In this document: piece by piece, positions 1 through 64,000 of the stretch
How positions within the stretch are numbered: position 1 is the stretch's first letter
Layout of the letters: each line of letters starts with the position of its first letter
Assembly: GCA_020199905.1 (NCBI GenBank)
Contig: JAIVJS010000021.1
Coordinates: 14,649-78,648, forward strand
Source of the DNA: Acidobacteriota bacterium
GTDB taxonomy: Bacteria > Acidobacteriota > Thermoanaerobaculia > UBA5066 > Gp7-AA6
DNA length: 64,000 bases
Direction: 5' to 3'
Position numbers and translations under genes: made by a program
Notes under the pieces: generated by a model
The model's input: only the letters and a program-made list of their open reading frames with translations
Databases searched by the model: none
Told to the model about the DNA's origin: nothing

Positions 1-205
1 GCTCCCGCAGGTTGCAGAGCGAGATCTTTTCTCCCTCGTAGACGGCGGCCACCGCGTCCTTGCGCGGGAAGGTGTAGTCGCCGCACACGACGCAGATGAC
101 CGGGTCGGCCGGAGGAGACGGCGCCGCCGCCGGACTCGCCGACAGGAAGCCGGCGACGGCAATCAACGGCGCGACCATGGAGGCCGCCCTTCGGGAGAGC
201 GACAC
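1..205 (-). CDS. Secreted YHS/TRASH-like metal-binding protein, truncated by the window edge
   Basis: Manual translation from GTG 205: MSLSRRAASMVAPLIAVAGFLSASPAAAPSPADPVICVVCGDYTFPRKDAVAAVYEGEKISLCNLRE. Signal-like N-terminus, then DPVICVVCG...YEGEKISLC, resembling the YHS pattern. Not in the ORF track. Confidence 0.4.
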   Translation of the reverse strand, partial: MSLSRRAASMVAPLIAVAGFLSASPAAAPSPPADPVICVVCGDYTFPRKDAVAAVYEGEKISLCNLRE

Positions 206-210
206 GAGGA

Positions 211-534
211 TCAGCTCTCCGCGGGCTCCGACGGCCGGATCGCGGGGGCCGAGGCCCTTTCGCGGCGGCGGCGGGCGGACGCAACTCGCACGAGACCAAA
301 GGCGAGGAGTCCCAGGCCTCCCTCCGTGACGACGGCACCGTAGAGCTGCGAGCCGTAGAGCGGGAGGAGGACCGGGGGAACCCTGACAGCCGCGTACTTG
401 GTGGGTGCGCAACTCGGGCCGCACTTCCACGAGTCGCAGTCCCTGGGTTTGGGCTTGGAGGCCAGAGCCACCGAGAGCGCGGCTCCGAGAAACAGTCCGG
501 TGAACGCGAGAGCCTTCTTTGCCGGTCCGTGCAT
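211..534 (-). CDS. Hypothetical membrane protein with a short Cys-rich loop
   Basis: Two hydrophobic segments flank CDSWKCGPSC; sits directly upstream of the 205 ORF. Confidence 0.4.
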   Translation of the reverse strand: MHGPAKKALAFTGLFLGAALSVALASKPKPRDCDSWKCGPSCAPTKYAAVRVPPVLLPLYGSQLYGAVVTEGGLGLLAFGLVRVASARRRRERASAPAIRPSEPAES

Positions 535-584
535 GGCGACCTCCAGACATACAGTCTATCGCGGTTCATGCTAAAGATCGCACC

Positions 585-1100
585 GTGAAAAGGCCTTCGT
601 GGGGGGTCGCGGCCGCCGGGATCGTCCTGCTGGGCGCCGTGGGTTTCGCCGCCACTCGGGGCCCCGCCCGCCTGCCCAGATTCTTTCTGGGCTTCGCCTA
701 TCGAGGGCCCCTGGTCGACGTGAATCGGTGGCAGACCTGGGTGGAGCGCAATCCCGACGTGTTCGGCCCGCTCGGGGAGACCGCCTCTTTTGCCGTCGTC
801 GAGAGTCCCGCGGACTCGACGGGGCTGATCCTGACCCGGACGCCCCGCGGCCTTGCGGTCCGCAAATCGCACTTTCTGCTCTTCCAGCGGATTCCGGTCG
901 CTCTCGCGATGAAGCCCGCCGCCGCGGAGGAGCTTCTCCGCCTGGATCAGAGCGACGTCAATCGGTTCTGGGACGGGATCAAATTTCTCGTCCAGTCCCG
1001 ATCCGTCGTCGTCTACGTCTTCGCGCCGCGGCGGGAGCTCGACCGAGTCGGATTGACCGGATTCCTTCAGGTCATCGACGCGATTCCCCCGAAGGGATAG
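585..1100 (+). CDS. Hypothetical exported or membrane-anchored protein
   Basis: ORF 519..1100; probable GTG start at 585 followed by a hydrophobic leader (GVAAAGIVLLGAVGFA). Confidence 0.5.
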   Translation: MKRPSWGVAAAGIVLLGAVGFAATRGPARLPRFFLGFAYRGPLVDVNRWQTWVERNPDVFGPLGETASFAVVESPADSTGLILTRTPRGLAVRKSHFLLFQRIPVALAMKPAAAEELLRLDQSDVNRFWDGIKFLVQSRSVVVYVFAPRRELDRVGLTGFLQVIDAIPPKG

Positions 1101-1112
1101 CCCCGGCGATCC

Positions 1113-1457
1113 TCAGCGGGACCGGTCGGGCGACAGGAAAAGCTGCCGGAGCGATTCGCGGAGCGTGTTGCCCTTCTCCGTCAGGCGATAGGCCGAACGA
1201 AACGATTCCATGGCCTCGGTCTCGCGGCGGATGAGCCCGACACGCTCGAGGTCGTGAAGCCTCTCCGCGAGGGTGGAGGAAGACAGCCCTCCGAGCCGCT
1301 CCTGGATTTCGTTGAAGTGGGTCTCCTCGCCGTCGGCGATCACGTTCAACACCTGCAGGGCATGCCGTCGTCCGACCGCCTGGACGAGGGGCTCGAGGAC
1401 GCAGTAGCAGGACCCGATCTCCTTGTCCTCGACCGAGCAGCCGCAGTCTTCGGTCAC
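1113..1457 (-). CDS. HxlR-family winged-helix transcriptional regulator
   Basis: HFNEIQERLGGLSSSTLAERLHDLERVGLIRRE...YRLTEKG; Cys-rich N-terminus. Confidence 0.8.
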   Translation of the reverse strand: MTEDCGCSVEDKEIGSCYCVLEPLVQAVGRRHALQVLNVIADGEETHFNEIQERLGGLSSSTLAERLHDLERVGLIRRETEAMESFRSAYRLTEKGNTLRESLRQLFLSPDRSR

Positions 1458-1510
1458 CTCGCCTCCCCGAGCGATTGTAGCCAGACGAGGATCCGGTGCG
1501 AGGCCGCGGG

Positions 1511-1837
1511 TTAGTCTCGCGTGATGGTGACTCCGAGAATCACCCCAACCACGACTCCCACCCCGAATGCCGTCAGGGCCCCCCGCATCGGCTGGGTCGT
1601 GACAAATTCATCGACGCTGGACGTGATGCCGGACCAGGCTTCCTCGGCCTTTTGACCGAGCTCACGTCCTCTGTCCCCGGCGGCATTCAGAAGCTCAGCG
1701 GCTCCTTTTTCGACTTTCGCCGCCTCCCCGTCGGGACCGAGTACAGAGCTGGCAGGGGCTCCTGAGCCGAATTGCGCCTCTCCCGGCATTTTTTGACCGA
1801 GTGAGTAGGTTTCGGGTGGCTTGCTGGTCGTGTCCAT
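1511..1837 (-). CDS. DUF883/ElaB/YqjD-like tail-anchored protein
   Basis: Helical N-terminus and C-terminal QPMRGALTAFGVGVVVGVILG anchor. Confidence 0.65.
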   Translation of the reverse strand: MDTTSKPPETYSLGQKMPGEAQFGSGAPASSVLGPDGEAAKVEKGAAELLNAAGDRGRELGQKAEEAWSGITSSVDEFVTTQPMRGALTAFGVGVVVGVILGVTITRD

Positions 1838-1966
1838 GCATGTCCTTTCGTTCGAAACGTCACACGCCGGGGCGTTCCCCCGGAGTTCTTTCCAGGGGCA
1901 GCAATGACCATGCCGGGCAGGAAGTGCACGCCAGCCGACTTTCTCCAGGGCGCGCTAGTCTGAGGA

Positions 1967-2833
1967 ATGCCCTCGAGCTCTCTGGCCATCAGCGCCGCGG
2001 TCGCGGGACTCGCTTTCCTGGCGCTGGCCGCCGCGGAAACCGCCCGGCCCCTGCGCCGCCGCGTCGAGTCGCGGCTCCGGCGGACGGCGCGCAACGTCAC
2101 GATGGGCGGCCTCTCGCTCGCGCTGATCACGCTCCTGCAGGCGCCGATCATCGCGCCGGTCGCCGCATGGACATCGCGGCGCGGGTGGGGTGTGCTGCGG
2201 CTGGCCGAGCTTCCGCCCGCTGCAGCGCTCCTCCTCGGAATTCTCCTGATGGACTACACCCTCTGGCACTGGCACCGGATCAACCACCGCGTCCCGTTCT
2301 TCTGGAGATTTCACCTCGTCCATCACGTCGACCGCGACATGGACGCCTCGACGGCTCTCCGCTTCCATTTCGGGGAAATCGCGTTCTCCGTCGGGTGGCG
2401 GGTCCTGCAGATCGCGGCGATCGGGCCGAGCCCGCTGGCGATCTGGATCTACCAGCTGCTCCTGTTCGTCTCGATCCTCTTTCACCACTCGAATACCCGC
2501 CTTCCGTTATCGCTGGAGCGCGTTCTCGTCCGATGGGTCGTGACGCCGCGCATGCACGGGATCCACCATTCGGACTGGCGAAACGAAACCGACAGCAACT
2601 GGTCGAGCCTGCTGTCCGTGTGGGACTACCTCCATGGAACCGCCGTGCTTTCGGTTCCGCAGTCGGAGATCGAGATCGGTGTTCCGGCGTACCTGCGGGC
2701 GGAAGACGTCACGTTGCCGAAGATCCTTCTGAACCCTTTCGGCGGGCAGAGAGACGACTGGCGTGCAGTCGATCGGAAACCCCGAATCGAGCGTCCCGCT
2801 GCTGCCCACGACGCTCGCGAGCTGGCCCCCTGA
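1967..2833 (+). CDS. Sterol desaturase / fatty acid hydroxylase family protein
   Basis: His boxes HRINH, FHLVHH, FHHSN, MHGIHH. Confidence 0.9.
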   Translation: MPSSSLAISAAVAGLAFLALAAAETARPLRRRVESRLRRTARNVTMGGLSLALITLLQAPIIAPVAAWTSRRGWGVLRLAELPPAAALLLGILLMDYTLWHWHRINHRVPFFWRFHLVHHVDRDMDASTALRFHFGEIAFSVGWRVLQIAAIGPSPLAIWIYQLLLFVSILFHHSNTRLPLSLERVLVRWVVTPRMHGIHHSDWRNETDSNWSSLLSVWDYLHGTAVLSVPQSEIEIGVPAYLRAEDVTLPKILLNPFGGQRDDWRAVDRKPRIERPAAAHDARELAP

Positions 2834-2945
2834 TCCAGCGACCGGTGAGCCTGCCGCGGGGCGGTCGCCTGCCGGTCGAGCCCCCGAGACGCGCGCTCGT
2901 CCGGACGGATAGCCCTAGAATAAACGCGCCAATCCGAGGAGGGCG

Positions 2946-3503
2946 ATGACGAGGCGACGGGATCCGGAAAGCGGGATTACCCGCGTGGAGAAGCCCGCTG
3001 GTGCTCTTCGGGGGGGCATCGCCGTGGGATTCACCGTGGCGGAAGACGTCGTTTACGTCAGCCTCGGCCTCCTCCTCGCCGTCAGCGCCGGGGCGCTCGT
3101 CGTCGGCGGAGCCGCGGCGCTCGTCCGGAGCCTCGGATCCGGAGCTTCGCCGGTTGAAATCGTCGTCGTGCTCGACCGGATCCTCCTGGTGCTGATGATC
3201 ATCGAGCTCCTCTACACCGTGAAGGTCTCGTTTCAAGAGCACGCCCTCGTGCCGGAGCCTTTTCTCGTCGTCGGCCTCATCGCCGCGACCCGGCGCATCC
3301 TGATCGTCACCGCGCAGCTCGCCGTTTCCGCGGAGAAGACGATGGACGAACTCGCTTTTCGTCACGCGATGCTCGAGCTTGCGCTCCTGACCGTGATGGT
3401 CGTGGCGCTCGTCGCGTCGTTGCTGATGCTGCGAAAGCGAACCGCGGTCGCCGTCGCTGCCGGGATCGGCCCCTCTGCCATCGAGGGTACCGCCCGCGAC
3501 TGA
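2946..3503 (+). CDS. Phosphate-starvation-inducible PsiE-family membrane protein
   Basis: LLVLMIIELLYTV...EPFLVVGLIAATRRIL pattern. Confidence 0.8.
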   Translation: MTRRRDPESGITRVEKPAGALRGGIAVGFTVAEDVVYVSLGLLLAVSAGALVVGGAAALVRSLGSGASPVEIVVVLDRILLVLMIIELLYTVKVSFQEHALVPEPFLVVGLIAATRRILIVTAQLAVSAEKTMDELAFRHAMLELALLTVMVVALVASLLMLRKRTAVAVAAGIGPSAIEGTARD

Positions 3504-3549
3504 CCGTTCTGCCGACCGGGCGTTTCGAACCCCTCGTTCCCCTGACGGT

Positions 3550-3679
3550 GATGGAAAGCCTGAACGAGCGTCAACACGCCCGACGCGAGGAAATCAGGGC
3601 CGCGCCGTACCGGATGAGCTTGTGGGGAAGGCGTTTCCCCCATCACCTGCGCGACGATGATCGCCAGACCGTCGGCCAC
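3550..3679 (-). pseudogene. C-terminal remnant of a TMEM165/GDT1 (UPF0016) cation transporter
   Basis: Correcting one extra G and one missing T gives VADGLAIIVAQVMGKRLPHKLIRYGAALIFLASGVLTL, typical of the UPF0016 C-terminus. No N-terminal part present. Confidence 0.55.
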
Positions 3680-3779
3680 TCGCGGCGACAGGCGCACAAG
3701 TCAAGTGTCCAGGCAGTCGGTTTCTGTGCCGATCGGAGCGAGGCTCGTTCTCTCGTCGGATGCCCGGGATTCAGGCCGC

Positions 3780-6700
3780 TCACCGCGCGCGCTCCATTCC
3801 GGAAGCACGCAGGGTCCCCTTCCTGCGCGCGCGTTCCTTCATCAGCAAAAAGATGACGGGCGTGACGAGGAGCACATGAAGCGTCGACGTGAGCATTCCT
3901 CCCACGATCGGGGTTGCGATCGGGCGCATCACCTCGGATCCGGTTCCCGTCGACCAGAAGATGGGCACGAGCGAGAGAATCGCGGCGGATACCGTCATCA
4001 GCTTCGGGCGAAGGCGCAACACGGATCCTTCGCGAGTGGCCTCGAGCACGTCCTCGCGAGTCAGCTCGCCCTTGCCAATGCGCTTGTCGAGCGCCTCGTG
4101 GAGGTAGATGACCATCAGGACCCCGGTCTCCACGGCGACCCCGTAGAGGGCGATGTACCCGATCCAGACGGCGACCGAAAAGTTGTAGCCCAGCAGCCAC
4201 TGGAGAATGACACCGCCTGTCATGGCATAGAGCACGGACAGCATGACGATGGTCGCTTCCGAAGCGGATCGGAACGTCATCGTGAGCAGGATGAAGATCA
4301 GGCCGAAAACGATCGGCAAGACAACTTGAAGGGTCTTCCGGGCATGAACCTGGAACTCGAACTGGCCGGTCCAGTCGAGCGTCACCCCCGCCGGCAGCTT
4401 CACACGCTCGCCCACGCGGCGCTGAGCGCCGTGCACGAATCCCACGAGGTCAGACGTCGTCGTGTCGACGTACACGATTCCGGAGAGGCGTCCGTTTTCG
4501 TCCTTGTACATCGGCGGCCCGGAAACGATGCGAAGCGTCGCGAGCTGTCCCATCGGAATCTGCGCGCCGGATGGCGTCATTACGAGGACGCGCTTGAGGG
4601 ACTCGAGGTCGCTTCGAGAATCCCGCGGGTAGCGAACGAGCACCGTGAAACGCCGCCGCCCCTCGACCGTCGTGGTCACCATTTTTCCGCCGGTCGCGGC
4701 TTCCAGGGTGTTCTCGATCTGCATTACGGAGAGCCCGTAGCGTGACGCCGCATCCCGGTCCACCGTGAAGTCGAGATAGGACCCGCCCGTCGTCCGCTCG
4801 GCATACACGCTGCGGGCGTCCGGCAGGTCTCTCAGAGCGTTCTCGATCTCGAGGCTGACTTTTTCGATGACGGAGTAGTCGGGGCCATACACCTTGACAC
4901 CGACCGGCGTACGGACCCCGGTCGCCAGCATGTCGAGACGGTTTCGGATCGGTTGGGTCCACGCGACCGGCATCCCGGGGACCTGAAGCTTCTCGTTCAT
5001 CGCGGTCACGAGCTCGTCCTGGGTCGCGGACCGGCTTTCCGGCCAGATCGGGCGGAAAACGGGTTTGATCCAGCCGGGCCATTTGGAATACCAGCGGGCA
5101 TGAAATCCCCTGGGCCAGTCGGACCGCGGCTTCAAAACGATCGTCGTTTCGAACATCTCCATGGGCGCCGGATCGGTGGAGCTTTCGACCTTTCCCGCTT
5201 TTCCGAGCACGGACTGAACTTCGGGAAACGTTCGGATGATCCCGTCGGTCTTGACGAGCACGTCGCGGGCCTGCTCGACCGCCATCATCGGGAGACCCGT
5301 CGGCATGTACATCACCGAGCCTTCCCGCAGCGGCGGCATGAACTCGGAGCCGAGAGACAGGGCAAGAGGCACGACCGCGGGCACGAGGAGGAAATTCAAC
5401 AGGAGCGTCGTCCTGGGGAAACGGAGGGCGCGATTCAGAACGGGGGCGTAGAGCCGCCGAAAAAACATCGCGATCGGGTTCTGCTCTTCGGCGCGGATCC
5501 GCCCCCGCATCCAGAAGACCATCAGGACGGGCACCAGGGTGACCGACAGAAGAGATGCCGCCGTGATCGCGAACGTCTTCGTGAAAGCGAGCGGATGGAA
5601 GAGGCGGCCTTCCTCGCCTGTCAGCAGGAACACCGGCAGAAAAGAGACGACGATGATGATCAGCGAGAAGAAGATCGGCCTGCCCACCTGCTGCGAGGCG
5701 GCGACGATCGCCGATTCATGTCCCTCCTTCCCGGCCTTCGGATCCACCCCGGCCAGATGACGGTGCGCGTTCTCGACCATGACGATCGACGCATCGACCA
5801 GGACCCCGATCGCCAGAGCGAGGCCTCCCAGGGACATGATGTTGGACGAGACGCCGAGCAGGTACATGGGCAGGAACGAAATCGCGATTGCGATGGGAAG
5901 GACCGTGATGGGAACCAGGGCGGATCGAAAGTGGAACAGGAAGAGAGCAATGACCAGCGCGACGACGATCATTTCCTCGACGAGCGTTTGACGCAGCGTG
6001 TCGATCGCGCGCCGGATGAGGCCCGTTCGGTCGTAGGCGATTTCGAGCTTCACGCCGGGAGGAAACGAGGAGGAGAGCTCGGCGATCTTCTTCTTCACGG
6101 CCTCGACGACTGTGAGGACGTTCTCTCCCGAGCGGACGATCACGACGCCGCCGACCGCTTCGCCTTCGCCGTTCCAGTCGATCACGCCGCGCCGCATTTC
6201 CGGGCCGAAATGGACCGAGGCGACATCGGAGAGGTACACGGGAGTGCCGGTCGACACTTTCGAGCGGATCGAAATCCGCCGGAGGTCATCGAGGTTCTGA
6301 AGATAGCCGCGACCGCGCACCATGTATTCGCGCCCCGACCATTCGACGACCCGGCCGCCGACGTCCCCGTTGCTCTCCTGGACCGCGGTCAGCACATCCT
6401 GAAGGCCGATGCGGAACGACGCCAGCCGGGCCGGATCGACCTCGATCTGGTATTGCTTCTGGAACCCGCCGACGGATGAGATCTCCGCCACGCCCGGCAC
6501 CGCGCGCAGCCAGTAGGAGAGGTCCCAGTCCTGAAAGGTCCGCAGATCGGCGAGGGAATGCCGGCCGCTCCTGTCCACGAGCACGTATTCGAAGCCCCAC
6601 CCGACCCCCGTGGCGTCCGGACCGAGGTTCGGATTGACCTCGGGAGGAAGCTGGCCCTTCAGGCCGTTCAAGTACTCCAGAACCCGGCTTCTTGCCCAGT

Positions 6701-7010
6701 AGAGGTTCGTCCGGTCCTCGAAGATCACGTAAACGTAGGAATATCCAAAGAATGAGTACCCCCGCACGGTCTTGACCCTCGGCGCGGAGATGAGGGCCGA
6801 GACGATGGGATACGTCACCTGGTCCTCGATCAGGTTGGGGCTCTGCCCACCCCAGTTCGTGTACACGATCACCTGCACGTCCGAGAGGTCGGGGAGCGCG
6901 TCCAGAGGCGTGCGGCGGAGCGCCCAGAGGCCCGCGGCGAACGCGCCTCCGACGAAGAGCAGCGTCAGGAACCTGTTCCGCACGCAGACGGCGATCAATT
7001 TTTCGATCAC
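3780..7010 (-). CDS. cusA: CusA/CzcA-family heavy-metal RND efflux permease
   Basis: 1076 aa; DALPDLSDVQVIV, LGPDATGVGW, GVLVDASIVMVEN, RLRPKLMT; Met-rich MVEM-type site. Confidence 0.95.
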   Translation of the reverse strand: MIEKLIAVCVRNRFLTLLFVGGAFAAGLWALRRTPLDALPDLSDVQVIVYTNWGGQSPNLIEDQVTYPIVSALISAPRVKTVRGYSFFGYSYVYVIFEDRTNLYWARSRVLEYLNGLKGQLPPEVNPNLGPDATGVGWGFEYVLVDRSGRHSLADLRTFQDWDLSYWLRAVPGVAEISSVGGFQKQYQIEVDPARLASFRIGLQDVLTAVQESNGDVGGRVVEWSGREYMVRGRGYLQNLDDLRRISIRSKVSTGTPVYLSDVASVHFGPEMRRGVIDWNGEGEAVGGVVIVRSGENVLTVVEAVKKKIAELSSSFPPGVKLEIAYDRTGLIRRAIDTLRQTLVEEMIVVALVIALFLFHFRSALVPITVLPIAIAISFLPMYLLGVSSNIMSLGGLALAIGVLVDASIVMVENAHRHLAGVDPKAGKEGHESAIVAASQQVGRPIFFSLIIIVVSFLPVFLLTGEEGRLFHPLAFTKTFAITAASLLSVTLVPVLMVFWMRGRIRAEEQNPIAMFFRRLYAPVLNRALRFPRTTLLLNFLLVPAVVPLALSLGSEFMPPLREGSVMYMPTGLPMMAVEQARDVLVKTDGIIRTFPEVQSVLGKAGKVESSTDPAPMEMFETTIVLKPRSDWPRGFHARWYSKWPGWIKPVFRPIWPESRSATQDELVTAMNEKLQVPGMPVAWTQPIRNRLDMLATGVRTPVGVKVYGPDYSVIEKVSLEIENALRDLPDARSVYAERTTGGSYLDFTVDRDAASRYGLSVMQIENTLEAATGGKMVTTTVEGRRRFTVLVRYPRDSRSDLESLKRVLVMTPSGAQIPMGQLATLRIVSGPPMYKDENGRLSGIVYVDTTTSDLVGFVHGAQRRVGERVKLPAGVTLDWTGQFEFQVHARKTLQVVLPIVFGLIFILLTMTFRSASEATIVMLSVLYAMTGGVILQWLLGYNFSVAVWIGYIALYGVAVETGVLMVIYLHEALDKRIGKGELTREDVLEATREGSVLRLRPKLMTVSAAILSLVPIFWSTGTGSEVMRPIATPIVGGMLTSTLHVLLVTPVIFLLMKERARRKGTLRASGMERAR

Positions 7011-8488
7011 CGGGAACCGTCCGGCTTTCTGCCGCTCGGCTGAGCGGGCTGCCCCGCGGAGCCCGCCGGCGCGGCTCCGATCCCACCAATGCGGGATTCA
7101 GAATCGATCAAAAAGTTTGCCGACGTGACGATGGTTTCGCCTTCGGCGAGTCCCGAGAGCACTTCCACGAATTCTTTTCCCGAGGCTCCGGTCTTGACGG
7201 CCCGCGGCGCGTACACGCCGGCAGATTGCTCGACGAACGCGATCTGACGATCTCCCGTGTCGATGAGCGCCGATCGGGGCACGGAGAGGACGTCGCGTTG
7301 CCCGGCCTGGAGAGAAACCCGAACGAACATCCCGGGCTTGAGCGAGCCCTTCGGGTTCGGAACGACGACCCGCACCTTGATCGTGCGAGTCTCCTCCGAC
7401 AGCGTCGGATAGACGAAGTCCACGCGGCCCCGAAACGTCTCCCCGGTCAGAAACGACGCCGTGATCTCCGCGGGGTTGCCCTTCGCGACGGACCCCATCT
7501 CCGACTGGTAGACGTCCGCGAGAACCCAGACGGATGAGAGATCGGCGATCGTGTAGAGAGCCATTCCGGGAGTGATCGCCATGCCCGCGACGGCGTCCTT
7601 CTTCAAGACGACCCCGGAAGCGGGGGAGTACAGAGTCAGGGTCTTCGAGATCTCTCCCTTCTTCTCGATCCGCTCTATCTGCGATTCGGAGATGTCCCAG
7701 AGCCGGAGACGCTGGCGCGTCGCGGCGAGAAGCGATCCCGCGTCCGAAGCGGCGCCCGCGCTCGATGAGGCCTGCAGCCGTCGCGCGTTCTCGACCGCCA
7801 GAAGCAGCTCTCTTTCCGTCGCGACGAGCTCGGGGCTGTAGACCGTCAGGAGGGCCTGGCCGCGCCGGACAGGCTGGCCGGTGCGATCGACGAGCAACTT
7901 GTCGATGTATCCCGAGAATTTCGCGCTGACGGAATTCAGCCTGCCCTCGTCTTCTGCGATGACGCCGTTGGTTTCCGTCGCTCCTGCGATCTGACGGCGC
8001 GTGACCTTCCCGGTCGTCACGCCGATCTGCTGCCGCCGTTCGAGCGGGATGCGGACGACGGAAAGGCCCGGAGGGACCGAGCCCGCAGAGACGGGCTCAC
8101 CCTCCGCGTATTTCGGAATCATGTCCATTCCGCAATCGGGCGATTTGCCAGGCCGGTCCGACCGGTACTGCGGGTGCATCGGGTCGTACCAGAAGAGGAC
8201 CTTCTTTTCGGCGGGAGCCGTGGTTGTCTGCGCCTCTTCGGCGTACTTCGGCAGTAGCTGCATGTCCATGAAGGGCGATTTGCCGGGGTGGTCGAAATGG
8301 ACGTCCGGTTTCATCGGGTCGTACCAGTACGCGACCTTCTTCCCGGAGTCCCGCTTCCGGGAGGCGTCCGGGGCGACGTTTGCGCCGGGGCCCGCGCCCG
8401 CCGGCGGCCGGTCCGTTTTGCGGCACGCCAGAGGCGCGAGCAGGACGAGAATTGCGGCTCCGCAGAGCCTGGCGGCATCACTTCTCAT
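7007..8488 (-). CDS. cusB: CusB-like RND periplasmic adaptor with two N-terminal heavy-metal-binding repeats
   Basis: ATG 8488; lipobox-like LAPLAC; YWYDPMKP..PGKSPFMDM and FWYDPMHP..PGKSPDCGMDM; LYSPEL, ANFLIDSES. Confidence 0.9.
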   Translation of the reverse strand: MRSDAARLCGAAILVLLAPLACRKTDRPPAGAGPGANVAPDASRKRDSGKKVAYWYDPMKPDVHFDHPGKSPFMDMQLLPKYAEEAQTTTAPAEKKVLFWYDPMHPQYRSDRPGKSPDCGMDMIPKYAEGEPVSAGSVPPGLSVVRIPLERRQQIGVTTGKVTRRQIAGATETNGVIAEDEGRLNSVSAKFSGYIDKLLVDRTGQPVRRGQALLTVYSPELVATERELLLAVENARRLQASSSAGAASDAGSLLAATRQRLRLWDISESQIERIEKKGEISKTLTLYSPASGVVLKKDAVAGMAITPGMALYTIADLSSVWVLADVYQSEMGSVAKGNPAEITASFLTGETFRGRVDFVYPTLSEETRTIKVRVVVPNPKGSLKPGMFVRVSLQAGQRDVLSVPRSALIDTGDRQIAFVEQSAGVYAPRAVKTGASGKEFVEVLSGLAEGETIVTSANFLIDSESRIGGIGAAPAGSAGQPAQPSGRKPDGSR

Positions 8489-9773
8489 GCGGTTCTCCTG
8501 GCGATGGGGTTCCGGCAATGAGGGGAAGGCCGGAGGCTTTCTGAAGAGCGGCGAGCGCGCGGCCAATCCCGGCGGCGCGCGTCGCGATCTCGCCTTCGTA
8601 GGTATCGAGGTCGAGAGCCGCGCGCACGTACGTCTCGAAGTCGATCTGACCGACCGCGTAGGACTCCTGCGCCGCTCGGAAGTTGATCTCCGCCTGGGGC
8701 ACGATCGTGGTGCGATAGAGCTTCTCCTGCTCGACGTTCCGCTCGAGCTCCACCGCCGCCGCTTCCACGTCGCGGCGAATCTGGTTTCGCACGGCTTCGA
8801 GATCGGCCCGAGCCGAAGAGAGCTCCGCCGCCATTTCGGCGCGTTTCGCCTCGAGGCGGCGAGGATGCGCGAAGGGAAGGTTGATGGAAACGAAGGCGCC
8901 GGCAAGATCCTCGAACTTCTCGCGGCGGCCGTAGTAGGTCGAGACCATCCAGTCGGGCCTGCGGTCGAGCCCCGCCAGCCGCAACTCCTCTTCGGACCGG
9001 CGCAGCGTCGCTCGCGCTGCGGCAACCGCGGGGCTCTTCTCCTCCGCCTCGCGTTCTACGGCGGCGGAATCGGGAATCGAGGGAACCGGATCGAGAGGCC
9101 CGATGACAGGGACTGCGGCCCTGGCGGGAAGAGCCTGCAGGGCGTTCCACCGCGCCGAAAGCACCCGTCTCTCGGCTCTCAACGAGAGGAGACGATCCTC
9201 GAGCGCGGTCGCCGCCAGGTTGGCGCGGAGCACGTCGCTCTGCCCGGCCTTGCCCACCTCATAGCGTTCCTTAGCCGACGCCGAGGTCGTCTTGAGGCGC
9301 TGGCGGGATCGTTCCAGAATCTCCAGGCGCATGTCGAGCTCCGCGATCCCGAAGAAGGCGTCGGCGACGTCGGCTGCAATCCCGACAGCGTGGACGGCAT
9401 GCATCGCGAGCGCATTCTCGGAAGCGGCCTCCGCCGAAGCGCGACGCGTCGCGAGTTTTCCGCGTCCCGGCAGGCTCTGCCGTGCGGTGATCATCTCCAT
9501 CGTGAAGTTGTCCCGCGTGAGCGACGGGCTCGAGACCGGAATGTCCTTGATCCCGACTTCCAGCTCCGGATCCGGGAAAGAGCCGGCCTGAGCGACTCGC
9601 TGTCGAGACGCCTCGATTCGTGACTCCATTGCGGAGAGCTCGGGATTCCTGGCCACGGCGAGTCGGATTGCCGATTGAAGCCTCGAGCTCCAATCCGGAT
9701 CGGCGACGGGACTCTGGCCTTTTACAAAGGGCGCGACGGCGAAAATCGCCGTCGCCAGGCGACGCAGACGCAT
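8478..9773 (-). CDS. TolC-family outer membrane factor (CusC-like)
   Basis: LAVARNPEL, FPDPEL, SINLPF; position upstream of cusBA. Confidence 0.9.
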   Translation of the reverse strand: MRLRRLATAIFAVAPFVKGQSPVADPDWSSRLQSAIRLAVARNPELSAMESRIEASRQRVAQAGSFPDPELEVGIKDIPVSSPSLTRDNFTMEMITARQSLPGRGKLATRRASAEAASENALAMHAVHAVGIAADVADAFFGIAELDMRLEILERSRQRLKTTSASAKERYEVGKAGQSDVLRANLAATALEDRLLSLRAERRVLSARWNALQALPARAAVPVIGPLDPVPSIPDSAAVEREAEEKSPAVAAARATLRRSEEELRLAGLDRRPDWMVSTYYGRREKFEDLAGAFVSINLPFAHPRRLEAKRAEMAAELSSARADLEAVRNQIRRDVEAAAVELERNVEQEKLYRTTIVPQAEINFRAAQESYAVGQIDFETYVRAALDLDTYEGEIATRAAGIGRALAALQKASGLPLIAGTPSPGEPHEK

Positions 9774-9779
9774 ACAACG

Positions 9780-9832
9780 CTCCAGTTCTCGTAATGCCGG
9801 CGAGAGCCGGCGATCTGCGAACGAGAAGGGAG
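9780..9832 (-). promoter_or_regulatory. Anti-Shine-Dalgarno stem between the leader ORF and tolC
   Basis: On the minus strand CUCC-C-UUCUCGU (9832-9821) pairs with ACGAGAA-CU-GGAG (9792-9780). GGAG is the tolC SD, 6 nt before ATG 9773. Inner GCCGGC-UCUC-GCCGGC hairpin. Confidence 0.65.
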
Positions 9833-9833
9833 A

Positions 9834-10184
9834 TTAGAGCCGCAGGGCGGTCGGCAGGGAAGAGGGAGGAGGCGAGGCGGACGTGAAAGCGAGCGACGCA
9901 GGCGCCGCCGAGAAACCGGTGAAAATACGGCCGGGAGCCGCGGGAATCAACGCCACGAGACCTCGACCCGACGAAAAAGCCAGGCCCGCCCGAAGACAGG
10001 ACGTGGCCGAAGGCGATTCAAAGGCGCTGCTCCCGCAGTCCTGATCGCAGCACGAAGAAGAGCGAAACGAGTTGGGCGAAACGGGATCTGCGCAGCAGCT
10101 GGCGCACAAGGTCTGAGCGGATAGCCCCCCGGTCGCGAGGACGGCCGCCAGAACGAATCCCAGGAGTCGGAATCGAGGGGTCAC
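9834..10184 (-). CDS. Secreted Cys-motif leader protein (DUF2946/CutF-like candidate)
   Basis: Signal peptide, CASCC and CCDQDC, Pro-rich C-terminus SPPPSSLPTALRL; directly upstream of tolC. Confidence 0.6.
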   Translation of the reverse strand: MTPRFRLLGFVLAAVLATGGLSAQTLCASCCADPVSPNSFRSSSCCDQDCGSSAFESPSATSCLRAGLAFSSGRGLVALIPAAPGRIFTGFSAAPASLAFTSASPPPSSLPTALRL

Positions 10185-10264
10185 ACCCCCGTCAACCGGC
10201 GTCCCGAGCTATCCATTCCGGCGCCGGCCTGTTCCCTTCCGGCGGGCTCCGCCAACTAACGGGA

Positions 10265-10402
10265 TCAACGACAGTCGGGATGCCCGCAGCCGCATTTCCC
10301 GCCGGACATCTTCCCCTGAGCGCAGGCCTCGGAGCAGGATCCGTTGGGTTGATCTGTCTGACATTTGCACGCGGCATGCTTGCATCTGGTTTCTTCAGCC
10401 AT
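10265..10402 (-). CDS. Metallothionein-like small protein (45 aa)
   Basis: MAEETRCKHAACKCQTDQPNGSCSEACAQGKMSGGKCGCGHPDCR: 8 Cys, 2 His; GGAGG SD before ATG 10402. Confidence 0.75.
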   Translation of the reverse strand: MAEETRCKHAACKCQTDQPNGSCSEACAQGKMSGGKCGCGHPDCR

Positions 10403-10499
10403 TTCTTTCCTCCCTGGCTTCGGAGGATGCAAGACTCGCACCTCGCTGAACGCGACCTGCGCCAGGTCGGGTTCCTGGATCTCCCGCTTCTCTTTGCTC

Positions 10500-11027
10500 C
10501 TACGGCTGCGCCGACGCATCGCGCTCGTACTGCCTGCGACCATACCGGGTGAGGCCCCGCGGCTTGTACACCGACAGTGTCGTGGCCACGAGCAACACCA
10601 GCAGTGCGGCGCCGGCATCAGCCACGAGTTGAATTCTCAGGCCGCGGAGATCGGCACCGGACAATGGCATCCGTGCCGCGACGCCTGCCACGTAGGACGT
10701 TGGCCGCATGTGCACCACCAGGAGAACGGTCGCAAGGATGGTGATCAGGAGTTTGATCAAGACCCAGTAGTGTCGGAACAAACCCCACGTGGTACCCAGC
10801 GCCTGGATCAGCCCTGTGAGCAGCGACGCGACACTCAGGGGGACGATGACGAGCCAGCCGATCAACTCCATCGCGAGATAGGCGGCACGCACCCTCTGAG
10901 CGTCCTGGCTGGCCAGACCGGCGACGGCGAGTGCGAGGAAGCCAGCGACCGCGCCGAGCCAGCCGACCGAGGAAGTGACATGCGCGGTGAGGGCGAACTT
11001 GCGGAGGCGGGGTGTCATCGTCATCAC
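10500..11027 (-). CDS. DUF2269-like integral membrane protein
   Basis: LTAHVTSSVGWLG, WGLFRHYWVLIKL, LSVYKP; four TM segments. Confidence 0.75.
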   Translation of the reverse strand: MMTMTPRLRKFALTAHVTSSVGWLGAVAGFLALAVAGLASQDAQRVRAAYLAMELIGWLVIVPLSVASLLTGLIQALGTTWGLFRHYWVLIKLLITILATVLLVVHMRPTSYVAGVAARMPLSGADLRGLRIQLVADAGAALLVLLVATTLSVYKPRGLTRYGRRQYERDASAQP

Positions 11028-11212
11028 GGCATGTGGCCCCGGAAGCCGCCGCCGGTCAGATGCAGGATGACAAAGAGAAGGACCAGGACGATCGCGATGA
11101 GCCCGAAGACGTAGACCCAGCGTGGTGTGCCGGGGGTGGATACGAGGTCGAATTCCCGACGGCTGATTCCGTCGTTGCCCTTGGAGTCGGGTTGAGGGGG
11201 TGGATCGGGCAC
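11024..11212 (-). CDS. Small single-pass membrane protein
   Basis: TPRWVYVFGLIAIVLVLLFVILHLTGGGFRGH; its TGA overlaps the next ATG. Confidence 0.6.
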   Translation of the reverse strand: MPDPPPQPDSKGNDGISRREFDLVSTPGTPRWVYVFGLIAIVLVLLFVILHLTGGGFRGHMP

Positions 11213-11267
11213 AGGGTTTCTCCTCGTCTGAGGCGCGTCGACCTCGAACCGGGACGCGAGTTTATCG

Positions 11268-11280
11268 AGACAGTCTGTCT
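11268..11280. promoter_or_regulatory. Candidate TetR operator
   Basis: Perfect palindrome AGACAG-T-CTGTCT in the divergent intergenic region upstream of tetR. Confidence 0.55.
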
Positions 11281-11337
11281 TGTGTCAAGTCATAGCGTCT
11301 CGACAGACCGACACTCGCGTCGCGCATACTGGGAAGG

Positions 11338-11910
11338 ATGCCGAAGCTCTGGAACGAGACCATCGAAGCGCACCGCCGCGAGGTTCGTGACGCGATCCTG
11401 GACGCCACGGCGGCGCTGGTGGCCGAGCGCGGGCTGGCGTCGGTGACAATGTCGCGGATCGCCGGGGAATCCAGGATCGGGCGGGCGACTCTTTACAAAT
11501 ATTTTTCAGGCGTCGAAGCGATCCTCGTGGCGTGGCACCAGCGTCAGGTCAGAGCCCACTTCGAGTACCTGATCCAGGTTCGGGACCAGGCGGGCGATGC
11601 GGGCGAGCGGCTCGAAGCCGTCCTCGAGGCCTTCGCGCTCATTTCTCACGAGCACCATGGCACGGAGCTCGCGGCACTCCTGCATCGGGGGGAGCACGTC
11701 GCCCGAGCGCAGCAGCACTTGAGCGACCTGATTCGAGACCTTCTGACCGAGGCCGCAAAAACCGGCGATCTCCGGGACGATGTCTCGCCTGACGAGCTGG
11801 CGAGCTATTGCCTCCACTCCTTGACGGCAGCCAGCCGTCTCCGTTCCAAGGCCGCGGTCCGCCGGCTCGTCAAAGTCATTCTGGCTGGACTGCGCCCCGG
11901 TCCCTCCTGA
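11338..11910 (+). CDS. TetR/AcrR-family transcriptional regulator
   Basis: ILDATAALVAERGLASVTMSRIAGESRIGRATLYKYF helix-turn-helix. Confidence 0.95.
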   Translation: MPKLWNETIEAHRREVRDAILDATAALVAERGLASVTMSRIAGESRIGRATLYKYFSGVEAILVAWHQRQVRAHFEYLIQVRDQAGDAGERLEAVLEAFALISHEHHGTELAALLHRGEHVARAQQHLSDLIRDLLTEAAKTGDLRDDVSPDELASYCLHSLTAASRLRSKAAVRRLVKVILAGLRPGPS

Positions 11911-11946
11911 CGCTGTTTCCGCAACACGACAAATCGCCCTTTGTTC

Positions 11947-12870
11947 TCAAAAGCCCGCTCCGCTCCGGAGTCTGGAGAGCAGTTGCATCATGCCCGCCCA
12001 TTCGCTTCTCAGTTCGGGGATGTCCATCTGCCGGAACTGGCGGTCGGCTTCGCGCCCGTCCTGCCACAGGTGATCGACGTTGCCGCGGACGTCCTCCGGG
12101 CTCAACCCGCGCTCGTACCGTTCGTGAAAAGCGTCGGCTTGCTGCGCGAAGTGCTCGATGGCCTCGACAGTGCCCCTCCGGCCCTCGTCGTCCCGGTAGC
12201 GGCCCGTGAGCTGGCTCGTCAGGCTGGACAGGCGCGCGGAGCGTTCGGCAAGTTCATGGGCCAGCGCCGCGACCTGCTCCCGGTCATAACCCCGCCCCTC
12301 CGGTCTTCCCACCTCATACCGATCATTCGACCGGTCGTTGGAGTAATAGCCCGAGCCCGCCGGCGGGGCAACGTGCTCGTCGCGGTATTGCGGTTCCGGG
12401 GCGCCGTACTGGTTGCGTGCGAGATCCGATTGGTAGACCCGGATCATCTGGTTCAGCAGGATGACCACCTGGTTCCAGTCGCCGACCGTGTGGCGATCCG
12501 CGTTCCGGGAACGTCTCAGCCGGTATTGAACCGCTCTGGCGTCGCGCAGGATGAGGCGCAGTTCGTCGTCGACCTGCCAGGGCGCCGTGCGGTAATCGTC
12601 CATGCGGTCGTGAAACCGATTCGCGCGGTTGGCAAAGCTGTTGATCGACCTCAGGAACCGGGGGTCGTGACCGTAGAACCAGACTCCCTGGTGCTGTGCC
12701 TGGTCGTTGGCGTGCTGGGCCTGCTCGTCGAGCTCGTGCGCGAATTGACGCATTTGCTGGTAGCCGCGGTCAGACAGGGTGTCGTGATCCCCCCTCGCGG
12801 TGCCCGCGGCCAGAAACAGAAGCGCGAACCCTGCCCCGAGGAGCGCCGTCGTTCTGTTTTTCGCGTTCAT
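11947..12870 (-). CDS. Hypothetical secreted two-domain helical protein (paralog of 18502..19407)
   Basis: GGAGG SD, signal peptide, internal repeat (FAHELDEQA / LAHELAERS), shared YRTAPWQxDDELR motif. Confidence 0.75.
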   Translation of the reverse strand: MNAKNRTTALLGAGFALLFLAAGTARGDHDTLSDRGYQQMRQFAHELDEQAQHANDQAQHQGVWFYGHDPRFLRSINSFANRANRFHDRMDDYRTAPWQVDDELRLILRDARAVQYRLRRSRNADRHTVGDWNQVVILLNQMIRVYQSDLARNQYGAPEPQYRDEHVAPPAGSGYYSNDRSNDRYEVGRPEGRGYDREQVAALAHELAERSARLSSLTSQLTGRYRDDEGRRGTVEAIEHFAQQADAFHERYERGLSPEDVRGNVDHLWQDGREADRQFRQMDIPELRSEWAGMMQLLSRLRSGAGF

Positions 12871-13134
12871 GCTGTCGCCTCCCAACTCTTCGTTTCAGCA
12901 AGGAACGGTCCACATCGGAAGGGCTGTGTCCGGAAGCACTTGCGGGTCGCGCAGAAGCCGGAGTGTCCTCCCTCGGGGACGATTCGTAACCCTCCGACCA
13001 TCCGGGCGGCCTCGCCGCCGCCTCGGACGGCAGCGTCCGCGTCGATCTGGCATCCGGGGGAAGCTCTCCGCCCTCCCGGGGCGGTCCACCCGGGTGGAAT
13101 CCGGGGCGTGTCGTGAGAGTTAGGAAGCCTTGAG

Positions 13135-13578
13135 ATGAAGACCCGGAGTTGCTTCGCCGTCGCGCTCGCTCTGGTCCTGGTGGCGTTGCCTGTCTTCGCC
13201 GGGGTTTGCGACCTGCGGTGCGCCTCGGCGCAGGGCGCGATGCGTCGCTTCGGGGTCCAGGAGAGGGCAACCGAATCGACCACCGGTTCCGGTCTCGACG
13301 CCATGTCCTGCCCTCTTCACGCCGCCGACAAGTCGGATCCGGAGCCTTTTCCATCGTCTTCGAGTCCCTGCCATGGCCAGCGCGGCGGTGGCAGCGGCGC
13401 CGTTCTCGTGGCCGCTTCCGCCTCCCCCTCCTCGATGAGCTTCGGCCACTCTCCGGCATTCGAAGCCTCGTCCGTCCCCGACCTCGTGCGCGCCGGCGCG
13501 AATTCTTCTCGCTCCCGCGAGTCCGAGTTTCACCGAAGGCCCGGGTTCTCCCCGCTTCTTTCGATCCTCCGACTCTAA
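13135..13578 (+). CDS. Secreted Cys-motif leader protein (DUF2946/CutF-like candidate)
   Basis: Signal peptide ending VFA, CDLRC, SCPLH, CHG, C-terminus RRPGFSPLLSILRL; first gene of the beta-barrel operon. Confidence 0.6.
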   Translation: MKTRSCFAVALALVLVALPVFAGVCDLRCASAQGAMRRFGVQERATESTTGSGLDAMSCPLHAADKSDPEPFPSSSSPCHGQRGGGSGAVLVAASASPSSMSFGHSPAFEASSVPDLVRAGANSSRSRESEFHRRPGFSPLLSILRL

Positions 13579-13580
13579 GA

Positions 13581-13668
13581 CTTCGTTCAACCAGGTCGTC
13601 ACCGCTCCTCCACGCGTTGAAGCGCGCCGGTCGGAGCGGCTCAGCAGTCCGTGAACCTGTGAACGAGG
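13581..13668 (+). promoter_or_regulatory. Anti-Shine-Dalgarno stem between the leader ORF and the beta-barrel gene
   Basis: CUUCGUUCA (13581-89) pairs with UGAACGAGG (13660-68), which contains the GAGG SD of ATG 13678. Inner stem CCGCUCC (13602-08) / GGAGCGG (13633-39). Confidence 0.65.
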
Positions 13669-13677
13669 ACTCCCGAA

Positions 13678-15081
13678 ATGAAAGCATTTGCTCCCGCATT
13701 CGTCTTCGCGTGGCTGATCGCCGGTGGCGCTCTCGCGCAGCACGAGCATCATTCCTCCGCGCCGTCGCCGACACCCACCCCGGCCCCGGAGGGTTCGACT
13801 CCGGGCGATAAGGATCCGATGAAGGGGATGGACCACAGCCAGATGGATATGCCGATGACCGGCGAACCTGACGCCAGCCGCAACCTCTTCCAGTCCGACA
13901 TGAACCTGATGACGGGGATGACACCGCACGATCCGATGGCGGGCATGACCGGCATGACCGGCTGGCACCTGATGGATATGGGAATCGCGCGGCTGTCCTA
14001 CAACCGGCAGGGAGGCGCATCGGGAGGCAACAGGATCGAGTCCAGCAACTGGAACATGATTCATGTCCAGAAAGCGATCGGTCCGGGCCGCCTGTCATTG
14101 ATGATGATGAACTCCCTGGAGCCCGCGACTTTCGCCAAGCGAGGCTCTCCTGAGCTCTTCCAGACAGGCGAGAGCTTCCGCGGGGAACCCCTCGTCGATC
14201 GGCAGCACCCCCACGACTTCTTCATGAACCTCTCCGCGACGTACCGGCTGGATCTGGGGCCCGACGCGGGCGCCTGGTTTCAGCTTGCGCCGGTCGGCGA
14301 GCCGGCCCTCGGACCGACCGCGTTCATGCACCGCGCTTCCTCCGGCGACAACGGAACCGCACCGCTCGGGCACCACTGGCAGGACTCGACGCACATCGCC
14401 TACAACGTCGTCACGCTCGGGGGAGGCTGGAAGTGGCTCGCTCTCGAGGGTTCCGCTTTTCGAGGAAGAGAGCCGGACGAACACCGCTGGGACATCGACG
14501 GAGGCAGGATTGACTCGGCTTCTCTCCGCGCGAGGTTCTTCTTCGGAGGAGGCTGGTCCGGCCAGGTTTCCCACGGCTACCTGCGGCAACCCGAGGATCT
14601 CGTGCCCGGAAACACGCATCGGACGACTGCCGCCGTGGAGTATGGAGCGGAAGGCGACCGGCCCCTCGCGGTGACGCTGCTGTGGGGGAGGAACGTGGAA
14701 ACACACGGAACGAGTGACGCCTACCTGTTGGAAGGGGCCTGGCAAATGACGGCGACAGATCAGCTCTACGGCCGCGCGGAGCTCGTTCAGAAGGATCGCG
14801 AGCTTCTCGAAACGAAGCAGAGCTCCGGCGGCCGCGACGGCGGCGGGCAAGAAGAGCTCGTCCGGGTCGGTGCCTACACGGCGGGCTACGTTCGGGATTT
14901 CGACTGGGTGTCCGGACTGCGGACGGGGATCGGCGCCGACGTCACGGCCTACAGCTTTCCGTCGAGCTTGAAGCCTGTCTACGGCGACTTTCCGCTCTCC
15001 GTCCATGCTTTTCTGCGGCTGAGATGGGGCTCGCCCCACGCGGCCGCCGGACACGCGGGACATGCTGGAATGAAGATGTGA
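13678..15081 (+). CDS. Putative outer-membrane beta-barrel protein with His/Met-rich termini
   Basis: Signal peptide, QHEHH, MKGMDHSQMDMPM, amphipathic beta-strand pattern, C-terminal HAAAGHAGHAGMKM. Confidence 0.7.
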   Translation: MKAFAPAFVFAWLIAGGALAQHEHHSSAPSPTPTPAPEGSTPGDKDPMKGMDHSQMDMPMTGEPDASRNLFQSDMNLMTGMTPHDPMAGMTGMTGWHLMDMGIARLSYNRQGGASGGNRIESSNWNMIHVQKAIGPGRLSLMMMNSLEPATFAKRGSPELFQTGESFRGEPLVDRQHPHDFFMNLSATYRLDLGPDAGAWFQLAPVGEPALGPTAFMHRASSGDNGTAPLGHHWQDSTHIAYNVVTLGGGWKWLALEGSAFRGREPDEHRWDIDGGRIDSASLRARFFFGGGWSGQVSHGYLRQPEDLVPGNTHRTTAAVEYGAEGDRPLAVTLLWGRNVETHGTSDAYLLEGAWQMTATDQLYGRAELVQKDRELLETKQSSGGRDGGGQEELVRVGAYTAGYVRDFDWVSGLRTGIGADVTAYSFPSSLKPVYGDFPLSVHAFLRLRWGSPHAAAGHAGHAGMKM

Positions 15082-15118
15082 CCGGCGGCCTGAAGATCAC
15101 GAATCGGGCCCGTCCGAG

Positions 15119-15303
15119 ATGGATCACTCCACGATGAACATGAAGGAGTCAGGTTCGGGGACCTCCGGTATGGACTATTCGAAAATGAAACGAGCCGGAG
15201 GATCCGACGCCCAGCGACCTACAAGGAAACGACCTACTACTTCTGCTCCAGGGCGGATAAGGAGAAGTTCCTCTCCGATCCCGCGAAGTACTTGAAACGC
15301 TGA
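15119..15303 (+). pseudogene. Degenerate Met-rich/YHS-domain gene
   Basis: One frame gives MDHSTMNMKESGSGTSGMDYSKMK, another gives TYKETTYYFCSRADKEKFLSDPAKYLKR*. The DPVCGM motif is absent and the frames do not join. Confidence 0.6.
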
Positions 15304-15312
15304 GGACGCAAG

Positions 15313-15942
15313 ATGTCGAAGCCGAAAGGGATCCTTCTCGTCCTGCTTCTCGCCTTCCTCGCCGGGGGCGCGGTCTTGTTCGCCGGCATGGTTCGGCGCG
15401 GTTTCAGTGCTCGGGACACGCCGTCGATGCCGGAGGCCTTCATGGCGCAACGGATGCGCCGCTGGTCGATCCCCGCGAAGGCGCGGGAGATGAAGAATCC
15501 GTTCGCGGACTCGGCGGAAGCCGTCGCCGGAGGTCGGGCGCACTTCGCCGACCACTGCGCGACCTGTCATGGCAATGACGGGAGGGGCAAGACGGAGATC
15601 GGCCAGAACCTCTACCCGAAGGCGCCGGACATGTGGGGCAGGGAAACTCAGAAGCTCTCTGACGGCGAGATTTTCTACATCATCAAGAACGGCGTCCGTC
15701 TGACCGGCATGCCCGCGTGGGGACAGGACACCCCGGAAGACGATCGGCAGTCGTGGCACCTGGTCGCATTCATCCGTCACATGCCGCGGATCACGGCGGA
15801 AGAGCTCGAGGCGATGAAAGCGATGAATCCCGTCAGCCCCATGGAGATGAAGGAAGAGAAGGAAACCGACGAGTTTCTGGAGGGAGGCGACGCGTCGAGG
15901 CCGTCTCCCGAGCACAAACCGGCCGCCAAACACGGCCATTGA
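15313..15942 (+). CDS. Membrane-anchored c-type cytochrome
   Basis: CATCH heme motif, YPKAPDM, LSDGEIFYIIKNGVRLTGMPAW. Confidence 0.9.
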   Translation: MSKPKGILLVLLLAFLAGGAVLFAGMVRRGFSARDTPSMPEAFMAQRMRRWSIPAKAREMKNPFADSAEAVAGGRAHFADHCATCHGNDGRGKTEIGQNLYPKAPDMWGRETQKLSDGEIFYIIKNGVRLTGMPAWGQDTPEDDRQSWHLVAFIRHMPRITAEELEAMKAMNPVSPMEMKEEKETDEFLEGGDASRPSPEHKPAAKHGH

Positions 15943-15956
15943 AAAGGAGTCTGATC

Positions 15957-16283
15957 ATGAGAAAGATACTCGGATCCCTGGTTCTCGCCGCGACGGTCCT
16001 GGTTCCCGGAGCTCTTCTGGCGCACGAAGGCCATCGCCACGTCATGGGAACGGTGACCGCCGTCGACGCGACGCACGTGGAAATCCAGACGAAGGATGGG
16101 AAGTCGAGCTCGGTCCCGCTCTCCTCGTCCACGAAGTACTACAAAGGCAGCAAGGGCAAGACGGCGGGTGCGGCCTCGGCGATGAAGGTCGGAACGCGGG
16201 TGATGATCGATCTCGCAAAGGACGGCAGCGCGAGTGAAGTTCGGTTGCCGGCAGGCAGGATGAGCTCGTCGCACAAGATGTAG
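15957..16283 (+). CDS. Secreted small beta-rich (OB-fold-like) putative metal-binding protein
   Basis: AAGGAG SD, ATG 15957, signal peptide then HEGHRHVMGTVTAVD...KVGTRV; CusF/DUF5666-like pattern. Confidence 0.65.
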   Translation: MRKILGSLVLAATVLVPGALLAHEGHRHVMGTVTAVDATHVEIQTKDGKSSSVPLSSSTKYYKGSKGKTAGAASAMKVGTRVMIDLAKDGSASEVRLPAGRMSSSHKM

Positions 16284-16634
16284 TTCAGTGGCGCTGCGTT
16301 GCGCGTCGTCACTATGGATCGCCCCGAACGAGTTCGTCCGCGAGCCGCAATCGCGGGATCCGGTCGGGGCCCGGCTACGGTTCCGCAGCCTGGGAGGGAT
16401 GAGGCGGCTCACTCCGACATGGGTGCAATCCAGAAGCTGAGGGTCATATTCGCGACCCTGGCGGCGCTTGCGGCGGTGGTCGCATTTGGCGGGCCTCTTC
16501 GGAGATCTTGCGATGCGCTCAGGCGAAATGGCGGCGATCTTTTTCAGGCCTCGGATGAGCCACTCGCCGCGACGGGTCGCTAGCCTGCCGGCCGCGTCGG
16601 GCGGCTTTGCCCCGTGCGGTCCGTCGAGGCGGGG

Positions 16635-16835
16635 CTATTTCCGATGTCCCGACCAGTGAAAGTGGGCGATTCTCCAGCGTCCCTTCTCCTTCTTGAGCAG
16701 GGCCGTCTCCGTTCCGATTCGCATGACCGTCTTTCCCCCAACGGTCCCCGACGTTTCCGAAATGCGTAGGACCCACGCCGCGTCCTTCACGCCGCCCGTC
16801 CGGGATTCGATCACTCGGGTCGATGCGGGTCGAGC
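16635..16835 (-). pseudogene. C-terminal remnant of a SnoaL/NTF2-like (DUF4440-type) protein
   Basis: Translates as ...KDAAWVLRISETSGTVGGKTVMRIGTETALLKKEKGRWRIAHFHWSGHRK*; no N-terminal half. Confidence 0.55.
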
Positions 16836-17279
16836 TCAATGCGCCCCTGCGATCTGATTCCCGAGCTCCGCGGAAAGAGCTTCACGAATCCGGGCGTCGG
16901 ACCCGAGGTAGACGACGATCAGGGGCCCTCTGCGGAAGATGTGGGGCGGCGCGATCCATCCGATGGCAGTCGTGCCCACCGTCCCACCGGACGGGGCGAT
17001 CCGAAGCGAGTCCGTGAGGGCCGCGCTCTCCGTCGGGTACACGAACACCTGGAGGTCATCGCCATTGACGGTGTAGACGGATCCAGGGACGGCGAAAACC
17101 GCGGAGTCGAGCGGATTGGCATAAGCCACCCCCAGACCTCGGGCGCCGAGAGCGGCAGCGAGCTGCTCGGCTCCGGCCGGCCGCGGCCCTGCCGGTCGGA
17201 CAGGGCCGTTGCGACTGGAACATCCAGCGGCCCCGCAGATCAGGGCGACGAGGAACCCAAGGGCATGTCTCATGTTCAT
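16836..17279 (-). CDS. Hypothetical lipoprotein
   Basis: Lipobox-like GAAGC after a hydrophobic stretch; PPHIFRRGPLIVVYLG. Confidence 0.65.
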   Translation of the reverse strand: MNMRHALGFLVALICGAAGCSSRNGPVRPAGPRPAGAEQLAAALGARGLGVAYANPLDSAVFAVPGSVYTVNGDDLQVFVYPTESAALTDSLRIAPSGGTVGTTAIGWIAPPHIFRRGPLIVVYLGSDARIREALSAELGNQIAGAH

Positions 17280-17387
17280 CGGACGGCTTGCCCGCCGAAA
17301 GTCTCCGGCAGAAGAGGGGCTCGGCGAAAATGAAGAGGGCGAGACCCCCGTCTCGCCCTCCTGTGTTCTCCCGCTACCGGGGCGCAA

Positions 17388-18215
17388 CTATTTTGCCGGG
17401 TCGCGCGGGCCGCTCCGGTCCTCGACGTCCGCTTGTCCGCCGTCGGCCCAGTTGACGAAAGTGAGGATCTTGTTGCCGTGCCCGAAATCGAGCTCGAAGG
17501 TTGAGGTGCTGCCATCCTCAGAACGCTCGATTTCTCTGCCCCACTGGCCCGGGCCGTCCAGAACCAGGTCTTCCATTGCCGGCGGCATGACGGCGGCGGA
17601 CTTGACGGTCGTGCTCGAGTCGAGATGCGTGTAGATGGTGACGAGCTCGTCGTAATCGTGCGCGTTCGGACGGGTGCTCAGGGTGCTTCCGGCGTTGGCG
17701 CCCGTGTTCGAAAAATAGTCCATACAGGTGTCTTGCGAGCTGCCGTCCGTGCTCTGATGGTCGAGCCCGAACGTATGGCCGATTTCCTGACACATCACGT
17801 GCCGTCGCTCGTTGGGGTTGTTGTAGGTCGCCGTGTCGAAGTAGGTGTCGTTGACTTTGACGGTGCCTTGCGTGATGTGCGTGCCGCCCGTGATCGAGAT
17901 CGACGCGAGCCCGAGCCAGCCGTTGTTGCCATACCGGCCGTTGCAGACCTGGATGGTGCCCGCGACGGCGGAGCAGTGCTTGTTCGACGTGCCTGTGACA
18001 GCGGTGAGGTTCAGGACGCTGGAGGATGTCCAGTCGGACAGGGCCGCGTCGAAATAGCTTTGCCAGTTCGAGTCGACGTTATCGCCGGTTTTGAGAGTGA
18101 AGGGGTTGGAGGTTCGCGCCCAGTGGTATCCGCCCCAGGAATGGTTCGCGAGAGCCATCGACGGAGACGCGATTACGAGAAGGGCCAGGATCACGCGGCG
18201 GGGAGTCCAGGACAT
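17388..18215 (-). CDS. Secreted metzincin-like metallopeptidase with a variant zinc motif
   Basis: Signal peptide; CQEIGHTFGLDH followed by a TCMDY Met-turn. Confidence 0.7.
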   Translation of the reverse strand: MSWTPRRVILALLVIASPSMALANHSWGGYHWARTSNPFTLKTGDNVDSNWQSYFDAALSDWTSSSVLNLTAVTGTSNKHCSAVAGTIQVCNGRYGNNGWLGLASISITGGTHITQGTVKVNDTYFDTATYNNPNERRHVMCQEIGHTFGLDHQSTDGSSQDTCMDYFSNTGANAGSTLSTRPNAHDYDELVTIYTHLDSSTTVKSAAVMPPAMEDLVLDGPGQWGREIERSEDGSTSTFELDFGHGNKILTFVNWADGGQADVEDRSGPRDPAK

Positions 18216-18501
18216 CAGAGCCTCCTTCTGAAGTGTGTCAGAAACGCCCAATCCTAAAAGAAAAATGCACTCGCGCGGCAGGTGAATCCTTGATGGGCGA
18301 GTGCCTGGTGGAGGGAATATACACCGCCCGTCGCCCCGCCCGAAGGCGTACCGAGTGACTCCGGCCGGCTGAAGTCCCGCTTCCTGAGAGCGACCGTCCT
18401 GTTCCGGGGACAGTTCGGTGACGGATCTCAGGTAAGTGCTTTTGTTTGAGCGCCTCGTTCTGGATCGAAGTTTGCTCCACGGAACCTCGGAGGTGAACTC
18501 G

Positions 18502-19407
18502 ATGAAATTGAGAACACGATGGTTGCTGGCAATCTCTGCCTGTGTCTGCGTTTCTTTTCTCGCGGCGAATACCGCGACAGCTCATGACCCCGTTACAGGG
18601 CGCGCATCCGGGGTCCTCTCGGACCGTGGCTACGAACGGATGCGCCAGCTCGCCCACGACCTCGACGGCCAGGCCGAGCACGCCAGTCAACAGGCCAATC
18701 AGGGCGGGGGATTTTATCGAAACGATCGCAATTTGCGGCGGTCCGTCGCCAATTTCGCGCGTCGCGCCTCTGACTTCCACTCGCGGATGGATACGTACCG
18801 CACGGCACCGTGGCAGCTGGATGACGAGCTGCGGGGACTCCTCCGGGATGCGCGGGCGGTTCAGTCCCGCATGCAGCGCTCCCGCAACACCGATGACCAC
18901 ACAGCCGCGGACTGGTCCAAGACGGTGGAAGTCCTGAACGAGATGATCCGGGTCTACCAGTCGGATGCGACCGGATCGACGTCTGATCAGGGCGGGTATG
19001 GACGTCAGGGAGACGCCGGGCGTTATGGCGACCGGTACGAAGCCCGCGGCTCGGCTCGAGGCGGTTACAACGAGCAACAGGTCGGCCCCTTGATCCACCA
19101 GCTCGCCGAGCGCTCGACGCGATTGATGGACGCGGTGAACCAGCTTTCAGGGCGTTATTCGGGTAGCACGGGTCAGAACCAGTCCGTCCAGGCGATCCAG
19201 CATTTCACCGAACAGGCAAATACCTTTCATGAGAGATATGAGGGGGGGCTGAGCCCGGAGGACGTGCGCGGGAATATCGGCCACCTCTGGGACGACGCGC
19301 GTGAGGCGGACCAGCAGTTCAGGCAGTCGAACATTCCGGAGCTGCAGGGCGAGTGGTCCGGGATGATGCAGCTGCTCACGCGGATCCGGAGCGCCGCGGG
19401 TTTCTGA
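18502..19407 (+). CDS. Hypothetical secreted two-domain helical protein (paralog of 11947..12870)
   Basis: GGAGG SD, ATG 18502, signal peptide, SDRGY..MRQLAHDLD, YRTAPWQLDDELR, EWSGMMQLLTRIRSAAGF. Confidence 0.75.
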   Translation: MKLRTRWLLAISACVCVSFLAANTATAHDPVTGRASGVLSDRGYERMRQLAHDLDGQAEHASQQANQGGGFYRNDRNLRRSVANFARRASDFHSRMDTYRTAPWQLDDELRGLLRDARAVQSRMQRSRNTDDHTAADWSKTVEVLNEMIRVYQSDATGSTSDQGGYGRQGDAGRYGDRYEARGSARGGYNEQQVGPLIHQLAERSTRLMDAVNQLSGRYSGSTGQNQSVQAIQHFTEQANTFHERYEGGLSPEDVRGNIGHLWDDAREADQQFRQSNIPELQGEWSGMMQLLTRIRSAAGF

Positions 19408-19431
19408 CGCCGACTCGAAGACGAGGCCATG

Positions 19432-19466
19432 GAGCCGGAGCACACGCTCCGGCTCTTTTTCTTTTT
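19432..19466 (+). terminator. Intrinsic terminator
   Basis: GAGCCGGAGC-ACAC-GCTCCGGCTC followed by TTTTTCTTTTT. Confidence 0.85.
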
Positions 19467-19646
19467 CCAGGGGCAGGCGCGCGTCCTGCTCTCAAATGAG
19501 GCCAGAAAGCATCACGGAGGGACAGCCAGGGCGGAAGCCTCCGCGTTTCGGATGTGCCTCTCATTGAATCGAAAGCAGTTAGAGTCACGCCGTCGGAGAG
19601 GGATCGGGCACCGGAGTTGCGATAGATCGCGGCGGAGGAAACAGAA

Positions 19647-20090
19647 ATGAATAGAAAATGGCTCTTCGCGGCGGCTCTTGGGGCGGTGATCGTGACGGGC
19701 GTGTCGTCGCCGGCCCTGGCCGACGAGTATTGTGCGAGTCCCTACGCCGGTCAGAACGTTTACGTCGGCGGCGGGTACTCCCACGGGAACGGCGGATATG
19801 GCTACGTCCGCCAGCACGATTCGTACAACGGTGGATACGGGTACCAGGGAAATTACGGCTACCAGGGAGATTACGGCTACCAGGGAGATTACGGGTATCA
19901 GGGTAACTACGGTCACGGTGGATACCCGCAGACGCGATACCAGTATTCGCAACCCTACTACCAGGACGGCTACGGACGCCAGGGTTACGGCGCCACCGTG
20001 CACGAGGACCACACCAGGATCACCTTCAAGCCGTTCCCGTTCCCCCACATTGAAAAGCGCGTCGTCCATCACGAGCATCCGATTTACTGA
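19647..20090 (+). CDS. Secreted Gly/Tyr-rich low-complexity protein
   Basis: Signal peptide, GYQG(N/D)Y repeats, His-rich C-terminus, terminator downstream. Confidence 0.7.
   Translation: MNRKWLFAAALGAVIVTGVSSPALADEYCASPYAGQNVYVGGGYSHGNGGYGYVRQHDSYNGGYGYQGNYGYQGDYGYQGDYGYQGNYGHGGYPQTRYQYSQPYYQDGYGRQGYGATVHEDHTRITFKPFPFPHIEKRVVHHEHPIY
19839..19910 (+). repeat. Coding tandem repeat, 4 x 18 bp
   Basis: GG(G/C)TA(C/T)CAGGG(A/T)(A/G)A(T/C)TAC x4, encoding GYQGNY/GYQGDY. Confidence 0.9.
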
Positions 20091-20102
20091 CCCGATCGTT
20101 CG

Positions 20103-20130
20103 GGCGGAGCGGCACACGCTCCGCCTTTTT
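20103..20130 (+). terminator. Intrinsic terminator
   Basis: GGCGGAGCG-GCACA-CGCTCCGCC followed by TTTTT. Confidence 0.8.
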
Positions 20131-20456
20131 CTCTTCGTTCCGCGAGGCTGAAACCGCCGACGCTCGAAATCTCGAATTGCCTCCGCGATCCTGAGGCGTT
20201 GTCACCGATTCCGCACGTCAGGCGTATGGGACGCGTCGGAATAGGATGGCTTCTCGCGCACTCCGTTCTCACGCATCCCGCGCCATTCTGTTTTTCCCCG
20301 ACAATCTCCGAGTCGCCCTGGCTGAGCACTCAGGGCCATGGCATCCGGCATCTCCTCGTTGCCTCGACTCTTACCGTTCACCTGGAGACGCAGCGATACC
20401 GGGCCGGAATCCCGCAGGCGGCGGCCGCGTAGATTCCTGCAGACAGGGAGTTCACC

Positions 20457-22922
20457 GTGAGCAGTAAAGAACAGCGGCCCCCCGAGGCGAAGTCCGGAGC
20501 GAACCCTCTCAGGGATGCGGTCTGCGGGATGACGGTTTCGGAAGAAAGTTCCCATCGGGAAACATGGAACGGCCGGCCGTTCGTCTTCTGCAGTGCAGGG
20601 TGTCAGGAGAAGTTCAGGGAGCATCCCGAGCGCTACGTTCTCCGGCCCGAACCAGTGCCTCTTGCCGCGACCGGGACTGCGCCGGCGCCCATCGCTTCGG
20701 GAGAGAGTTTGACTTGCCCGATGCACCCGGAAGTCCGAGAAAAGAGCTCCGGCTCCTGCCCGAAGTGCGGCATGGCCCTCGAAGGAGTGATCCCCTCGTC
20801 TGCGGCCTCGAGGGCGCAGTGGACCTGCCCGATGCATCCCGAGATCGTCCGCGATGGTCCCGGCAGCTGTCCGATCTGCGGGATGGCGCTCGAGCCGCGG
20901 ACGATTTCGGCAGGCGACCGAGAGAATCCCGAGCTGGTTGACATGCGGCGGAGGTTCGCAGTCTCCGCTGTGCTGTCCGTTCCCCTTCTCGTCATTGCCA
21001 TGCGCGACCTCCTCCCGGGATCTGCCGGAATGGGCGCCTCCGGGGTCCTGCCGTGGGTCGAGCTCGCGCTGGCGACGCCGGTTGTCGTGTGGGGGGGCTG
21101 GCCCTTCTTCGTTCGGTTTGCGCAGTCGATCCGAAATCGCAGCCTGAACATGTTCACGCTGATCGGCCTGGGCGTCGCCGTCGCGTACTTCTACAGTCTG
21201 GCGGCCATCTTCTTTCCGGGTCTTTTCCCCGCGTCGTTCCGGGATGCTTCAGGACACGTCGGGCTGTATTTCGAAGCGGCGGCCATCATCGTCACGCTCG
21301 TGCTTCTGGGCCAGGTTCTGGAGTTGAAGGCCCGGAGCCAGACGGGTGCGGCGATCCGCGCCCTCCTGGATCTCGCCCCGAAGACCGCCCGCCGCATCGA
21401 GCAGGGCGGCGCCGAGGTCGATATCCCTCTCGATCAGGTCCAGGTCGGCGATCGGCTCCGGGTTCGGCCGGGGGAGAAAATTCCGGTCGACGGGAGCGTC
21501 GTGGAAGGCCACACCGCGGTGGACGAGTCGATGGTCACGGGTGAGCCGATTCCGGTCGAAAAGAATGCGGGTGATCGACTCATCGGATCCACGGTCAACG
21601 GCACCGGCTCGGTCGTCCTGACCGCGGAACGCGTCGGGGCCGAGACGATGCTTTCTCAGATCGTCCGGCTCGTCAGCGAAGCGCAACGCACGCGCGCGCC
21701 GATCCAGAAGCTCGCCGATCTGGTGGCCGGCTACTTCGTTCCGATCGTCATTGCCGTCGCCGTCATCACCTTTGGCGTCTGGGCGTTCGCCGGGCCCGAT
21801 CCCAGGATGGCTCATGGTCTCGTGAACGCGGTCGCGGTCCTCATCATCGCCTGCCCCTGTGCCCTCGGGCTCGCAACGCCGATGTCCATCATGGTGGCGA
21901 CCGGGAAGGCGGCAAAAGCGGGGGTGCTCTTTCGAAATGCCGAGGCCATCGAGTCCTTGCGAAAGGTCGACACCCTCGTGATGGACAAGACCGGAACGAT
22001 CACGGAAGGAAAGCCTAGGGTCGCAGAGATCCTGGCGCAGCCCGGATTCGAGGAGGCGGAAGTGCTTCGACTCGCGGCGAGCCTCGAGAGAGGAAGCGAG
22101 CATCCTCTGGCGGCATCCATCGTTGCGGCCGCCGGAGAGAGGCAGGTCCGACTCGAGCCAGTCGGCGACTTTCAATCGCGGACGGGACGAGGCGTGTCGG
22201 GCCGGGTTGCAGGACGCGCCGTCGCGCTCGGAAACGCGGCTCTCCTGGCGGAAATGGGCCTCGATCCGGCAGGGCTCGGCGCTCGGGCGGAGGACATGCG
22301 GTCGCGGGGTCAAACGGCGGTCTTTCTGGCCGTGGACGGAAAGATGGCCGGGATTCTCGGCATCGCGGATCCCATCAAGAAGACGAGCCCGGAGGCGATC
22401 GGCCACCTCCGCGCCGAAGGGATCCGCGTCGTCATGCTCACCGGCGACAGCAAGACCACCGCGAACGCGGTTGCGAAGGAGCTCGGAATCGACGAGGTCG
22501 TCGCGGAGGTGCTCCCGGAGGACAAGGTGAACGTCATCAAGCGCTATCAGGCTGAAGGCCGGTTCGTGGCGATGGCTGGCGACGGGGTCAACGACGCTCC
22601 GGCCCTCGCCCAGGCGCAGGTCGGAATCGCGATGGGGACGGGAACGGACGTCGCGATGGAAAGCGCCGGCGTGACGCTGCTCCGAGGCGACCTCCTGGGA
22701 ATCGTGCGTGCCCGAAGCCTGAGCCGCGCGACCATGCGGAACATCAAACAGAATCTCTTTTTCGCCTTCGTTTACAACGTGCTCGGAATTCCCATCGCAG
22801 GGGGCGTTCTCTATCCTTTTTTCGGTGTTCTTCTGAGCCCGATGATCGCTGCCGCGGCGATGAGCTTCAGTTCCGTTTCGGTGATCGGGAATTCACTGAG
22901 GCTGAGTCGAACGAAAGTTTGA
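20457..22922 (+). CDS. copA: Copper-translocating P1B-type ATPase with N-terminal YHS and two heavy-metal-binding repeats
   Basis: DAVCGM..FCSAGC, TCPMHPE x2, [35 protein letters not shown]. Confidence 0.95.
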
Positions 22923-23099
22923 GGGAGATCAGCGCGCCGGAGAACCGGTCGAGGTTCTCTCGGCCCGATGCGAAATTCGACGCGAGGGTCCGACTGAACG
23001 TCTCGCAGGAACTCTTCTCGAGATCGAGCGCCGGGCCGGCAATACCGGAGAAATCTTCTTTCCTTCATGGGCGGACGAGGGGGGTTGAGGCAGGGGATC

Positions 23100-23120
23100 T
23101 GATATACTCCCCCCCTGTAT
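23100..23120 (+). promoter_or_regulatory. Candidate CsoR/RcnR-type operator overlapping an extended -10
   Basis: ATAC-TCCCCCCCT-GTAT (23104-20), AT arms around a C/G tract as in RcnR/CsoR sites; overlaps TGaTATACT. Confidence 0.7.
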
Positions 23121-23145
23121 CACTTCTCCCGGAGGCGGAATACCA

Positions 23146-23448
23146 ATGAAGAGGTCTCTTCCCGTGATGGAAAAGGTTTTCGTGCCAGACCGGCGCAAGG
23201 AGGCCGTTCGGGCTCGTTTGAAGCGTGCGCGAGGGCAGGTGGATGGGATCGAGCGGATGCTGGAGGAAAACCGACCATGCGCCGAGGTTCTTCAACAGAT
23301 CGCGGCCGCGCAGGAGGCTCTGCGGGCCGCCGGGAAGCTCATGGTCCGAAGCTACATCGAGAAGTGCGCGGCGGAGGGAATCAGGGCCGGTCGAACGGAG
23401 GAAGTGTACGACGAGCTTTTGGACATCATCTACCGGATGGTCCGGTAA
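23146..23448 (+). CDS. CsoR/RcnR-family metal-sensing repressor
   Basis: RLKRARGQVDGIERMLEENRPCAEVLQQIAAAQEAL...YIEKC. Confidence 0.9.
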   Translation: MKRSLPVMEKVFVPDRRKEAVRARLKRARGQVDGIERMLEENRPCAEVLQQIAAAQEALRAAGKLMVRSYIEKCAAEGIRAGRTEEVYDELLDIIYRMVR

Positions 23449-23498
23449 CGTTGGGTCGATAAATCTCCTTTTCTGCTCGCTCTGATCACGGGATTCGA

Positions 23499-24356
23499 TT
23501 GATAAGAGCGACGTCGGCTCTCGCCGTTCTCGCCGCCCTGACGTTGTATCCGGCCGCCGCGCGAGCAACCGGGCACGGACCCGTGTACGGGGTCGCGACC
23601 CCGACGCTCGCGAAAGGCGCCTGGAGTCTGGATCTCGGGGTGATGAGCCGGAGCGTGGCCCGGAACAACACCTCCGTCATGTTGCGCCCGCTCATCGCGT
23701 ACGGAATCACGGAAGACCTGCAGGTCTCGGCGTCTCTCCCGGTGCCGCTGTACACGCCGGAGGGCATGCGTCCGGTCCGGATGATGGCCATGATGCCCGC
23801 GACCCCGGACGTCGAGGTGCTGCTCGGCTGGCGATTTCACCGGGAGGGCACCGGCGTCGGGTCCCGATTCGAGAGCACGGCGTACCTGGGCGTGGACTAT
23901 CCGACCGACTCGGTGCGCAACGGAGTCAAGACCTCTCCCGGCATCTACGCGGCCGCGGTGACCGGTTACGCCTCTCGCTCCGTCTATGCCTGGGCGGGTG
24001 GAATGTACAGGCGTTATCTGAGCCCGACGGGACCCACGACCGATCACCCGGGCGACCTTCTGATGTGCAGCCTCGTGGTCGGATATCGCCCGCCCGTCTT
24101 TCGCAAGGAACTGCCGCACGCCGACTGGCGAGTCTTCATCGAGGCGATCGGCGAGGTCATCGACCGGGATCGGCTGGCGGGCGGTGAACTCCCGAACACC
24201 GGAGGCAAACGGATCTTCGCAGGCCCGACGCTGCTCGGTCTCTACGGTTCGTGGGGGCTGTCCGGCGGTCCCATCTTTCCCGTCTACACCCGGCTCAACG
24301 GAACCCAGCCGAAGGATCGGGTGCGGATGGTCGTGAATCTGACGTACTGGTTTTAG
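23499..24356 (+). CDS. Putative outer-membrane beta-barrel transporter
   Basis: Signal peptide, GHGPVYGVATPTL, Met-rich loop MMAMMP, terminal aromatic VNLTYWF. Confidence 0.65.
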   Translation: MIRATSALAVLAALTLYPAAARATGHGPVYGVATPTLAKGAWSLDLGVMSRSVARNNTSVMLRPLIAYGITEDLQVSASLPVPLYTPEGMRPVRMMAMMPATPDVEVLLGWRFHREGTGVGSRFESTAYLGVDYPTDSVRNGVKTSPGIYAAAVTGYASRSVYAWAGGMYRRYLSPTGPTTDHPGDLLMCSLVVGYRPPVFRKELPHADWRVFIEAIGEVIDRDRLAGGELPNTGGKRIFAGPTLLGLYGSWGLSGGPIFPVYTRLNGTQPKDRVRMVVNLTYWF

Positions 24357-24368
24357 ATTGGGGGCCCA

Positions 24369-24890
24369 ATGAGACGAGTCATCGGTTCGGCCGCGCTCTT
24401 TAGTCTTCTCATGGCCGCTTCGGCGGCGGGAGAGATTCGGGAAATCCGGCAGGGGATCTTTGGAATGGATTGAGCGGTTTGCGCTCACGCCGTGAGCGTG
24501 GCCATGAAGAAGGTACCCGGCGTCGAGACGGTGCAGGTGTCGCTGAACAAGGGTGAGGCGGTCTTGAAGCTGAAGCAGGGCAATTCGGCCACCGTTGCGC
24601 AGATTCGTCAGGTGGTGGTCGATACCGGTTTCACGCCGAAGGATGCAGACATCGAAATCGCGGGGAAGCTGGTCGAAAGAGCGGGCAAGGCGGCGTTGGC
24701 CGTCTCGGGGACGGCGGTCGTCTACTCGCTCGTCGACCATCGGCAGGCTGTCGGAAAAGTCGATCAGCTGTGGAGGGAAGCCCGGGACAGGGACGTGGTC
24801 CTGCGCGGGCATCTCCCCGAGACCACGACGAAGGGAAAGGCCGAAGAACCTCGATCTCTCGAGGTCAGAGGTTTCGAGATGAAGCGATGA
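24369..24890 (+). CDS. Secreted HMA-domain selenoprotein (UxxC), 173 aa with Sec35
   Basis: ATG 24369, signal peptide, then IFGMD-TGA(24471-73)-AVCAHAVSVAMKKVPGVETVQVSLNKGEA in frame with ORF 24492..24890; TGA occupies the first Cys position of GMxCxxC. Confidence 0.85.
24476..24503 (+). promoter_or_regulatory. Candidate bacterial SECIS element
   Basis: CGCTCAC-GCC-GTGAGCG core stem (24482-98), extended by G-U and G-C pairs to 24476/24503; loop starts with G, 15 nt after the UGA. Confidence 0.7.
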
Positions 24891-25265
24891 GCGAGTTGCC
24901 GCATCCTCCTGGTGGGGGCGATCACGTTTCTCTATTGACGCGGCATGGTTCCGCAGCCCTGCGCCTCGTCGGTATCGCCATCAGTCTCTATCCGCTCGTC
25001 AAGACGGGCACGCACGGCGCGGCCTTCCATGAACCTCTATCCGGGCGGCCTGCTCGGGGTCAGCGTGGGAAAGACGTGTCCGCGGTGAGGAGAGCGTCAA
25101 TCGGAGAGAGGGAGGGGACATGTGGAGAAGAAAAAACCAGCAGCCCGACCCGGCGTGATCGCGGGCGACCGTGCCAGGGGGATACGGCGCCGCGGATCGT
25201 ACCGTGATGCGGGCGGAGGATCCCGACGACGGCTTCGAGTCCACGAGCCCCCGACGCCTTCCCGC

Positions 25266-25294
25266 TTGACACCGGCGCCTTCGAGGAATGGAAT
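25266..25294 (+). promoter_or_regulatory. Candidate sigma70 promoter for cutA
   Basis: TTGACA-N17-TGGAAT. Confidence 0.45.
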
Positions 25295-25304
25295 GTCGAA
25301 TTGC

Positions 25305-25709
25305 ATGCGCAGCCAGGACCTCATCGTGGTGGTCACCTCGGTCGGAACGGAAGAGCAGGCCCTGGACATCGCGCACGCCCTGATCCGGAATCGCCAGGCG
25401 GCGTGCGTCAACCTGATCCCGAACGTGCATTCGATCTACCGCTGGAAGGGCCGCGTGTGCGACGACGGGGAGTTCCTCCTTCTGATCAAGAGCCGCGCCC
25501 GGGAGTTCGAGGGCGTCTGCGAGACCATCCAGAAGATCAATACGTACGAGCTTCCCGAGATCCTGGCGTATCGCGTCGACGAGAGTTCTCCCGGCTTCGC
25601 GGACTGGATCACGCGGACGACGGAGCACCCCAAGCGCAAGTCGAAGAAGAAGGGTCCGAAGCTGGTCGCGTCTCCCGTCCCCCTGCGCCGCCGCGCCGCC
25701 TCCCGTTAG
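25305..25709 (+). CDS. cutA: Divalent-cation tolerance protein CutA with a basic C-terminal tail
   Basis: AACVNLIPNVHSIYRWKG, EFLLLIKS, NTYELPEIL. Start is 25293 or 25305. Confidence 0.9.
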   Translation: MRSQDLIVVVTSVGTEEQALDIAHALIRNRQAACVNLIPNVHSIYRWKGRVCDDGEFLLLIKSRAREFEGVCETIQKINTYELPEILAYRVDESSPGFADWITRTTEHPKRKSKKKGPKLVASPVPLRRRAASR

Positions 25710-25764
25710 AGACGTCCTCCGCCGTGGGGCAGCTCGGCCGCCGCGGTCTCTCCTTCGGTCCGCC

Positions 25765-27096
25765 GTGATCGCGTTCGTCTCGCTCTTTCTGGGGCTCGTG
25801 ATCGGGGCGCGGCCGGTGACGGTGACGGCGAGCGGCCCGGTGGCGTCCGTCGAGCTCCTCTTAGATGGCGCGCCCGCCGCCCGAATCGACGAAAAGCCGT
25901 GGACGGCCCGGGTGGACTTCGGGATGGAGCTCTCGCCCCACGAGCTCGTCGCCCGGGCGCTCGATTCCCGGGGCCGGGAGATTGCGCGGGCGCGCCAGTG
26001 GCTGAACCTTCCGAGGCCGGCCGCCGAGATGTCGATCCTCCTCCAGCGGGACGACAAAGGGGTCGCGACCGGAGCGCAGCTCTCGTGGGCGAGCCTCCAG
26101 CCGGGACCGCCGTCGGCCCTCGCGGTGACGTTCGATGGCCGTCCTCTCGCCGTCAAGGGGTCCGAGAGCTTTTCCCTTCCTTCCTACGATGCCTCGAGCA
26201 CGCACCTGCTCTCCGCGTCGGCGGAGTTCGGAAACGGCGTCCGGTGCCGCGCGGATGTGGTGCTGGGGGGAAGGACGTCCACCGAGACCGTCACCGAGCT
26301 GACGGGCGTCGCCGTCCGGCTGGCGCCGGCGGCCGAGCTCCCGGAGCCGGCGGCGCTCGAAGGCTGGATCATGCGTAAGGGAGAGCCGCTGCGCGCCGTC
26401 GGAATCGAGCGCGCGGGCGCTCAGGTGCTGATCGTGCGCGACCTGCCGGTGGCGGAGGCGCTCTCGCGGCTCGGACGAGGCGGGCGCACCATCTTCCAGC
26501 CGGGGCGCCGGGGCGCTCTGCCGGTCTACGACGGCGAGGCGCTGCGTCTCGACCTGCGACTCGGCGACGACGACAGGATCCGGTACATCTGGCCGAGTGT
26601 TCGCTCGGTCGCCATCACGTCGGGAGCGGCCGAGCTCTTCGAGTCCTCGCACGAATTTCGGGGACGCGACGCCGGCATGCACTGGCTCCTCACGCGCATC
26701 TCCCATCCCGGCCGGCCCGATCCCGCGCGCCGCTACGCGGATGCGACCGCCGTCGCTGGCCTTCAGGCCGTCCAGAGCTGCACGCGCCGCGCGGTTCTCC
26801 TCGTCCTGGGGAAGAACCCCGCGGACGCGAGCCGGTACTCCCCGGCGACCGTGCGCGCGTACCTCGAGCGCATCCACGTTCCTCTCTTCGTCTGGTCCTT
26901 CGAGCCCCTCCCGGCCGGTGCGCCGTCTCCATGGGGACAGGTCGAAGACGTCTCGAACCTCCCGAAGCTGCGGGTCGCGTTCGAGCGCCTGAAGCGGGAC
27001 GTCGAATCGCAGGCGATCGTCTGGGTCGAAGGGCAGCATCTCCCGCAGGAGATCGCCCTGTCGGCGAAGGCGATGGGGATGGAGATTGTGAGGTAA
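25765..27096 (+). CDS. Hypothetical protein (Ig-like N-terminus, possible VWA-like C-terminus)
   Basis: 443 aa ORF with coherent composition; VELLLDG..PWTARVDFG..HELVARALD. Confidence 0.6.
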   Translation: MIAFVSLFLGLVIGARPVTVTASGPVASVELLLDGAPAARIDEKPWTARVDFGMELSPHELVARALDSRGREIARARQWLNLPRPAAEMSILLQRDDKGVATGAQLSWASLQPGPPSALAVTFDGRPLAVKGSESFSLPSYDASSTHLLSASAEFGNGVRCRADVVLGGRTSTETVTELTGVAVRLAPAAELPEPAALEGWIMRKGEPLRAVGIERAGAQVLIVRDLPVAEALSRLGRGGRTIFQPGRRGALPVYDGEALRLDLRLGDDDRIRYIWPSVRSVAITSGAAELFESSHEFRGRDAGMHWLLTRISHPGRPDPARRYADATAVAGLQAVQSCTRRAVLLVLGKNPADASRYSPATVRAYLERIHVPLFVWSFEPLPAGAPSPWGQVEDVSNLPKLRVAFERLKRDVESQAIVWVEGQHLPQEIALSAKAMGMEIVR

Positions 27097-27103
27097 CTCT
27101 GCG

Positions 27104-27174
27104 TTTTCAGTTCTGAGTTTCAGTATTCAGCCGTCTTCTCGCCATCCGTCTGACAACTGACTGACAACTGACAG
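27104..27174. repeat. Imperfect heptamer tandem arrays
   Basis: TTTTCAG/TTCTGAG/TATTCAG and CTGACAA/CTGACAG units between convergent genes. Confidence 0.7.
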
Positions 27175-27179
27175 ATTCT

Positions 27180-28133
27180 TTACGTCTTCCCCGGACTCTC
27201 CATCCGATTCCGCCGCGCCGGCAGCAGGTCTCTCGGCCGGCCGAAGACCTGCACCCAGAGGACCTGGTACCCATTGGCGTTCTTGCCGATCGCGACGGCG
27301 GAACCGGTCTCGCTGAAGAGGTTTCCCAGGATGTGCTCGCGGTGGAGATCGCTGCCCATCCAGCCGTCCATGACTTCCTGCGGCGAGTACTGTCCGCGCG
27401 CGATGTTCTCACCGATGTACCGGGGCTTGTACCCCGCCCTTTTGCTTCGGTCGAGCGCCGTCGTTCCCTCCGGGCTGTCGTGGCCGTAATAGGAGCGGGC
27501 GAGCATGTCCCGCGCATGGCGCCACGCCGTCTCGTCGAGCAGGGGCTGAGGTCGGACGGTCTGAAGTCCTGCGGCCACGCGCTCGAGGTTCACTCGCGCG
27601 AGGAGCGCGGCGCGGATCGTTTCGAGGTTCGAAAGCTCGACCGTCTTGTCGGCGAAGAAATCGGGCCACGCGCGCGCGAAGAGAAAAACGTACAGGGGAA
27701 TGTCGTCGAGGCGCGAGACCCCCACTCCCAGGTCGCGGAGGTCGCTCCGTCGCACCTCCTCGGCAAAGGCCGTGTCGAGGGCCGCGCCCCTCAGCACGGT
27801 CTCGACGTCGCCGTCCGCCTGCACCAGCACTTCCGAGAGGGCGCGGGCCTCGTACCCCTTACTCGAGGCGGCGGCGCTGTCGGCGTGCGCCGACTCTTCG
27901 GGGTGCGCGCCCTCCCGCACGACGGCCGCGGCGCGATCCTGCGCAATCCTCGAAAGGAGAGGAACGAGACGGAAGGGAGGGAGCCCCTTCTCTGCGCGGC
28001 CGCCGTTGATGCCCTCGAGAAAGGCCGTCCTCACCGCGCCGAAGTCGTCCTCGGGAGCGGCCGGGCGGGCGAGCGCCGCCGCGGCGGAGAGAATCGCGGC
28101 GGCGGCCGCGGTGCGAGTCCGGAGCGGGTTCAC
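27180..28133 (-). CDS. CAP/SCP-domain protein with two CAP domains
   Basis: INGGRAEKGLPP and VNLERVAAGL...HARDMLARSYYGHDSPEG...GENIA...WMGSDLHREHIL. Confidence 0.85.
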   Translation of the reverse strand: MNPLRTRTAAAAAILSAAAALARPAAPEDDFGAVRTAFLEGINGGRAEKGLPPFRLVPLLSRIAQDRAAAVVREGAHPEESAHADSAAASSKGYEARALSEVLVQADGDVETVLRGAALDTAFAEEVRRSDLRDLGVGVSRLDDIPLYVFLFARAWPDFFADKTVELSNLETIRAALLARVNLERVAAGLQTVRPQPLLDETAWRHARDMLARSYYGHDSPEGTTALDRSKRAGYKPRYIGENIARGQYSPQEVMDGWMGSDLHREHILGNLFSETGSAVAIGKNANGYQVLWVQVFGRPRDLLPARRNRMESPGKT

Positions 28134-28146
28134 GGGACGACCTGCC

Positions 28147-29292
28147 TCAGGCGGGAATGGCCTCGAGCGCCTGGGCGAGGTCGGCGGTCAGATCCTCGAC
28201 GTCCTCGATCCCGACGGAGATGCGCACCAGGCCGGGTGTGACGCCGAGGCGGCTTCTCTCCGGCTCCGGGATCGCCGCGTGGGTCATGCTCGCCGGATGG
28301 GAGATCAAAGTCTCGACGCCGCCGAGGCTCTCGCCGAGCGAGCAAAGGCGCACGCGGCCGAGAAACGCCGCGGCGTTTTCGAAGGAGCCGAGGTCGAAGG
28401 AGATCATCGCGCCGAACCCGCGCATCTGCCGTTTGGCGAGCTCGTGCTGCGGATGCGTCGCCAGGCCGGGGTAGTTCACTTTCCGGATCTTCGGCTGGCC
28501 GTCGAGAAACGCGGCGACGGCGCGGCCGTTGGACTCGTGCCGCTCCATGCGCACGACGAGCGTCTTGATTCCGCGCAGGACCAGCCAGGAGTCCATCGGC
28601 CCGAGGATCGCACCGGAGCTGTTCTGCACGAAGGAAAGCCACTCGAGGTGCTCGGGACTCTTCACCACCGCGATGCCGCCGATCGAATCGGAATGTCCGT
28701 TCAGGAACTTCGTCGTCGAGTGATAAACGATGTCAGCCCCGAGGACGAGGGGCTGCTGCAGATAAGGCGACGCGAACGTGTTGTCCACGACGACGATGGC
28801 GCCCCGCTCGTGCGCCATCCCCGAGAGGAGCGGAATGTCACACAGCGTCATGATCGGGTTGGTCGGGCTCTCCAGATGCAGCAGGCGGGTCGTCGGGCGG
28901 AACGCGCGGAGCACCTCGGCCGGATCGGCCGTGTCGACGAACGAGAACTCGACACCGTATCGGGCCTGGATCTGCGTGTAGTAGCGGTAGGTCCCGCCGT
29001 ACGTCATGTTGGAGCAGACGACGTGATCTCCCGATTTCACGAACGTGGAGATCGCGGTCGCCGCGGCCATCCCGGACGCGAAGGCCCGCGCGCCGACGCC
29101 CTTCTCGAGAACCGCCATGTTCTCCTCGAGGGCGTGGCGCGTCGGGTTCTGCGTGCGCGCGTACTCGTACCCCTTGTGCTTCCCCAGCGCCTCCTGCACG
29201 TAGGTGGACGTCTGGTAGATCGGCACGGCCACGGCCCCGGTCGACGGGTCCGGCAGATTGCCCGCGTGAATGCATTCGGTGCTGAAGCCCAT
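28147..29292 (-). CDS. Cystathionine gamma-lyase/synthase family PLP enzyme
   Basis: PIYQTSTY, YARTQNPTR, ESPTNP, VDNTF, HSTTKFLNGHSD, SLGGVETL. Confidence 0.95.
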   Translation of the reverse strand: MGFSTECIHAGNLPDPSTGAVAVPIYQTSTYVQEALGKHKGYEYARTQNPTRHALEENMAVLEKGVGARAFASGMAAATAISTFVKSGDHVVCSNMTYGGTYRYYTQIQARYGVEFSFVDTADPAEVLRAFRPTTRLLHLESPTNPIMTLCDIPLLSGMAHERGAIVVVDNTFASPYLQQPLVLGADIVYHSTTKFLNGHSDSIGGIAVVKSPEHLEWLSFVQNSSGAILGPMDSWLVLRGIKTLVVRMERHESNGRAVAAFLDGQPKIRKVNYPGLATHPQHELAKRQMRGFGAMISFDLGSFENAAAFLGRVRLCSLGESLGGVETLISHPASMTHAAIPEPERSRLGVTPGLVRISVGIEDVEDLTADLAQALEAIPA

Positions 29293-29307
29293 GGGGGAAC
29301 CTCGATC

Positions 29308-29450
29308 GGTCGTCAGTTGTCAGTTCTCGGTACTAAGTTCGCAAATCCGGGCTCGAAGGTTTCAGTCTGCCGGAGAGGCCTTTGAATCGAGGAATCGAAA
29401 CTGAAACTGAAAATATAAGAAAGCTGAGAAGTGATAGCTGGGAGCTGACG
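29308..29450. repeat. Imperfect heptamer/hexamer arrays
   Basis: TCAGTTG TCAGTTC; GAAACT x2; AGCTGAG/AGCTGGG/AGCTGAC. Confidence 0.55.
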
Positions 29451-29451
29451 G

Positions 29452-30396
29452 CTATCTCCCGAATATCCCCTGTTCCGGGTACCTTTCCGCCCCGTCGGGG
29501 AAGACGGTGACGACGATTTTCCCCGGCCCGATGCGCTGCGCGATCTGGAGGGCGCCGGCGGCGGAGAGCCCCGAGGAGCCGCCGGCCAGCAGCCCCTCCT
29601 CGCGCCCGAGGCGGCGGCACGCGGCGAAGGCCGCTGGGTCGTCGACCGTGATGACTTCGTCGATGAGGCTGCGGTCGAGGATCTCGGGGTAGAAGGAGAG
29701 CCCGACCCCTTCGACGGCGTGCGTCCCACGCGGCCCGCCGCCCAGGATCGACCCCTGCGGCTCGACCGCGACCTTCAGCACTCTCGGGTTACGCTCCATG
29801 AGGTACCGCGCCACTCCCGTGAAGGTGCCGGTCGTGCCGACTCCCGTGACCCAGGCGTCGACTCGTCCGGACAGCGCTTCCCAGATCTCGGGTCCGGTCG
29901 TTTCGTAGTGAGTGCGGGGGTTGATCGGGTTGGCGAACTGGTTGGGGAGCCAGGCTCCGGGGGTCTGCGCGACGATGTCGCGTGCGCGCTGGATCGCGGC
30001 GCTCATGCGATCCGCGGCGGGTGTTCGCAGGACCTCCGCGCCGAAGGCCTCCATCAGGCGCGCCTTGACGTGCCCGGCCCCGTCCGGCATGACGATCAGG
30101 CATCGATAGCCCCGGACGGCCGCGAGCATCGCGAACGCGACCCCCGTGTTACCCGAGGTCGGCTCGACGATCGTTCCGCCGGGGGCGATGAGGTTCCGCG
30201 CCTCCGCGTCGTTCAACATCGCCGCGGCCACGCGATCCTTGACGCTTCCTCCGGGATTGAACCATTCGAGCTTGGCGAAAATCCGCGCCGCTCCCGCCGA
30301 GAAGCGCGGAAGCTCGACGAGCGGGGTGTTGCCGATCGCCCCGGCCAGGGTCGCCGGGTGGCTTGCGATCTCGGGAGAGGGGAAGGAAGGCGGCAT
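29452..30396 (-). CDS. Cysteine synthase / cystathionine beta-synthase family PLP enzyme
   Basis: IGNTPLV, KLEWFNPGGSVKDR, EPTSGNTG, GVGTTGT, GGSSG, FPDGAERY. Confidence 0.9.
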   Translation of the reverse strand: MPPSFPSPEIASHPATLAGAIGNTPLVELPRFSAGAARIFAKLEWFNPGGSVKDRVAAAMLNDAEARNLIAPGGTIVEPTSGNTGVAFAMLAAVRGYRCLIVMPDGAGHVKARLMEAFGAEVLRTPAADRMSAAIQRARDIVAQTPGAWLPNQFANPINPRTHYETTGPEIWEALSGRVDAWVTGVGTTGTFTGVARYLMERNPRVLKVAVEPQGSILGGGPRGTHAVEGVGLSFYPEILDRSLIDEVITVDDPAAFAACRRLGREEGLLAGGSSGLSAAGALQIAQRIGPGKIVVTVFPDGAERYPEQGIFGR

Positions 30397-30427
30397 CCGC
30401 ACGTCAAGATAGCAAAACGGGGGCCTG

Positions 30428-30460
30428 GTTGAGCGTTGAGCGTTCCGCGTTGAGCGTTCG
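30428..30460. repeat. Heptamer tandem array
   Basis: GTTGAGC GTTGAGC GTTCCGC GTTGAGC GTTCGGA. Confidence 0.8.
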
Positions 30461-30525
30461 GAAGGAGAAACCGGTGAAATGAACATGGCGTTTCGCGATT
30501 TTCCTTCGATCCCGATTCCCGATTC

Positions 30526-30567
30526 GTACCGCGGCCGTCTCGCTCCCGTTGGTCGCTCGGCTCCCGA
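30526..30567 (+). repeat. Dispersed REP-like element, copy 1 (partial)
   Basis: GTACCGCGGCCGTCTCGCTCCCGTTGGTCGCTCGGCTCCCGA, matching copies 3 and 4. Confidence 0.9.
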
Positions 30568-30571
30568 AAAG

Positions 30572-30601
30572 AAAAAGCCCCGGCACGCGCCGGGGCTTTT
30601 T
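30572..30601. terminator. Bidirectional-type intrinsic terminator
   Basis: AAAAAGCCCCGGC-ACGC-GCCGGGGCTTTTT. Confidence 0.85.
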
Positions 30602-30616
30602 ACCGGGGCGATGAGT

Positions 30617-30916
30617 TCAGTAGGCCTGCTGGGCGCGCCGGGCCGAATAGCATTCCCGGCAATAGACGGGCTTGCCATTGGTCGGGTTGAACGGAACCTG
30701 CGTCTGCTTCTGGCAGCCGTCGCACGTCACGTCGTAGAACGTCCGCTCGCGGCCTTCGCCCGAAGAAGTCTTGCGCTTGTCGCGGCAGATCTTGCAGCGC
30801 TTGGGCTCGTTGGTGAATCCCTTGCGCGCGTAGAACTCCTGGTCGTCGGCGGAAAACAGGAACGTCTGGCCACAGTCGACACAGTTGAGATTCTTGTCGG
30901 TGTATTGCTGCATCAT
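30617..30916 (-). CDS. Zinc-ribbon plus CxxC-x17-CxxC domain protein
   Basis: CVDCGQTFLFSADDQEFYARKGFTNEPKRCKIC and CDGC...PVYCREC. Confidence 0.9.
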   Translation of the reverse strand: MMQQYTDKNLNCVDCGQTFLFSADDQEFYARKGFTNEPKRCKICRDKRKTSSGEGRERTFYDVTCDGCQKQTQVPFNPTNGKPVYCRECYSARRAQQAY

Positions 30917-31159
30917 GGGGGTTATCCGATCTCCTGGGTATTTACCCTCGGGGCTTTCGCCCCTTCAATATTTGAAACCGTTGATGACTCGATTCCACAT
31001 GCCCGCGCCCGCGTGATCGCGGACGCCTGAGGTTGGTTCTTTCTAGGACCGACCTCCTTTCGGGCACGCGCACGCCGCCCCGCGAGGGCGTACGGATGGG
31101 GGAAGGAGAGTCATAAAAAGGTGGCCGTTCAGTTGTGCGGAGTCTTATAAAGCTGGCGC

Positions 31160-31188
31160 AAAGTAGCATGCGCCCCGGGGGCGCGCAA
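31160..31188 (-). promoter_or_regulatory. Candidate sigma70 promoter with an extended -10
   Basis: TTGCGC-N17-TACTTT with TG at -15/-14; implies a 5' leader of about 237 nt. Confidence 0.55.
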
Positions 31189-31324
31189 GGGGTTCCCGAC
31201 TGTCCGTCGGCGTAAAGGGGCCGTCCGAACGGAAAAGCCCCTGTTTCATGGCCTTTGAAGGGCGTTTCCGGCGTTCGGGGCGCGCTGTCCGGCGCCCGGT
31301 CTGAAAGTCAGCCCGGCGTGACCG

Positions 31325-32146
31325 TCAGCTCGAGCCGATCACGCCGGCGACGGGCGACGAGGCCGTGGCGTACCGCTTCCTGGGGATTCGCCCGGACAGA
31401 TAGGCGTCCCGGCCGGCGCGGACGGCGTCGCGCATCGCGCGAGCCATCCGGACCGGATCGCGCGCGCCCGCGATGCCCGTGTTCATGAGGACGCCCGCCG
31501 CGCCGAGCTCCATCGCCACGCATGCGTCGGAGGCGGTTCCGACGCCGGCGTCGACGATGACGGGCACTTTCGCGCGCTCCAGGATGATCGAAAGATTGTT
31601 CGGGTTCTGAATGCCGAGCCCGGAGCCGATCGGAGCCCCGAGCGGCATCACGGCCGCGGCGCCCGCATCCTCGAGCTTTCGCGCCATGATCGGATCGTCC
31701 GAGGTATACGGGAACACGACGAACCCTTCGCGGACGAGCGTCTTCGTCGCGGCCAGCAATTCTTCGTTGTCGGGCCACAGCGTCTGCTCGTCGCCGAGCA
31801 CCTCGAGCTTGACCCATTCCGAGAGGCCGACCTCCCGGCCGAGCCGGGCCGCGCGCACGGCGTCTTCCGCGTTGAAACAACCCGCGGTGTTGGGAAGGAT
31901 CGTCATGCCCCGCGGCACGAAATCGAGGAGAGATTCCTTCGAGCGATCCGTGAGATTCACGCGCCGGACGGCGACGGTGACGATCTCGGCCGCAGATTCC
32001 TCGAGCGCCTCCTTCATCATCGGAAAGGTCGCGTACTTGCCGGTTCCGACGATGAGGCGGGACGTGAATGTCTTGCCTGCCAGCACGAACCGCTCCGAGG
32101 CCTGTGCAGAAAGGGCGGTATCGGGAGGGGCGGATGTCGCGGTCAC
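31325..32146 (-). CDS. thiG: Thiazole synthase
   Basis: [48 protein letters not shown]; GTG overlaps the panC stop. Confidence 0.95.
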
Positions 32147-32997
32147 GGGGTCTTCCTTTCTTCCAGCACAACGTTGTCGAGCAGGCGCGTCTTCCCCACG
32201 CGCACCGCGGCGGCCAGGGCGATTCCCGGGGAGGCGCGGTCCGCGCGGGCCATGGAACCCGCTTCGATCGCCTCGACGTAGTCGACCGAAAGACCGGCGG
32301 CTTCGAGCTCCCTCCGTGTCTCGTCCTCGAGCGCGCGCGGGTCGGTCTGGCCGGCTGCCGCGCGGTCGCGCGCATGGAAGAGCGCTCTCGACAGCGCGGC
32401 GGCGCGCGTGCGCTGTTCGCCCGAGAGATAGACGTTTCGCGACGACATGGCGAGTCCATCCGCCTCGCGCACCGTCTCGGCGATCACGACCCGCAGAGGA
32501 AAATCGAGATCGCGGACCATCCGGCGGATGACCGCCGTCTGCTGAAGGTCCTTGCGGCCGAAATAGGCGGCGTCCGGCCCGACCTGGAGAAAGAGCTTGG
32601 CCACGACCGTCGCGACGCCGCGGAAATGCCCCGGACGCGCGGCGCCTTCGCCTCCGTCGCTGACGTCTGCGACGTCGACCGATGTGGAAAAGCCAGGAGG
32701 ATAGAAGTTCGCGGGAACGGGTGCGTAGAGGAGGTCCGCGCCGGCGCTCTCGAGAACTGCCGCGTCTACTTCGAGGCGGCGCGGGTAGCGGTCGAAGTCC
32801 TCTCCGGCCGCGAACTGCAGGGGGTTGACGAAGATCGAGACGACGACGAAGCCGCACTCCGACTTCGCGCGGCGCACCAGAGAGAGATGCCCGTCGTGCA
32901 GCGCGCCCATGGTCGGAATGAAGCCGACGCGTCGCGCCTCGCGGCGAGCGCCGCCGACGGCCTCACGCAGCGCCGCCAGATCCCGGACGGTCTTCAT
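32143..32997 (-). CDS. panC: Pantoate--beta-alanine ligase
   Basis: [43 protein letters not shown]. Confidence 0.95.
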
Positions 32998-33016
32998 GGG
33001 GTAAGCCTAACGGAGG

Positions 33017-33096
33017 CCGGAGAACGGGAACCGGGAATCGGGAAACGGGAAGCGAAGGAAGGAAGGCGATCCTCGGGGAGAGGGCTGGAGTAAGGG
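33017..33096. repeat. Heptamer array plus partial CCCTCTCCC-type element
   Basis: GGAGAAC GGGAACC GGGAATC GGGAAAC GGGAAGC, then GGGGAGAGGGCTGGAGTAAGGG. Confidence 0.7.
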
Positions 33097-33183
33097 CAGT
33101 ATTCCCCCAATATTCTGGTGCACCCCCGACGGGCCGCACAACTCTCCCGCCGGGCGCCCCGCTCCCGGGCGCCCCGCGCTCCC

Positions 33184-34035
33184 TCAATAAATCCGTCGCA
33201 GCGCCGGGGTCGCTCCTCCGGTGAAGGACTCGGCGGCGCTCGGAAATTCGCCGCTCTTGACGTCTTTCGCGAACTCGCGGGCCGCTTCTTCGATGAGCGG
33301 GGCGAGCTCCGCGTAGCGCCGGACGAATCGCGGCGTCGAGGTCGCGCCCGTCAGGCCCATCACGTCGTGAAATACGAGCACCTGGCCGTCGCAGCCGGCG
33401 CCGGCGCCGATGCCGATGGTCGGAATCGCGAGATCCCGCGTGATCTCGGCGGCGAGGCCTTCGGGCACGCATTCGAGCACGACGGCGAAGCAACCGGCCT
33501 GCGCCAGCGCCTCGGCGTCCTGCCGGATCTCCGCCGCATCCTCCGCGCTCTTGCCCTGCACCTTGAATCCTCCGAACTTCCGATAGGACTGCGGCGTAAG
33601 ACCCACGTGTCCCATGACGGGGATGTCGGCCGCCACGATGGCCTCGACCGCCGGCAGGACGCGCCGGCCGCCTTCCACCTTCACGGCCGAACAGCCGCCC
33701 TCGGCGAGCATCCGTCCGGCGTTCAAGACCGCTTCGCGCGCGTCGGCCTGATAGGAGAGAAACGGCATGTCGCCGATGACGAGCGCGCGGCGGGCCGCGT
33801 CGGCGACCGCTCTCGTATGGCGCACCATCATGTCCATCGTCGCCGTGAGAGTGTTCGGCCGGCCATAGACCGTCATCTCGACGGAGTCGCCGACCAAGAG
33901 CACGTCGATCCCGGCCGCGTCAAGCAGGCCCGCCGACGAGGCGTCGTACGCCGTCATCATCGCGATCTTTTCCCGGCCTTTGGCGGAAAGCAGCGCCGGG
34001 ACGCCGACAGGGGAAGTCTCAGAGAGGCTGGCCAT
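33184..34035 (-). CDS. panB: 3-methyl-2-oxobutanoate hydroxymethyltransferase
   Basis: MTAYD, LLVGDS, DMPF, KVEGG, GHVGLTPQ, GIGAG..CDGQVLV. Confidence 0.95.
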   Translation of the reverse strand: MASLSETSPVGVPALLSAKGREKIAMMTAYDASSAGLLDAAGIDVLLVGDSVEMTVYGRPNTLTATMDMMVRHTRAVADAARRALVIGDMPFLSYQADAREAVLNAGRMLAEGGCSAVKVEGGRRVLPAVEAIVAADIPVMGHVGLTPQSYRKFGGFKVQGKSAEDAAEIRQDAEALAQAGCFAVVLECVPEGLAAEITRDLAIPTIGIGAGAGCDGQVLVFHDVMGLTGATSTPRFVRRYAELAPLIEEAAREFAKDVKSGEFPSAAESFTGGATPALRRIY

Positions 34036-34118
34036 ATCGCGCTCCTTTCCTCTCGGTCGACGTCCGAAAACCGGATCGCCGCCGACAAGGGCGTGAGAAG
34101 AATTATAGCAAGTTCCCT

Positions 34119-34157
34119 CCCTCTCCCCGCGCCCGGGGAGAGGATTCGAGTGAGGGG
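34119..34157. repeat. CCCTCTCCCC...GGGGAGAGG palindromic intergenic element
   Basis: CCCTCTCCCCGCGCCCGGGGAGAGGATTCGAGTGAGGGG; similar to 57186-57225 and 33071-33096. Confidence 0.7.
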
Positions 34158-34294
34158 TCCGGCCCTGATGACCGAGAGAGGTCGAACCCGGGCTCGCTCC
34201 CCTCACCCTTCCTTCCCCCCCGCTGTCGCGTTCGAGAGGGGACGAGCGCGCCGGCTCGCGTTCTGAGTGCGGCGAGCCGGCGACCCGGCGGGAC

Positions 34295-34957
34295 TTACCC
34301 CGGGTGCATCGCCGGCACGTAATACTGCACCCCTCGTCTGGCGCGCTGGATCTGCGCGACGAGGTCGTCGAAGTCCGCCGAGCGGTTCACGAAGTCGATC
34401 TCGTTGCAATCGACGACGAGAAGCGGCGTCTCTTCGTAGTGGTAGAAGTAATAGTTGTACGCCTCGATCAGCTGCGCGAGGTACTCGGGCGTTATTGCCT
34501 TTTCGATCGACCGCGAGCGCCTCTTGATGCGCCGCATGCAGGTCTCGAGCGACCCCTGCAGATAGATCACGAGATCCGGCTTCGGCACGCTCTCGGCGAG
34601 AAGCGTGTAGAGCCGGTCGTAGATGAGCAGCTCCGAGTCGTCCAGATTGAGGCAGGCGAAGATCTTGTCCTTGGGAAAGTGGTAGTCGGCGAGAACCAGA
34701 GTCGTGAAGAGGTCGATCTGCGCGATCTCCCGCTGCTGCTGGTAGCGGGACAACAGGAAGAACAGCTGCGTCTGGAATGCGGAACCTTTTTTCTTCTTGT
34801 AGAACTCTCCGAGAAACGGGTTGTCGACGTCTTCCAGGATCTGCGTGCCGTGGAAGCGCTTCGACAGCAGTTCGACCAGGGACGTCTTGCCCACGCCGAT
34901 CGGGCCATCGATGGCCACGTGCCGGAGCTTGACGTCGCCTTCTGAGGGAATCGCCAT
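34295..34957 (-). CDS. Deoxynucleoside kinase family protein
   Basis: IDGPIGVGKT P-loop, FQTQLFFLLSRY, PDLVIYL. Confidence 0.9.
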   Translation of the reverse strand: MAIPSEGDVKLRHVAIDGPIGVGKTSLVELLSKRFHGTQILEDVDNPFLGEFYKKKKGSAFQTQLFFLLSRYQQQREIAQIDLFTTLVLADYHFPKDKIFACLNLDDSELLIYDRLYTLLAESVPKPDLVIYLQGSLETCMRRIKRRSRSIEKAITPEYLAQLIEAYNYYFYHYEETPLLVVDCNEIDFVNRSADFDDLVAQIQRARRGVQYYVPAMHPG

Positions 34958-35037
34958 GGACGCCGCGATTTTACTCTGCCGCGCGGCCGCTCCCGATCCG
35001 GATGCCCGCTCGTCGATTCTCGATTCCGAGTCCGATC

Positions 35038-35928
35038 CTAAAGCGGTCCGGCTGCGCCGCGGATCAGCACGTCCGCGATCCCGAACGCCGCCAGGGCGAC
35101 GGACACGAACCCGTTCGCCGTGAAGAACGCGCTGTCGACTCGGGACAGATCGCCGGGTCGCACGATCGAATGCTGGTAGACAAGCGCGGCCCCCGTCAGC
35201 GCGAGGCCGATGCCGAAGAGCCCGCCGCCGCCGGAGAGCCTCCAGACCACAATCAAGAGCGGAAGCATCAGAAAGTGGAGGAGCGCCGAGACGGCGAGGG
35301 CCGTCTTGCCACCCCAGCGGGCGGGAATCGACCGCAGTCCCGTCCGGCGGTCGTGGTCTTCGTCCTGCAGCGAATAGATCACGTCGAAACCCGCGGTCCA
35401 GAGAAGGACCGCCAGACCGAGCAGCACCGGCTCCAGGGCGAACGATCCGCGGACGGCGATCCACGCGCCGACCGGAGCGATCGCGAGGCAGAGCCCGAGG
35501 ACGAAGTGCGACGCCCAGGTGAACCTCTTGGTGTACGAGTAGAGGAACAGAAGCCCGAGGGCCACGGGCGCGAGAAGAAGAGTCAGCCGGTTGAGCCACG
35601 CGGCGGCGAGGAGGAAGAGAAGAGTCGAGACGACGAGGAAAGTGCGGACGAAGGCGGGCGAAAGAGCCCCCGCCGGAAGCGCGCGCGTCGCGGTGCGCGG
35701 ATTGGCGGCATCGATCTCGCGGTCGACCAGGCGATTGTGCGCCATCGCCGCGCTTCGCGCCCCCACCATCGCCAGGAGGATCTTGCCGACAGCGGCCGCG
35801 GAGGGAAGTCCTCGCGCCGCGAGCACCGCGGACAGGAGCGCGAACGGAAGCGCGAAGAGCGTATGAGAAAACTTGATCATCTCGAGCGTCGTCCGCACGG
35901 AACGGACGAGACCACCCGAGCGGTTCAT
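35038..35928 (-). CDS. UbiA-family prenyltransferase (MqnP-like)
   Basis: [54 protein letters not shown]. Confidence 0.9.
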
Positions 35929-36563
35929 CGCCCGGCGGGTTCGGGAAGTTTCGATTCTCCCGCCCAGCGGTCCTGCGGGCCGGGCAGCTCCAGTCCCAGC
36001 CATCGCGCGGCGCGGACGCAATAAGCGTCCAGGAACCGCTCCATCGACGGGGACTGAAGATAGAACGCCGGCGTCGGCGGCGCGACGATCGCGCCCGCCT
36101 GTGTCGCGCGGCGCATGTTCTCGATGTGCACGAGGGAATAGGGGGATTCCCGCAGGGCGAGGACGAGGGGACGCCGCTCCTTCAGGCAGACGTCGGCGGC
36201 GCGCTGCAGAAGACCGCGGGAGATGCCATTGGCGATCGCGCCGAGCGTGCCCGCGCTGCAGGGGATGACGATCATTCCCGACGACGGATAGGAGCCCGAG
36301 GCGATCGAGGCTCCCACTTCCTCATGAGAGTGCAGGACGAGCTTCGCCGCCGCCGCGGCTGAGGGACTCAGGCGGCGGACCCAGTCAGCGGCGTTGCCGA
36401 TGTCCGGATCGAGCTCGGACCTGGCGACCCGCAGACTGGACGGCGAAAGCACGAGGTGCAGCCGCGCAAGGCCCTCCGCGGCCAGAGCGAGCTCGACGAA
36501 ACGCCGGGCCAGAAGCCCCCCGGACGCTCCAGAGACTCCCACCACGATTTCCGATCCCGCCAT
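35925..36563 (-). CDS. ubiX: Flavin prenyltransferase
   Basis: [35 protein letters not shown]. Confidence 0.9.
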
Positions 36564-36935
36564 CGCGGCGAGTCTACCTGTGCGCGTCGAGCCTGGCCGT
36601 CTCCCCGGCCGGACTCGAACCTCTGACAACCGTCCTGTCCGGCGACAAGAACGTTTTCCACCCGGGCTTCCTCACGCGGGCAGCGTTTCTCTGATCCGCG
36701 GGCGGATCGCCGTCAAGGCCGTTTGCCACCAGCCGCCGCGGGTCATTCCGGCTCCGTTCCTCCATCTCGCGCGCTGACAGCGCTTTCCACCTCGGCCGCC
36801 GCCGGGCACGGCTCTGGCCTCTGGCGGAGGCAAACAAAGGAGGGCCGATGGAGAACGCCTGACGCGAGGGACCCGATGAGGACACGCCCCGGATCGATCA
36901 TCGAAAACGAAACGCAACAGAAAGGACTCCTTCTG

Positions 36936-37352
36936 ATGAAAACGATTCTTCGACTTTTCTTCCCGGCGGCGGCCGCGCTGGCGCTGTCGGCGGTCGCCTT
37001 CGGCGCCGATACCCCGGAGGCGGCCGTCGGGAAGAAGATCAACATCAACCAGGCTTCGGCCGCCCAGATCGCGCTGCTTCCCCGGGTGGGTACCAAGGCC
37101 GCCGAGCGGATCGTCGAGTACCGCAAGGCGCACGGCTCATTCGGCCAGCCCGAAGAGCTGATGGAAGTGAAGGGGGTGGGCGAGAAGCTCTTCGGGGAGC
37201 TGAAGCCTTATGTCTCGCTGTCCGGACCGACGACGCTCGCCGCGAAGGTGCGCGCCGGTTCACGCACGGGACGCGCCTCGGGCGGCTCGGGCCGGGGATC
37301 CTCCGCGAAGAAAACCGCTTCCAACTCCGTCCCGGTGGGCAAGGGACGGTGA
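36936..37352 (+). CDS. comEA: ComEA-family helix-hairpin-helix protein
   Basis: KININQASAAQIALLPRVGTKAAERIVEYR..LMEVKGVGEK. Confidence 0.85.
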   Translation: MKTILRLFFPAAAALALSAVAFGADTPEAAVGKKININQASAAQIALLPRVGTKAAERIVEYRKAHGSFGQPEELMEVKGVGEKLFGELKPYVSLSGPTTLAAKVRAGSRTGRASGGSGRGSSAKKTASNSVPVGKGR

Positions 37353-37987
37353 TCACTCCGCCCGCCCGGGGCCGCGCGAGCGGCTCCGGGCCCCTCCTCT
37401 CGAGGGCCGCCGGCCGCAGGGGATTCTCGATCGTCGAGCTGCTGCTCGCGATGGTCGTCACGGCGACGGTGATGGGTCTCGCCGCTCCCGGTCTGGCGAA
37501 CCTGCAATCCTCGATTTCCGTCCGGTCGGCCGCCAGCGAAGTCGGTGCGGCGTTCTATCGGGCGCGAAGCCTCGCGATTTCTCAGAACCGAAACGTCGGT
37601 TTGAAGTTCGTTCGCAGCGGCGATCGGTACGAGTGGACCGTGTACGCGGACGGCAACGGCAACGGAGTGCGGACGGCCGACATCGCCCGGGGCGTCGATC
37701 GCCCGGTGGCGCGATTCACGTGGACGCACGGGGACGTGCATCCCTCCATCCTTCGGGGGATCCCCGTTCCCGATCCGGCCGGCTCCGGGTACCTCGACCG
37801 CATCGACGACCCGATCCGATTCAACGGGTCGGACATCTGCTCGTTTTCTCCGATCGGGGAGTGCACGCCCGGCTCCGTGTACCTCGCCGACGGGCGTGAC
37901 CGGATGGCGGTTCTGAGGGTGTACGGGCGCACCGGCAAGATGCGCGCGCTCTATTACCGCCGGGGGGAAAGGACGTGGAAACCATGA
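37349..37987 (+). CDS. GspH/FimT-like pseudopilin
   Basis: Prepilin site RRG|FSIVELLLAMVV. Confidence 0.85.
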   Translation: MITPPARGRASGSGPLLSRAAGRRGFSIVELLLAMVVTATVMGLAAPGLANLQSSISVRSAASEVGAAFYRARSLAISQNRNVGLKFVRSGDRYEWTVYADGNGNGVRTADIARGVDRPVARFTWTHGDVHPSILRGIPVPDPAGSGYLDRIDDPIRFNGSDICSFSPIGECTPGSVYLADGRDRMAVLRVYGRTGKMRALYYRRGERTWKP

Positions 37988-37992
37988 CCCTG

Positions 37993-38812
37993 TCAGGTGA
38001 GAGGGAAGGCGCGGGATGGCTCTCCGGGAGCGGCCCAGAGCAACGAGTCGGTGAATTCCGCGCCGGAGGCGACGCGCCCCCCGGCGAGCAGGCAGCGGGT
38101 GAGGCGGGCGCCGGCGGCCACGAAGGCTCCGTCCCAGACGGCGCTCGCGACGATCCGCACTCCTTCGCGAGAGGAGGGGATTCCAGACGTCGTCGACGAG
38201 AGCGCGCTCTCCCGGACCGATCCGCGAGAGAAGCCGGGGGGAGAGGACGCACACACCGGTGTAGAGGAGCGGCGGGGCGGGCTCTGTCCCGCCACTTCCC
38301 GCACGTTCGGGTCCGGCGCTTCCGGCCATGCTGGCCGGCGCACCGGCGCCGAATCGCGTGACGCGATCCCCTTCGGACTGAAGAGGCGTATACCGATCGG
38401 GCTCGCCGTTTGGGACGAGGAGAAGAGTCGCGAGCCTTCCGCTCCTCCGGTGGGCACGGACGAGGGCGTCGTAGTCCGGCTCGATCGCGGCATCGGAATT
38501 CACCACCAGAAAATCGCCGCCGGACAGCCAGTCGGTCGCGTTCGCGAGCGCGCCCGCGGTTCCGAGGATCTCGGGCTCTCGGAAGAAGCGGAGCTGCGGG
38601 AGTTCCGGCGAGCCGTCGACGAAGTCCTTCTCGATCTCCTCTCCGAGATGGTGGAGATTGACGCCCGCCTCCGACACCCCGAACTGGCGCAGTTGCGTCA
38701 GATGGGAGCGCGCGAGGGGGACGTTCAGAAAGGGGAAGAGAGGCTTGGGGATCCGCTCCGTCACCGGGCGGAATCGGACTCCACGTCCCGCCGCGAGGAG
38801 AAAGGCGCGCAG
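37993..38812 (-). pseudogene. NDP-sugar nucleotidyltransferase with an internal deletion/frameshift
   Basis: LRAFLLAAGRGVRFRPVTERIPKP...ILGTAG...YTG in one frame; the hexapeptide-like C-terminus (VRIVASAVWDGAFVAAGARLTRC) resumes in another frame near 38165. No ATG/GTG start found upstream (CTG at 38812). Confidence 0.7.
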
Positions 38813-38908
38813 GCGAGCCCTAGCCCCGAAGTTCGTACGGGCCGCGAGTCGCTCTGACGGAGAAGGCTGAGGCGCCCTGGATGCCCCGGCGCCCGCGCGG
38901 CGTCCGCG

Positions 38909-39508
38909 TCAGGGCGCGCCGCCTTCCCGGGTCGGAAACACCATGTCGGCGGGAAGGGTCGGCTCTTCGTGCCGGCGCTGCATGTACAGGCGCGCGTAGG
39001 AATAGGGAAGAGCGGATGAGAAGTCGAGGCCGAGAGTCTTGAGCACGCGGCGGATGGCGGGCGGATCGCCTTCGACCTCGACGAACGACCCGATCGGCGT
39101 CTCATCCAGGGCCACCGTGCAATCGACGAATCGCCACTCTTCCCGATACTTCTCGTAACGGAAGCGGCGCGCGAGGCCGACCCCGGCGAGAATGCCCTCC
39201 GTCTCGGCGGGATCCCCGACCTCCGTTTCGCGCTCCTCGCGGGACTTGATTCCACCCTGAAAGCGCGCCTTTCCCTTGTACGTGAGGGTGGCGCGGCCGC
39301 CGGCCCGCCGCAGGCGAATGGTGCGGCCCTGGGACGAAAGGCGCTTTTCCGCGTCGTCATAGAGGTCGTTCGACTCGAAGTGCCGAGGAGACAGGGGGGC
39401 CGCGCCGCCGGCTTCCAGGCGCCGGCGCACGTCTGAAAGATCCCGGCACGGGACCTTGACCTCGACTTCATCGTGCTCCGGAGTCGAGCCGGAGCCGGCG
39501 GAGCTCAC
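38909..39508 (-). CDS. CYTH-domain (class IV adenylate cyclase-like) protein
   Basis: EVEVK, IRLR, SREERE, YEKYREEW, ALDETPIGSFVEVEG. Confidence 0.9.
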   Translation of the reverse strand: MSSAGSGSTPEHDEVEVKVPCRDLSDVRRRLEAGGAAPLSPRHFESNDLYDDAEKRLSSQGRTIRLRRAGGRATLTYKGKARFQGGIKSREERETEVGDPAETEGILAGVGLARRFRYEKYREEWRFVDCTVALDETPIGSFVEVEGDPPAIRRVLKTLGLDFSSALPYSYARLYMQRRHEEPTLPADMVFPTREGGAP

Positions 39509-39942
39509 GCGAGCAGCCGGCGGGCGATCTCCTGCGCCCGCTTGCCGTCCACGCGGCCCTTGTGCTGCGCCATGACTTCCTTCATCACCGATCCGACGTC
39601 CCTGGCGGACGCGAAGCCCTTGTCCCGGATGATGCCGCGCACGACGGATTCGAGATCGGCCTCGGAGAGCGGCCGGGGAAGATAGGCCTCGAGGATGCCG
39701 AGCTCCTCCGTTTCCGCGGCGACGAGATCCGCCCGGCCGCCCAGTCCGTACTGCTCGATCGCCTCGCGCCGCTGCTTGACCGCCCGCCGGATCGCCGCTT
39801 CGACCTCCTCGTCGGTCAATGCCCGCTGCAGGTGGATCTTCTCGTTCTTCAGCGCGGAGAGAAGGAGCCGCAGGGTCGAGACGCGGCGCTTTTCGCCCGC
39901 TTTCAACGCTACCTTCAGATCATTTTCCAGGCGGGCCAGCAT
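39505..39942 (-). CDS. GatB/YqeY-domain protein
   Basis: LKVALKAGEKRRVSTLR, KQRREAIEQY..GRADL..ETEEL..LEAYLP. Confidence 0.9.
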   Translation of the reverse strand: MLARLENDLKVALKAGEKRRVSTLRLLLSALKNEKIHLQRALTDEEVEAAIRRAVKQRREAIEQYGLGGRADLVAAETEELGILEAYLPRPLSEADLESVVRGIIRDKGFASARDVGSVMKEVMAQHKGRVDGKRAQEIARRLLA

Positions 39943-40051
39943 CGCGCTCGGAGGATATCAACGACGCGGTCGCGGAACGCCCGGGGTCACGGGAGGCGGG
40001 AGGCGGAAGGGCGAAGGGCGAGGCTGGACGTCGTGCGGACTCGTATCTCAT

Positions 40052-40121
40052 TCGTTTCCCGTTTCCCGTTTCCCGTTTCCCGTTTCCCGTCTTCGTTCGC
40101 CTGCCGCCTGCCGCCTGCCGT
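40052..40121. repeat. Heptamer tandem arrays
   Basis: CGTTTCC x5, then CGCCTGC x3. Confidence 0.9.
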
Positions 40122-40139
40122 CCCCATATAGTTCCCGCG

Positions 40140-42037
40140 TGAAGCGATTCTTGATCGGCACCGCGGGGCACATCGACCACGGGAAGACCGCGCTCGTCAA
40201 GGCCTTGACCGGCATCGACGCGGACCGGCTGCCGGAGGAGAAGCGGCGCGGCATCACGATCGATCTCGGGTTCGCGCACGCGGAGTGGGAGGGCGTGCGC
40301 GTCTCGTTCGTGGACGTTCCCGGCCACGAGCGGTTCGTCAGGAACATGCTCGCGGGGGCGGGCGGGATCGACGCGGTGCTCCTCGTCGTGGCCGCGGACG
40401 AGTCCGTGATGCCGCAGACGCGCGAGCACTTCGACATCGTGCGGATGCTGGGGATCCGGCGTGGCGTGATTGCCGTGACGAAGATCGATCGAGTCGACGA
40501 GGATCTGCGGGCCGTCACGATCTCGGACGTGCGCGATCTGACAGCCGGTTCCTTTCTGGAGTCCGCCCCGATCGTGCCGGTCTCGGCGCGGACCGGGGCG
40601 GGGTTGCCGGCCCTCCAGAAGGCCCTGGTCGCGCTCGCTGGCGACGAGAGCGCGTCCCCGCGCGAGTCCCTGCTCGTCCGGCTGCCGATCGACCGCGCGT
40701 TTTCGATCGCGGGGTTCGGCCCCGTTGTGACGGGCAGCCTGGTCTCCGGAACCATCTCGACCGAGCAGAAGCTCGAGCTTCTCGCGTCGGGACGGCCCGT
40801 GCGCGTGAGGCGGATCGAGGTCCACGGCCGGGAGACGCCTGAGGCCCGGGCGGGCGAGCGCGTCAGCGTGAATCTCGCGGGCATCGAATTGCCGGACCTG
40901 CGCCGCGGTCTGGTGCTTGCGACCCCGGGGGCGTTCGCCACCACGTCTCTCCTGACCGCGCGCGTTCACCTTCTGCCGGGCGCGCCCGAGCTTTCGAGCG
41001 GAGACCGGGTGTCGCTTCATCACTTCTCCGCCGAGCTGCGCGCCGGAGTCCGACTCCTCGAAGACGAGACGCTCCCGCCCGGCGGAAGCGGGCTCGCGCA
41101 ACTGCGTCTCTCCGCCGCGATCGCGGCGGCGCCCGGCGACCGGTTCGTACTGCGCCGTCTTTCGCCGGTCGAAACCGTCGGAGGGGGTATCGTTCTGGAC
41201 CCGCTCTGGCCGGGGGCTCGCCGGGCGAGAGAGGAGAGCCGGTCCTCGTTGTCGCGATTCGAAGGCGCCTCCGCGGCGGAACGCATCGCCGTCTGGGTCG
41301 AGCAGGCGAGAGAGTCGGGCGTCTCGGAAGAGGATCTGGCGCGGCGCGCCGGCGTAGCCACCGAACGGATTCGCGCGGACGCCGCCGCGGCGATCGGCGC
41401 GGGAAAAATCCACGCGCTACGGAGGTCTCCCGAACGCTACATGGCCGAGAGCACGCTCGTTCGGGTCGCCGGACGGGCGCTCGACGAAATGGCGCGCCTC
41501 CTCTCCGCGGGCGGGGCCGTCGGCGTCTCGCGGCGGACGCTTCTCGCGCGCATCCTTCCCGGCGCGTCGGATGCGCGGTGGGCGGAGGCCGTCGAGGCGG
41601 CGCTGGTCGCCCGCGGCGCCTACACCCTGGCGGGCGAGGAAGCCCGGCCGCCGGGGCGCGACGATCTCGGCGGCGCCGATCGGGAGCTCTCTTCGCGCAT
41701 CGCGGACACGTACCGCCGACGCGGGCTCGACCCCCCGTCGCTGCCGGACGTGACCCGTGAGATCGGACACAAGGCGAAGGTGGTCGAGGGCCTCGCCGGG
41801 TACCTCGTCAAAAAGGGGACACTGCTGCGCCTGCCGGGCGGGTGGCTGATCGCCAGAGAAGCGGTGGACGACGTCGTCTCGAAGCTTCGCGGCTCCGGCC
41901 GGCCGTCGCTCGACGTCGGAGAGTTCAAGGAGATGTTCGGACTGACGCGGCGGCTCGCCATCCCCCTTCTCGAGTATCTCGACGGGGCGAAGATCACGCG
42001 GCGGGTCGGCGACCGGCGGGAGATTCTGCCGGGCTAG
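40140..42037 (+). CDS. selB: Selenocysteine-specific elongation factor
   Basis: [39 protein letters not shown]; C-terminal winged helices ([29 protein letters not shown]). Confidence 0.95.
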
Positions 42038-42144
42038 CGGCGCCCCGCGCAGCAGCGGAACGCTCGCCGCTCGACGAACGCGCCTCGTTACAAACGGTAA
42101 CCCGGCCAGGAGCCTGTCCGAGCCATCTCCTGCTGCGCAGCGGA

Positions 42145-42606
42145 TCACGTCTCGGGATCGGGCCCGCCGTCTCCCTCATCCGGAGGAAAGCTTTCGCGTG
42201 GCGATTCGCGGTTGACCGCGGGCTTCCGAAGACCTCTCGGGCCGAAAGACGCCAGCGGAGGGTCCGCGCTCACGCCGAGGCCGGCCTTCCACATCGCCTC
42301 GTCCTCGGCTGTCCTCGCTTCGACTTCGAACGGGATGCGGCCGTACGCCGCGGAGTGGCCGAGACCGCGAAGCCGCCCCTTCACGTACGCGCCCCCGTAC
42401 CGGAACAGGAAGCCGAGAAAACCGTGGCGCGCGAACTGTCCGACGTGCGCGATCTCGTGGGCGATGAGACGCGCCCCCGGCTCCGTCTTCTCGGCGATCG
42501 CGCGCTTCGCATCCGCGGAGAGAAATATGTTCCGCCCGAACGTGACCCCGTCCGCGCGCAGGATGCGGGCCACGACGCGGGCGAACCAGTGCGTGTGCAG
42601 CCGCAC
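42145..42606 (-). CDS. DUF4157-like protein with a HEXXH motif
   Basis: GVTFGRNIF, LIAHEIAHVGQF, IPFEVEAR; start uncertain. Confidence 0.65.
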   Translation of the reverse strand: MRLHTHWFARVVARILRADGVTFGRNIFLSADAKRAIAEKTEPGARLIAHEIAHVGQFARHGFLGFLFRYGGAYVKGRLRGLGHSAAYGRIPFEVEARTAEDEAMWKAGLGVSADPPLASFGPRGLRKPAVNRESPRESFPPDEGDGGPDPET

Positions 42607-42672
42607 CCGCCGCGCCTGCGGAGACAGGGCGACGAATGCGCGGGGGAGAAGAAACCTCGCGATGGCGGAGTA

Positions 42673-43728
42673 TTAAGGAGCGGTTGCCGACAGCTCGGGA
42701 AGGCTCTTGCGCAGGTTGGCTATCTGCTTCACGTCGACGGAGTAGCCGATCTGACCTGAGACGACGAGCTCTGCCCACGAGTCGACCGGCTGCCCGTTGA
42801 CGCGAGCGGGACGAAACTGCCACGAGCCGATCTGCCGCCGGAAATCGGACAGCAGAACGGGGTCCGAGGCCTGGATCGGGATCGAGCGATCCGCTTTCCC
42901 GGCCGCGGTGATGTGGACCCAGACGCGCACCGAGAACGGGCCTCGATAGGAGTCGGCGTCCCACTTCGTCTTCTTCGGGATGGCGAGGCTCTCGAGCTGT
43001 TCGACGGCGACACTTCCATCCGTCGGAGGCGGCGCGGCCGGCAGCGAGTCGTACCACGCGCTGTCGGGCCGCCAGTCGAGCGGCGCGGGAAGGGGACTGG
43101 CGGGTGTGACGGGCGTCAGGGTGATCTGCTCGATCTTCGGGGCCTTGACTTCGATCCGGAGGTCGATTCGCACGCTGACGGACGAGTCCACCGGCTGGCC
43201 GCCCCGGCGCCCCGGCTCGAAGACCCAGCGGTCGAAAGATTTTTTCGTTTCGGCGGCCAGCGATGGAATCGGATCCCGCGCGCGCCGGGACGTCCCCGGC
43301 TTTCCGGTGCGATCGACGCGGACCGACGCATAGAGCGGCTCTTCGACGACCTGATCGGTGAACACGGGCTTGGGGGGGAGAGCCGCCGGAGCCTCCGCAG
43401 TGAGACCGAAGGGGTTCTCGGCGGGAAGGGTCTCGATGCGCACCGAGGGCGGGTCCGAGAGACGCTGCGCGGAGGGGGCCGGCGGCGAGGAAGATGGACC
43501 GCCGGAGCCCGGCGCCACGCGAGGATTCGCCGGAACCGCCGGGCGCGCCGCGGGCGCCGTGGGAGCGGCCGCTCCGGTGGGAGCCGGGCTCGCGGCAGTC
43601 TCCCCCATGGGCGCCGCCGGCGTCGCGGCCGGTGTGGGCGTAGGCGCGGGTTCCTGCGCGGCCGCCGTGGCGCCCGCGAAGAAAAGGCCCGCGGCGAGCG
43701 CCAGGCCGGAAAACGCCCGAAGGTCCAT
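42673..43728 (-). CDS. Secreted Pro/Ala-rich protein with two TonB-C-like domains
   Basis: Signal peptide; WVFEPGRRGGQPVDS and WQFRPARVNGQPVDS. Confidence 0.6.
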   Translation of the reverse strand: MDLRAFSGLALAAGLFFAGATAAAQEPAPTPTPAATPAAPMGETAASPAPTGAAAPTAPAARPAVPANPRVAPGSGGPSSSPPAPSAQRLSDPPSVRIETLPAENPFGLTAEAPAALPPKPVFTDQVVEEPLYASVRVDRTGKPGTSRRARDPIPSLAAETKKSFDRWVFEPGRRGGQPVDSSVSVRIDLRIEVKAPKIEQITLTPVTPASPLPAPLDWRPDSAWYDSLPAAPPPTDGSVAVEQLESLAIPKKTKWDADSYRGPFSVRVWVHITAAGKADRSIPIQASDPVLLSDFRRQIGSWQFRPARVNGQPVDSWAELVVSGQIGYSVDVKQIANLRKSLPELSATAP

Positions 43729-43756
43729 GGAGTTACGGGCAAGTATAGCCGGTCGG

Positions 43757-46200
43757 CTATTTCGCCGAGAGCCAGTCGTGACCCGCGCCCACGTCGACCG
43801 CGAGCCTCACCCGGAGGCTGGCCGCGCCTTCCATGACCTCGCGCAGGAGCGACGTCAGGGTTTCGACCTCCCCGTCGGGCGACTCGAGCACGAGCTCGTC
43901 GTGGACCTGCAGAACGAGACGCGACGCGAGCCCGCGCTCTGCCAGCGTGTCGTCCAGGCGGACCATGGCGATCTTGATGATGTCGGCCGCCGCGCCCTGA
44001 AACGGCGCGTTCAGGGCCATCCGCTCCGCGTTCCCCCGCACGTTCGGGTTGGAGGCGGCGATGTCGGGGATGGGCCGGACCCTGCCGAAGATCGTCGTCA
44101 CCTCGCGAGTCCGGCGGGCCTCCTCGAGGATGCCGTCGAGGCAGGCGCGGACCCTCGGGAACTGCGCGAAATAGGAGTCGACGTAGCTCTTCGCCTCGGA
44201 CGTCGAGACGCCGAGCTCCTTGCCGAGCGTAAAGGGCGCCATGCCGTAGAGCAGCGCGAAGTTGATCCGTTTAGCGGCGAACCTCATTTCGTGGCTGACG
44301 AGGTCCGGTGAAACGCCGAAGATTTTCGCGGCGGTCGCGCGATGGATGTCCTGCCCCTCTTCGAAGGCGCGAATGAGGGCCTCGTCTCCGGAGAGGTGCG
44401 CGAGGATGCGCAGCTCGATCTGCGAGTAGTCCGCGACGACGAGCTTTCCGCCCGGGGGGGCGACGAACGCTTTTCGGATCTCGCGCCCGGCCTCCGTGCG
44501 AATCGGGATGTTCTGGACGTTCGGGTCGGAGGACGACAGCCGTCCGGTCGCCGCGACGGTCTGGCGGAACGAGGAATGCACGCGCCCCTGCGAGTCGGCC
44601 AGCGCGGGCAGGGCGTCGACGTACGTCCCCTTGAGCTTCGAAATCTCCCGGAATTCGAGCACGAGCTTCGGCAGGGGGAAGCCTCGCTCGGCGAGCTCCG
44701 TCAAGACCTCCACACCGGTCGAGGAGCTCCGGGTCTTCGCGGTCTTCTTGAGAACGGGGTAGCCGAGCTTCTCGAAGAGAATCTGCCCGAGCTTGACGGG
44801 GGAGTTCACGTTGAATTCCTCGCCCGCCTCCGCCCAGATCTTCTGCTCGATCGCGCGCAGGTCCTTTTCCATACGCGTCGATATCTCGCGCAGAAAAGGG
44901 ACGTCGACCGCGACGCCGGCGATTTCCATCCGCGCGAGCACGGGCGTCAGAGGCCTTTCGATCTCGCGGTAGATGCGGTCGAGCGCCGGCCTCGCGGCCA
45001 GCTCCTCGCGCAGCGGTTCGGCGAGGGCAAACGCCGCCGCCGAACGCTCGGCCAGCCAGCGGTCGGCATTCGCGATCTCGTAGGAGTCGGGCAGGGCGCA
45101 CGAGGAGATCCCCGCTTCCTTGTCGGAGAGCAGGCGCTGCCCGAGCCGCTGGAAGGCCATCGGCTCTAGGTCCGGGCTCGCGACGCCCGAAGAGAGGACG
45201 TATTGCGCCAGACACACGTCGAACAGGTTGCCGATGACGCGGAGGCCCGCGCGCGCGAGGAGTGCGTCGAGCGGCTTCGCGTCCGCCATCGCGAACGATG
45301 CCCCGGGCCGGTCGATCGCCGCCCACAGCTGCGCGACGCCGGCCGCGCCGGCCTCGGCGACCTGGGAGGCCGTGCCGTCCGAAAGGCCCAGAAGCGCGTC
45401 GCCCGCGCGGTTCAGGAGCGCAACGCCCGTCCAGCCGCCCGAGAGCGCGGGCGTCTCGCCGGCGGCCAGGCGCCGGGAGGAAACCTGCGGAGGCGCCGCG
45501 GAGTCTCCCTGGATCTCGGCCGCGAGCGAATGAAACTCGAGCCGGACGAAGATTTCCTTCAGGCGCGGGAAATCCGGCGGCGAGCAGCGCAGGTCTTCCG
45601 GGTCGAACGGGATCGGGAGGTCGGTCGGGATCTCCACCAGCCTCCGGGACAGGAGGGCGGCTTCGCGATTCTGCCGGAGGCTCTCTCCGACCTTTCCCTT
45701 GATCTCGTCCGCCCGCTCGAGAAGCGCGGTCAGGCTGCCGTATTCGAGGATCCACTTCTTCGCTGTCACCTGGCCGACCCCCGGTACGCCGGGGATGTTG
45801 TCGACGCTGTCTCCCATCAGGGCCAGCACGTCCGCGACCTGCGACGGCTTCACGCCGAAGAACGCCTCGACCCCCGCGTCGTCCAGGAAGGACTCCTTCC
45901 CGGTATGAAAGACGCGGACGCGCGGACCGACGAGCTGCAGCATGTCCTTGTCGGCGGTGACGATGACGACGTCGTACCCGGCCGTCGCGGCCTTAGCCGA
46001 CAGGGTGCCGATCACGTCGTCGGCTTCGTAGCCAGGAAGCTCGAGGATCGGGATCCGATACGCGTCCAGGAGGAGCCGGATGTCGGCGAGCTGGGAGGAG
46101 AGGTCGTCCGCCATCGCCACCCGGTTCGCCTTGTACTCGGCGTACGCGTCATGGCGGGCGGTGCGCTCGGGGCCGTCCCAGGCGATCGCGCACAGGTCGG
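43757..46200 (-). CDS. polA: DNA polymerase I, 5' end apparently missing
   Basis: YEADDVIG, GDSVDNIPGVPGVG, TGRLSSSDPNVQNIP, DYSQIELR, LQVHDEL. Homology starts abruptly at PDLCAIAWD; no LIDG..FRAY N-terminus in any frame. Confidence 0.9.
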
Positions 46201-46331
46201 GGGGCGGCGGAAAGGGCACTTCTGCCGGGCGATGGCGAGTCCGCTCCTCACTCGCAGGGCGGGAAGCGTGGTCTCCGGCGGAATCCAAGTCGCGGGGGCG
46301 CAGCGACTTGGCCCGTCCGAAGTTCCCGCAG

Positions 46332-46408
46332 AAAAGAAAACGCGCGACCCGTTGCCGGAGTCGCGCGATCATTGAAACCAGAATAACAAACGCGCACGGA
46401 AGAGTCAA
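46332..46408 (-). ncRNA. Candidate small RNA unit B (promoter plus about 42-nt hairpin transcript)
   Basis: TTGACT(46408-03)-N17-TATTCT(46385-80), then CGCGCGACUCCG-GCAA-CGGGUCGCGCG and UUUUCUUUU. Confidence 0.5.
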
Positions 46409-46564
46409 GACATTTCGAAAGGGGCGTTCCCGCGCGCCGCATCCCGTAAGACCCAATGAATTCGAGCTCACGACGCGACCCTTGCGAGTTTCTGTTCCAG
46501 GGCCGGGACGCCGGCCGGCGAGCCAGGGGAAACGGGGCCAGAGGGTTGCGGGAAGAACCGGCGG

Positions 46565-46644
46565 AAAAAAGAAATCGCGCGATCCGTTTCCGGAGTCGCG
46601 CGATCGAATGCAAGAACTCTAACAAACGCGCACGATACCGTCAA
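46565..46644 (-). ncRNA. Candidate small RNA unit A (promoter plus about 45-nt hairpin transcript)
   Basis: TTGACG(46644-39)-N17-TAGAGT(46621-16), then AUCGCGCGACUCCG-GAAA-CGGAUCGCGCGAU and UUCUUUUUU. Confidence 0.5.
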
Positions 46645-46743
46645 GCAAAATCGATCCGCGTTCCCTTCCGGTGTAACCGGCGTCTCGTGAGCGACTTGGG
46701 AGAATCAAACGCGTCGATTGCGCGCTGGAATCGTGCGATTCGC

Positions 46744-47373
46744 TCAGAAGCGCTTGCGAACCGAGGCGAGGATGTGTGCGCGCAGCCTCTGAGCGTCGTT
46801 CTGGATCTGCGCGGTCTCGCGCTGCATCTTCGCGACGAAGGCCGGGTCGGAGATTCCGGACAGGTTGACCCCCACGTTCAACAGCGCGCCTTCCGCGGCG
46901 GCCTCGAGAAGCAGGGCCGCCGAGCCCGCGTCGGACGCGGCGCTGGGATTGCCTTTTTCGACCAGCTCGGGAAGCGAGGCGAGCACGCGCGCGGCCAGCT
47001 GGGCGGTCCGCATCGGGACCTCCGTCGCCCGCCGATTCGCGATCGCCAGGGCATCGGCCCGGGCGGTCTTCTGGGAGTCGGTGTCCTTGCCGAGGCGGCG
47101 GGCGGCGACGACGAGCTCGTACGCCTCCGAGTCTTCGCGGGCGAGCTTCAGGAACTCCAGGCGCGCCGAGGCCGCTGTTTGCGCGATCGGGCGGACTGCC
47201 GCGTGGGATCCGACGTACTTGTCGCGCGTCAGGGTCAGGGCCGCGACCATCTCCATGAGGCTCGCACCCATGGCGCCCGCGATGGCGGCCGCAGTGCCTC
47301 CCCCGGGCGTCGGCGCGTCGGATCCGAGCGCGTCGATGAACTCGATGACGGTGAGCTTCGCGAACTCGGTCAT
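46744..47373 (-). CDS. Cyclodeaminase/cyclohydrolase (FTCD C-terminal domain) family protein
   Basis: FIDALGSDAPTPGGGTAAA, LAREDSEAY, KGNPSAASDA, LNVGVNL. Confidence 0.9.
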   Translation of the reverse strand: MTEFAKLTVIEFIDALGSDAPTPGGGTAAAIAGAMGASLMEMVAALTLTRDKYVGSHAAVRPIAQTAASARLEFLKLAREDSEAYELVVAARRLGKDTDSQKTARADALAIANRRATEVPMRTAQLAARVLASLPELVEKGNPSAASDAGSAALLLEAAAEGALLNVGVNLSGISDPAFVAKMQRETAQIQNDAQRLRAHILASVRKRF

Positions 47374-48629
47374 GTCGTCGGGCTCGGAACCCAGAGGCCC
47401 CGGAGCGAAACGCCGGCGACGAGGTTCACCCCCCAATGATAGACGAGGTGCCGGTCGTCGGGAGCGTCGAGCACGAGGACGTCCGCCGACTTCCCCGTTT
47501 CGAGAGAGCCCGTTTCGGCGGCGAGGCCGAGGGAGGCCGCGGCGTTCAGAGTCATGCCGGTCAGCGTCTCTTCCACGGAGAGCCCCGAATCCAGGCACGC
47601 ATGCGCCGCGACCGACGCCAGCGATTCCGTGAAGCAGGTGCCGGGGTTCGCGTCCGACGCGACGGCGACGGGAACTCCCGCCTCGATCAGCGCGCGGGCA
47701 GGCGCGGGCCGCGCGCGCATCCACCATGCGGTTCCGGGCAGGAGGACGGCGATCGTGCCGGAGCGCGAGAGCGCGGCGATCTCTTCGTCCCCGATCCGGA
47801 GCAGATGGTCCGCCGATGCCGCGGAGAGCTCCGCGGCGAGAAGGGCCCCTCCGTAGCGTGTCAGCTCGTCCGCGTGGATCCGGATGCCCATGCCCGCCGT
47901 GCGGGCTGCGGTCAGGATGCGTCTCGACTGCGCGACCGTGAAGACGCCCTCTTCGCAGAAGACGTCGCAGAATTTCGCCATTCCCGCGGCCTGCGGAAGG
48001 ATCTCCGAGGCGATCGCTTCGACCCATTCGTCCGGGCGGTCCCGGCTCTCCGGCGGGAACTCGTGCGCGGCGAGCAGGGTGGGAACGATGCGGGGGAGGA
48101 TCTCTCCGCGCTCGCTCGCGAGGAGCCGGAGCGCCCGAAGCTCGTCGGACACCGTGAGCCCGTAGCCCGTCTTCGCCTCGACGGTCGTCGTCCCGCACGA
48201 CCGCATGCGGGCCAGCCGCCGACGGAGAAGCTGACGAAGCTCCTCGTCCGAGGCCGCGCGCGTCGCGGCGACCGTCGCCCGGATGCCGCCCCCCGCCGCC
48301 GCGATCGACGCGTAGCTCTCGCCGGCGAGCCGCCGGCCGATTTCCGGACCGCGGTCGCCGGCCCAGACCGGATGGGTGTGCGCGTCGACGAGCCCCGGCA
48401 GCAGGGTCATCCCGGTCGCGTCGACCGAGACCTCGGCCGGGCGGCTGCCCCAGGTTTTCGCGTATTCCGTCTCGGTGCCGACGAAGGTCAGCCTCCCGTT
48501 CTCCGCACGCACCGCCGCCCCCTCGATCCGGAGGATCTCTCCCTGCTTCTTTCCCGCGCGCACCGCCGTCCCGGTCGGGGTGGCGAGGCAGGCGGCATTT
48601 CGAAATTCGAGGGAGGGGACAGCCGGCAC
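47370..48629 (-). CDS. hutI: Imidazolonepropionase
   Basis: PGLVDAHTH, GTTTVEAKTGYGL, DVFCEEG, IHADEL, SADHL, ASDANPG. Confidence 0.95.
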   Translation of the reverse strand: MPAVPSLEFRNAACLATPTGTAVRAGKKQGEILRIEGAAVRAENGRLTFVGTETEYAKTWGSRPAEVSVDATGMTLLPGLVDAHTHPVWAGDRGPEIGRRLAGESYASIAAAGGGIRATVAATRAASDEELRQLLRRRLARMRSCGTTTVEAKTGYGLTVSDELRALRLLASERGEILPRIVPTLLAAHEFPPESRDRPDEWVEAIASEILPQAAGMAKFCDVFCEEGVFTVAQSRRILTAARTAGMGIRIHADELTRYGGALLAAELSAASADHLLRIGDEEIAALSRSGTIAVLLPGTAWWMRARPAPARALIEAGVPVAVASDANPGTCFTESLASVAAHACLDSGLSVEETLTGMTLNAAASLGLAAETGSLETGKSADVLVLDAPDDRHLVYHWGVNLVAGVSLRGLWVPSPTT

Positions 48630-48643
48630 AGCCCGATCGTATC

Positions 48644-48790
48644 CGTTGAGCGTTGAAGGTTGAGCGTTGAGGTCGAGCGAAGGGCACGGGGTTTCAGGCG
48701 CCGGGCGAAGGCGAAAGGCGAAGGACGGGAGGGCGTCTCTCTCCGTATTTCCTTCGTTTCCCGTTTCCCGTTTCCCGTTTCCCGTTTCCC
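48644..48790. repeat. Heptamer tandem arrays
   Basis: CGTTGAG-type x4, GGCGAAG-type x3, CGTTTCC x5. Confidence 0.85.
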
Positions 48791-48810
48791 GACTCCTGAT
48801 TCCCGATCTC

Positions 48811-48859
48811 GTTGACCGCGGAGTCGCGGGTCTCGCTCCCGTTGGTCGCTCGGCTCCCG
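48811..48859 (+). repeat. Dispersed REP-like element, copy 2 (diverged)
   Basis: GTTGACCGCGGAGTCGCGGGTCTCGCTCCCGTTGGTCGCTCGGCTCCCG. Confidence 0.9.
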
Positions 48860-48876
48860 TTTCCCGGCTTCGTCGC

Positions 48877-50385
48877 CTACCGCCCGCCGCCTCTCGCCTC
48901 CCGCGCCGCATCAAATGCCGCCGGCTTCAGCCGCGAGAGGCACGAGACGTCCAGCCCGTCCGCGGTACCTGAATCGAGAAACGACAGCACGACGCCGTCC
49001 CAGCAACCGAGGTCGTCCAATCCTTCCACGAGGTGGGCGGAGAGCGGGACGACGACGTGCCGGCTCCGGGAGAGCCTGCGCGCGACCCGCGTCGCCCACT
49101 CCGGAGGCGTCACCGGGTCGCGCCCGCCCGAGAGGATCAGCACGGGGGCGCTCGAGCGCACGTCTCGAAAATACCGGGCGGGCAGAGGCGCCGTGGGCCA
49201 CAGGCTGCACGCCCGGCGCTGTTGATCGATGCGGTACGGCCCGAAAGCCGTTCCGGAAGCGGCGCGTTCGGCTTCCTCCGGCGTGATCCGCGACGTGTCC
49301 TCGCTGCAGGTGATCGAGAGATACAGGCCGTCGGCGCCGCGGTCGCGTCCGTCTCCCGCGGGAAGGGCCGCCGCCAGAAAGGGCGCGTAATCTCCGAGGG
49401 CCGCGGCGTGGAGGACGGCGGGAATGCGGCGGCTGGTCGCGGGCGCGTACATCTGGCGGCGCAGGGTCTCGAAGAAGACGTCGCGCGTGATCGAGACCTC
49501 CTTAGGGGGCGATCCCGCCGGCCAGGCGGCGCTCACCCGCGCGGGCGCGCGGCCGAGCGCGTCGCGCACCCGGGCGAGGTCGGCGGCGAGATCGGGATAC
49601 GCCGCCGCGCACGCGGCTTCCGCGGCGCAATCCTCCAGGAGCAGCGACAGGGCGCGTTGCGCGTTGGCCGCGTGAAACAGCGGCAGACGCGCCCAGGTCG
49701 GCGTCACTCCCATCAGGACGGCCGCATGAACGGACTTCGGATGCCGGCGCATGTAGACGAGGGCGAGGCGCGTCCCATACGAGAGGCCGGCGATGTCGAT
49801 CCGCCCATACCCGAGCGCTAGTCGGACGTCCTCGACGTCGTCGGCCGCGGCGATAGTCGTATACCGGGTCAGGTCGGCGCGCGACTGGAGCTCGGACCGG
49901 CAGCGCCGGACGTATTCGGTGGGATACATCTCCGTCAGAAAGTCGCCCGCGTCGCGTCTTTCTCGCTCGCAGTGGAGGGGATTTGAGGAACCCGTGCCCC
50001 GCTGATCGAACAACACGATGTCGCGGTTCTGCCGAAAGGCCTTGAGCTCGGTCTGCCAGAGCTCGGCCCCGTCGGACGCCGCCAATCCGGGTCCGCCCTC
50101 GAAGGAGAAGAGCGGCGGCCGGGAGCTGACGCCGATGGCGGGCACGACGACGACGTGAAGATCGATCCTTCTCCCGCGTGCGGCGGAGCGGTTTTCGAGG
50201 ACCGGCACCGTGCCGCAGAGAGTCTCCGAGGCGTCCGGGCGTCCGGCGGCGGAGCAGGGTGCGAGACCGGTGCGACCCCGATGGATCTCGTCCGCCCCCG
50301 ACCGGGATTGCGCCGCGCCGGCGGCCGCTCCGAGAAGCGACGCCGCGATCAGAAGAACGAGAGCGCGGAAGCGAGCTTCCGGCAT
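48877..50385 (-). CDS. Secreted alpha/beta hydrolase (TAP-like peptidase)
   Basis: EGGPG, DQRGTG, GLSYG nucleophile elbow, DPVTP, H near the C-terminus. Confidence 0.9.
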   Translation of the reverse strand: MPEARFRALVLLIAASLLGAAAGAAQSRSGADEIHRGRTGLAPCSAAGRPDASETLCGTVPVLENRSAARGRRIDLHVVVVPAIGVSSRPPLFSFEGGPGLAASDGAELWQTELKAFRQNRDIVLFDQRGTGSSNPLHCERERRDAGDFLTEMYPTEYVRRCRSELQSRADLTRYTTIAAADDVEDVRLALGYGRIDIAGLSYGTRLALVYMRRHPKSVHAAVLMGVTPTWARLPLFHAANAQRALSLLLEDCAAEAACAAAYPDLAADLARVRDALGRAPARVSAAWPAGSPPKEVSITRDVFFETLRRQMYAPATSRRIPAVLHAAALGDYAPFLAAALPAGDGRDRGADGLYLSITCSEDTSRITPEEAERAASGTAFGPYRIDQQRRACSLWPTAPLPARYFRDVRSSAPVLILSGGRDPVTPPEWATRVARRLSRSRHVVVPLSAHLVEGLDDLGCWDGVVLSFLDSGTADGLDVSCLSRLKPAAFDAAREARGGGR

Positions 50386-50396
50386 TCTTCCCCCTT

Positions 50397-50912
50397 CTAC
50401 CCGGCCGTCTCACCCTTCTCGGATTTCCGCGTCAGGTACTTGACCGGGCGGTCCTTCTCGTCCTCGTCCTTGTCGAACTCGAGGACCTGACCGAAGAGCT
50501 CGACCATCTTCTGGAGCTGAAGACGGAAGTTGAAGCGGTGCATCTTGAGCTCGTGAATCGCCTTCTCGATCTCGGCCGCCCGCTGAAGAGCGCTGTGGGT
50601 CAGGCGTTCGCCGGAGTCCTGCGCCTCCTGGATGATGAGCTCCGCCTGGCGCGTCGCCGATCCACGGATGTCTTCGGAGGCGCGCTGCGCAGCGACGAGC
50701 GTCTCTTTCAGGATCCGCTCGCGGTCGCGGTGCTCCGCGTTCTCGTCCTGGAGGGCGCGCACACGGCTTTCGAGCTCCGAATTGACCCGCGCGAGCTCTT
50801 CCATCTCCTCGGCCACGGAGGACAGGAAGGACTCGACTTCCACGGGGTCGAGGCCCTTCCACTTGCGCGAAAATTCGTGCTTCTGGATCTCGAGCGGCGT
50901 CAGTCGGGACAT
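50397..50912 (-). CDS. DivIVA-domain protein
   Basis: LTPLEIQKHEFSRKWKGLDPVEVESFL plus coiled coil. Confidence 0.9.
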   Translation of the reverse strand: MSRLTPLEIQKHEFSRKWKGLDPVEVESFLSSVAEEMEELARVNSELESRVRALQDENAEHRDRERILKETLVAAQRASEDIRGSATRQAELIIQEAQDSGERLTHSALQRAAEIEKAIHELKMHRFNFRLQLQKMVELFGQVLEFDKDEDEKDRPVKYLTRKSEKGETAG

Positions 50913-50922
50913 GCAGTCACTC

Positions 50923-51222
50923 CTAAGTAAGAGCCGGGGACGGAACGAAGAGGCGCGCCAGCACGACCTGCAGGAACTGGATGAGAAGGATCAGCAACAG
51001 GGGGGAAAAGTCGATCCCGCCCGTCCGCGAGGACGGCAGGAGCTTCCGGAAAGGACGAAGGAGAGGCTCCGTGAACTTGTAGAGGAAGTGGACGATGGGA
51101 TTGCGGGGGTCCGGGCTGACCCACGAGATCACCGCCGCGATGATGACGATCCACTTGATCAGGTCGAGGATCTTGATGATGATGTCGAGAAGCCCCCAGG
51201 CGAATGCGCCGCCGATGTTCAC
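50923..51222 (-). CDS. yggT: YggT-family membrane protein
   Basis: ISWVSPDPRNPIV..TEPLLRPFR..GIDFSP. Confidence 0.9.
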   Translation of the reverse strand: MNIGGAFAWGLLDIIIKILDLIKWIVIIAAVISWVSPDPRNPIVHFLYKFTEPLLRPFRKLLPSSRTGGIDFSPLLLILLIQFLQVVLARLFVPSPALT

Positions 51223-51932
51223 GTCGCGCTCCGGTCGCCGAAGAGCGCCGTCCCGAGACGGATCTCCGTTGCTCCCTCTTCGATCGCGACTTCGAAATCG
51301 TGGCTCATTCCCATCGAGAGCTCCGGGAAGGCGCGTCCGAAGCGGTCCGCCAGCCCGTCGCGGATCTTCCGGAGCCGTCGAAAATGGTGGCGCGCCGCTT
51401 CGGGGTTCTCGTCGAAAGGGGGAACGGCCATCAGGCCGCGCAGATCGAGCCGGCCTCGTTCGAGGACGGCCGCGATCAGCGCCTCCGCCTCCGAGGGGCC
51501 GGCGCCGGATTTAGACGCTTCGGACGCGATGTTGATCTCGACCAGGACGGGATAGGGAGGAGCGTCCGGCGGCAGCAACGCCTCCAGACGCGAGGCAAGT
51601 CGTTCCCGGTCCAGAGTTTCCACCACGGAGAACCATTGTAGCGCCGCCCGGGCCTTATTCGTCTGAAGAGGGCCGATCAGCTTCCAGACCAGGGCGGGAA
51701 ACTCGGGCCGGAGCGCCCCGATCTTGGAGGCGCCCTCCGCGACCCGGTTCTCCCCGAACCGCGTGAGGCCGGCGAGCGCCGCCTCCCGGACGACGACCGC
51801 CGGGTGGGTCTTCGTGACGGCGAGAAGCGCGACACCGGCGGGATCCCGGCCGCATCGCTCGGCCGCACGGGCGACGCGGTCGAGGATCTCGGCGTGGCGC
51901 CGATGGATCTCGTCGGCGCCTTGGGAGGTCAT
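51219..51932 (-). CDS. yggS: PLP homeostasis protein YggS
   Basis: LLAVTKT, FGENRVAE, IGPLQTNK, GLMAVPP, LSMGMSHD, RLGTALFG. Confidence 0.95.
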   Translation of the reverse strand: MTSQGADEIHRRHAEILDRVARAAERCGRDPAGVALLAVTKTHPAVVVREAALAGLTRFGENRVAEGASKIGALRPEFPALVWKLIGPLQTNKARAALQWFSVVETLDRERLASRLEALLPPDAPPYPVLVEINIASEASKSGAGPSEAEALIAAVLERGRLDLRGLMAVPPFDENPEAARHHFRRLRKIRDGLADRFGRAFPELSMGMSHDFEVAIEEGATEIRLGTALFGDRSAT

Positions 51933-51966
51933 GGGGGAGTTCAGAGTTAGCTGATAGCTGATAGCT

Positions 51967-52386
51967 TCAGGGCCCCATGTCGGGGTGCTCGCTCGCGTCG
52001 GCGCCCAGGTTCGCGAGCCGGTCGGCCTTCTTGTTCAACTCGCGGCGGACGTGGCTCAGGGTGAAGCGTCGAAACTTCTTCGCGCGCCGTACGGCGTCGA
52101 AGACGAGCGGTTTCAGGTGCTCGGCCTTGACCCGGAAGTGTCCGTTGACCTGCTCGACCAAGAGCCGGCTGTCGGACCGGATCTCGACGTCCTGCGCCGC
52201 GATCTCTTCCGCTCGGGTCAGCGCCAGGAGCAGGGCGCTGTACTCGGCGACGTTGTTCGTCTGCCGGCCGAGAGGCTCGAACAACTCTTCCGCCGGCCGG
52301 TCGCCGTCCGCTTCCACGTACACACCGGCGCCCGCGGGTCCGGGATTCCCGCGCGCGGCCCCGTCGATGTAGGCGAGGAATTTCAC
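51967..52386 (-). CDS. rnhA: Ribonuclease HI family protein
   Basis: YIDGAARGNPGPAG, TNNVAEY, SDSRLLVEQ, NKKADRLAN. Confidence 0.9.
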   Translation of the reverse strand: MKFLAYIDGAARGNPGPAGAGVYVEADGDRPAEELFEPLGRQTNNVAEYSALLLALTRAEEIAAQDVEIRSDSRLLVEQVNGHFRVKAEHLKPLVFDAVRRAKKFRRFTLSHVRRELNKKADRLANLGADASEHPDMGP

Positions 52387-52436
52387 GGGGCGTGAAACGG
52401 AAAAGGGAAAAACGAACTGAGGCGCCAGGGGCTCAT

Positions 52437-52473
52437 CGATTCCCGATTCCCGATTCCCGATTCCCGATTCCCG
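52437..52473. repeat. Heptamer tandem array
   Basis: GATTCCC repeated about five times. Confidence 0.9.
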
Positions 52474-52480
52474 GCCCGGA

Positions 52481-53197
52481 TCAAGGCTGCCCATCCCAAT
52501 ACAGGATCCTCTTGCAGCTGTCGCAATACACGATCTCTTTCCCGTTCTTCAAGATCTGCATCGCGGCCGGGCGGATCTTCACGTGGCACGCCGAGCAGGA
52601 TCCGGCGGAGACCCGCGCGATGGCGACGCCGCCCTTCTTCTCGATCAGGCGGTGAAACTCGGCGCGGTCCTTGGGAGGCATCTGCCGCTCGATCTCCTGG
52701 ATCTCTGTCGCGGCGGCCGCCAGCTCGTCGTCGATCCCGCGCTGGGTCGTGCGCCAGTCCTTCAGCTTCTCCTCGTGCTCCTCCGTCTCGCGCGGAAGGC
52801 TCTCCTCGCGGGCCTCGAGCTCCTTGCGCGCGTTCTCGATCTCTTCGTCGAGCGCGAGCACCCGGTCTTCGGTCGTGCGGATCAGCTTGTCCACGCCGTC
52901 GATCTCGTTCAGCACGGCGCCGTATTCGCGGCTGGACTGGACGCTCCTCAACTGTCCCTGGTATTTCTTCTGCTTCTCCTGGAGGTCGGAAAGGTCCCCC
53001 TCGGCGCGTCGCCTTTCGGACTCGGCTTCCGCCAGCCGCTCCCGGATGCCGTCGAGGGTCTCCACGCGCTCCCGGTAGGCGCGATCCACTTCCGAAAGCT
53101 CCTCGGGGACCGTATCGCGCTCCCTCTGGCGCGACTGCACGAAACGAAGCCGGTCCTGCAGCCGGTAGAGCTGCTCGAGAAGGGTCGGGCCGCTCAC
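52481..53197 (-). CDS. Coiled-coil protein with a C4-type zinc ribbon (DUF164-like)
   Basis: LYRLQ..D, long coiled coil, CSACH...CDSCKRILY. Confidence 0.9.
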   Translation of the reverse strand: MSGPTLLEQLYRLQDRLRFVQSRQRERDTVPEELSEVDRAYRERVETLDGIRERLAEAESERRRAEGDLSDLQEKQKKYQGQLRSVQSSREYGAVLNEIDGVDKLIRTTEDRVLALDEEIENARKELEAREESLPRETEEHEEKLKDWRTTQRGIDDELAAAATEIQEIERQMPPKDRAEFHRLIEKKGGVAIARVSAGSCSACHVKIRPAAMQILKNGKEIVYCDSCKRILYWDGQP

Positions 53198-53228
53198 GCC
53201 GGCGTCCCCGTTTCGTTCAAGGCCGCCG

Positions 53229-53268
53229 AAAACAAAAGGGGCGGCCCGCTCAGAGGTCGCCCCTTCTC
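53229..53268 (-). terminator. Intrinsic terminator downstream of the tRNA
   Basis: Minus strand: GGGGCGACC-TCTGAGCG-GGCCGCCCC then TTTTGTTTT. Confidence 0.7.
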
Positions 53269-53341
53269 ATTCTTCGATACTGACTGTCTCGTCGGTTTGT
53301 TACGCCTCAAGCTCCCCGTACCCCTTCTCGCGTCCAGACCC

Positions 53342-53418
53342 TGGTGGGTCCACTCGGATTCGAACCGAGGTCTGACCGGTTATGAGCCGGTGGCTCTGGA
53401 CCGCTGAGCTATGGACCC
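53342..53418 (-). tRNA. tRNA with CAT anticodon, probably tRNA-Ile2
   Basis: GGGTCCATAGCTCAGCGGTCCAGAGCCACCGGCTCATAACCGGTCAGACCTCGGTTCGAATCCGAGTGGACCCACCA: 77 nt, TTCGAAT loop, encoded CCA. G1-C72 pair argues against fMet; Ile2 versus elongator Met is inferred. Confidence 0.9.
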
Positions 53419-53474
53419 CGGCTGTGTTACGGCCGTCAATATAGCAAAGCGGGACAGTGCCTTCAGCGGGGTCC

Positions 53475-55142
53475 TCACCGGATGGTTTCCAGGAATGGTT
53501 TCAGTTTCTTTGCCCGCGACGGATGCCGCAGCTTCCGCAGTGCCTTCGACTCGATCTGGCGGATCCGCTCGCGCGTTACGTTGAACGAGCGGCCGACCTC
53601 TTCCAGCGTGTGCTCGGACCCGTCCCCGACGCCGAAGCGCATCTTGAGCACCTGCTCCTCGCGGGGAGTCAGCGACTTCAGGACCCGCCTCGTCTGCTCC
53701 TGCAGGTTGGAGACGAGGACCGCGTCGATCGGCGACAGGACGCCTCGGTCCTCGATGAAGTCGCCGAGATGCGAATCTTCCTCCTCGCCGATGGGAGTCT
53801 CGAGGGAGATGGGCTCCTGCGCGATCTTCATGATCTTGCGGACCTTCGAGACGGGCATGTCCATCCGCTTGGCGATCTCCTCGGCGTTGGGCTCGCGCCC
53901 GAGCTCCTGGACCAGCGACCGCGAGGTGCGCGTCAGCTTATTGATCGTCTCGATCATGTGAACCGGGATGCGGATGGTCCGCGCCTGGTCCGCGATCGCG
54001 CGGGTGATCGCCTGCCGGATCCACCACGTCGCGTAGGTCGAGAACTTGTATCCGCGGCGGTGCTCGAACTTCTCGACGGCCTTCATGAGGCCGATGTTCC
54101 CCTCCTGGATGAGGTCGAGGAATTGGAGCCCGCGGTTGGTGTACTTCTTCGCGATGGAGACGACGAGCCGGAGGTTGGCGACGATCAGCTCGTGCTTGGC
54201 CTGGTCCGCCTCTTCCTCGCCCTCGCGGACCATGCGAAGGGTCTTCTTGACGTCCTCGTGCGTCACGCCGAACTTCTGCTCGAGCTCACGGAGGAGCTTG
54301 CGGTACTTCGTGATGCGGCGCTTGTAGAAGTCGATCCGCGTCGGGTTCTTTTCCTTCTTGAGCGTCGTCGTGTCCTGCCGGATGGTGGACTCGGGGATCG
54401 ACATCTGCCGGTCGATGTCCTTCAGGATCCCGATCGCGCGGTTCAACACTGCGGGCGTGAAGTCCGCGGCGCGGATCAGCTTCGCCATGTCGGCGATCTT
54501 CCTGTCGATCGAGGCCTCGACGCGCGCGAGCGACTTGCTGCCCTTCTTGATCGTGCGCGACTTGAACTTCAACCGCTTGATGTCCTTATCCAGCGCGCCG
54601 ATCTTCTTGAAGCTGCCGAGGACGCCTTCGATGCGGCGCGTCGCGCGGTCGTCCATCTCCTCGTCTTCTTCGGACAGGTTGACGAGCTCGTTGACGATGC
54701 GCGAATCGCGGCCCGCGTTCTCGAGGAGCTTTAAGATCTCCTGGAGCACGATCGGGTTGTTGGCGAGGGCCTGGTAGATCTTCGCCTCGCCCTGCTCGAT
54801 GCGCTTGGCGATGCGGACCTCGCCCTCGCGGTCGAGGAGCTTGACGGTCCCCATCTCGCGCAGGTACATGCGCACGGGGTCGTTCGTTTTCTCGACGGCC
54901 TCGCGGGCCTCTTCGGCGGTCTCCGCTTCGAGTGCCGCGCGGCGGCGAGCGGCGCGGTCCGGGTCCGTGACGATCTCGACGCCCATGTCGAAGATCCGGC
55001 CGTACACTTCTTCGAGATCCTGGGGGCTCGCGGTGACTTCGTCGGAGAGGATCGTGTGGATCTCTTCGTAGAGCAGGTACCCCTTGTCCTTGCCCGCCTT
55101 GAAGAGGAGTTGAAGCTCCGGGTATTTTTCGTCGATCACCAA
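53475..55142 (-). CDS. rpoD: Primary RNA polymerase sigma factor
   Basis: Region 1.1, [54 protein letters not shown]. Confidence 0.97.
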
Positions 55143-55143
55143 G

Positions 55144-56958
55144 TTACATTCCTTTCCACCGTGGGGAGCGCGAAAGCTCTCCACGCCGGCGCCCGTTCTC
55201 TTGCTTGCGCCGGATCAATTCCGCCAGATCCGTACTCGACGACGCCACTGCCCGATCGATCTCCCTCTGGATGTCCGCGCTCTCCCGTTCTAAGTACTTT
55301 TTTTCGAGGTCCTTGAGGAGACCTTCGACACCCTTTTCGGTGGGCGCGGGGTGATCTTCCAGGGCGATGCCGGACACAAGAATTCGATCTTCTTCCGTAA
55401 GGTGTGCGATTTGCCTCTGAAAATCAACACCTTCTCCCTCGGAGGGGGCTTTCCGAAGGGCCCCGACCACTCTCCCGATCAGAGGGTGGGTGAGGAATTC
55501 ATCTCTCAAAGTACTGAACACCAAGGGGTTGTATTCCGGCTCGTTCAGCAGGATGTGAAGGAGCCTTCGCTCCGACGCCGGCATCTCCCCTTCCCGTAAC
55601 ACGGGGTCATTCCCGGGCGTTCCCGGCCTGGGCGGGGGCGCCGTGACCCCGATCCGGCCGGTTTTGGGGCGGATCCGTTCCCACAGGATGTCCAGGGGGA
55701 CCGCGACGTGCCGGGCGAGCCGCCGGCACTCCTCGTGGCGCAGGATGGTGTCAGGAACAGCCTGAAGGATCTCGAGGATTCCCGCGATGCGATCGCTCTT
55801 GTCCGCCGCGGAGAGATTCTGCTCCATGGGGTCGGAGCCGGCGCCCGCGGGGTCGAGAAGCCAGTCGAGGGCGTCGGGCGCATCCTCGATACGCGCGGCG
55901 AGCGGCTCGGGGCCCTCTTCCCTCAGCACGTCGTGCGGGTCCTTGCCGGCCGGCAACTTCGCGACGCGGGCGGAGAATCCCTGCCCGAGGAGAAGGGCAA
56001 GCGCGCCCCGGGTGGCCGAGCGGCCGGCCGGATCCCCGTCGTAGCAGACGACCACCTTCGGAGCGAGGCGCCGGAGCTTTTCCGCCTGCTCCGGCGTGAG
56101 CGCCGTCCCCATCGAGGCCACGGTTTCCTCGACGCCGGCGGAAAGAAGGGCGAGGTGGTCGAAGTATCCCTCGACCAGGACGACGCGTTCCCGGCGCCGG
56201 ATCGCGTCGCGCGCCGAGGCCAGGCCGTAGAGGGTTCGCTTCTTTTGAAAGATCGGCGACTCGGGAGAGTTGAGGTATTTCGGCTCGCCTTCGGACGAAA
56301 GGACGCGGCCTCCGAATCCGACGGGGCGCCCGCGGTCGTCGCGCAGGACGAAGAGCAGACGGTCGCGGAACCGGTCGTAGGCGCGCTTACCGTCCTGCCC
56401 GGGCTGAAGGAGGCCCGCTTCGATCAGCAGGCTCTCGGGGTAGGAGGACGAGAGCGCGCGCGAGAGGGCATCCCAGGAGTCGGCCGCCTGGCCGAGCTCC
56501 AGCCGCGAGACCATTTCCGGCGTCACCCCGCGGGCGGACAGATATTCCGCCGCGCGGCTTGCCGGCTTCGCGAGCTCCGCGCGGTAAAATCGATGCGCGG
56601 CGGAGACCGCCTCGAGGAGCTTCTCGCGCCGGTCGTCGCGCGGCCCGCGGGCGCGGCGCGGAATCGTGACCCCGAATCGGCCCGCGAGAGCCTCGATCGC
56701 TTCGGCAAACTCGAGGCGGTCCATCTGCCGCACGAAGTGGATGACGTCGCCCCCTGCCCCGCACCCGAAGCAGTGATACAGGCCCTTGTCGCGGTCGACG
56801 GTGAAGGAAGGCGTGCGCTCGTTGTGAAAAGGGCAGAGTCCCTTGTACGAGCGGCCGGCTTTCTTCAGCCGCGTGTGCTCGCCGACCACCTCGACGATGT
56901 CCGCCGCGGAGCGCAGCTCGGCGAGCGCGGAGTCGGTGATGTCGAGATCGTTGGTCAT
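55144..56958 (-). CDS. dnaG: DNA primase
   Basis: [38 protein letters not shown]. Confidence 0.97.
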
Positions 56959-56994
56959 TGGGGACACGGGGGCCGGGAAACGTCGAGGCCGGAA

Positions 56995-57073
56995 ATCGGG
57001 AATCGGGAGCCGAGCGACCAACGGGAGCGAGACGGCCGCGGTACTCCGCGGTCAACTGGAGCGGGAATCGAAA
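56995..57073 (-). repeat. Dispersed REP-like element, copy 3
   Basis: Reverse complement of copy 4; followed by GGGAAAC-type heptamers to about 57150. Confidence 0.9.
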
Positions 57074-57185
57074 GCCGGAAAATGGGAAACGGGAAGCCGA
57101 AGCCGGGAAACGGGAAGCGAGAAAAGAGAAACGAAAGACGGAAAACGGGAAATCTGTCTCGCAGCGGGCCGTCCCCGGAGATTTT

Positions 57186-57225
57186 CCCCTCCCCCGGGCG
57201 CGGGGGAGAGGGCAGGGTGAGGGGG
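57186..57225. repeat. CCCTCCCCC...GGGGGAGAGGG palindromic element
   Basis: CCCCTCCCCCGGGCGCGGGGGAGAGGGCAGGGTGAGGGGG. Confidence 0.7.
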
Positions 57226-57602
57226 ATCTCGCTGGTGCGCGAGACCTCGCGGCTGACTTCGGGCCGCAACGAGCTCTCCACCGCGATTTCCCGCTCCCTC
57301 ACTGCAACTCCACCATCGTGGCGCCGTTGCCGCCTTCGCGCGCGTCGGCGGCTCTGGCCGAGGCGACGTTCGGATGCTTCCGCAGGTGCTCGCGCAATCC
57401 GTCGCGAAGCCGTCCGGTCCCGTGGCCGTGAATCACCCGCAAGCGCACGCCGGCGACGAGCGCCTCGTCGAGCGCCTTCTCAACCTCGTCGATCGCTTCG
57501 TCCAGCCTCTTGCCGATGACGTTTACTTCTTTGACCGGCCCGCTCCCGACCGCTTCGGATTCGCTGCGTGATTCCTGGCGCGCGACTCTCGTCTTCTTGC
57601 GC

Positions 57603-57682
57603 TTTTCGATTCCCGATCCAGTTGACCGCGGAGTACCGCGGCCGTCTCGCTCCCGTTGGTCGCTCGGCTCCCGATTCCCGAT
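57603..57682 (+). repeat. Dispersed REP-like element, copy 4 (inside the mutS2 reading frame)
   Basis: TTTCGATTCCCGATCCAGTTGACCGCGGAGTACCGCGGCCGTCTCGCTCCCGTTGGTCGCTCGGCTCCCGATTCCCGATTCCC. Confidence 0.9.
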
Positions 57683-57979
57683 TCCCGACCCCGTCACCCT
57701 CGTCCCGGCCGGCTCCAGCTCCGACCGGGAAACGCGCATTCTCTTCCCCCCGACGTCGAGCCACGCGCTCTCGGGATCGAGCGACACAATCGTCCCTTCG
57801 ACCTTCATCCCGCGCATGCGGGCCCGGCCGCCTTCCTCGAGGCCTCGCGCCCGCTCCTCGATCTGCTCTCGCGCCTCGACTAAGGCCGGCTCTTCCGCGA
57901 CGGTGCGCTCCGCCTCGGCGACGAGCTGCGCGGCGGACGTCTCGGAGCGGCGGGCGGCGTCCCCGCGGATGGCCGCGAG

Positions 57980-58971
57980 CTCTTCGTCGAGCCGATGGAG
58001 GTCATCGAGGCGAACAACGATCTCGCGCTGCTCGCCGGAGAGGAGCGGCGCGAGGTCGAGCGGCTGCTGACCGGCTTCGGGCGCGCGGTCCTGTCGTCGG
58101 CCGGGGCGACGGAGAGCGCGCGACTCCGGCCGGAGAGACCCGGGTGCAGGCGATAGTTCGGACGCCCGGTCTCCTCGTCGAATTCCATCGCGGCCGTCAC
58201 CGCGTCCGTCCGCCCCGCGGCGAAGTTCTTGATGGCGGAGAGATGCGTGGTGACGATGGCGCGGCCTCCGCGGGCCAGATACTCCTCGAGGAAGGCGACC
58301 GCGAGCGCGCTTCCTTCCTCCGGGTCCGTTGCGCCGCCGATCTCGTCGATCAGTGCGAGGACGCCGGGACCCGACTCCTGGAGGATCGCCGCGAGCGTCT
58401 CCATCGAGGAAGAGAAAGTCGAGCGGTCGGACAGGATCGCCTGCGCGTCCCCGATCTCCGTCCGGATCGCGCGGAAAACCGGCACGCGCGTTCCGCTTCC
58501 CGCCGGGATGGGAATGCCCGACTGTGCGAGCAGCGAGAACAGGCCGGCCGTTTTCAGGACGACCGTCTTCCCGCCCGCGTTCGGCCCGGAGACGACCAGC
58601 ATCCGCTGCTCGCCCGTGAGCTCGAGATCGAGCGGCACCGCCTCGCGGTCGCCGCGATGCTCGTCTAAGACTCGCCGGCGCAACGGCGCGAGACGCGCGT
58701 CGAGCAGCGGGTGCCGCGCGGCGCGGAGGATCCACTCCACATCGTCGGAGATCTCCGGGACCCGTCCCGACGACAGGTCTCCGAACTCGACCTTCGCCTC
58801 GAGGGCGTCGAGCTCCGAAAGCTCCGCGACCGCGGCGGCGAGCGGCCCGGCCGACGACAGGACCGCGCGCCCGAAGCCGGTCAGCAGCCGCTCGACCTCG
58901 CGCCGCTCCTCTCCGGCGAGCAGCGCGAGATCGTTGTTCGCCTCGATGACCTCCATCGGCTCGACGAAGAG
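57980..58971. repeat. 126-bp inverted repeat inside mutS2
   Basis: 57980-58105 is the reverse complement of 58846-58971 (read by eye). Confidence 0.9.
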
Positions 58972-59109
58972 AGGTTTCGTCGCCCGAGGGGACGAGCCCG
59001 GACACGGCCCCGCGGCCGGGCTCCGTGCGGGCGAGGGAAGAGATGAGGCGGAGGACGATGTCGAACTCGAGCGACACCCGATCGGCATCGCCCTCCGCGG
59101 GGGGGATGG

Positions 59110-59316
59110 CTACGGAGTGGCCCGACGCTCTTCCGAGAGCTTGCGAAGCATCTTCTTGCGAGCCTGGATCATCTTGCGTTTGCGCTTCGCGCTCGGCTTC
59201 TCGTAATGCTGGCGCTTCTTCAGTTCCGAGAGGATTCCGGATTTCTCGCACTTCCGCTTGAAGCGCCGCATGGCGTTTTCGAAGGATTCGTCTTCCTTGA
59301 CGTGAACGAGCGGCAC
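59110..59316 (-). CDS. rpsU: 30S ribosomal protein S21
   Basis: [33 protein letters not shown]. Confidence 0.97.
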
Positions 59317-59360
59317 GTACACTCACCCCCTTCACCGTGGAGTTGATAATCGAGCCGCCC

Positions 59361-59389
59361 ATCTTATGGCCGCCGGATGGGTGAGTCAA
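59361..59389 (-). promoter_or_regulatory. sigma70 promoter of the rpsU-mutS2-dnaG-rpoD operon
   Basis: TTGACT-N17-TAAGAT. Confidence 0.75.
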
Positions 59390-59663
59390 TTGCATGCGTA
59401 CAGGTCATTGCGGGACAGTGATTTAGCCGGCCGGCGGCGAGGCGAAAGCCGCCAGGCGGAGAGGGCGCTGGCCAGTGCGGGTTCGTCGCGAACTCCGTGA
59501 GCGCCTCGTCGCCCGTAATCCGGGACTGACCGTTTGCGGCGTTGGGTCTTCCCATCTCGTTTCGGGGTTCATTACGCCGTTCGCCCTTCGCCCTCTTGTT
59601 CCAGCGCCAATGCTCCCTCTCCAACACCAAACAGTTTGACTCTGTAACGAGCGCGCCCGGATA

Positions 59664-61220
59664 ATGCGCCGAGTGACCGAATCCGAAGACCGACTGCGGA
59701 AGCTCGAATCTGAGATCGAGCGCCGCCTCCTCGAAAGATTTGCGGGCCTGCGGGACGAGTTCGAGCGTCTTCGCCTCGAGTCGGACCGCCGCTGGGAGGG
59801 GTTTCTCTCCCGCTTCGACCAGGACTTCACCGGCCTCGTGCCTCCCGAGCTCGTCGCAATCCCCGAGCCGGAAGCCCCGGCGCCCGCGCCGAGCGACCTG
59901 CCGGATCGGCCCACGGGAGCGGGACTGCTCTCGATCGAGGTCGCGCGCAACCTCGATGACGCGGGCAACCAGGTCGAGGCGCTGCACCGGTTCCTGGAGC
60001 TCTGCCGCCGCCACGCGTCGCGCGCCGCGCTTCTGATCTCCAAGTCGGGCTCGTTCGCCGTCTGGAAGGCGACCGGCTTTTCCGACCACGGCGGCAACGA
60101 CGAAGCGGCGAGGCGAGTCGCGTTCCCCATGGAAGACGGTCCTCTCGCCCGCGTGCTCGAAGGGTCGGCCTTCCGCCTTCCGACCGGCAACGAGATTTCC
60201 GCGCGGCTTGGCGCTTTGGACGCTTCTTCCGCGGTGCTCGTTCCCATGGTGGTGAAGGAAAAAGTCTCCGGCGCCGTCTACGCCGACTGCACGGCGGACG
60301 AGGCGAGCCGCTTCGATCCCGAGTCCATCGCCTTTCTGACTTTTCTCGCGGGACTGTTCGTCGACCGGCTCGCGGGCCGCAAGTTGAAACCCGCTCCCGC
60401 GATGCGCGCGGTGGAAGACTTCAGGCCGCCGGCGGGCGAGCGGGCGCCCTCCGCCTCCGCCGAAGGCGCGGCCTCCCCCGAACGACCTGTCTCCACCGAA
60501 GCCGGTGGCGCCGCCGAAGCCATGTCCGCGCCGGAGCCGCCGGCCGAGTCGTCGCGTCCGCCCGCTCGCGAGTCGTTCGGAACGCAGGTTCTGCGGTTCG
60601 GCGCCTCGCCCCCGCCGGCTCGCCCCGAGCCCGCGCCGGCCGCTCCCGAGCCTCCGAGCCCTTCCGAACCCGAGTTTGCGGAGCCCGACGTCGAGAGCCC
60701 GTCGACCGCGCCGCCGGCGCCGGGCGCCGGGGACATGCGCGCGAAGGAAGAGCCCGAGCCCTCGCTGGCCTACGAGGCGGACGAAGAGCCGGCGCCCGAC
60801 CCGGAGCCGCCCGTGGCACTGCGGCAACCCCCGCCGTCGCCCGAGCCTCCGCCGCGGCCTCCCGTCACTCCGAAGCCCGACGCGCCCCCGGCGCCGGCAT
60901 CGTCGGCGTTCCAGCCGGCCGGCGGCGGAGGCCGCCGCCTGGCGGGTCCCCTGGCGCCCGCGGACGGCGACGAACGCCGCGACGAGGCCCGGAGGTTCGC
61001 GAAGCTCCTCGTGTCCGAGATCAAGCTCTACAACGAGAAGGCGGTGCTCGAAGGCCGTCAGCACGGAGATCTCTATCCGCGGCTCAAGGAAGACATCGAC
61101 CGCAGCCGTCAGATGTACGACGAGAGAATTCCGGAGGACGTGCGGTCGAGCTCCAACTTCTTCTACGAGGAGCTGGTGCGAATCCTCGCGGAAGGCCGCG
61201 CGGAGTCGCTCGGCCTCTGA
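59664..61220 (+). CDS. Hypothetical protein: coiled coil, GAF-like domain, Pro-rich linker, conserved helical C-terminus
   Basis: AVLVPMVVKEKVSGAVYAD (GAF-like); DEARRFAKLLVSEIKLYNE...LKEDIDRSRQMY. Confidence 0.75.
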   Translation: MRRVTESEDRLRKLESEIERRLLERFAGLRDEFERLRLESDRRWEGFLSRFDQDFTGLVPPELVAIPEPEAPAPAPSDLPDRPTGAGLLSIEVARNLDDAGNQVEALHRFLELCRRHASRAALLISKSGSFAVWKATGFSDHGGNDEAARRVAFPMEDGPLARVLEGSAFRLPTGNEISARLGALDASSAVLVPMVVKEKVSGAVYADCTADEASRFDPESIAFLTFLAGLFVDRLAGRKLKPAPAMRAVEDFRPPAGERAPSASAEGAASPERPVSTEAGGAAEAMSAPEPPAESSRPPARESFGTQVLRFGASPPPARPEPAPAAPEPPSPSEPEFAEPDVESPSTAPPAPGAGDMRAKEEPEPSLAYEADEEPAPDPEPPVALRQPPPSPEPPPRPPVTPKPDAPPAPASSAFQPAGGGGRRLAGPLAPADGDERRDEARRFAKLLVSEIKLYNEKAVLEGRQHGDLYPRLKEDIDRSRQMYDERIPEDVRSSSNFFYEELVRILAEGRAESLGL

Positions 61221-61221
61221 T

Positions 61222-63447
61222 CTGATCCCGGCCACCCGTCCTCCCTTCCTCTCTCGGATCCTCTCCCGCTTCTCCCGGTGTTCGCGGTTGCGGGGAAGCC
61301 GCGCCGGCATCGTTCTCGCTCTCGTCACCTCGGTTTTTCTCGCCGTTCCCGGCGTGCGCGCCGACGTTTCGCTGCGGCCGGTCAGCGCCGACTTCGACGC
61401 GGAATTCGCCCGGGCCGCGGACTCTCTCGAAGGCAACGGGTCCGCGGAGGGCCGCACCGTTCTCGAGGAGATCCGCCGCCGTGCCGCGATCGTGCCGGCA
61501 TGGACGGCCCGCGTCGGGCTCCTGCTCGCGGCGGACGCCGTTCGCCGCCGCGATTTTGCCGGAGCGCTTCACGAACTGGATCTCGCTCCCGCCGCCGCGA
61601 TCGGGCTCGAGCCTTACCGGCAGGTCCTCTTCGCCCGGGCCCTCGAGGGAGCGGGGCGGCTCCCGGAATCCGCGGACGCGTGGCGCGCCGCGTGGGAAAC
61701 GGAAGAGCCTTTCGGGATGCGATCGTATGCGGGTCGCGGGCTGGCGCAGGCGCTCGCGAGGCGCGGCGCATCCGGCGATGCGGCCGCGGTCCTCGGCCTG
61801 GTCGCCCGACTGACTCCCGCCGAGGCCGTCGCCGTCGCCCCGGACCGCATCCGGCTCTCGCTCGCCGCGGGCAATCGGCCGTCTGCGGCCGCGGCCGCGC
61901 GCGATCTGGCGCTCTCGGGAGTGGACCCGGCGGGCGCGCCTCCTTTTGCGAGAGCCCTCGTGCGCGAGCAGATCGGAATGCTCTCGCCCGCCGAGCGTGG
62001 CCGCCTCGGACGCTCCCTCGCGCAGGGCCCCGCCTCGGCGCGCGCGATCCGCCTGCTGCGACAGGATCCGCCGTTCGCATGGCCGGCCGAAGAGCGCGCC
62101 GCCAACCTTCTGGCGCTCTCGCGGGCGCTCGCGCGCGGCGGCGATGCGAAGGGCGCGGAAGCGGCGGCGGCGCTGGTTCCGGAAGACGGAACGCTCGCGG
62201 ACTTCGACGCGCGTCTGCTGCGCGCCGACATCGCTCTCGCGGCGGCGCGCCGCCGGCGCAATGGCCCCTTCACCGACGGCGACCCGCTCCTGCCGACGGC
62301 CCGGCGGCCGTTTCTGACGTTGACCGCGTCTCCGGCGCCGGTGTCCGTGCGAATCGGCGCGCGCGAGCGTTTGATCCGCCTCGCGGCCGAGGTCGAGCGA
62401 TTCGACGAGGGCCTCGAACAGGCGCGCAACATCCTGGCGGACTCCCCGGGCTCGACGGTCGGATTCGAGCCGCTCTGGAAGCTCGCGTGGGAAAAGTACC
62501 GCGCCGCCGATTTCCGAGCGGCGAGGCAGGAGCTCGAAGCGCTCGCCAGCGTCTACCGCGACGCGCCGCGCGAGCGCCGGCTTCTCTACTGGCGGGCGCG
62601 ATGCCTCGCTCGCGAAGGGCGCGCGGCCGAGGCGGTGCCGCTCTTCGAGTCGCTCGCGTCCGGCGAGCCCGCCGACGTCTACGCTCTCTTCGCCCGCAAG
62701 CGGGTCCCGGACTACCGCCTCCGGCGCGCGGCGCCTCTGCCCGATCCCTCGCGTGAGACGGCGGCGTTCCGGCGGACGGACGAGCTCCTCCGCCTGCGCT
62801 TCTTCGAAGGCGCGGCCGCGGAGGCGCGTCTTCTTCCGCCGTCGCGGGGGCGGGACCTTCGCCTCGCGGAGGCGGAGTTTGCGCTGGGAAAATTCGCTCC
62901 CGCGGCGGCGGCGGTCAAACGAGCGTTCCCGGAGATCGGCACCGCCGCCGAGGCCCGGGTTCCCGACGGCTGGCGGCGCCTCTACTACCCGATAGAGCTC
63001 GGCGGCTTTCTCGCGTCGGAGGCCCGGCAGTTCCGCCTCGATCCGGCCATCCTGCGAGGACTCGTGCGGCAGGAAAGCGTTTTCGACCCGGACGCCCGGT
63101 CGCGGGCCGGCGCGCTCGGCCTGACCCAGTTGATGCCCGGCACCGCGAAGAGCCTCGCGAAGTCCGTTCTGCGCGTGCGCTACCGGCGGGCCTTTCTCTA
63201 CGACCCTTCGACCAACGCGCGACTCGGCGCCGCCTATCTGCGAAGCCTGTTCGACCGCTTCTCCGACAACCCGCTCTGGGCTCTCGCCGCTTACAACGGG
63301 GGTCCCACGCGGATGGCGAGGGTGCTGCGCGAAAATCCGGGACTTCCCGACGACGAGGTGTTCGAGTCCCATCCCGCTTTCGAGACGCGGGACTACGTCC
63401 GCCGCGTCATGCTTTTCGCGGGCTCCTACCGAGAGCTCTATCCCTGA
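61222..63447 (+). CDS. Soluble lytic transglycosylase with TPR-like N-terminus (start uncertain)
   Basis: LVRQESVF, GALGLTQLMP, NARLGAAYL, AAYNGGP, ETRDYVRRV. Confidence 0.85.
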   Translation: MIPATRPPFLSRILSRFSRCSRLRGSRAGIVLALVTSVFLAVPGVRADVSLRPVSADFDAEFARAADSLEGNGSAEGRTVLEEIRRRAAIVPAWTARVGLLLAADAVRRRDFAGALHELDLAPAAAIGLEPYRQVLFARALEGAGRLPESADAWRAAWETEEPFGMRSYAGRGLAQALARRGASGDAAAVLGLVARLTPAEAVAVAPDRIRLSLAAGNRPSAAAAARDLALSGVDPAGAPPFARALVREQIGMLSPAERGRLGRSLAQGPASARAIRLLRQDPPFAWPAEERAANLLALSRALARGGDAKGAEAAAALVPEDGTLADFDARLLRADIALAAARRRRNGPFTDGDPLLPTARRPFLTLTASPAPVSVRIGARERLIRLAAEVERFDEGLEQARNILADSPGSTVGFEPLWKLAWEKYRAADFRAARQELEALASVYRDAPRERRLLYWRARCLAREGRAAEAVPLFESLASGEPADVYALFARKRVPDYRLRRAAPLPDPSRETAAFRRTDELLRLRFFEGAAAEARLLPPSRGRDLRLAEAEFALGKFAPAAAAVKRAFPEIGTAAEARVPDGWRRLYYPIELGGFLASEARQFRLDPAILRGLVRQESVFDPDARSRAGALGLTQLMPGTAKSLAKSVLRVRYRRAFLYDPSTNARLGAAYLRSLFDRFSDNPLWALAAYNGGPTRMARVLRENPGLPDDEVFESHPAFETRDYVRRVMLFAGSYRELYP

Positions 63448-63485
63448 CGAGGCGCGCGCCGGGCCGCCGGAGTAATCTTCGGCGC

Positions 63486-63911
63486 GTGACGGAATTCCAC
63501 GTCCGGACGAAGAAGAAGATCGAGCGGCGCGACATCACGGATCTGGTCGTCGCGGCCGCCAGGGCGCTTGGCGTGTCGAGCGGCGCGATCCTCGTTTCGG
63601 TGCCGCACACGACCGCCGCGATCACCGTCGGGGAGAACTACGATCCCGACGTCACCACGGATCTCGAGCGGGCGTGGGCGAAGTGGGTGCCGGACGTTCC
63701 TTTCGATCACGAGGAAGGCAATTCCGCCGCGCATTTTCTGTCGGAGGCGATCGGGACGTCGCGCCTGGTGCCGGTCGACGACGGCGAGCCGAAGCTCGGA
63801 CGCTGGCAGGGGATTTTCTTAGTCGAGCTCGACGGTCCGCGGGAGAGGACGATCGAGGTCACGGCTCTCACGGGGTCGGAAAACGGGAAACGGAAAACGG
63901 GAAACGAATGA
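63486..63911 (+). CDS. yjbQ: YjbQ/UPF0047 family protein
   Basis: PHTTAAITVGEN.DPDV..DL, HEEGNSAAH, LGRWQGIFLVELDGPRER. Confidence 0.9.
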   Translation: MTEFHVRTKKKIERRDITDLVVAAARALGVSSGAILVSVPHTTAAITVGENYDPDVTTDLERAWAKWVPDVPFDHEEGNSAAHFLSEAIGTSRLVPVDDGEPKLGRWQGIFLVELDGPRERTIEVTALTGSENGKRKTGNE

Positions 63912-63945
63912 GCGCACGCGCCTGACGCTCGACGCTTCACGCTCG
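63877..63945. repeat. Heptamer arrays overlapping the yjbQ 3' end
   Basis: CGGAAAA/CGGGAAA x4, then CGCCTGA/CGCTCGA/CGCTTCA. Confidence 0.8.
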
Positions 63946-64000
63946 ACCATCCCTTACCCTCCCAGCCAATCCTTCTCCTCGCGCCGCACGTGCGCTTCCC

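Follow-up and report, generated by a model that had tools for sequence, protein, structure and literature searches.

In a 64,000-nucleotide stretch of acidobacterial DNA (hereafter, the window), a small open reading frame (ORF) upstream of a cusC-like efflux gene probably encodes a cis-acting, exported, metal-sensing leader peptide rather than the product of a structural gene. Judged by its sequence and by analogy with CutF, translation of this ORF would unmask the cusC-like gene's Shine-Dalgarno (SD) sequence; metal dependence, export, and pausing of the leader are what we infer from the same two sources. Conserved throughout its family are an N-terminal Cys/His cluster, an invariant L-R-[L/I/V]-stop, and a fixed spacing between the cluster and the C terminus. 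Leaders of the CutF kind that precede cusC-type genes have been described before; the acidobacterial, unannotated family appears to be new.

The leader ORF, its stem, and the genes behind it

What features does the putative leader have? Its protein reads MTPRFRLLGFVLAAVLATGGLSAQTLCASCCADPVSPNSFRSSSCCDQDCGSS...SASPPPSSLPTALRL, followed by TAA. The N terminus—MTPRFR, with two Arg, and then the hydrophobic stretch LLGFVLAAVLATGGLSA—resembles a signal peptide, and all homologues have the same signal-peptide-like layout. AlphaFold predicts a helix at residues 4–17 and disorder elsewhere (pLDDT 50.7 for the mature part). Two Cys motifs, CxxCC (C26–C30) and CCxxxC (C45–C50), are present along with one more Cys, and between these motifs and an SPPP lies a Ser/Ala/Pro-rich stretch of ~64 aa that is not conserved. 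The SPPP sits 10–12 residues from the end, and the C terminus is ...SPPPSSLPTALRL, with LRL as the last three residues and the TAA directly after. PEP-CTERM and lipoprotein signals and a tail-specific-protease tag were rejected for the leader termini on sequence grounds. The window contains 339 ORFs with a length of 60 aa or more, and an [LI]R[LIV] ending occurs in just 2 of them, the leaders listed in Table 1. The GC content at codon positions 1, 2, and 3 (0.59/0.68/0.70) is atypical when set against neighboring genes (~0.65/0.47/0.81). Our first-pass annotation had described a 116-aa ORF with a signal peptide, Cys motifs, and this ending, all of which are present; it had also called the C terminus non-RAPP, and RAPP is indeed absent from the window ORF. 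The invariant C-terminal element, however, is L-R-[L/I/V]-stop and not the Pro run.

The same annotation had placed a stem 1 nt after the TAA, with the SD of the cusC-like gene (tolC in that annotation) as its 3′ arm, and the fold of positions 9765–9850 on the minus strand bears this out. The minimum free energy of this 86-nt segment is −31.1 kcal/mol (z = −2.5; 5 of 200 shuffles were equally stable), a single-sequence statistic that is modest. The SD core pairs, in the fold of lowest energy, with nucleotides +2 to +5 after the leader stop. The inner hairpin keeps its position across relatives and differs in sequence. Because the fold statistic is modest and the codon-position GC atypical, the case that leader and stem are real rests on comparative evidence.

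Which genes would such a leader control? By sequence, the downstream operon belongs to the CusCBA type, with a methionine-triad pump, a CusB-type adaptor, and an outer-membrane efflux (OEP) component together in one operon. The cusA-like pump scores 1020 bits to Escherichia coli CusA vs. 515 to ZneA, and it keeps the methionine triad for Cu(I)/Ag(I) (M573, M623, and M672 in E. coli), with YMP, EMxET, and DMLxTG conserved. The cusB-like gene, whose start overlaps the end of the cusC-like gene, reaches 264 bits against NCBIfam CusB, under the 390-bit cutoff; homologous loci have HMBD and CusB domains on record. Six related loci were found for the cusC-like gene. No cusF gene was seen.

A second, paralogous leader ORF is encoded on the plus strand. 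The 5′ arm of its intergenic stem, GACUUCGUUCA (13579–13589), begins directly after the stop and pairs with UGAACGAGGAC (13660–13670), a 3′ arm that contains the SD GAGGA (13665–13669). The secreted protein behind it gave nothing convincing in Pfam (only sub-threshold DUF6234, E = 0.066), NCBIfam, or PDB, and it has at least 507 relatives in genome contigs. The two window leaders showed no significant similarity to each other by BLASTP; shared architecture and a common profile suggest that they are related.

Table 1. Positions of the two leader loci and the associated genes in the window
Feature	Positions	Strand	Details
cusA-like RND pump	3780..7010	minus	TIGR00914
cusB-like periplasmic adaptor	7007..8494 (start approximate)	minus	two N-terminal heavy-metal-binding repeats
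cusC-like outer-membrane efflux protein (TolC/OEP family)	8478..9773	minus	431 aa; sequestered SD; Pfam OEP E = 9e-33
3′ arm of stem	9780..9792	minus	ACGAGAA-CU-GGAG; GGAG (9783-9780) is the tolC SD, 6 nt ahead of ATG 9773
Inner G+C-rich hairpin	9793..9815	minus	GAU-C-GCCGGC-UCUC-GCCGGC-AUU; GCCGGC/GCCGGC pairing 9811-9796
Leader stop and 5′ arm (anti-SD)	9821..9836	minus	TAA (9836-9834), one U, pyrimidine-rich CUCC-C-UUCUCGU (9832-9821)
Leader ORF	9834..10184	minus	116 aa; GTG start, TAA stop; homologues by synteny and HMM search
Second, paralogous leader ORF	13135..13578	plus	147 aa; signal peptide, CDLRC, CPLH, PCHG, ...FSPLLSILRL, TAA
Intergenic stem of second leader	13579..13677	plus	
Secreted His/Met-rich protein	13678..15081	plus	467 aa

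Conservation of leaders and stems across Acidobacteriota

How far does this leader type extend beyond the window? Homologous ORFs occur in related Acidobacteriota ahead of tolC-cusBA or of an HMA/thioredoxin gene, and ~40 further loci across the phylum carry the second leader type, with 16 database proteins as homologues. A word-index homology search with the single leader ORF found no match, and a full phmmer scan gave two hits; homologous loci were reached via their downstream genes, the leader alignment having no stretch of sufficient conservation to locate them directly, and a profile was needed to find the leader homologues. Members of the first family found in this way, by synteny and HMM search, share the same motifs at only 22–40% identity. 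The leader family has no match in Pfam, NCBIfam, or Rfam. Three types of downstream gene share the leader type: tolC-cusBA, the HMA/thioredoxin protein, and the 467-aa protein.

All first-family members keep CxxCC and CCxxxC, and the second family carries CxxxC plus CH motifs. The Cys cluster lies 63–66 residues from the C terminus (standard deviation 0.78, n = 20) across an unconserved linker; the median distance in the second family is 64. Terminal L-R-[LIV] was present in 24/24 members of the first family and in 16/16 second-family members found by profile search. Across the aligned members, R at −2 and L/I/V at −1 hold in 45/45, a count that includes second-family loci picked by a C-terminal regular expression, because of which the residue frequencies at −3 to −1 in that family are partly selected. 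Every synonymous codon is used to encode the ending, AGA for Arg among them, and all three stop codons occur—thus, selection is on the peptide and not on the RNA. By comparison, PP falls within the last 16 residues in 33/45 aligned members and is absent altogether from 10/45; the SPP motif is frequent, 8–14 residues ahead of LR[LIV]. Proteobacterial leaders and one further locus (L006) have the stem with other endings (FQT, LLI, and FLI); LR[LIV] is therefore not required for the stem architecture.

Is the stem maintained as well? The first-pass annotation had called for a test of C-terminal conservation and stem covariation in homologues, and both were found. At 13/13 loci of the tolC-type family, the first 20 nt, counted from the stop codon, pair with 9–12 of the 12 nucleotides in the SD region, part of this pairing being compositional, as a shuffled pyrimidine-rich 5′ arm still pairs with ~7/12 SD nucleotides. 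MAFFT with RNAalifold on the 13 intergenic regions returned no consensus structure because the arms are too divergent in sequence; pairing was judged by per-sequence folds and an arm-swap permutation test. Matched arms reached −18.3 kcal/mol vs. −13.8 kcal/mol when arms were exchanged among loci, and the matched value was attained in 0 of 20000 permutations (second family: −12.2 matched vs. −10.5; 2/5000). The anti-SD lies 2–7 nt past the leader stop across loci, and the intergenic region spans 60–68 nt. With both families pooled, and with some second-family start codons set by heuristics, 28/49 intergenic regions show stop-adjacent pairing in the minimum-free-energy fold. The sense strand folds more stably than the antisense in 10/13 loci, which is mild support for structure at the RNA level. 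A covariance model built on a narrow seed picked up another five true sites with exact stop-to-ATG coordinates, at weak scores, plus spurious and reverse-strand hits.

Proposed switch and competing explanations

How could an exported peptide adjust translation of a pump? In the mRNA left alone, the 12 nt right behind the leader stop fold onto the cusC SD, and the pump would be poorly translated. A ribosome at the leader stop would cover the 5′ arm within its mRNA channel, ~10–12 nt 3′ of the A site, and with this arm covered, the SD some 45 nt downstream would be freed for a second ribosome. Because the stop-bound ribosome would free the SD, translation of cusC and the pump should scale with ribosome dwell time at the leader stop. 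The dwell-time element would be the C-terminal L-R-[L/I/V] together with the frequent SPP, which may slow termination or ribosome release. By the time the ribosome reaches the stop, the Cys cluster, 63–66 residues before the C terminus, would be located at SecYEG's periplasmic mouth, and Cu(I)/Ag(I) binding or disulfides could determine the pull on the nascent chain and, with it, the speed of ribosome departure. If CutF is a guide, metal would lengthen the dwell and turn cusCBA on. The same cassette would control a second gene in the window and other metal genes elsewhere. A ribosome paused at PPP was rejected as the stem-opener on geometry, because PPP lies 9–10 codons before the stop, out of reach of a stem that begins after it.

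Could the arrangement reflect plain translational coupling, with no sensing at all? The leader would then be a periplasmic metal-binding protein (a CzcI-/CusF-like accessory or chaperone), and LR[LIV] would serve a periplasmic function, such as docking to a partner or a protease/PDZ tag. The stop-adjacent stem alone would couple translation, the Cys-rich mature part could bind metal, and a role as periplasmic regulators has been proposed for CzcI-type proteins upstream of czcCBA (PMC9973294). We nonetheless consider this explanation unlikely: conservation in the mature protein is limited to the Cys cluster and the last residues, the remainder being of low complexity and predicted disorder; a fixed spacing over an unconserved linker is hard to account for in a folded or free periplasmic protein; and the same leader type stands ahead of unrelated genes. 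Against a protease tag in particular, tail-specific protease and DegS recognition tails do not, to our knowledge, have a basic penultimate residue.

The hairpin might instead act on transcript fate, either as an intrinsic or Rho-dependent attenuator of the CruR kind or as a processing or stabilizing element. CruR does use Rho-dependent termination in its intergenic region (PMC9426467), the inner G+C-rich hairpin is strong, and one relative (L087) has UUUU after it. However, most loci lack a U-tract at this place, a scan for terminators detected none at the stem (its two hits, both weak terminator-like hairpins, fall within the leader ORF), and the intergenic region is short and structured and would therefore be a poor Rho loading site. 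Furthermore, the SD makes up the 3′ arm in every case, and covariation of the arms involves it. We consider action on the transcript quite improbable. That the leader is a chance ORF in a high-G+C 5′ untranslated region, with only the RNA hairpin functional, we find scarcely credible. The codon-position GC is atypical, and neither a word-index hit nor a Pfam/NCBIfam family speaks for the protein, but the frame, the Cys motifs, the spacing, and LR[LIV] are kept at 22–40% identity with synonymous codon turnover, and the ending is confined to two leaders among all the window ORFs counted.

If the metal-sensing leader is real, the CutF/CruR mode of control—in which a nascent exported peptide governs the next gene—would extend to a phylum without prior description, carried there by a large protein family without database annotation. 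Reuse of one leader type ahead of at least three kinds of metal gene points to a cassette rather than a dedicated partner. The cassette would define a module (LR[LIV]-stop, the 63–66 spacing, and an anti-SD 2–7 nt after the stop) unlike Pro-based stalling. Hundreds of small ORFs now called “hypothetical” would be flagged as regulatory leaders, improving the annotation of metal-resistance islands in soil Acidobacteriota.

Relation to known leader and arrest peptides

How does the acidobacterial leader compare with CutF? The product of Rhodobacter capsulatus cutF (cutFOG) is no stable protein; the next gene has its SD shielded by an intergenic stem-loop, which the leader’s ribosome opens, and periplasmic copper is sensed through the nascent chain (PMC9973294; bioRxiv 10.1101/2025.02.05.636593). 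An SD-shielding intergenic stem-loop behind an upstream exported Cys ORF is common to CutF and the leader family. The family departs from CutF in having CxxCC...CCxxxC rather than CxxxC, an invariant L-R-[LIV] before the stop vs. a PPP/EF-P-dependent site, ~64 residues from the Cys to the C terminus, and an acidobacterial host, and here an efflux pump lies downstream vs. a multicopper oxidase for CutF. It also lacks the domain match: PF11162 (DUF2946) gave no hit at E ≤ 1 for the window ORF or any of 45 family members. A Cupriavidus cusC-upstream leader matches PF11162 weakly (E = 0.0044), and hhalign of the family profile against two proteobacterial leaders returned 74% and 0.6% probability.

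Our first-pass annotation had presented the ORF as a related leader of the CutF/CruR type. The CutF logic holds—a Cys-containing upstream ORF with a stop-abutting, co-varying SD stem before cusCBA—while kinship by a PF11162 match does not. That CutF controls its target through an SD-blocking stem agrees with the literature (PMC9973294), but the attribution of such a stem to CruR was mistaken. In CruR (Bordetella pertussis bp2923, a DUF2946 protein like CutF), copper relieves the arrest, Rho-dependent termination follows, and there is no SD-blocking stem (PMC9426467). Control of an efflux pump, which the annotation had pointed out, is not new: CusC/CzcC-type outer-membrane efflux proteins are the commonest downstream neighbors of CutF-like proteins (PMC9973294). 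Two proteobacterial plasmid cusC loci likewise have an anti-SD directly after the stop, an inner hairpin, and then the SD; their leaders end ...PPPLNILHCSFQT and ...PPPLQRFCSLLI, not LR[LIV].

Like the putative leader, CruR is an upstream ORF that responds to copper and combines a Cys motif with an arrest motif at the C terminus, strictly spaced (PMC9426467), although for the leader the copper response and the arrest are presumed by analogy. CruR has CXXC and, three residues from its end, RAPP; the two are 45 residues apart vs. the 63–66 residues from Cys to end in the leader (PMC9426467). It acts independently of its signal sequence, has an intergenic region of 162 nt, and lets copper turn an importer off, and it works via Rho-dependent termination (PMC9426467), where the leader has an SD-masking stem. 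The leader’s Cys pattern also differs from the single CXXC/CXXXC of CruR and CutF. CzcI, “CusD/SilD,” and CopL leaders of Proteobacteria and Bacteroidota resemble it in being small exported Cys/His ORFs ahead of a metal RND outer-membrane component.

Does the invariant ending have a counterpart elsewhere? The insect peptides apidaecin and drosocin lie in the exit tunnel like a nascent chain and hold the ribosome at the stop; their penultimate Arg contacts the Gln of the release factor GGQ motif, their terminal residue contacts A76 of the P-site tRNA, and the substitutions that apidaecin tolerates include P16L, which gives it a ...LRL ending (PMC11549390, PMC11347161, PMC10449632). Termination arrest depends in general on the penultimate residue (PMC11890864). 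Both peptides end in [P/I/L]-R-[L/V] with a free carboxylate, similar to LR[LIV], and drosocin ends in PIRV, as does one leader (L079). The leader module coincides with the release-factor-trapping residues. The apidaecin contact residues P11, R12, and H15 are not matched in the leader; moreover, the insect peptides act in trans, on ribosomes past product release, while the leader motif would act in cis.

Tentatively, and with considerable doubt, we propose from these sequences that LR[LIV]-stop is the natural cis counterpart of the apidaecin/drosocin C-terminal residues and marks a new class of termination-arrest peptide used phylum-wide for metal sensing. With the stop in the A site, the leader’s Arg and aliphatic residue, which the threading of the chain through SecYEG would keep inside the tunnel, would engage the P-site tRNA and the release factor's GGQ loop. 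Ribosome and release factor would be held on the stop, before or just after hydrolysis, for a time set by the metal-dependent pull. If the motif does slow termination, it would link the fields of arrest peptides and termination-targeting antimicrobials and offer a simple system for the action of nascent-chain force on termination. Insect type II antimicrobial peptides would then exploit a vulnerability of the terminating ribosome that bacteria use for regulation.

Established arrest peptides provide functional parallels to such a leader. TnaC, SpeFL, and PepNL arrest at the stop codon with a critical penultimate residue (PMC11890864), and in SecM, VemP, and MifM, an SD is unmasked and the force of translocation ends the arrest. 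In all of them a nascent peptide holds the ribosome and controls a downstream gene; none resembles the leader in sequence, and their inputs are secretion capacity or a tunnel-bound small molecule vs. the periplasmic metal that, by analogy, the acidobacterial leader would sense.

The leader ORF and its homologues

Is the small open reading frame (ORF) in front of cusCBA a conserved coding sequence? The leader has a signal-peptide-like N-terminus, the motifs CASCC and CCDQDC, one more Cys, and a Ser/Ala/Pro-rich region, and it ends ...SASPPPSSLPTALRL-TAA. Its GC content by codon position (0.59/0.68/0.70) departs from that of the neighbouring genes, and it matches no Pfam, NCBIfam, or Rfam family. 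Taken from this single sequence, the evidence for leader and stem is modest. A terminator scan picked out two weak, overlapping terminator-like hairpins with a T-run behind them inside the ORF, against 0.8 expected by chance; they are probably not significant.

Six loci with close TolC relatives (60-78% identity) were found in Acidobacteriota/Thermoanaerobaculia metagenome-assembled genomes, and five carry a homologous ORF directly upstream of tolC. A further 18 database proteins, each annotated as "hypothetical" and lacking Pfam domains, came from profile searches. Members of this first family align with only 22-40% identity, and what they keep is the signal peptide, C-x-[ST]-C-C, C-C-x3-C, and a terminal L-R-L (L-R-I in one member), so the C-terminal conservation for which a check had been proposed is present. 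CCxxxC lies 63-66 residues from the C-terminus (mean 64.3, sd 0.78, n=20), while the intervening stretch is unconserved in sequence; AlphaFold, given the family alignment, returned a pLDDT of 50.7 and a signal helix as the only secondary structure. These alignments show that the leader has been kept as a coding sequence, its spacing fixed and its ending invariant.

Features of the window and of related loci (positions are those of the window unless a locus is named)
Feature	Position	Strand	Remarks
OEP/TolC-family gene	8478-9773	-	431 aa; Pfam E = 9e-33
Leader ORF	9834-10184	-	116 codons, GTG start
Terminator-like hairpins	9980-10000	-	inside leader ORF
Metallothionein-like ORF	10265-10402	-	45 aa; 80 nt upstream of leader
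Sigma-70-like promoter match	11259-11288	-	TTGACA-18-TAAACT; only one in 9600-11400
TetR-family regulator	11338-11910	+	transcribed divergently
312-aa secreted protein	11947-12885	-	counterpart at 1753-2376 of related locus L001
Second leader ORF	13135-13578	+	signal peptide, CDLRC, CPLH, PCHG, ...SPLLSILRL-TAA
467-aa secreted protein	13678-15081	+	relatives L007-L086
Cytochrome c gene	15313-15942		downstream of 467-aa gene
Heavy-metal P-type ATPase	20457-22922	+	N-terminal YHS domain, two HMBD repeats
226-aa HMA + thioredoxin-like protein behind LRL-type leader	L088, 769-1449		
226-aa HMA + thioredoxin-like protein behind LRL-type leader	L092, 1373-2053		
Hydrophobic-ending leader	L006, 2396-2857		
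Hydrophobic-ending leader	L075, 1722-2072		
Hydrophobic-ending leader	L076, 1622-2017		

Pairing between the leader stop and the Shine-Dalgarno sequence

The segment CUCC-C-UUCUCGU begins one nucleotide past the leader TAA and pairs with ACGAGAA-CU-GGAG, whose GGAG is 6 nt upstream of the ATG of the OEP/TolC-family gene. This outer stem encloses a GCCGGC/GCCGGC hairpin, and the leader-tolC region folds with z = -2.5. The first-pass annotation had described the ORF, its Cys motifs, and a stem that starts one nucleotide past the stop and has the Shine-Dalgarno (SD) sequence as its 3' arm, and the sequence bears this out. Next in the operon are a CusB-like adaptor and a CusA-like pump; the latter scores 1020 bits against Escherichia coli CusA versus 515 against ZneA, and keeps equivalents of the Cu(I)/Ag(I) methionine triad M573/M623/M672.

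Is the stem conserved? We compared 13 first-family loci, all with an intergenic region of 60-68 nt; most have tolC-cusB(A) downstream, and two an HMA/thioredoxin-like gene. In all 13 minimum-free-energy folds, the SD region pairs with nucleotides at or just past the stop, around a G+C-rich inner hairpin, with 9-12 of 12 SD-region nucleotides paired to the first 20 nt. The arms themselves vary by locus (CUCC.UUCUCGU/ACGAGAA..GGAG, ACCCCUC/GAGGGGGU, CUUCCUUUGUAC/GUACAGAGGAG, GACUUUCUCUUUCC/GGAAAGAGGGAGUC), and could not be aligned by MAFFT and RNAalifold. Swapping arms between loci cost a mean of 4.5 kcal/mol (-18.3 matched vs -13.8 swapped), and none of 20000 permutations reached the matched energy. 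The pairing is partly compositional, because a shuffled pyrimidine-rich arm still pairs about 7 of the 12 nucleotides. A covariance model built from three close sequences recovered loci L089, L092, L093, L003, and L087 at the exact stop-to-ATG coordinates; in 10/13 loci the sense strand gives a more stable fold than the antisense, and G-U pairs make up 33/306. The stem conservation that was to be checked is found at all 13 of these loci, and the predicted folds show the SD sequestered by sequence 2-7 nt past the leader stop.

A second leader and the surrounding genes

How widespread is this arrangement? Of the window's 339 ORFs with 60 aa or more, only two end in [LI]R[LIV]: the leader and a second one ahead of the 467-aa protein gene. 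Directly past the second stop, GACUUCGUUCA pairs with UGAACGAGGAC, the SD region of that gene. Among 80 relatives examined for the 467-aa gene, 38 (from Thermoanaerobaculia, Terriglobia, Vicinamibacteria, and others) have upstream an ORF that contains Cys and closes with [LIVM]-R-[LIVM], four more show near-variant endings (RRL, LKV, LQI, LRA), and 16 further database members from a profile search all end LR[LI]. In this second family, matched stop- and SD-proximal segments fold at -12.2 vs -10.5 kcal/mol when swapped (2/5000 permutations). Across both families, the SD core is paired within 20 nt of the stop in 28/49 intergenic regions by minimum-free-energy fold, some start codons having been set heuristically, and in the common alignment the median distance between the invariant Cys and the C-terminus is 64 residues (interquartile range 59-67). 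Pooled over 52 loci, Leu (-3) is encoded by CTT, CTG, CTC, TTG, and CTA, Arg (-2) by CGC, CGT, CGG, CGA, and AGA, and the stops are TAG (22), TGA (18), and TAA (12); with synonymous codons and all stops in use, the constraint is therefore on the peptide. At L088 and L092, an LRL-type leader with an intergenic stem of 62-68 nt precedes not tolC but a 226-aa HMA + thioredoxin-like protein, which indicates a portable regulatory cassette.

The 467-aa protein, with His/Met-rich repeats (MDHSQMDMPM, MTGMTPHDPMAGMTGMTGW), has no convincing match in Pfam and none in NCBIfam or PDB. It has >500 relatives in bacterial genomes, mostly Acidobacteriota, and probably belongs to an undescribed family of copper-related envelope proteins. 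Upstream of its homologue in three Pyrinomonadaceae loci (L027, L033, L046) are very Cys-rich small ORFs (e.g., ...CCCKGDGHAAKDKSCCQKHSGEHKGCCGGDSCNIK...) that resemble metallothioneins rather than LR[LIV] leaders. The 45-aa ORF of the window contains 9 Cys (MAEETRCKHAACKCQTDQPNGSCSEACAQGKMSGGKCGCGHPDCR) and is preceded by a strong SD (GGAGGAAAGAAATG); its segment CSEACAxG...GGKCGCGHxxC is similar to the SmtA/BmtA bacterial metallothionein motif, and Pfam Metallothio_Pro matches at E = 0.26 only. The closest relative also has, beside its leader, the 312-aa protein, which is rich in Arg, Asp, Glu, and Gln and gives weak DUF6381 and GspH-like matches only. With the P-type ATPase, cusCBA, the metallothionein-like ORF, and two leader cassettes together, the first ~23 kb look like a copper/metal-resistance island. 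The promoter match faces a 62-aa ORF, a DUF2269 membrane protein, the metallothionein-like ORF, the leader, and cusCBA; since the TetR-family regulator is divergent from it, the pump may also be under TetR-type transcriptional control.

Proposed mechanism and comparison with known leaders

How might the leader control the pump? A ribosome with a stop codon in its A site covers ~10-12 nt downstream, so at the leader stop it would hold the 5' arm single-stranded and leave the SD, ~45 nt further on, free. Pump translation would then be set by dwell time at that stop, and a dwell-lengthening role would fall most naturally to the invariant L-R-[LIV]. The PPP pointed out in the first-pass annotation lies 9-10 codons before the stop, and a ribosome halted at it would not extend to the stem; PPP more probably contacts the tunnel. 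Approximately 64 residues span the ribosome tunnel and translocon. The Cys cluster would therefore just be leaving SecYEG as the stop codon is reached and, by analogy with CutF (PMC9973294; bioRxiv 10.1101/2025.02.05.636593), could report periplasmic Cu/Ag through a changed pulling force on the chain.

Apidaecin (...PRPPHPRL) and drosocin (...HPRPIRV) bind the exit tunnel in nascent-chain orientation and keep RF1/RF2 trapped at the stop codon, the penultimate Arg touching the Gln of the GGQ motif and the C-terminal carboxylate touching A76 of the P-site tRNA; activity is lost with apidaecin R17A and drosocin R18A, and apidaecin P16L (ending ...LRL) is tolerated (PMC11549390, PMC11347161, PMC10449632). 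The leaders end [P/V/I/A/S/T]-L-R-[L/I/V], and PIRV at one locus (L079), to be compared with ...PRL and ...PIRV. In studies of PepNL, TnaC, and SpeFL, too, the penultimate residue is singled out as important for arrest at termination (PMC11890864). A text search with incomplete literature coverage found no paper tying apidaecin-like endings to bacterial leader peptides. We offer only tentatively, as a rather unlikely hypothesis, that the LR[LIV] ending is a cis counterpart of these C-termini.

The interpretation first given to the leader stands in part. The leader shares the logic of CutF; none of 45 family members matches DUF2946. The CruR mechanism differs, involving Rho-dependent termination and an arrest relieved by copper. 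Nor is the efflux-pump context new, as the neighbour most often reported downstream of CutF-like leaders is an RND outer-membrane gene (PMC9973294). Compared by profile with two proteobacterial leaders from upstream of cusC, the family gave no consistent signal (probabilities of 74% and 0.6%). Plasmid loci of Cupriavidus gilardii and Xanthomonas vesicatoria have, as here, an anti-SD by the stop, an inner hairpin, and the SD; their leaders carry PPP ~10 residues from the end but differ in the last residues. Another type of small Cys-containing ORF (L006, L075, L076) stands in the leader's place before tolC or the 467-aa gene and has a hydrophobic ending (...GLFTLFAVFLI / ...DVGLHMLFATFLI), resembling ...FCSLLI of the Xanthomonas leader; at L006, an anti-SD can be read directly past the stop. 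Because the plasmid loci and L006 share it with other leader endings, the architecture of leader and stop-adjacent anti-SD is general, and it is the LR[LIV] ending, Cys pattern, and 64-residue spacing that, judged from the alignments, define a new acidobacterial variant.

Follow-up and report, generated by a model that had tools for sequence, protein, structure and literature searches.

Sensing of extracytoplasmic metal by an exported nascent chain was described between 2022 and 2025 for two proteobacterial proteins, both of which carry proline-based arrest motifs (PMC9973294, 10.1101/2025.02.05.636593, PMC9426467). CutF, a DUF2946-type metal sensor, is encoded by an exported uORF in the cutFOG operon of Rhodobacter capsulatus, and in the published mechanism the protein has a signal peptide and a CxxxC, its conserved C-terminal motif keeps a constant distance, and the downstream SD is shielded by a stem-loop (PMC9973294, 10.1101/2025.02.05.636593). 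Experiments established that CutF acts in cis and depends on Cu and EF-P; translation of the leader, export by Sec and the Cys motif are required, and ribosome stalling depends on Cu (PMC9973294, 10.1101/2025.02.05.636593). The PPP motif is essential, as replacement of PPP by PAP abolishes regulation (10.1101/2025.02.05.636593). The concept of a uORF sensor was also published for CruR (Bp2923, DUF2946) of Bordetella pertussis, where Rho-dependent termination is involved and Cu relieves arrest, leading to repression of an uptake system (PMC9426467). Both proteins are degraded after export and are active in cis only (PMC9973294, PMC9426467).

The leader that we analysed, ORF147, lies in a 64,000-nt stretch of DNA (the window) from an Acidobacteriota bacterium. 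Its system has the CutF/CruR architecture, and differs in having no DUF2946 match, no PP or RAPP, a ruler of ~68 residues and a new target gene. CutF/CruR-type leader switches were not previously described in Acidobacteriota. The initial annotation of this DNA considered the arrangement an undescribed regulatory system; that description has to be given up, as the CutF mechanism and the CruR uORF sensor were already published (PMC9973294, 10.1101/2025.02.05.636593, PMC9426467).

Like CutF, ORF147 has a CxxxC, a putative Sec-type signal peptide, extra Cys and a C-terminal motif at a fixed distance. It is also located in a copper-related operon, with a stem-loop shielding the SD of the next gene and an intergenic region of <100 nt. 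CutF ends in ...GPPPRL and ORF147 in LRL, thus a terminal R-L is common to both. Unlike CutF, ORF147 is without PP or PPP, so EF-P-sensitive stalling cannot be assumed. Its ruler is ~68 rather than ~45 residues, its CxxxC is at the extreme N-terminus of the mature chain, and its target is an uncharacterised porin-like, Met/His-rich barrel and not a multicopper oxidase. The host phylum differs as well. With CruR, ORF147 shares a poorly structured, apparently exported, Cys-bearing uORF product with a conserved C-terminal arrest-type motif and spacing, a position at the head of an outer-membrane protein operon, and an excess of C over G across the 3' portion of the coding sequence. However, in CruR 45 residues separate CXXC from RAPP, whereas ORF147 lacks RAPP and has the CxxxC form; the 162-nt intergenic region of cruR contrasts with a 99-nt region at ORF147 that forms a structured, SD-sequestering hairpin. 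The regulatory logic at ORF147 is likely inducing, unlike the repression by CruR.

Published class definitions describe ORF147 in part. It has the CXXC/CxxxC of DUF2946 proteins (C25-x3-C29) but no RAPP/PPP near the C-terminus, and its spacing, although conserved, is 67-70 residues and not that of the class. Pfam PF11162 (DUF2946) matched neither ORF147 nor ORF116 (a second leader in the window) at E <= 0.1, and when 32 leader ORFs associated with barrel genes were scanned with Pfam, two had weak DUF2946 matches (E = 0.024), below the gathering score. With 147 aa, ORF147 is at the upper size limit of the CutF-like class of Ozturk et al. 2023 (<150 aa), and the 99 nt to the barrel gene agree with the intergenic distance in that rule. 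The proline part of the rule is false for ORF147 and 14/16 members of its clade, and true for ORF116, L034, L057, L063 and P0129. A further CutF feature, the SD-shielding stem-loop between leader and next gene, was found at ORF147 in silico and by comparison of loci.

CzcI and CzcI2 of Cupriavidus metallidurans and CusD/SilD-type ORFs are small, have a signal peptide and Cys/His, and directly precede the OEP gene of a heavy-metal RND pump, a location that ORF116 shares. CzcI is reported to be periplasmic and to quench its pump CzcCBA (PMC10127602); this trans action differs from the cis sensing proposed here. It is without a C-terminal proline motif (PMC9973294), as is ORF147. CopL-type ORFs are small and Cys/His-rich, lie upstream of copAB and are needed in cis for Cu-induced expression (PMC9973294). 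The gene downstream of ORF147 is other than copAB, and at E <= 0.1 no NCBIfam family (CopL included) or Pfam family was identified for ORF147 or ORF116. The type is represented by CopL/CohL of Xanthomonas and Stenotrophomonas (NCBIfam 'CopL family'). SecM, VemP and MifM are similar in that C-terminal arrest of an exported chain holds the ribosome and melts a hairpin over the next SD, but they respond to export flux instead of metal and use unrelated arrest motifs.

Table 1. Features of the two leader loci and their downstream genes (positions in the window).
Feature	Position	Strand	Basis or remark
Leader ORF147, 147 aa plus TAA	13135..13578	+	Read from sequence; homologues
SD-like AGGAAG of ORF147	13122..13127	+	7 nt 5' of ORF147 ATG; read from sequence
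Predicted Sec signal peptide of ORF147, aa 1-22, ending VFA before GV	13135..13200	+	Inspection; kept in all homologues
CDLRC (CxxxC), aa 25-29	13207..13221	+	Right after predicted cleavage site; C25, C29 invariant
SCPLH, aa 58-62 (C59, H62)	13306..13320	+	Both residues invariant in clade
PCHG (CHG aa 79-81; C79 is the last conserved Cys)	13366..13377	+	68 residues to C-terminus
Conserved C-terminal tail R-x-P-x2-S-P-x2-S-I-L-R-L of ORF147	13534..13575	+	Conservation
Perfect palindrome TCCACCCGGGTGGA, promoter/5' region of ORF147	13085..13098	+	Sequence comparison
5' arm of SD-sequestering helix, CTTCGTTCA (listed as CUUCGUUCA)	13581..13589	+	Starts 2 nt after ORF147 stop
3' arm UGAACGAGG with SD of barrel gene	13660..13669	+	Fold and comparative pairing
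Inner helix CCGCUCC (13602-13608) / GGAGCGG (13633-13639), apical CGCG hairpin	13602..13639	+	Fold, alignment
Porin-like outer-membrane beta-barrel, 467 aa, signal peptide, Met/His-rich N-terminal extension; putative regulated gene	13678..15081	+	
Cytochrome c gene, same operon	15313-15942	+	
Small ExtJ/DUF5666-like protein gene, same operon	15960-16283	+	
Second leader ORF116, 116 aa; signal peptide, LCASCC, CCDQDC, tail SPPPSSLPTALRL	9834..10184	-	Sequence
Hairpin starting 2 nt after ORF116 stop	9780..9832	-	Fold, z = -2.0
OEP gene (CusC/CzcC-like), followed by CusB-like MFP with HMBD domains	8478..9773	-	Domain matches

The 147-aa ORF of the initial annotation, with a signal peptide, CDLRC, SCPLH, CHG and an ILRL end, is present with all of these elements, the signal peptide as a prediction (Table 1). 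Its N-terminus, MKTRSCFAVALALVLVALPVFA followed by GV, has Sec-like n-, h- and c-regions that are visible by inspection and conserved. The C-terminus is PGFSPLLSILRL, followed by TAA at 13576-13578. We identified no PP in the tail, HRRPGFSPLLSILRL, which is a candidate tunnel-interacting or pause motif. The stretch encoding the tail includes UCCUCC, an anti-SD-like string (13565-13570), and the rare Arg codon CGA (13570-13572). Judged by its GC3 (0.78, like neighbouring genes), its dN/dS (0.41-0.68 across homologues) and its ~15 homologues, ORF147 is a real coding gene. The dN/dS is <1 over the whole length, with change concentrated outside the motifs, and conservation is higher in the last 13 codons than over the full ORF. 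In the AF2 model only residues 3-40 (signal peptide) form a helix, and the remainder has pLDDT of 40-50; Ser, Ala, Gly and Pro are abundant. From composition, model and dN/dS pattern, the product looks more like a transient sensor than a folded protein. We infer an exported, Cys/His-bearing and mostly disordered polypeptide.

Invariant among the homologues are C25, C29, C59, H62, C79, R134, L145 and R146, and four Cys and two His are conserved in the mature part. The same porin-like, Met/His-rich barrel gene lies downstream in every homologous locus with recoverable DNA. The last Cys is 67-70 residues from the C-terminus in all 16 clade members (30-95% identity) even though the residues in between vary, and the C29-C59 spacer varies from 20 to 32. 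The corresponding distance is 60-69 in distant LR[ILV] relatives and 43-46 in PPPP[KR]A-tailed ORFs upstream of barrel genes. On this comparison, we consider the fixed distance a molecular ruler. The penultimate Arg codon is the rare CGA or AGA in 13/21 loci (12% background), as would fit a programmed slowing of translation beside the stop codon.

Enrichment of such tails had been suggested as a check, and was assessed upstream of barrel genes. ORFs ending in [LF]R[LIV] are 25-fold enriched directly upstream of these genes (9/85 vs 12/2579; Fisher p = 5e-9), an outcome that favours the initial annotation. The same barrel gene is headed in Gemmatimonadota and Burkholderiales by CutF-like ORFs with PPPP[KR]A tails, and intermediate tails that combine PPP with a terminal LRL are present in L006 and ORF116. 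The lineage-specific family of LRL-ending leaders in the initial annotation holds in that apparently exported Cys/His ORFs with LR[LIV] ends head metal-related outer-membrane genes, but the PPPP[KR]A ORFs and the intermediates indicate that it is not strictly lineage-specific in kind. Homology among the groups was not demonstrable by profile-profile comparison: ORF147 clade and distant LR[ILV] leaders gave 48% probability, over the signal peptide and CxxxC alone, and ORF147 clade and PPPP[KR]A leaders gave 3%. For ORF116 and the LRI profile the value was 0.3%. Word-indexed protein searches recovered 3 and 7 relatives, and an exhaustive representative search 11; with so few found, the family evidently evolves too fast for sequence mining. 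A metagenome scan with protein alignment yielded 60 pattern matches, 0 of them confirmed, and one with a degenerate DNA pattern for GVCDLRCA yielded 120 loci, all chance matches and none with the tail.

The stem said to begin two nt after TAA and to pair with the barrel SD is present in the minimum-free-energy fold, as is the inner CCGCUCC/GGAGCGG stem. In the outer 9-bp stem, 13581-13589 pairs with TGAACGAGG (13660-13668), and the SD, GAGGA, occupies 13665-13669 and is followed after 8 nt by the barrel ATG (13678). The hairpin comprises ~90 nt of the operon mRNA; intergenic distances in relatives are 74-105 nt. Its single-sequence energy is not beyond chance (z = -1.07; 29/200 shuffles fold equally well), and SD pairing probability on single sequences is not above that of shuffles in this GC-rich, C/U-rich context. 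It is thus the comparative evidence, and not its own fold energy, that distinguishes the hairpin from chance. In the alignable clade, 91% of helix cells are paired vs 35-45% in slid registers, and 91.5% of the cells of the inner helix, in which two pairs show compensatory change. Compensatory changes occur at three pairs in this clade; the covariation is modest (score matched by 10/500 shuffles; alignment of 8 sequences). Covariation was a further check suggested for the stems, which are kept, with a few compensatory changes, again in favour of the initial annotation. A covariance model of the hairpin also finds two loci outside its seed.

The partner of the SD in the minimum-free-energy fold falls within -23..+11 nt of the leader stop in 18/19 loci vs 4.8 expected from shuffles (P < 5e-6). 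These loci represent ~11 independent lineages, including the unalignable L022, L030/36, L034, L057 and L063, and the p-values are optimistic because the loci are phylogenetically related. Comparison of these sequences supports a stop-codon-proximal anti-SD in nearly all leaders. In Gemmatimonadota loci with PPPP[KR]A tails, SDs and start codons were too ill-defined for the hairpin to be scored. This test replaced one on RNAduplex energies between stop and SD regions, which did not discriminate real sequences from shuffles, as a purine-rich SD will pair with whatever 44-mer is rich in C/U. When the footprint of a ribosome at the stop was masked in silico, mean SD accessibility rose from 0.15 to 0.32, vs 0.14 for an equal-sized mask in the mid-intergenic region; the opening was partial, and nil in some loci. 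Rfam 15 gave no covariance-model match at E <= 1 within 9600-13800. We rejected the hairpin as an intrinsic terminator (no U-tract, and an empty terminator scan at 13580-13670) and as a repeated element (the covariance model matches the window once). Close relatives had suggested stronger conservation between the genes than within the ORF; this impression was also rejected, as identities in a wider set are 0.35-0.85 for the intergenic region vs 0.44-0.76 for the ORF.

ORF116 ends in TALRL and has PPP at -13..-11. In its hairpin CUCC/UUCUCGU pairs with ACGAGAA/GGAG, which serves as SD for the OEP gene (ATG at 9773), and we propose that this gene may be controlled by ORF116. By the published rule ORF116 counts as CutF-like, with a PPP among its last 15 residues and an OEP gene next to it downstream. 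The two leaders were said to share no obvious sequence beyond LRL, and BLASTP indeed detected no significant similarity (E = 0.089). Among the 339 ORFs that the window has with a length of 60 aa or more, an [LFIVM]R[LIV] end occurs only in ORF147 and ORF116. The repeated layout recognised in the initial annotation is thereby confirmed, with hairpins 2 nt after the stop at both leaders.

The barrel protein has no Pfam match and has >7,900 homologues, all unnamed. Its AF2 model (pLDDT 62, pTM 0.65) is closest in the PDB to OmpF, Omp32 and BpsOmp38 (E 1e-12 to 1e-8), and a PDB sequence search using its profile gave no match. The order barrel, cytochrome c, ExtJ-like is also found in relatives L085 and L088, and a divergent CsoR gene and a CsoR box are present at relatives' loci. 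The window also encodes a CusCBA-like pump, a Cu-type P1B ATPase and CsoR. Together with the Met/His-rich N-terminus of the barrel protein, this context points to copper. If our reading of ORF147 holds, this large barrel family would be tied to copper/silver homeostasis.

We hold, with moderate confidence, that ORF147 is an exported CutF/CruR-type sensor uORF that controls translation of the barrel gene in cis. The basal helix would pair 9 nt beginning 2 nt after the leader stop with the barrel SD region, and with this region paired the barrel gene is proposed to be poorly initiated on its own. The leader would be translated and threaded through Sec. With the ribosome at the last codons, the four Cys and two His, ~68-120 residues upstream, would be outside the membrane. 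Copper, another thiophilic metal or a thiol redox change may then act on the nascent chain and alter the pulling force, which would set the dwell of the ribosome on the tail R-x-P-x2-S-P-x2-S-I-L-R(CGA)-L-stop. A ribosome held at or near the stop would cover and unwind the 5' arm, and initiation at the freed SD would yield the barrel protein and the products of the other operon genes.

Plain translational coupling is an unlikely alternative. The hairpin would tie the barrel to leader translation, for stoichiometry or mRNA protection, and metal control would be transcriptional, via CsoR or another regulator. A hairpin that starts inside the footprint of a terminating ribosome could be opened by any translating ribosome, paused or not, and the CsoR gene and operator directly upstream in relatives suffice for copper control. 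The lack of a polyproline stalling motif in ORF147 fits as well. However, coupling leaves unexplained the 14-residue tail, the 67-70 spacing, the Cys/His set and the signal peptide in an otherwise fast-evolving, disordered protein, as well as the rare penultimate Arg codon. Coincidence of the hairpin and the shared LRL end in a GC-rich genome, with ORF147 a real small gene, would agree with the unimpressive single-sequence statistics, but is very improbable given the anti-SD at the stop in nearly all loci, the tail enrichment, the occurrence of the tail in the window in exactly both leaders, and register-specific pairing of 91% vs ~40%.

The mature ORF147 could also act in trans from the periplasm, as has been proposed for CzcI, by binding metal and modulating, plugging or chaperoning the barrel protein, although we regard this as improbable. 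In that case its hydrophobic-x-hydrophobic end (LRL, LRI, LRV, FLI) might mark it for docking or degradation, e.g., by a PDZ protease. The mature part is 125 aa long and keeps four Cys and two His, and dN/dS is <1 along the entire ORF, both of which are consistent with such a role. A precedent is CzcI, which has no proline motif, is encoded at the same place ahead of an RND pump, and is described as a periplasmic protein that acts on the pump (PMC10127602, PMC9973294). On the other hand, AF2 predicts no folded domain, a trans-acting protein would need neither a fixed C-terminal distance nor an anti-SD at the stop, and CutF and CruR undergo degradation after export and work solely in cis; cis and trans roles are not mutually exclusive, however. 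A shade less probable again is CruR-like polarity, in which dwell at the leader end gates access of Rho to a C-rich rut site, and termination before the barrel occurs instead of, or besides, SD unmasking. In its favour, C markedly exceeds G (GC skew -0.26 to -0.36) over 13394-13627, from the second half of ORF147 into the beginning of the intergenic region, and such a C>G bubble is the signature by which the cruR Rho site was found (PMC9426467). Against this, the ORF147 intergenic region is short (99 nt vs 162 nt) and strongly structured, the C-richness is due in part to Ser/Pro/Ala-rich coding sequence, and what is conserved is the SD-sequestering geometry.

If ORF147 is a cis-acting sensor related to CutF and without the proline run, the sensing principle would be broader than DUF2946/PPP, and the features kept despite loss of that run would be a strictly conserved tail, a ruler that is fixed but longer, and the stop-codon hairpin with its anti-SD. 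Such a device would also supply a second, independent arrest sequence to dissect. A more speculative extension, which we consider doubtful, is that LR[ILV]-tailed leaders are polyproline-independent, metal-responsive arrest peptides. These would pause at, or one codon before, termination through the tail signature R-x-P-x2-S-P-x2-S-hydrophobic-L-R-hydrophobic-stop (often with CGA/AGA), use a 68- rather than 45-residue ruler to periplasm-exposed Cys/His, and gate translation of widespread, uncharacterised Met/His-rich porin-like outer-membrane channels. The approach also provides a context-based annotation route for fast-evolving leader ORFs that profile searches miss.

We identified no CsoR box anywhere in the window. 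The perfect palindrome upstream of ORF147 may serve as an operator. In the relatives L001, L002 and L005 a CsoR-type box (TATAC-N9-GTATA) occurs just upstream of the position homologous to it.

ORF147, the leader ORF upstream of the barrel gene, is a real and conserved gene, and its product is not a conventional folded protein. The elements ascribed to it in the initial annotation (a 147-aa frame with signal peptide, CDLRC, SCPLH and CHG, the stems and the SD pairing) are all present. GC3 of its frame is 0.78, as in adjoining genes, and 0.62-0.64 in the remaining two frames. The ORF aligns end to end with 3 close homologues (62-95% identity) and with 8 remoter ones from an exhaustive HMM search (down to ~30% identity). 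C25, C29, C59, H62, C79, R134, L145 and R146 are invariant in this clade, and the tail consensus is R-x-P-x2-S-P-x2-S-[IV]-L-R-[LIV]. Constraint is clear (pairwise dN/dS 0.41-0.68), yet far weaker than on the adjoining barrel gene in most pairs. Ser makes up 19% of the mature polypeptide, Ala 12%, Gly 10% and Pro 8%, and AlphaFold2, given a shallow alignment, predicted only the signal-peptide helix (pLDDT 40-50, pTM 0.19). Searches of Pfam and NCBIfam gave no family match. A terminator-like hairpin within the ORF (13484-13501, TCGTGCGCGCCGGCGCGA then ATTCTTCT) is probably due to chance, as there are 3 such sites versus 1.0 expected in the scanned region.

Features of the ORF147 and barrel-gene region
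Feature	Position	Strand	Detail
ORF147	13135-13578	+	147 aa; TAA at 13576-13578
SD-like AGGAAG of ORF147	7 nt upstream		
ORF147 N-terminus			MKTRSCFAVALALVLVALPVFA/GV, predicted n/h/c signal-peptide type
CDLRC of ORF147	aa 25-29		
SCPLH of ORF147	aa 58-62		
PCHG of ORF147	aa 78-81		
ORF147 C-terminus			...RRPGFSPLLSILRL, then TAA
5' arm CUUCGUUCA	13581-13589	+	2 nt past ORF147 stop
3' arm UGAACGAGG	13660-13668	+	pairs with 13581-13589; includes SD GAGGA
Inner helix CCGCUCC/GGAGCGG	13602-13608 with 13633-13639		
Barrel gene	13678-15081	+	467 aa
Perfect palindrome TCCACCCGGGTGGA	13085-13098		in place of relatives' CsoR-type box
Paralogous secreted protein	11947-12885	-	312 aa
Paralogous secreted protein	18436-19407	+	323 aa
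YHS/HMBD P1B-ATPase (Cu-ATPase)	20457-22922		adjoins CsoR gene
CsoR gene	23146-23445		10 kb away, after Cu-ATPase

The minimum-free-energy fold is a stem-loop of ~90 nt, made up of the basal helix, the inner helix and an apical CGCG hairpin; it holds the barrel SD, 8 nt ahead of the ATG at 13678. Taken alone, this hairpin does not stand out from shuffled sequences (z = -1.07), and some single-sequence measures (hairpin energy, SD pairing probability versus shuffles, RNAduplex energy) were not significant. It matched no Rfam family. An intrinsic terminator was rejected because a U-tract is absent. With a ribosome footprint masked in silico at the leader stop, mean SD unpaired probability rose from 0.15 to 0.32 (0.14 with a control mask), so occupancy of the stop is predicted to open the SD only partly.

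Chance origin of the layout, which the initial annotation had argued against, is disfavoured by four comparative tests: anti-SD position, covariation, tail enrichment and a constant spacing within the leader. For the first, we folded the region from stop-30 to start+12 in 19 loci, namely 11 from the ORF147 clade, 7 with distant LR[ILV] leaders (upstream ORFs with such a C-terminal tail) ahead of barrel genes, and ORF116, the second leader ORF of the window. Intergenic regions of the 7 distant loci are unalignable with that of the window. An anti-SD, defined as at least 4 of 6 SD-core bases paired within -23 to +11 nt of the leader stop, was found in 18/19 loci versus 4.8 expected from dinucleotide shuffles of the upstream part (P < 5e-6), and in 10/11 after collapse to ~11 lineages. 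Among relatives' loci, the SD partner lies just past the stop in L022 (ACUGCUCCUG with CAGGAGCAGU), L030 (CCCCUGG with CCAGUGGGG) and L034 (AUCUCCA with UGGAGAU), and inside the last leader codons in L005, L087, L089, L091 and L063.

A covariance model from 6 clade sequences also recovered L005 and L088. In the alignment of these 8 sequences, pairs fill 91.4% of cells; sliding the 3' partners out of register by 1-3 columns lowers this to 35-45%. Compensatory changes occur at 3 pairs (e.g., a U-A pair of the basal helix replaced by C-G, and C-G replaced by U-A on three occasions in the inner helix), and the covariation score was matched in 10/500 shuffles. Covariation, proposed earlier as a check on the stems, is thus consistent with the hairpin and lends it modest support.

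The expected enrichment of LRL-type ends upstream of metal-linked genes was borne out for barrel genes. Among ORFs of 60-260 aa in 80 barrel-centred genome loci, [LF]R[LIV] ends occur in 9/85 that end just upstream of a barrel gene and in 12/2,579 elsewhere (odds ratio 25, Fisher p = 5e-9). Within the window, 2/339 ORFs have such an end, precisely ORF147 and ORF116. In 16/16 clade members, 67-70 residues (mostly 68) separate the last conserved Cys from the C-terminus; this segment is the least conserved part of the leaders despite its constant length, and the C29-C59 spacer ranges from 20 to 32. The same distance is 60-69 residues in distant LR[ILV] leaders, 61-62 in Pyrinomonadaceae leaders ending ...CCVFLI, and 43-46 in leaders of the CutF-like PPPP[KR]A tail class from Gemmatimonadota and Burkholderiales.

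The penultimate Arg codon (13570-13572 in the window) is rare in 13/21 LR[ILV] leader loci (11 CGA, 2 AGA), compared with a CGA/AGA background of 12% of Arg codons in downstream genes (binomial p 1e-7, uncorrected for kinship), and in at least 6 of ~10 lineages. This fits a slow step at the leader end; the cause may be slow decoding or an RNA-level constraint. The last sense codon is C-ending in 17/21 of these loci.

In all readable homologous loci, the barrel gene comes 74-105 nt past the leader and, where the contig extends, is itself followed by genes for cytochrome c, a small ExtJ/DUF5666-like protein and DUF4396. The barrel family is unnamed and comprises >7,900 proteins (E < 1e-5) in Acidobacteriota, Gemmatimonadota, Bacteroidota, Proteobacteria, Verrucomicrobiota and others. 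The AF2 model is a porin-like barrel (pLDDT 62, pTM 0.65; best PDB matches BpsOmp38, Omp32 and OmpF), with a disordered extension (residues 22-95) whose richness in His and Met suggests Cu(I)/Ag(I) binding. In L001, L002 and L005, a divergent CsoR gene and a TATAC-N9-GTATA box (~3310-3335 in L001) lie upstream of the leader; no such box was found in the window. Two secreted paralogues without confident family match flank the barrel operon region, and in the window and L003/L004 one of them sits at the relatives' CsoR position. Between the operon and the ATPase is a gene (17388-18251, -) for a secreted zinc-metalloprotease-like protein with HExxH and weak Reprolysin/M10 matches.

The anatomy of leader plus hairpin is already published, as CutF of Rhodobacter capsulatus. 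There, copper bound to the nascent chain on the periplasmic side makes the ribosome stall for longer, and the stalled ribosome melts a stem-loop shielding the cutO SD; CutF works exclusively in cis, and after export it is degraded (PMC9973294; 10.1101/2025.02.05.636593). CruR of Bordetella pertussis, of the DUF2946 family like CutF, has CXXC and RAPP a conserved 45 residues apart and controls a TonB-dependent transporter via Rho (PMC9426467). Ozturk et al. listed 5,334 'CutF-like' proteins, mainly proteobacterial and from Bacteroidota, with an RND-pump OEP as the commonest downstream neighbour; their filter required PP in the last 15 residues, and CzcI lacks the proline motif (PMC9973294). ORF116 passes this filter (SASPPPSSLPTALRL, OEP downstream), whereas ORF147 does not (tail HRRPGFSPLLSILRL). 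CutF itself ends R-L. ORF147 did not match the PF11162 profile, and profile-profile comparison of the tail classes could not prove common descent, which is unsurprising because the sequences are short, low-complexity and fast-evolving. We therefore file ORF147 as CutF-like in its presumed working, not as a demonstrated DUF2946 member. The earlier reading stands in substance, in that these leader ORFs form a metal-linked family sharing a conserved tail and an anti-SD hairpin close to the stop, but the family is not an undescribed one. Judged by sequence, ORF147 is a proline-poor variant of the CutF/CruR kind in Acidobacteriota, with a ruler of ~68 residues and an LR[ILV] end marked by a rare codon. 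Its putative target, a widespread uncharacterised porin-like Met/His-rich barrel, differs from those of CutF and CruR.

By analogy, we infer export, metal binding, pausing, and the direction and metal specificity of regulation; what we observed for the ORF147 system is only its anatomy and the conservation of that anatomy. The hairpin would hold the barrel SD paired while the leader is exported in the course of its translation. The ribosome tunnel accommodates ~30 aa and the SecYEG channel ~17-20 aa (PMC9973294). With the ribosome at the tail, the Cys/His residues, at least 68 residues upstream, would be past both and thus periplasm-exposed. Metal binding or thiol state may then alter the pulling force and the dwell time at the tail, and a ribosome on the stop codon would cover the 5' arm and free the SD.

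Simple coupling of translation, with metal control left wholly to CsoR at the level of transcription, would accommodate the hairpin, but the conserved tail does not fit it, nor do the ruler, the Cys set and the signal peptide. The product could additionally act in trans as a modulator in the periplasm, like CzcI (PMC10127602); however, no fold is predicted, and the stop-proximal anti-SD would be superfluous. CruR-like Rho polarity may form a further regulatory layer, as a C>G bubble (13394-13627, skew -0.26 to -0.36) spans the 3' half of ORF147 and the intergenic start, much like the signature reported for the rut site of cruR.

ORF116 (10184-9834, -) heads a CusC/CusB-like pump. Its hairpin also starts 2 nt past the stop, with CUCC/UUCUCGU pairing with ACGAGAA/GGAG, the OEP-gene SD (z = -2.0). 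Just upstream on the same strand is a metallothionein-like small Cys-rich ORF (10265..10618; C-terminal part, 10265-10400, MAEETRCKHAACKCQTDQPNGSCSEACAQGKMSGGKCGCGHPDCR) with no match in Pfam or NCBIfam. Some leaders are intermediates between the PPP and LR[ILV] tail types. The L006 leader (2478-2951, Thermoanaerobaculia; order leader, cytochrome c, small protein, barrel) ends SPPPARSSTILRL, a CutF-type PPP with an ILRL end, and those of L057 and L063 have GPPG or HPPR 12-17 residues ahead of ...LRI. In Gemmatimonadota and Burkholderiales (L046, L059, L065, L072, L074, L076), classic CutF-like PPPP[KR]A ORFs head the barrel family, which is therefore a recurrent target of such leaders across phyla. 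In eight Pyrinomonadaceae loci (L009, L011, L013, L014, L016, L017, L019, L020), a leader whose C-terminus reads ...[RQ]CCVFLI, with Cys at -61/-62, lies ahead of the barrel gene and is followed by a second small secreted ORF with 7-20 Cys and a Lys-rich end.

Follow-up and report, generated by a model that had tools for sequence, protein, structure and literature searches.

A predicted outer-membrane beta-barrel encoded in tandem with a periplasmic selenocysteine HMA protein at soft-metal resistance loci of several bacterial phyla

What could an outer-membrane barrel be doing next to a small secreted metal-binding protein whose gene carries an in-frame TGA at its metal site, and do the two belong together at all? 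This question is raised by a locus in a stretch of 64,000 nt (the window in what follows) from an Acidobacteriota bacterium (assembly GCA_020199905.1, contig JAIVJS010000021.1, positions 14,649-78,648, forward strand), in which all features discussed here, one discarded ORF apart, lie on the plus strand. A promoter and operator (23100-23120) precede a gene for a CsoR/RcnR-family repressor of 100 aa (23146-23448, with an alternative start at 23167), a gene with a TTG start for a predicted outer-membrane beta-barrel of 285 aa that belongs to an unnamed family (23499-24356), and a gene for a 173-aa HMA protein (24369-24890), whose ATG at 24369 lies 12 nt past the barrel stop codon. The locus is bordered directly upstream by copA (20457-22922), encoding a CopA-type P1B ATPase (YHS, two HMBD and the P-type ATPase core in Pfam), and directly downstream by the gene for a CutA1 divalent-ion tolerance protein (25293-25709; PF03091, E 2.8e-29), and besides these two CusCBA is also encoded in the window. 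An earlier note on this DNA had described a C-tract operator over an extended -10 element, a csoR-like gene, a barrel-like gene with an N-terminal GHG and an MMAMMP loop, and the selenocysteine HMA gene 12 nt after it, and all of these are indeed present in the sequence. A minus-strand ORF (23430-24812) was dropped because it runs across the barrel and HMA genes, which are conserved; long antisense ORFs are frequent in this G+C-rich window.

The barrel and HMA genes are found together wherever we looked for them. A full-length HMA homolog lies directly 3' of the barrel gene at all 49 barrel loci found in GTDB genomes, and, seen from the HMA side, a barrel homolog (41-42% identity) lies directly upstream in the three loci chosen (3/3). 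Divergent paralogous pairs (~25% identity) are likewise linked (loci L041 and L044), and the paired loci span Acidobacteriota, Gemmatimonadota, Ignavibacteria, Rhodothermales, Balneolaceae, Chitinophagaceae and Burkholderiales, among others. The arrangement is far beyond chance, and the linkage to HMA genes, whose absence the earlier note had named as grounds for giving up its proposal, is thereby established. The note had also spoken of a three-gene unit directly downstream of copA. All three genes are there and copA does adjoin them in the window, but the conserved unit is a two-gene cassette of barrel and HMA protein, and the adjacency to copA is not kept among relatives: only 10-11 of the 50 loci have a CopA homolog in their flanks, and CopA does not count among the conserved partners. 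The csoR-like gene is an addition specific to a lineage, found for the most part in close Acidobacteriota loci, and MerR-family regulators are found elsewhere instead.

The HMA gene is split by gene callers into ORFs of 34 and 127 aa, and database entries for its product are truncated proteins of 128 aa. The window holds neither a tRNA-Sec nor sel genes (its only tRNA is a tRNA-Met), and Rfam returned no known RNA family, and hence no SECIS family, at the hairpin described below. One could thus read the TGA (24471-24473) as an ordinary stop, the HMA gene as broken or as two small ORFs, and its place next to the barrel as incidental. This reading can hardly be credited when the related loci are compared. 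The codon aligns exactly to the first Cys of the GMxCxxC motif, and among 49 related loci the same position is an in-frame TGA in 40 independent ones and TGC or TGT in nine distant ones, with the reading frame and coding sequence conserved on both sides. The sole signal peptide of the HMA protein and the first beta-strand are encoded 5' of the TGA, which also argues against a stop at this place. Downstream lies a SECIS-like hairpin (24481-24501), recognised by folding and by comparative pairing. In the register shared by the family, it begins 11 nt after the UGA and consists of a 6-bp stem, UCACGC (24485-24490) with GCGUGG (24496-24501), around the 5-nt loop CGUGA; an alternative fold of the window sequence is GCGCUCAC-GCC-GUGAGCGU (24481-24499). 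Pairing in the family register holds in 97.8% of cells over 31 selenocysteine loci, versus 15-65% in slid-register controls, and one G-C pair is replaced by a compensatory A-U pair in L009 and L029. Fourfold-degenerate third positions are invariant within the stem and variable before and after it, and the hairpin is missing from the Cys-form loci. Retention of the hairpin, with its compensatory change and frozen synonymous sites, is not what an ordinary stop would lead one to expect. In-frame UGA, flanking conservation, aligned Cys homologs and a downstream SECIS stem-loop are among the criteria applied to bacterial selenoproteins, and by these comparative criteria the product of the HMA gene is a genuine selenoprotein, as the earlier note had read it.

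The HMA protein consists of a signal peptide (residues 1-20), an HMA domain (~26-93) and a C-terminal beta domain (~95-170). Its metal-binding loop reads GMDUAVC, with U35 at the first metal-binding Cys position and C38 at the second; with U replaced by C, the protein scores 39.3 bits against PF00403 (cut-off 24.8), which together with the GMxCxxC loop, located between the first strand and the first helix of a beta-alpha-beta-beta-alpha-beta fold, places it in the HMA family. In sequence, CopZ and Cu-ATPase domains are nearer to this domain than MerP is, and the protein stays well below the cut-offs of more specific families: 36.1 bits against the MerP equivalog TIGR02052 (cut-off 92.55), 34.3 bits against NF041115 (cut-off 95), a metal-binding family with UxxU where the window protein has UxxC, and 20 bits against the MerT/CopZ fusion NF045683 (cut-off 375). 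The C-terminal domain, a second conserved part of the protein that was lacking from the picture drawn in the earlier note, resembles DUF5818, some Cys-form homologs scoring 27.7, 24.9 and 19.9 bits against a gathering threshold of 27; our literature search found no paper naming DUF5818. As a stand-in for the window protein, we used a structure model of the Cys-form homolog P0288 (pLDDT 89.5, pTM 0.80), in which the HMA domain is followed by a domain of five strands and one helix. This model superposes on CopZ and MerP (target-normalised TM 0.8-0.89), and its Foldseek matches cover the HMA half only, leaving the C-terminal domain without a structural neighbour.

The barrel protein carries a signal peptide (residues 1-23), ends in YWF, and is predicted with confidence by AlphaFold2 as a 12-stranded barrel (pLDDT 86.6, pTM 0.81). 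A signal peptide, an even number of closing antiparallel strands and a C-terminal aromatic residue are typical of outer-membrane barrels, and the assignment made in the earlier note is thus supported by the model. An N-terminal segment, GHGPxYGxxTPTL (residues 25-37), is conserved in the family, with GHGP (25-28) invariant. The Met loop MMAMMP (residues 95-100, positions 23781-23798) is conserved in part, its invariant portion being M99-P100 only, and the conserved Met and His residues are H26, M49, M61, M99, H183 and M189. A long turn, RPxxFxxxxPxPDWR (residues 197-211), is conserved as well, and the order of the strands places it on the periplasmic side. We found 787 barrel homologs in a database clustered at 90% identity, all of them unnamed and devoid of Pfam domains, and the family comprises 383 representatives at 50% identity. 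The barrel gave no match in Pfam even at E<=10 (Phenol_MetA_deg/COG4313 and CopB, PF05275, included) and none in NCBIfam; a profile of 32 sequences retrieved nothing meaningful from the PDB sequences, and a tblastn search of the PLSDB plasmids returned no match. With Foldseek, the top matches of the model are FapF and a COG4313 channel (E 3.5e-7 to 1e-5, TM 0.58-0.70), with a probability of 1.00 for FapF and 4RL8.

In the window, the pair is preceded by an extended -10 element of the form TGnTATACT (TGATATACT, 23100-23108), which overlaps the operator ATACTCCCCCCCTGTAT (23104-23120), a C-tract between the arms of an AT-rich inverted repeat (ATAC-T-C7-T-GTAT). In operators of the CsoR/RcnR class, a G/C tract stands between the arms of an AT-rich inverted repeat, and the window operator near the promoter conforms to this description. 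The 17-mer occurs a single time in the 64 kb, versus 0.02 by chance, and L001 and L003 have it unchanged 5' of their orthologous genes despite differing flanks; similar ATACCC...GGGTAT palindromes precede the orthologs of L006, L019 and L036. A sigma-70 scan returned no -35/-10 pair at the promoter region, and there is no copy of the operator upstream of copA. The regulator itself is a member of PF02583 (85.3 bits, cut-off 22.8; E 3.8e-24), and its matches among PDB sequences are CsoR, InrS and FrmR. Cu(I)-sensing CsoR proteins are characterised by an x-C-H-C triad (Cys36, His61 and Cys65 in M. tuberculosis) and a second-shell Tyr35 (bioRxiv 10.1101/2021.07.25.453692). The window regulator falls outside this subclass, as the Cys pair is present but the His and Tyr35 are replaced: its sensor positions are x-C45-Y70-C74, Tyr70 aligning with the Cu(I)-ligand His and Pro44 with the second-shell Tyr of the CsoR structures 4M1P and 2HH7, and Pro is also found in InrS (5FMN alignment). 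Tyr70 is kept in L001-3, L006 and L019, and the Tyr70/Pro44 pattern across six orthologs. Without the Cu(I)-ligand His in the regulator, copper sensing is therefore not to be assumed.

The neighbours of the pair were counted over 50 loci, and correspond to mercury and copper/silver resistance genes, in line with the soft-metal setting that the earlier note had supposed. They include MerR-family regulators (22 loci), MerA passing the NCBIfam cut-off (17; a representative scores 529.6 bits versus 454.45), MerT (9), CsoR (7) and also CusABC. By type, 23 loci have mer neighbours only, 7 copper only, 10 both and 10 neither (mostly on short contigs). A MerT-like membrane protein (family C4), which hhalign assigns to the MerT superfamily with a probability of 97.7%, adjoins the pair in 14-16 of the 50 loci, and in L038, L039 and L043 the pair lies between copA and cusCBA. 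The regulators directly 5' of the pair are mixed, comprising CsoR-like proteins of the x-C-Y-C type and MerR proteins. The idea that all neighbouring MerR genes are of the Hg type was rejected, as their alignment gave at least three subtypes, none reaching an equivalog cut-off, and a firm assignment to mercury was therefore withdrawn; with such heterogeneous regulators the metal is not fixed. The window itself contains no MerA, MerT, MerT-like gene or MerR and so falls short of a mer operon (MerA, MerR and a MerT/MerP pair at one locus); the inward relay proposed for the relatives thus has no obvious acceptor here.

The best explanation of the whole, which we hold to be modestly probable, is that the barrel acts as a soft-metal conduit and the HMA protein as a periplasmic selenolate sink, within a metal-regulated operon whose conserved core, a cassette of two proteins, acts at the outer membrane and in the periplasm. 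The HMA domain, exported through the Sec pathway, would hold a thiophilic metal ion between Sec35 and Cys38, and the DUF5818-like C-terminal domain would most likely dock the protein on the barrel, so that the selenolate site would form a sink of very high affinity at the periplasmic mouth. Any Hg(II), Cu(I) or Ag(I) that comes through the outer membrane could then be captured at once and passed on, in many relatives to a MerT-like inner-membrane protein and then to MerA, and in the window to the efflux machinery of Cus and CopA. Bound at its C-tract operator, the CsoR-family repressor would silence the operon until its two-Cys site reacts with the inducer. The computation shows the gene structure, the selenoprotein status by comparative criteria, the barrel fold, the strict pairing and the metal-resistance setting, while the docking, the passage of metal through the barrel, the inward flux, the identity of the metal and the inducer of the repressor are inferred; for the direction, the presence of the MerT-superfamily protein beside the pair is taken as fitting an inward route. 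A bolder version, which we put forward tentatively and regard as possible rather than probable, is that the barrel represents the first dedicated outer-membrane part of a soft-metal route of the mercury type, from which the selenocysteine metallochaperone, docked via its DUF5818-like domain, would in many lineages hand its metal over to an inner-membrane protein of a new MerT-like kind, forming a complete envelope-spanning relay with selenium as a ligand.

The same genes could work in the opposite direction, the HMA protein taking up periplasmic Cu(I) or Ag(I) pumped out by CopA and the barrel letting the metal out down its gradient, a role that has been proposed for PcoB/CopB. The window lends itself to such a release, with copA immediately before the cassette and CusCBA and CutA1 close by, and so do the loci with the pair between copA and cusCBA, the conserved Met/His residues and Met-rich loop of the barrel, of the kind that typically binds Cu(I)/Ag(I), and the closeness of the HMA sequence to CopZ and Cu-ATPase domains. 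We nevertheless consider it unlikely: a selenolate-thiolate site binds its metal so extremely tightly that it would donate poorly to a passive exit route, the MerT-like importer adjoins the pair in the 14-16 loci mentioned above, MerA/MerT neighbourhoods exceed copper-only ones (23 vs 7), and the barrel has no sequence match to CopB/PcoB. The Asp of GMD(U/C), more typical of divalent-metal sites such as those of ZntA-type HMA domains, is invariant in the family, which also speaks against a release of monovalent copper or silver.

Two further explanations are less probable still. The nearest solved folds being FapF polypeptide transporters, and the strict gene order placing the barrel before its putative cargo, the barrel might export or anchor the HMA-DUF5818 protein so that its selenol faces the medium and binds metal extracellularly. 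This is very unlikely given that the HMA protein, as modelled on P0288, is a compact two-domain globule and not an unfolded or amyloid-type substrate, and that FapF resembles the barrel in fold only (TM ~0.6, 10-13% identity), with the small-molecule channels of COG4313 matching equally well. The cassette might also handle reactive sulfur or selenium species and no metal at all, as x-C-x-C clusters of the CsoR family, such as those of CstR-type proteins, are persulfide sensors (bioRxiv 10.1101/2021.07.25.453692), and the window repressor, with Tyr in place of the Cu(I)-ligand His and Pro in place of the second-shell Tyr, shows this pattern. That too seems quite improbable: most loci have MerR-family metal regulators, the neighbours are MerA, MerT, CopA and Cus, the GMxCxxC loop of the HMA domain is a classical metal site, and genes for the detoxification of sulfide or sulfite did not turn up next to the pair.

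We found no name for a barrel-HMA system in the family libraries or the literature searched, in line with the earlier note, which had not recognised a characterised system here. A close analogy is MerP-MerT, which likewise combines a secreted HMA protein, a two-residue soft-metal site, an adjoining membrane-protein gene and a metal-responsive regulator, and many relatives of the pair sit beside MerR, MerT, MerA and the MerT-superfamily protein. Yet the partner of MerP is a helical inner-membrane protein, whereas here it is a predicted outer-membrane beta-barrel, and the window HMA protein differs from MerP by an extra C-terminal domain of ~80 aa and by selenocysteine at the first ligand. A review of mer systems depicts only diffusion for the passage of Hg(II) through the outer membrane and mentions no mer protein there (PMC8261052), and our literature search found no outer-membrane mer component. 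Selenocysteine in place of Cys in a CxxC-type heavy-metal site (PMC2398784; PMC13188914) is shared with NF041115, the NF045683 MerT/CopZ fusion, and earlier HMA/mercury selenoproteins, the "MerP" family of the GOS data and a UxxC cation ATPase; the architecture of signal peptide, HMA and DUF5818-like domain with an obligatory barrel partner was not found in the passages of these sources that we consulted.

FapF and COG4313 (Pput2725-type) channels are of similar size, have 12-strand barrels and are the best structural matches to the window barrel, but they are only 10-13% identical to it, and what they carry, amyloid subunits or hydrophobic molecules, has no relation to metal genes. In PcoB/CopB and CusF-CusCBA, too, a Cu/Ag resistance island encodes an outer-membrane protein, a small periplasmic metallochaperone or both, and the window barrel has Met-rich segments. 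However, the barrel has no sequence match to CopB (PF05275) and is not a TolC-like trimeric duct. The metal site of CusF is made of Met, His and Trp, while the window chaperone has an HMA fold with Sec and Cys as ligands. The window repressor shares PF02583 and a G/C-tract operator with an AT-rich inverted repeat over the promoter with CsoR and CstR, and differs from CsoR by its x-C-Y-C pattern and by Pro (as in InrS), not Tyr, before the first Cys, and from CstR operons in that sulfur-detoxification genes are not near.

An unnamed barrel family thus goes strictly together with a periplasmic HMA protein within mer/cop/cus islands of several phyla, and the pair makes a missing outer-membrane step of Hg(II) passage directly testable. 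Judged from sequence, the HMA protein would also offer a clear case of selenocysteine serving as a metal ligand and not as a redox catalyst, with natural Cys variants for comparison. The sequencing runs that hold the region are DNA metagenomes from sediment, soil and permafrost, with no RNA run among them. The cassette genes are systematically mis-annotated, the selenoprotein being split or truncated and the barrel labelled "hypothetical", and both are therefore missed in metal-resistance surveys of soil and sediment metagenomes.

The genes for the predicted outer-membrane barrel (23499-24356, + strand, between a CsoR-family gene and the HMA gene) and for the secreted HMA protein (24369-24890, + strand) form a pair that is conserved far beyond this genome. 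The barrel family comprises 787 homologs in a collection of 5.8 billion proteins, none of which carries a name or a Pfam domain; among clusters formed at 50% identity, an exhaustive HMMER search recovers 383 representatives. Scanning the GTDB species genomes yielded 49 barrel loci, from lineages including Acidobacteriota, Gemmatimonadota, Ignavibacteria, Rhodothermales, Balneolaceae, Chitinophagaceae and Burkholderiales, and in every one the barrel gene is immediately followed, on its own strand, by the gene for a full-length HMA-protein homolog. Two loci (L041 and L044) even carry divergent paralogous barrels (about 25% identity), each followed by its own HMA paralog. Conversely, a barrel homolog (41-42% identity) was found directly upstream of all three HMA-family proteins that were picked solely for their long contigs. 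The linkage check set beforehand in the earlier note, with unlinked barrels as the refuting outcome, thus came out in favor of the pair from the barrel side (49/49) and from the HMA side (3/3), and we consider the link real. The same note had proposed a three-gene unit; all three genes are present in the window, but the conserved unit is the barrel and the HMA protein, as a CsoR-like x-C-Y-C protein precedes the pair in close Acidobacteriota loci and MerR subtypes are found in other lineages.

The HMA gene starts 12 nt after the barrel gene and contains an in-frame TGA (24471-24473, + strand) exactly at the first Cys of the GMxCxxC motif, as had been read from the sequence; with Cys substituted there, the protein passes the HMA gathering score. 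If this TGA were an ordinary stop codon, as public gene calls imply by splitting the gene into ORFs of 34 and 127 aa (L050:10868-11380), the signal peptide and the first beta-strand, coded 5' of it and kept in frame, would be cut off. Yet TGA occupies the same codon in 40 of the 49 loci (GMDUAVC and close variants), and the nine most distant ones have Cys instead (GMDCAPC). A hairpin, CCACGC-CGUG(C/A)-GCGUGG, is common to the Sec loci 11 nt after the UGA (its first pair is U-G in the window); it is absent from the Cys-form loci and matches no Rfam family. Across 31 loci, 97.8% of its cells pair, a figure that drops to 15-65% once the partner is shifted by 1-3 columns. A compensatory change from G-C to A-U occurs in two loci, and fourfold-degenerate third positions within the stem are invariant, while all four bases are found at that of the Val codon just 5' of it. 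These patterns argue for a genuine selenoprotein. Database entries are 128-aa fragments labeled "CopZ" or "hypothetical". Assignment to MerP (36 bits versus 92.55) or to the UxxU family NF041115 (34 bits versus 95) was ruled out. Selenoproteins of the HMA type or related to mercury have been described before: the excerpts of a GOS survey describe a two-sequence "MerP" selenoprotein family (PMC2398784), and those of a 2026 review list a UxxC cation ATPase, a UxxU metal-binding protein and a MerT-type selenoprotein (PMC13188914); the HMA-DUF5818 architecture and the barrel partner were not found in these excerpts.

Residues 95-170 of the HMA protein constitute a conserved domain, for which some Cys-form homologs score at or just below the DUF5818 gathering score of 27 bits (27.7, 24.9 and 19.9 bits). 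In the model of one such homolog, P0288 (pLDDT 89.5, pTM 0.80), the last HMA strand continues into a five-strand, one-helix domain, and Foldseek recognized the HMA half alone. The AlphaFold2 model of the barrel, built from 32 homologs (pLDDT 86.6, pTM 0.81), consists of a signal-peptide helix, an irregular 18-residue N-terminal segment and 12 strands, ending in YWF. The proposed barrel-like gene with an N-terminal GHG is therefore upheld, and this N-terminal segment, GHGPxYGxxTPTLxxG, is the most conserved part of the protein; the MMAMMP loop, also emphasized at first, is only partly conserved (e.g., HGMSRMP in Gemmatimonadota). (Near-)invariant residues include H26, M49, M61, M99-P100, H183 and M189, as well as many Arg, Asp and Glu. 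Window positions 23568-23582 encode residues 24-28, adjoining a conserved AxA; if signal peptidase cuts after it, the mature barrel would start X-G-H, a putative NH2-X-X-His (ATCUN-like) motif that, as read from the alignment, is conserved family-wide.

All ORFs of 50 loci (the window and the 49 others) were clustered, and the clusters were named from matches to NCBIfam, to Pfam or, by blast, to genes of the window. This revealed a MerR-family regulator in 22 loci, MerA in 17 (representative 530 bits versus a cut-off of 454), CopA in 10, MerT in 9, CsoR in 7, and CusA, CusB or CusC in 3-6 each. By locus, 23 have mer-type neighbors only, 7 copper-type only, 10 both and 10 neither, the latter being mostly short contigs. 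The pair in L050, on a Gemmatimonadota-like contig of 1.5 Mb, comes after a riboflavin operon, with merR-merT-merP-merA about 4.4 kb upstream of the pair. A membrane protein of about 125 aa, C4 (14 of 50 loci), is marked by the motif TLxCCALP, which is invariant, and by a further pair of Cys residues, and matches no Pfam or NCBIfam model. By hhalign, this predicted inner-membrane protein is related to MerT (probability 97.7%, E 2e-12), which makes it a member of the MerT superfamily at the profile level. Its gene adjoins the pair, either preceding the barrel or following the HMA gene (L004, L009, L012, L013 at 3155-3595, L020, L025, L026, L036, L039, L041, L042, L044-L046, L049, L050, L052, L054), and a recurrent extended operon comprises a regulator, a thioredoxin-like gene, a small HMA gene, C4, the barrel and HMA-DUF5818 (L052, L054). 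The regulators directly upstream of the pair are heterogeneous, with at least three MerR subtypes outside close Acidobacteriota. A Gemmatimonadota subtype upstream of the barrel (L005:4004-4621, L008:4658-5089, L015:5133-5579, L017:4708-5391, L018:3427-3858, L029:890-1450) lacks a Cys equivalent to MerR Cys82 and has CxC-x6-CP in the metal loop, and a second (L011, L021, L024, L032, L038) has CxC just before IIES. As none of these subtypes reaches an NCBIfam equivalog cut-off, context does not fix the metal, mercury and copper/silver being the likeliest.

In the window, the predicted C-tract operator over an extended -10 was recovered: TGATATACT (23100-23108, + strand), 177 nt after the end of copA and thus downstream of it as proposed, overlaps the 17-mer ATACTCCCCCCCTGTAT (23104-23120, + strand). 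The latter occurs once in the 64 kb, where 0.02 matches with up to three mismatches are expected, and L001 and L003 carry it unchanged 5' of the regulator ortholog despite differing flanks; classical ATACCC...GGGTAT palindromes replace it in L006, L019 and L036. No second copy was found 5' of copA, suggesting that the operon is regulated on its own. The csoR-like gene (23146-23448, + strand) matches PF02583 with 85 bits, which places its product in the CsoR family by sequence, a membership that does not imply the inducer. Aligned to the CsoR structures 4M1P and 2HH7, it has Tyr70 where the Cu(I)-ligand His would lie and Pro44 in place of the second-shell Tyr, both kept in six regulator orthologs adjoining barrels. 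In the W-X-Y-Z scheme it is x-C-x-C, the persulfide-sensor pattern, rather than x-C-H-C (bioRxiv 10.1101/2021.07.25.453692). A rival reading, a role of the pair in sulfur or selenium species, would agree with this pattern; still, the two-thiolate site could bind Hg(II), Cu(I) or Ag(I).

The reading we favor is a gated conduit in the outer membrane that works with a selenolate sink in the periplasm. The HMA protein, once secreted, would dock on the barrel via its C-terminal domain and capture a thiophilic metal on entry, passing it in relatives to the MerT-like protein and on to MerA, and in the window to Cus. The opposite direction, outward metal release as proposed for PcoB, seems less plausible because a Sec-Cys site would, on chemical grounds, be a sink rather than a donor, and because no other membrane protein neighbors the pair as often as a MerT-type importer. 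Surface display through a FapF-like pore would draw on the closest solved folds, FapF (E 3.5e-7, TM up to 0.70) and the COG4313 channel 4RL8; yet sequence identity to these is just 10-13%, and no sequence-level relationship to Pfam or PDB sequences was found. The kinds of components involved are known (HMA fold, metal-site selenoproteins, outer-membrane barrels, CsoR repressors). The family libraries and literature excerpts searched contained neither the barrel family nor the HMA-DUF5818 architecture nor the obligatory pairing of the two, in line with the initial impression that this is not a characterized system. The strict pairing across several phyla and the predicted role of Sec in metal ligation make it noteworthy, and it might supply the outer-membrane step that is missing from mercury and copper trafficking.

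The window itself has no MerA, MerT, MerR or C4. CopA (20457-22922, + strand), a P-type ATPase, carries an N-terminal YHS domain and two HMBD domains instead of HMA domains, and the CPC, YN and MxxSS motifs in its translation would fit a Cu(I)/Ag(I) pump. The left 24 kb, with a CusCBA-type RND efflux system (3780-9773, - strand) and with CutA1 nearby (25293-25709, + strand), may be a metal-resistance island, since its G+C content (63-65%) is slightly below that of the rest (mostly 66-72%). Between the cus genes and copA (10000-19400), seven long ORFs, among them 12770-14098 (-), 13678-15081 (+) and 18436-19407 (+), have no Pfam match, and some may not be genes, the DNA being G+C-rich. Directly upstream of copA, a secreted 147-aa Gly/Tyr-rich protein, likewise without a Pfam match (19647-20090, + strand), contains 4.3 copies of an 18-nt tandem repeat, GYQGNYGYQGDY... 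(19836-19912).
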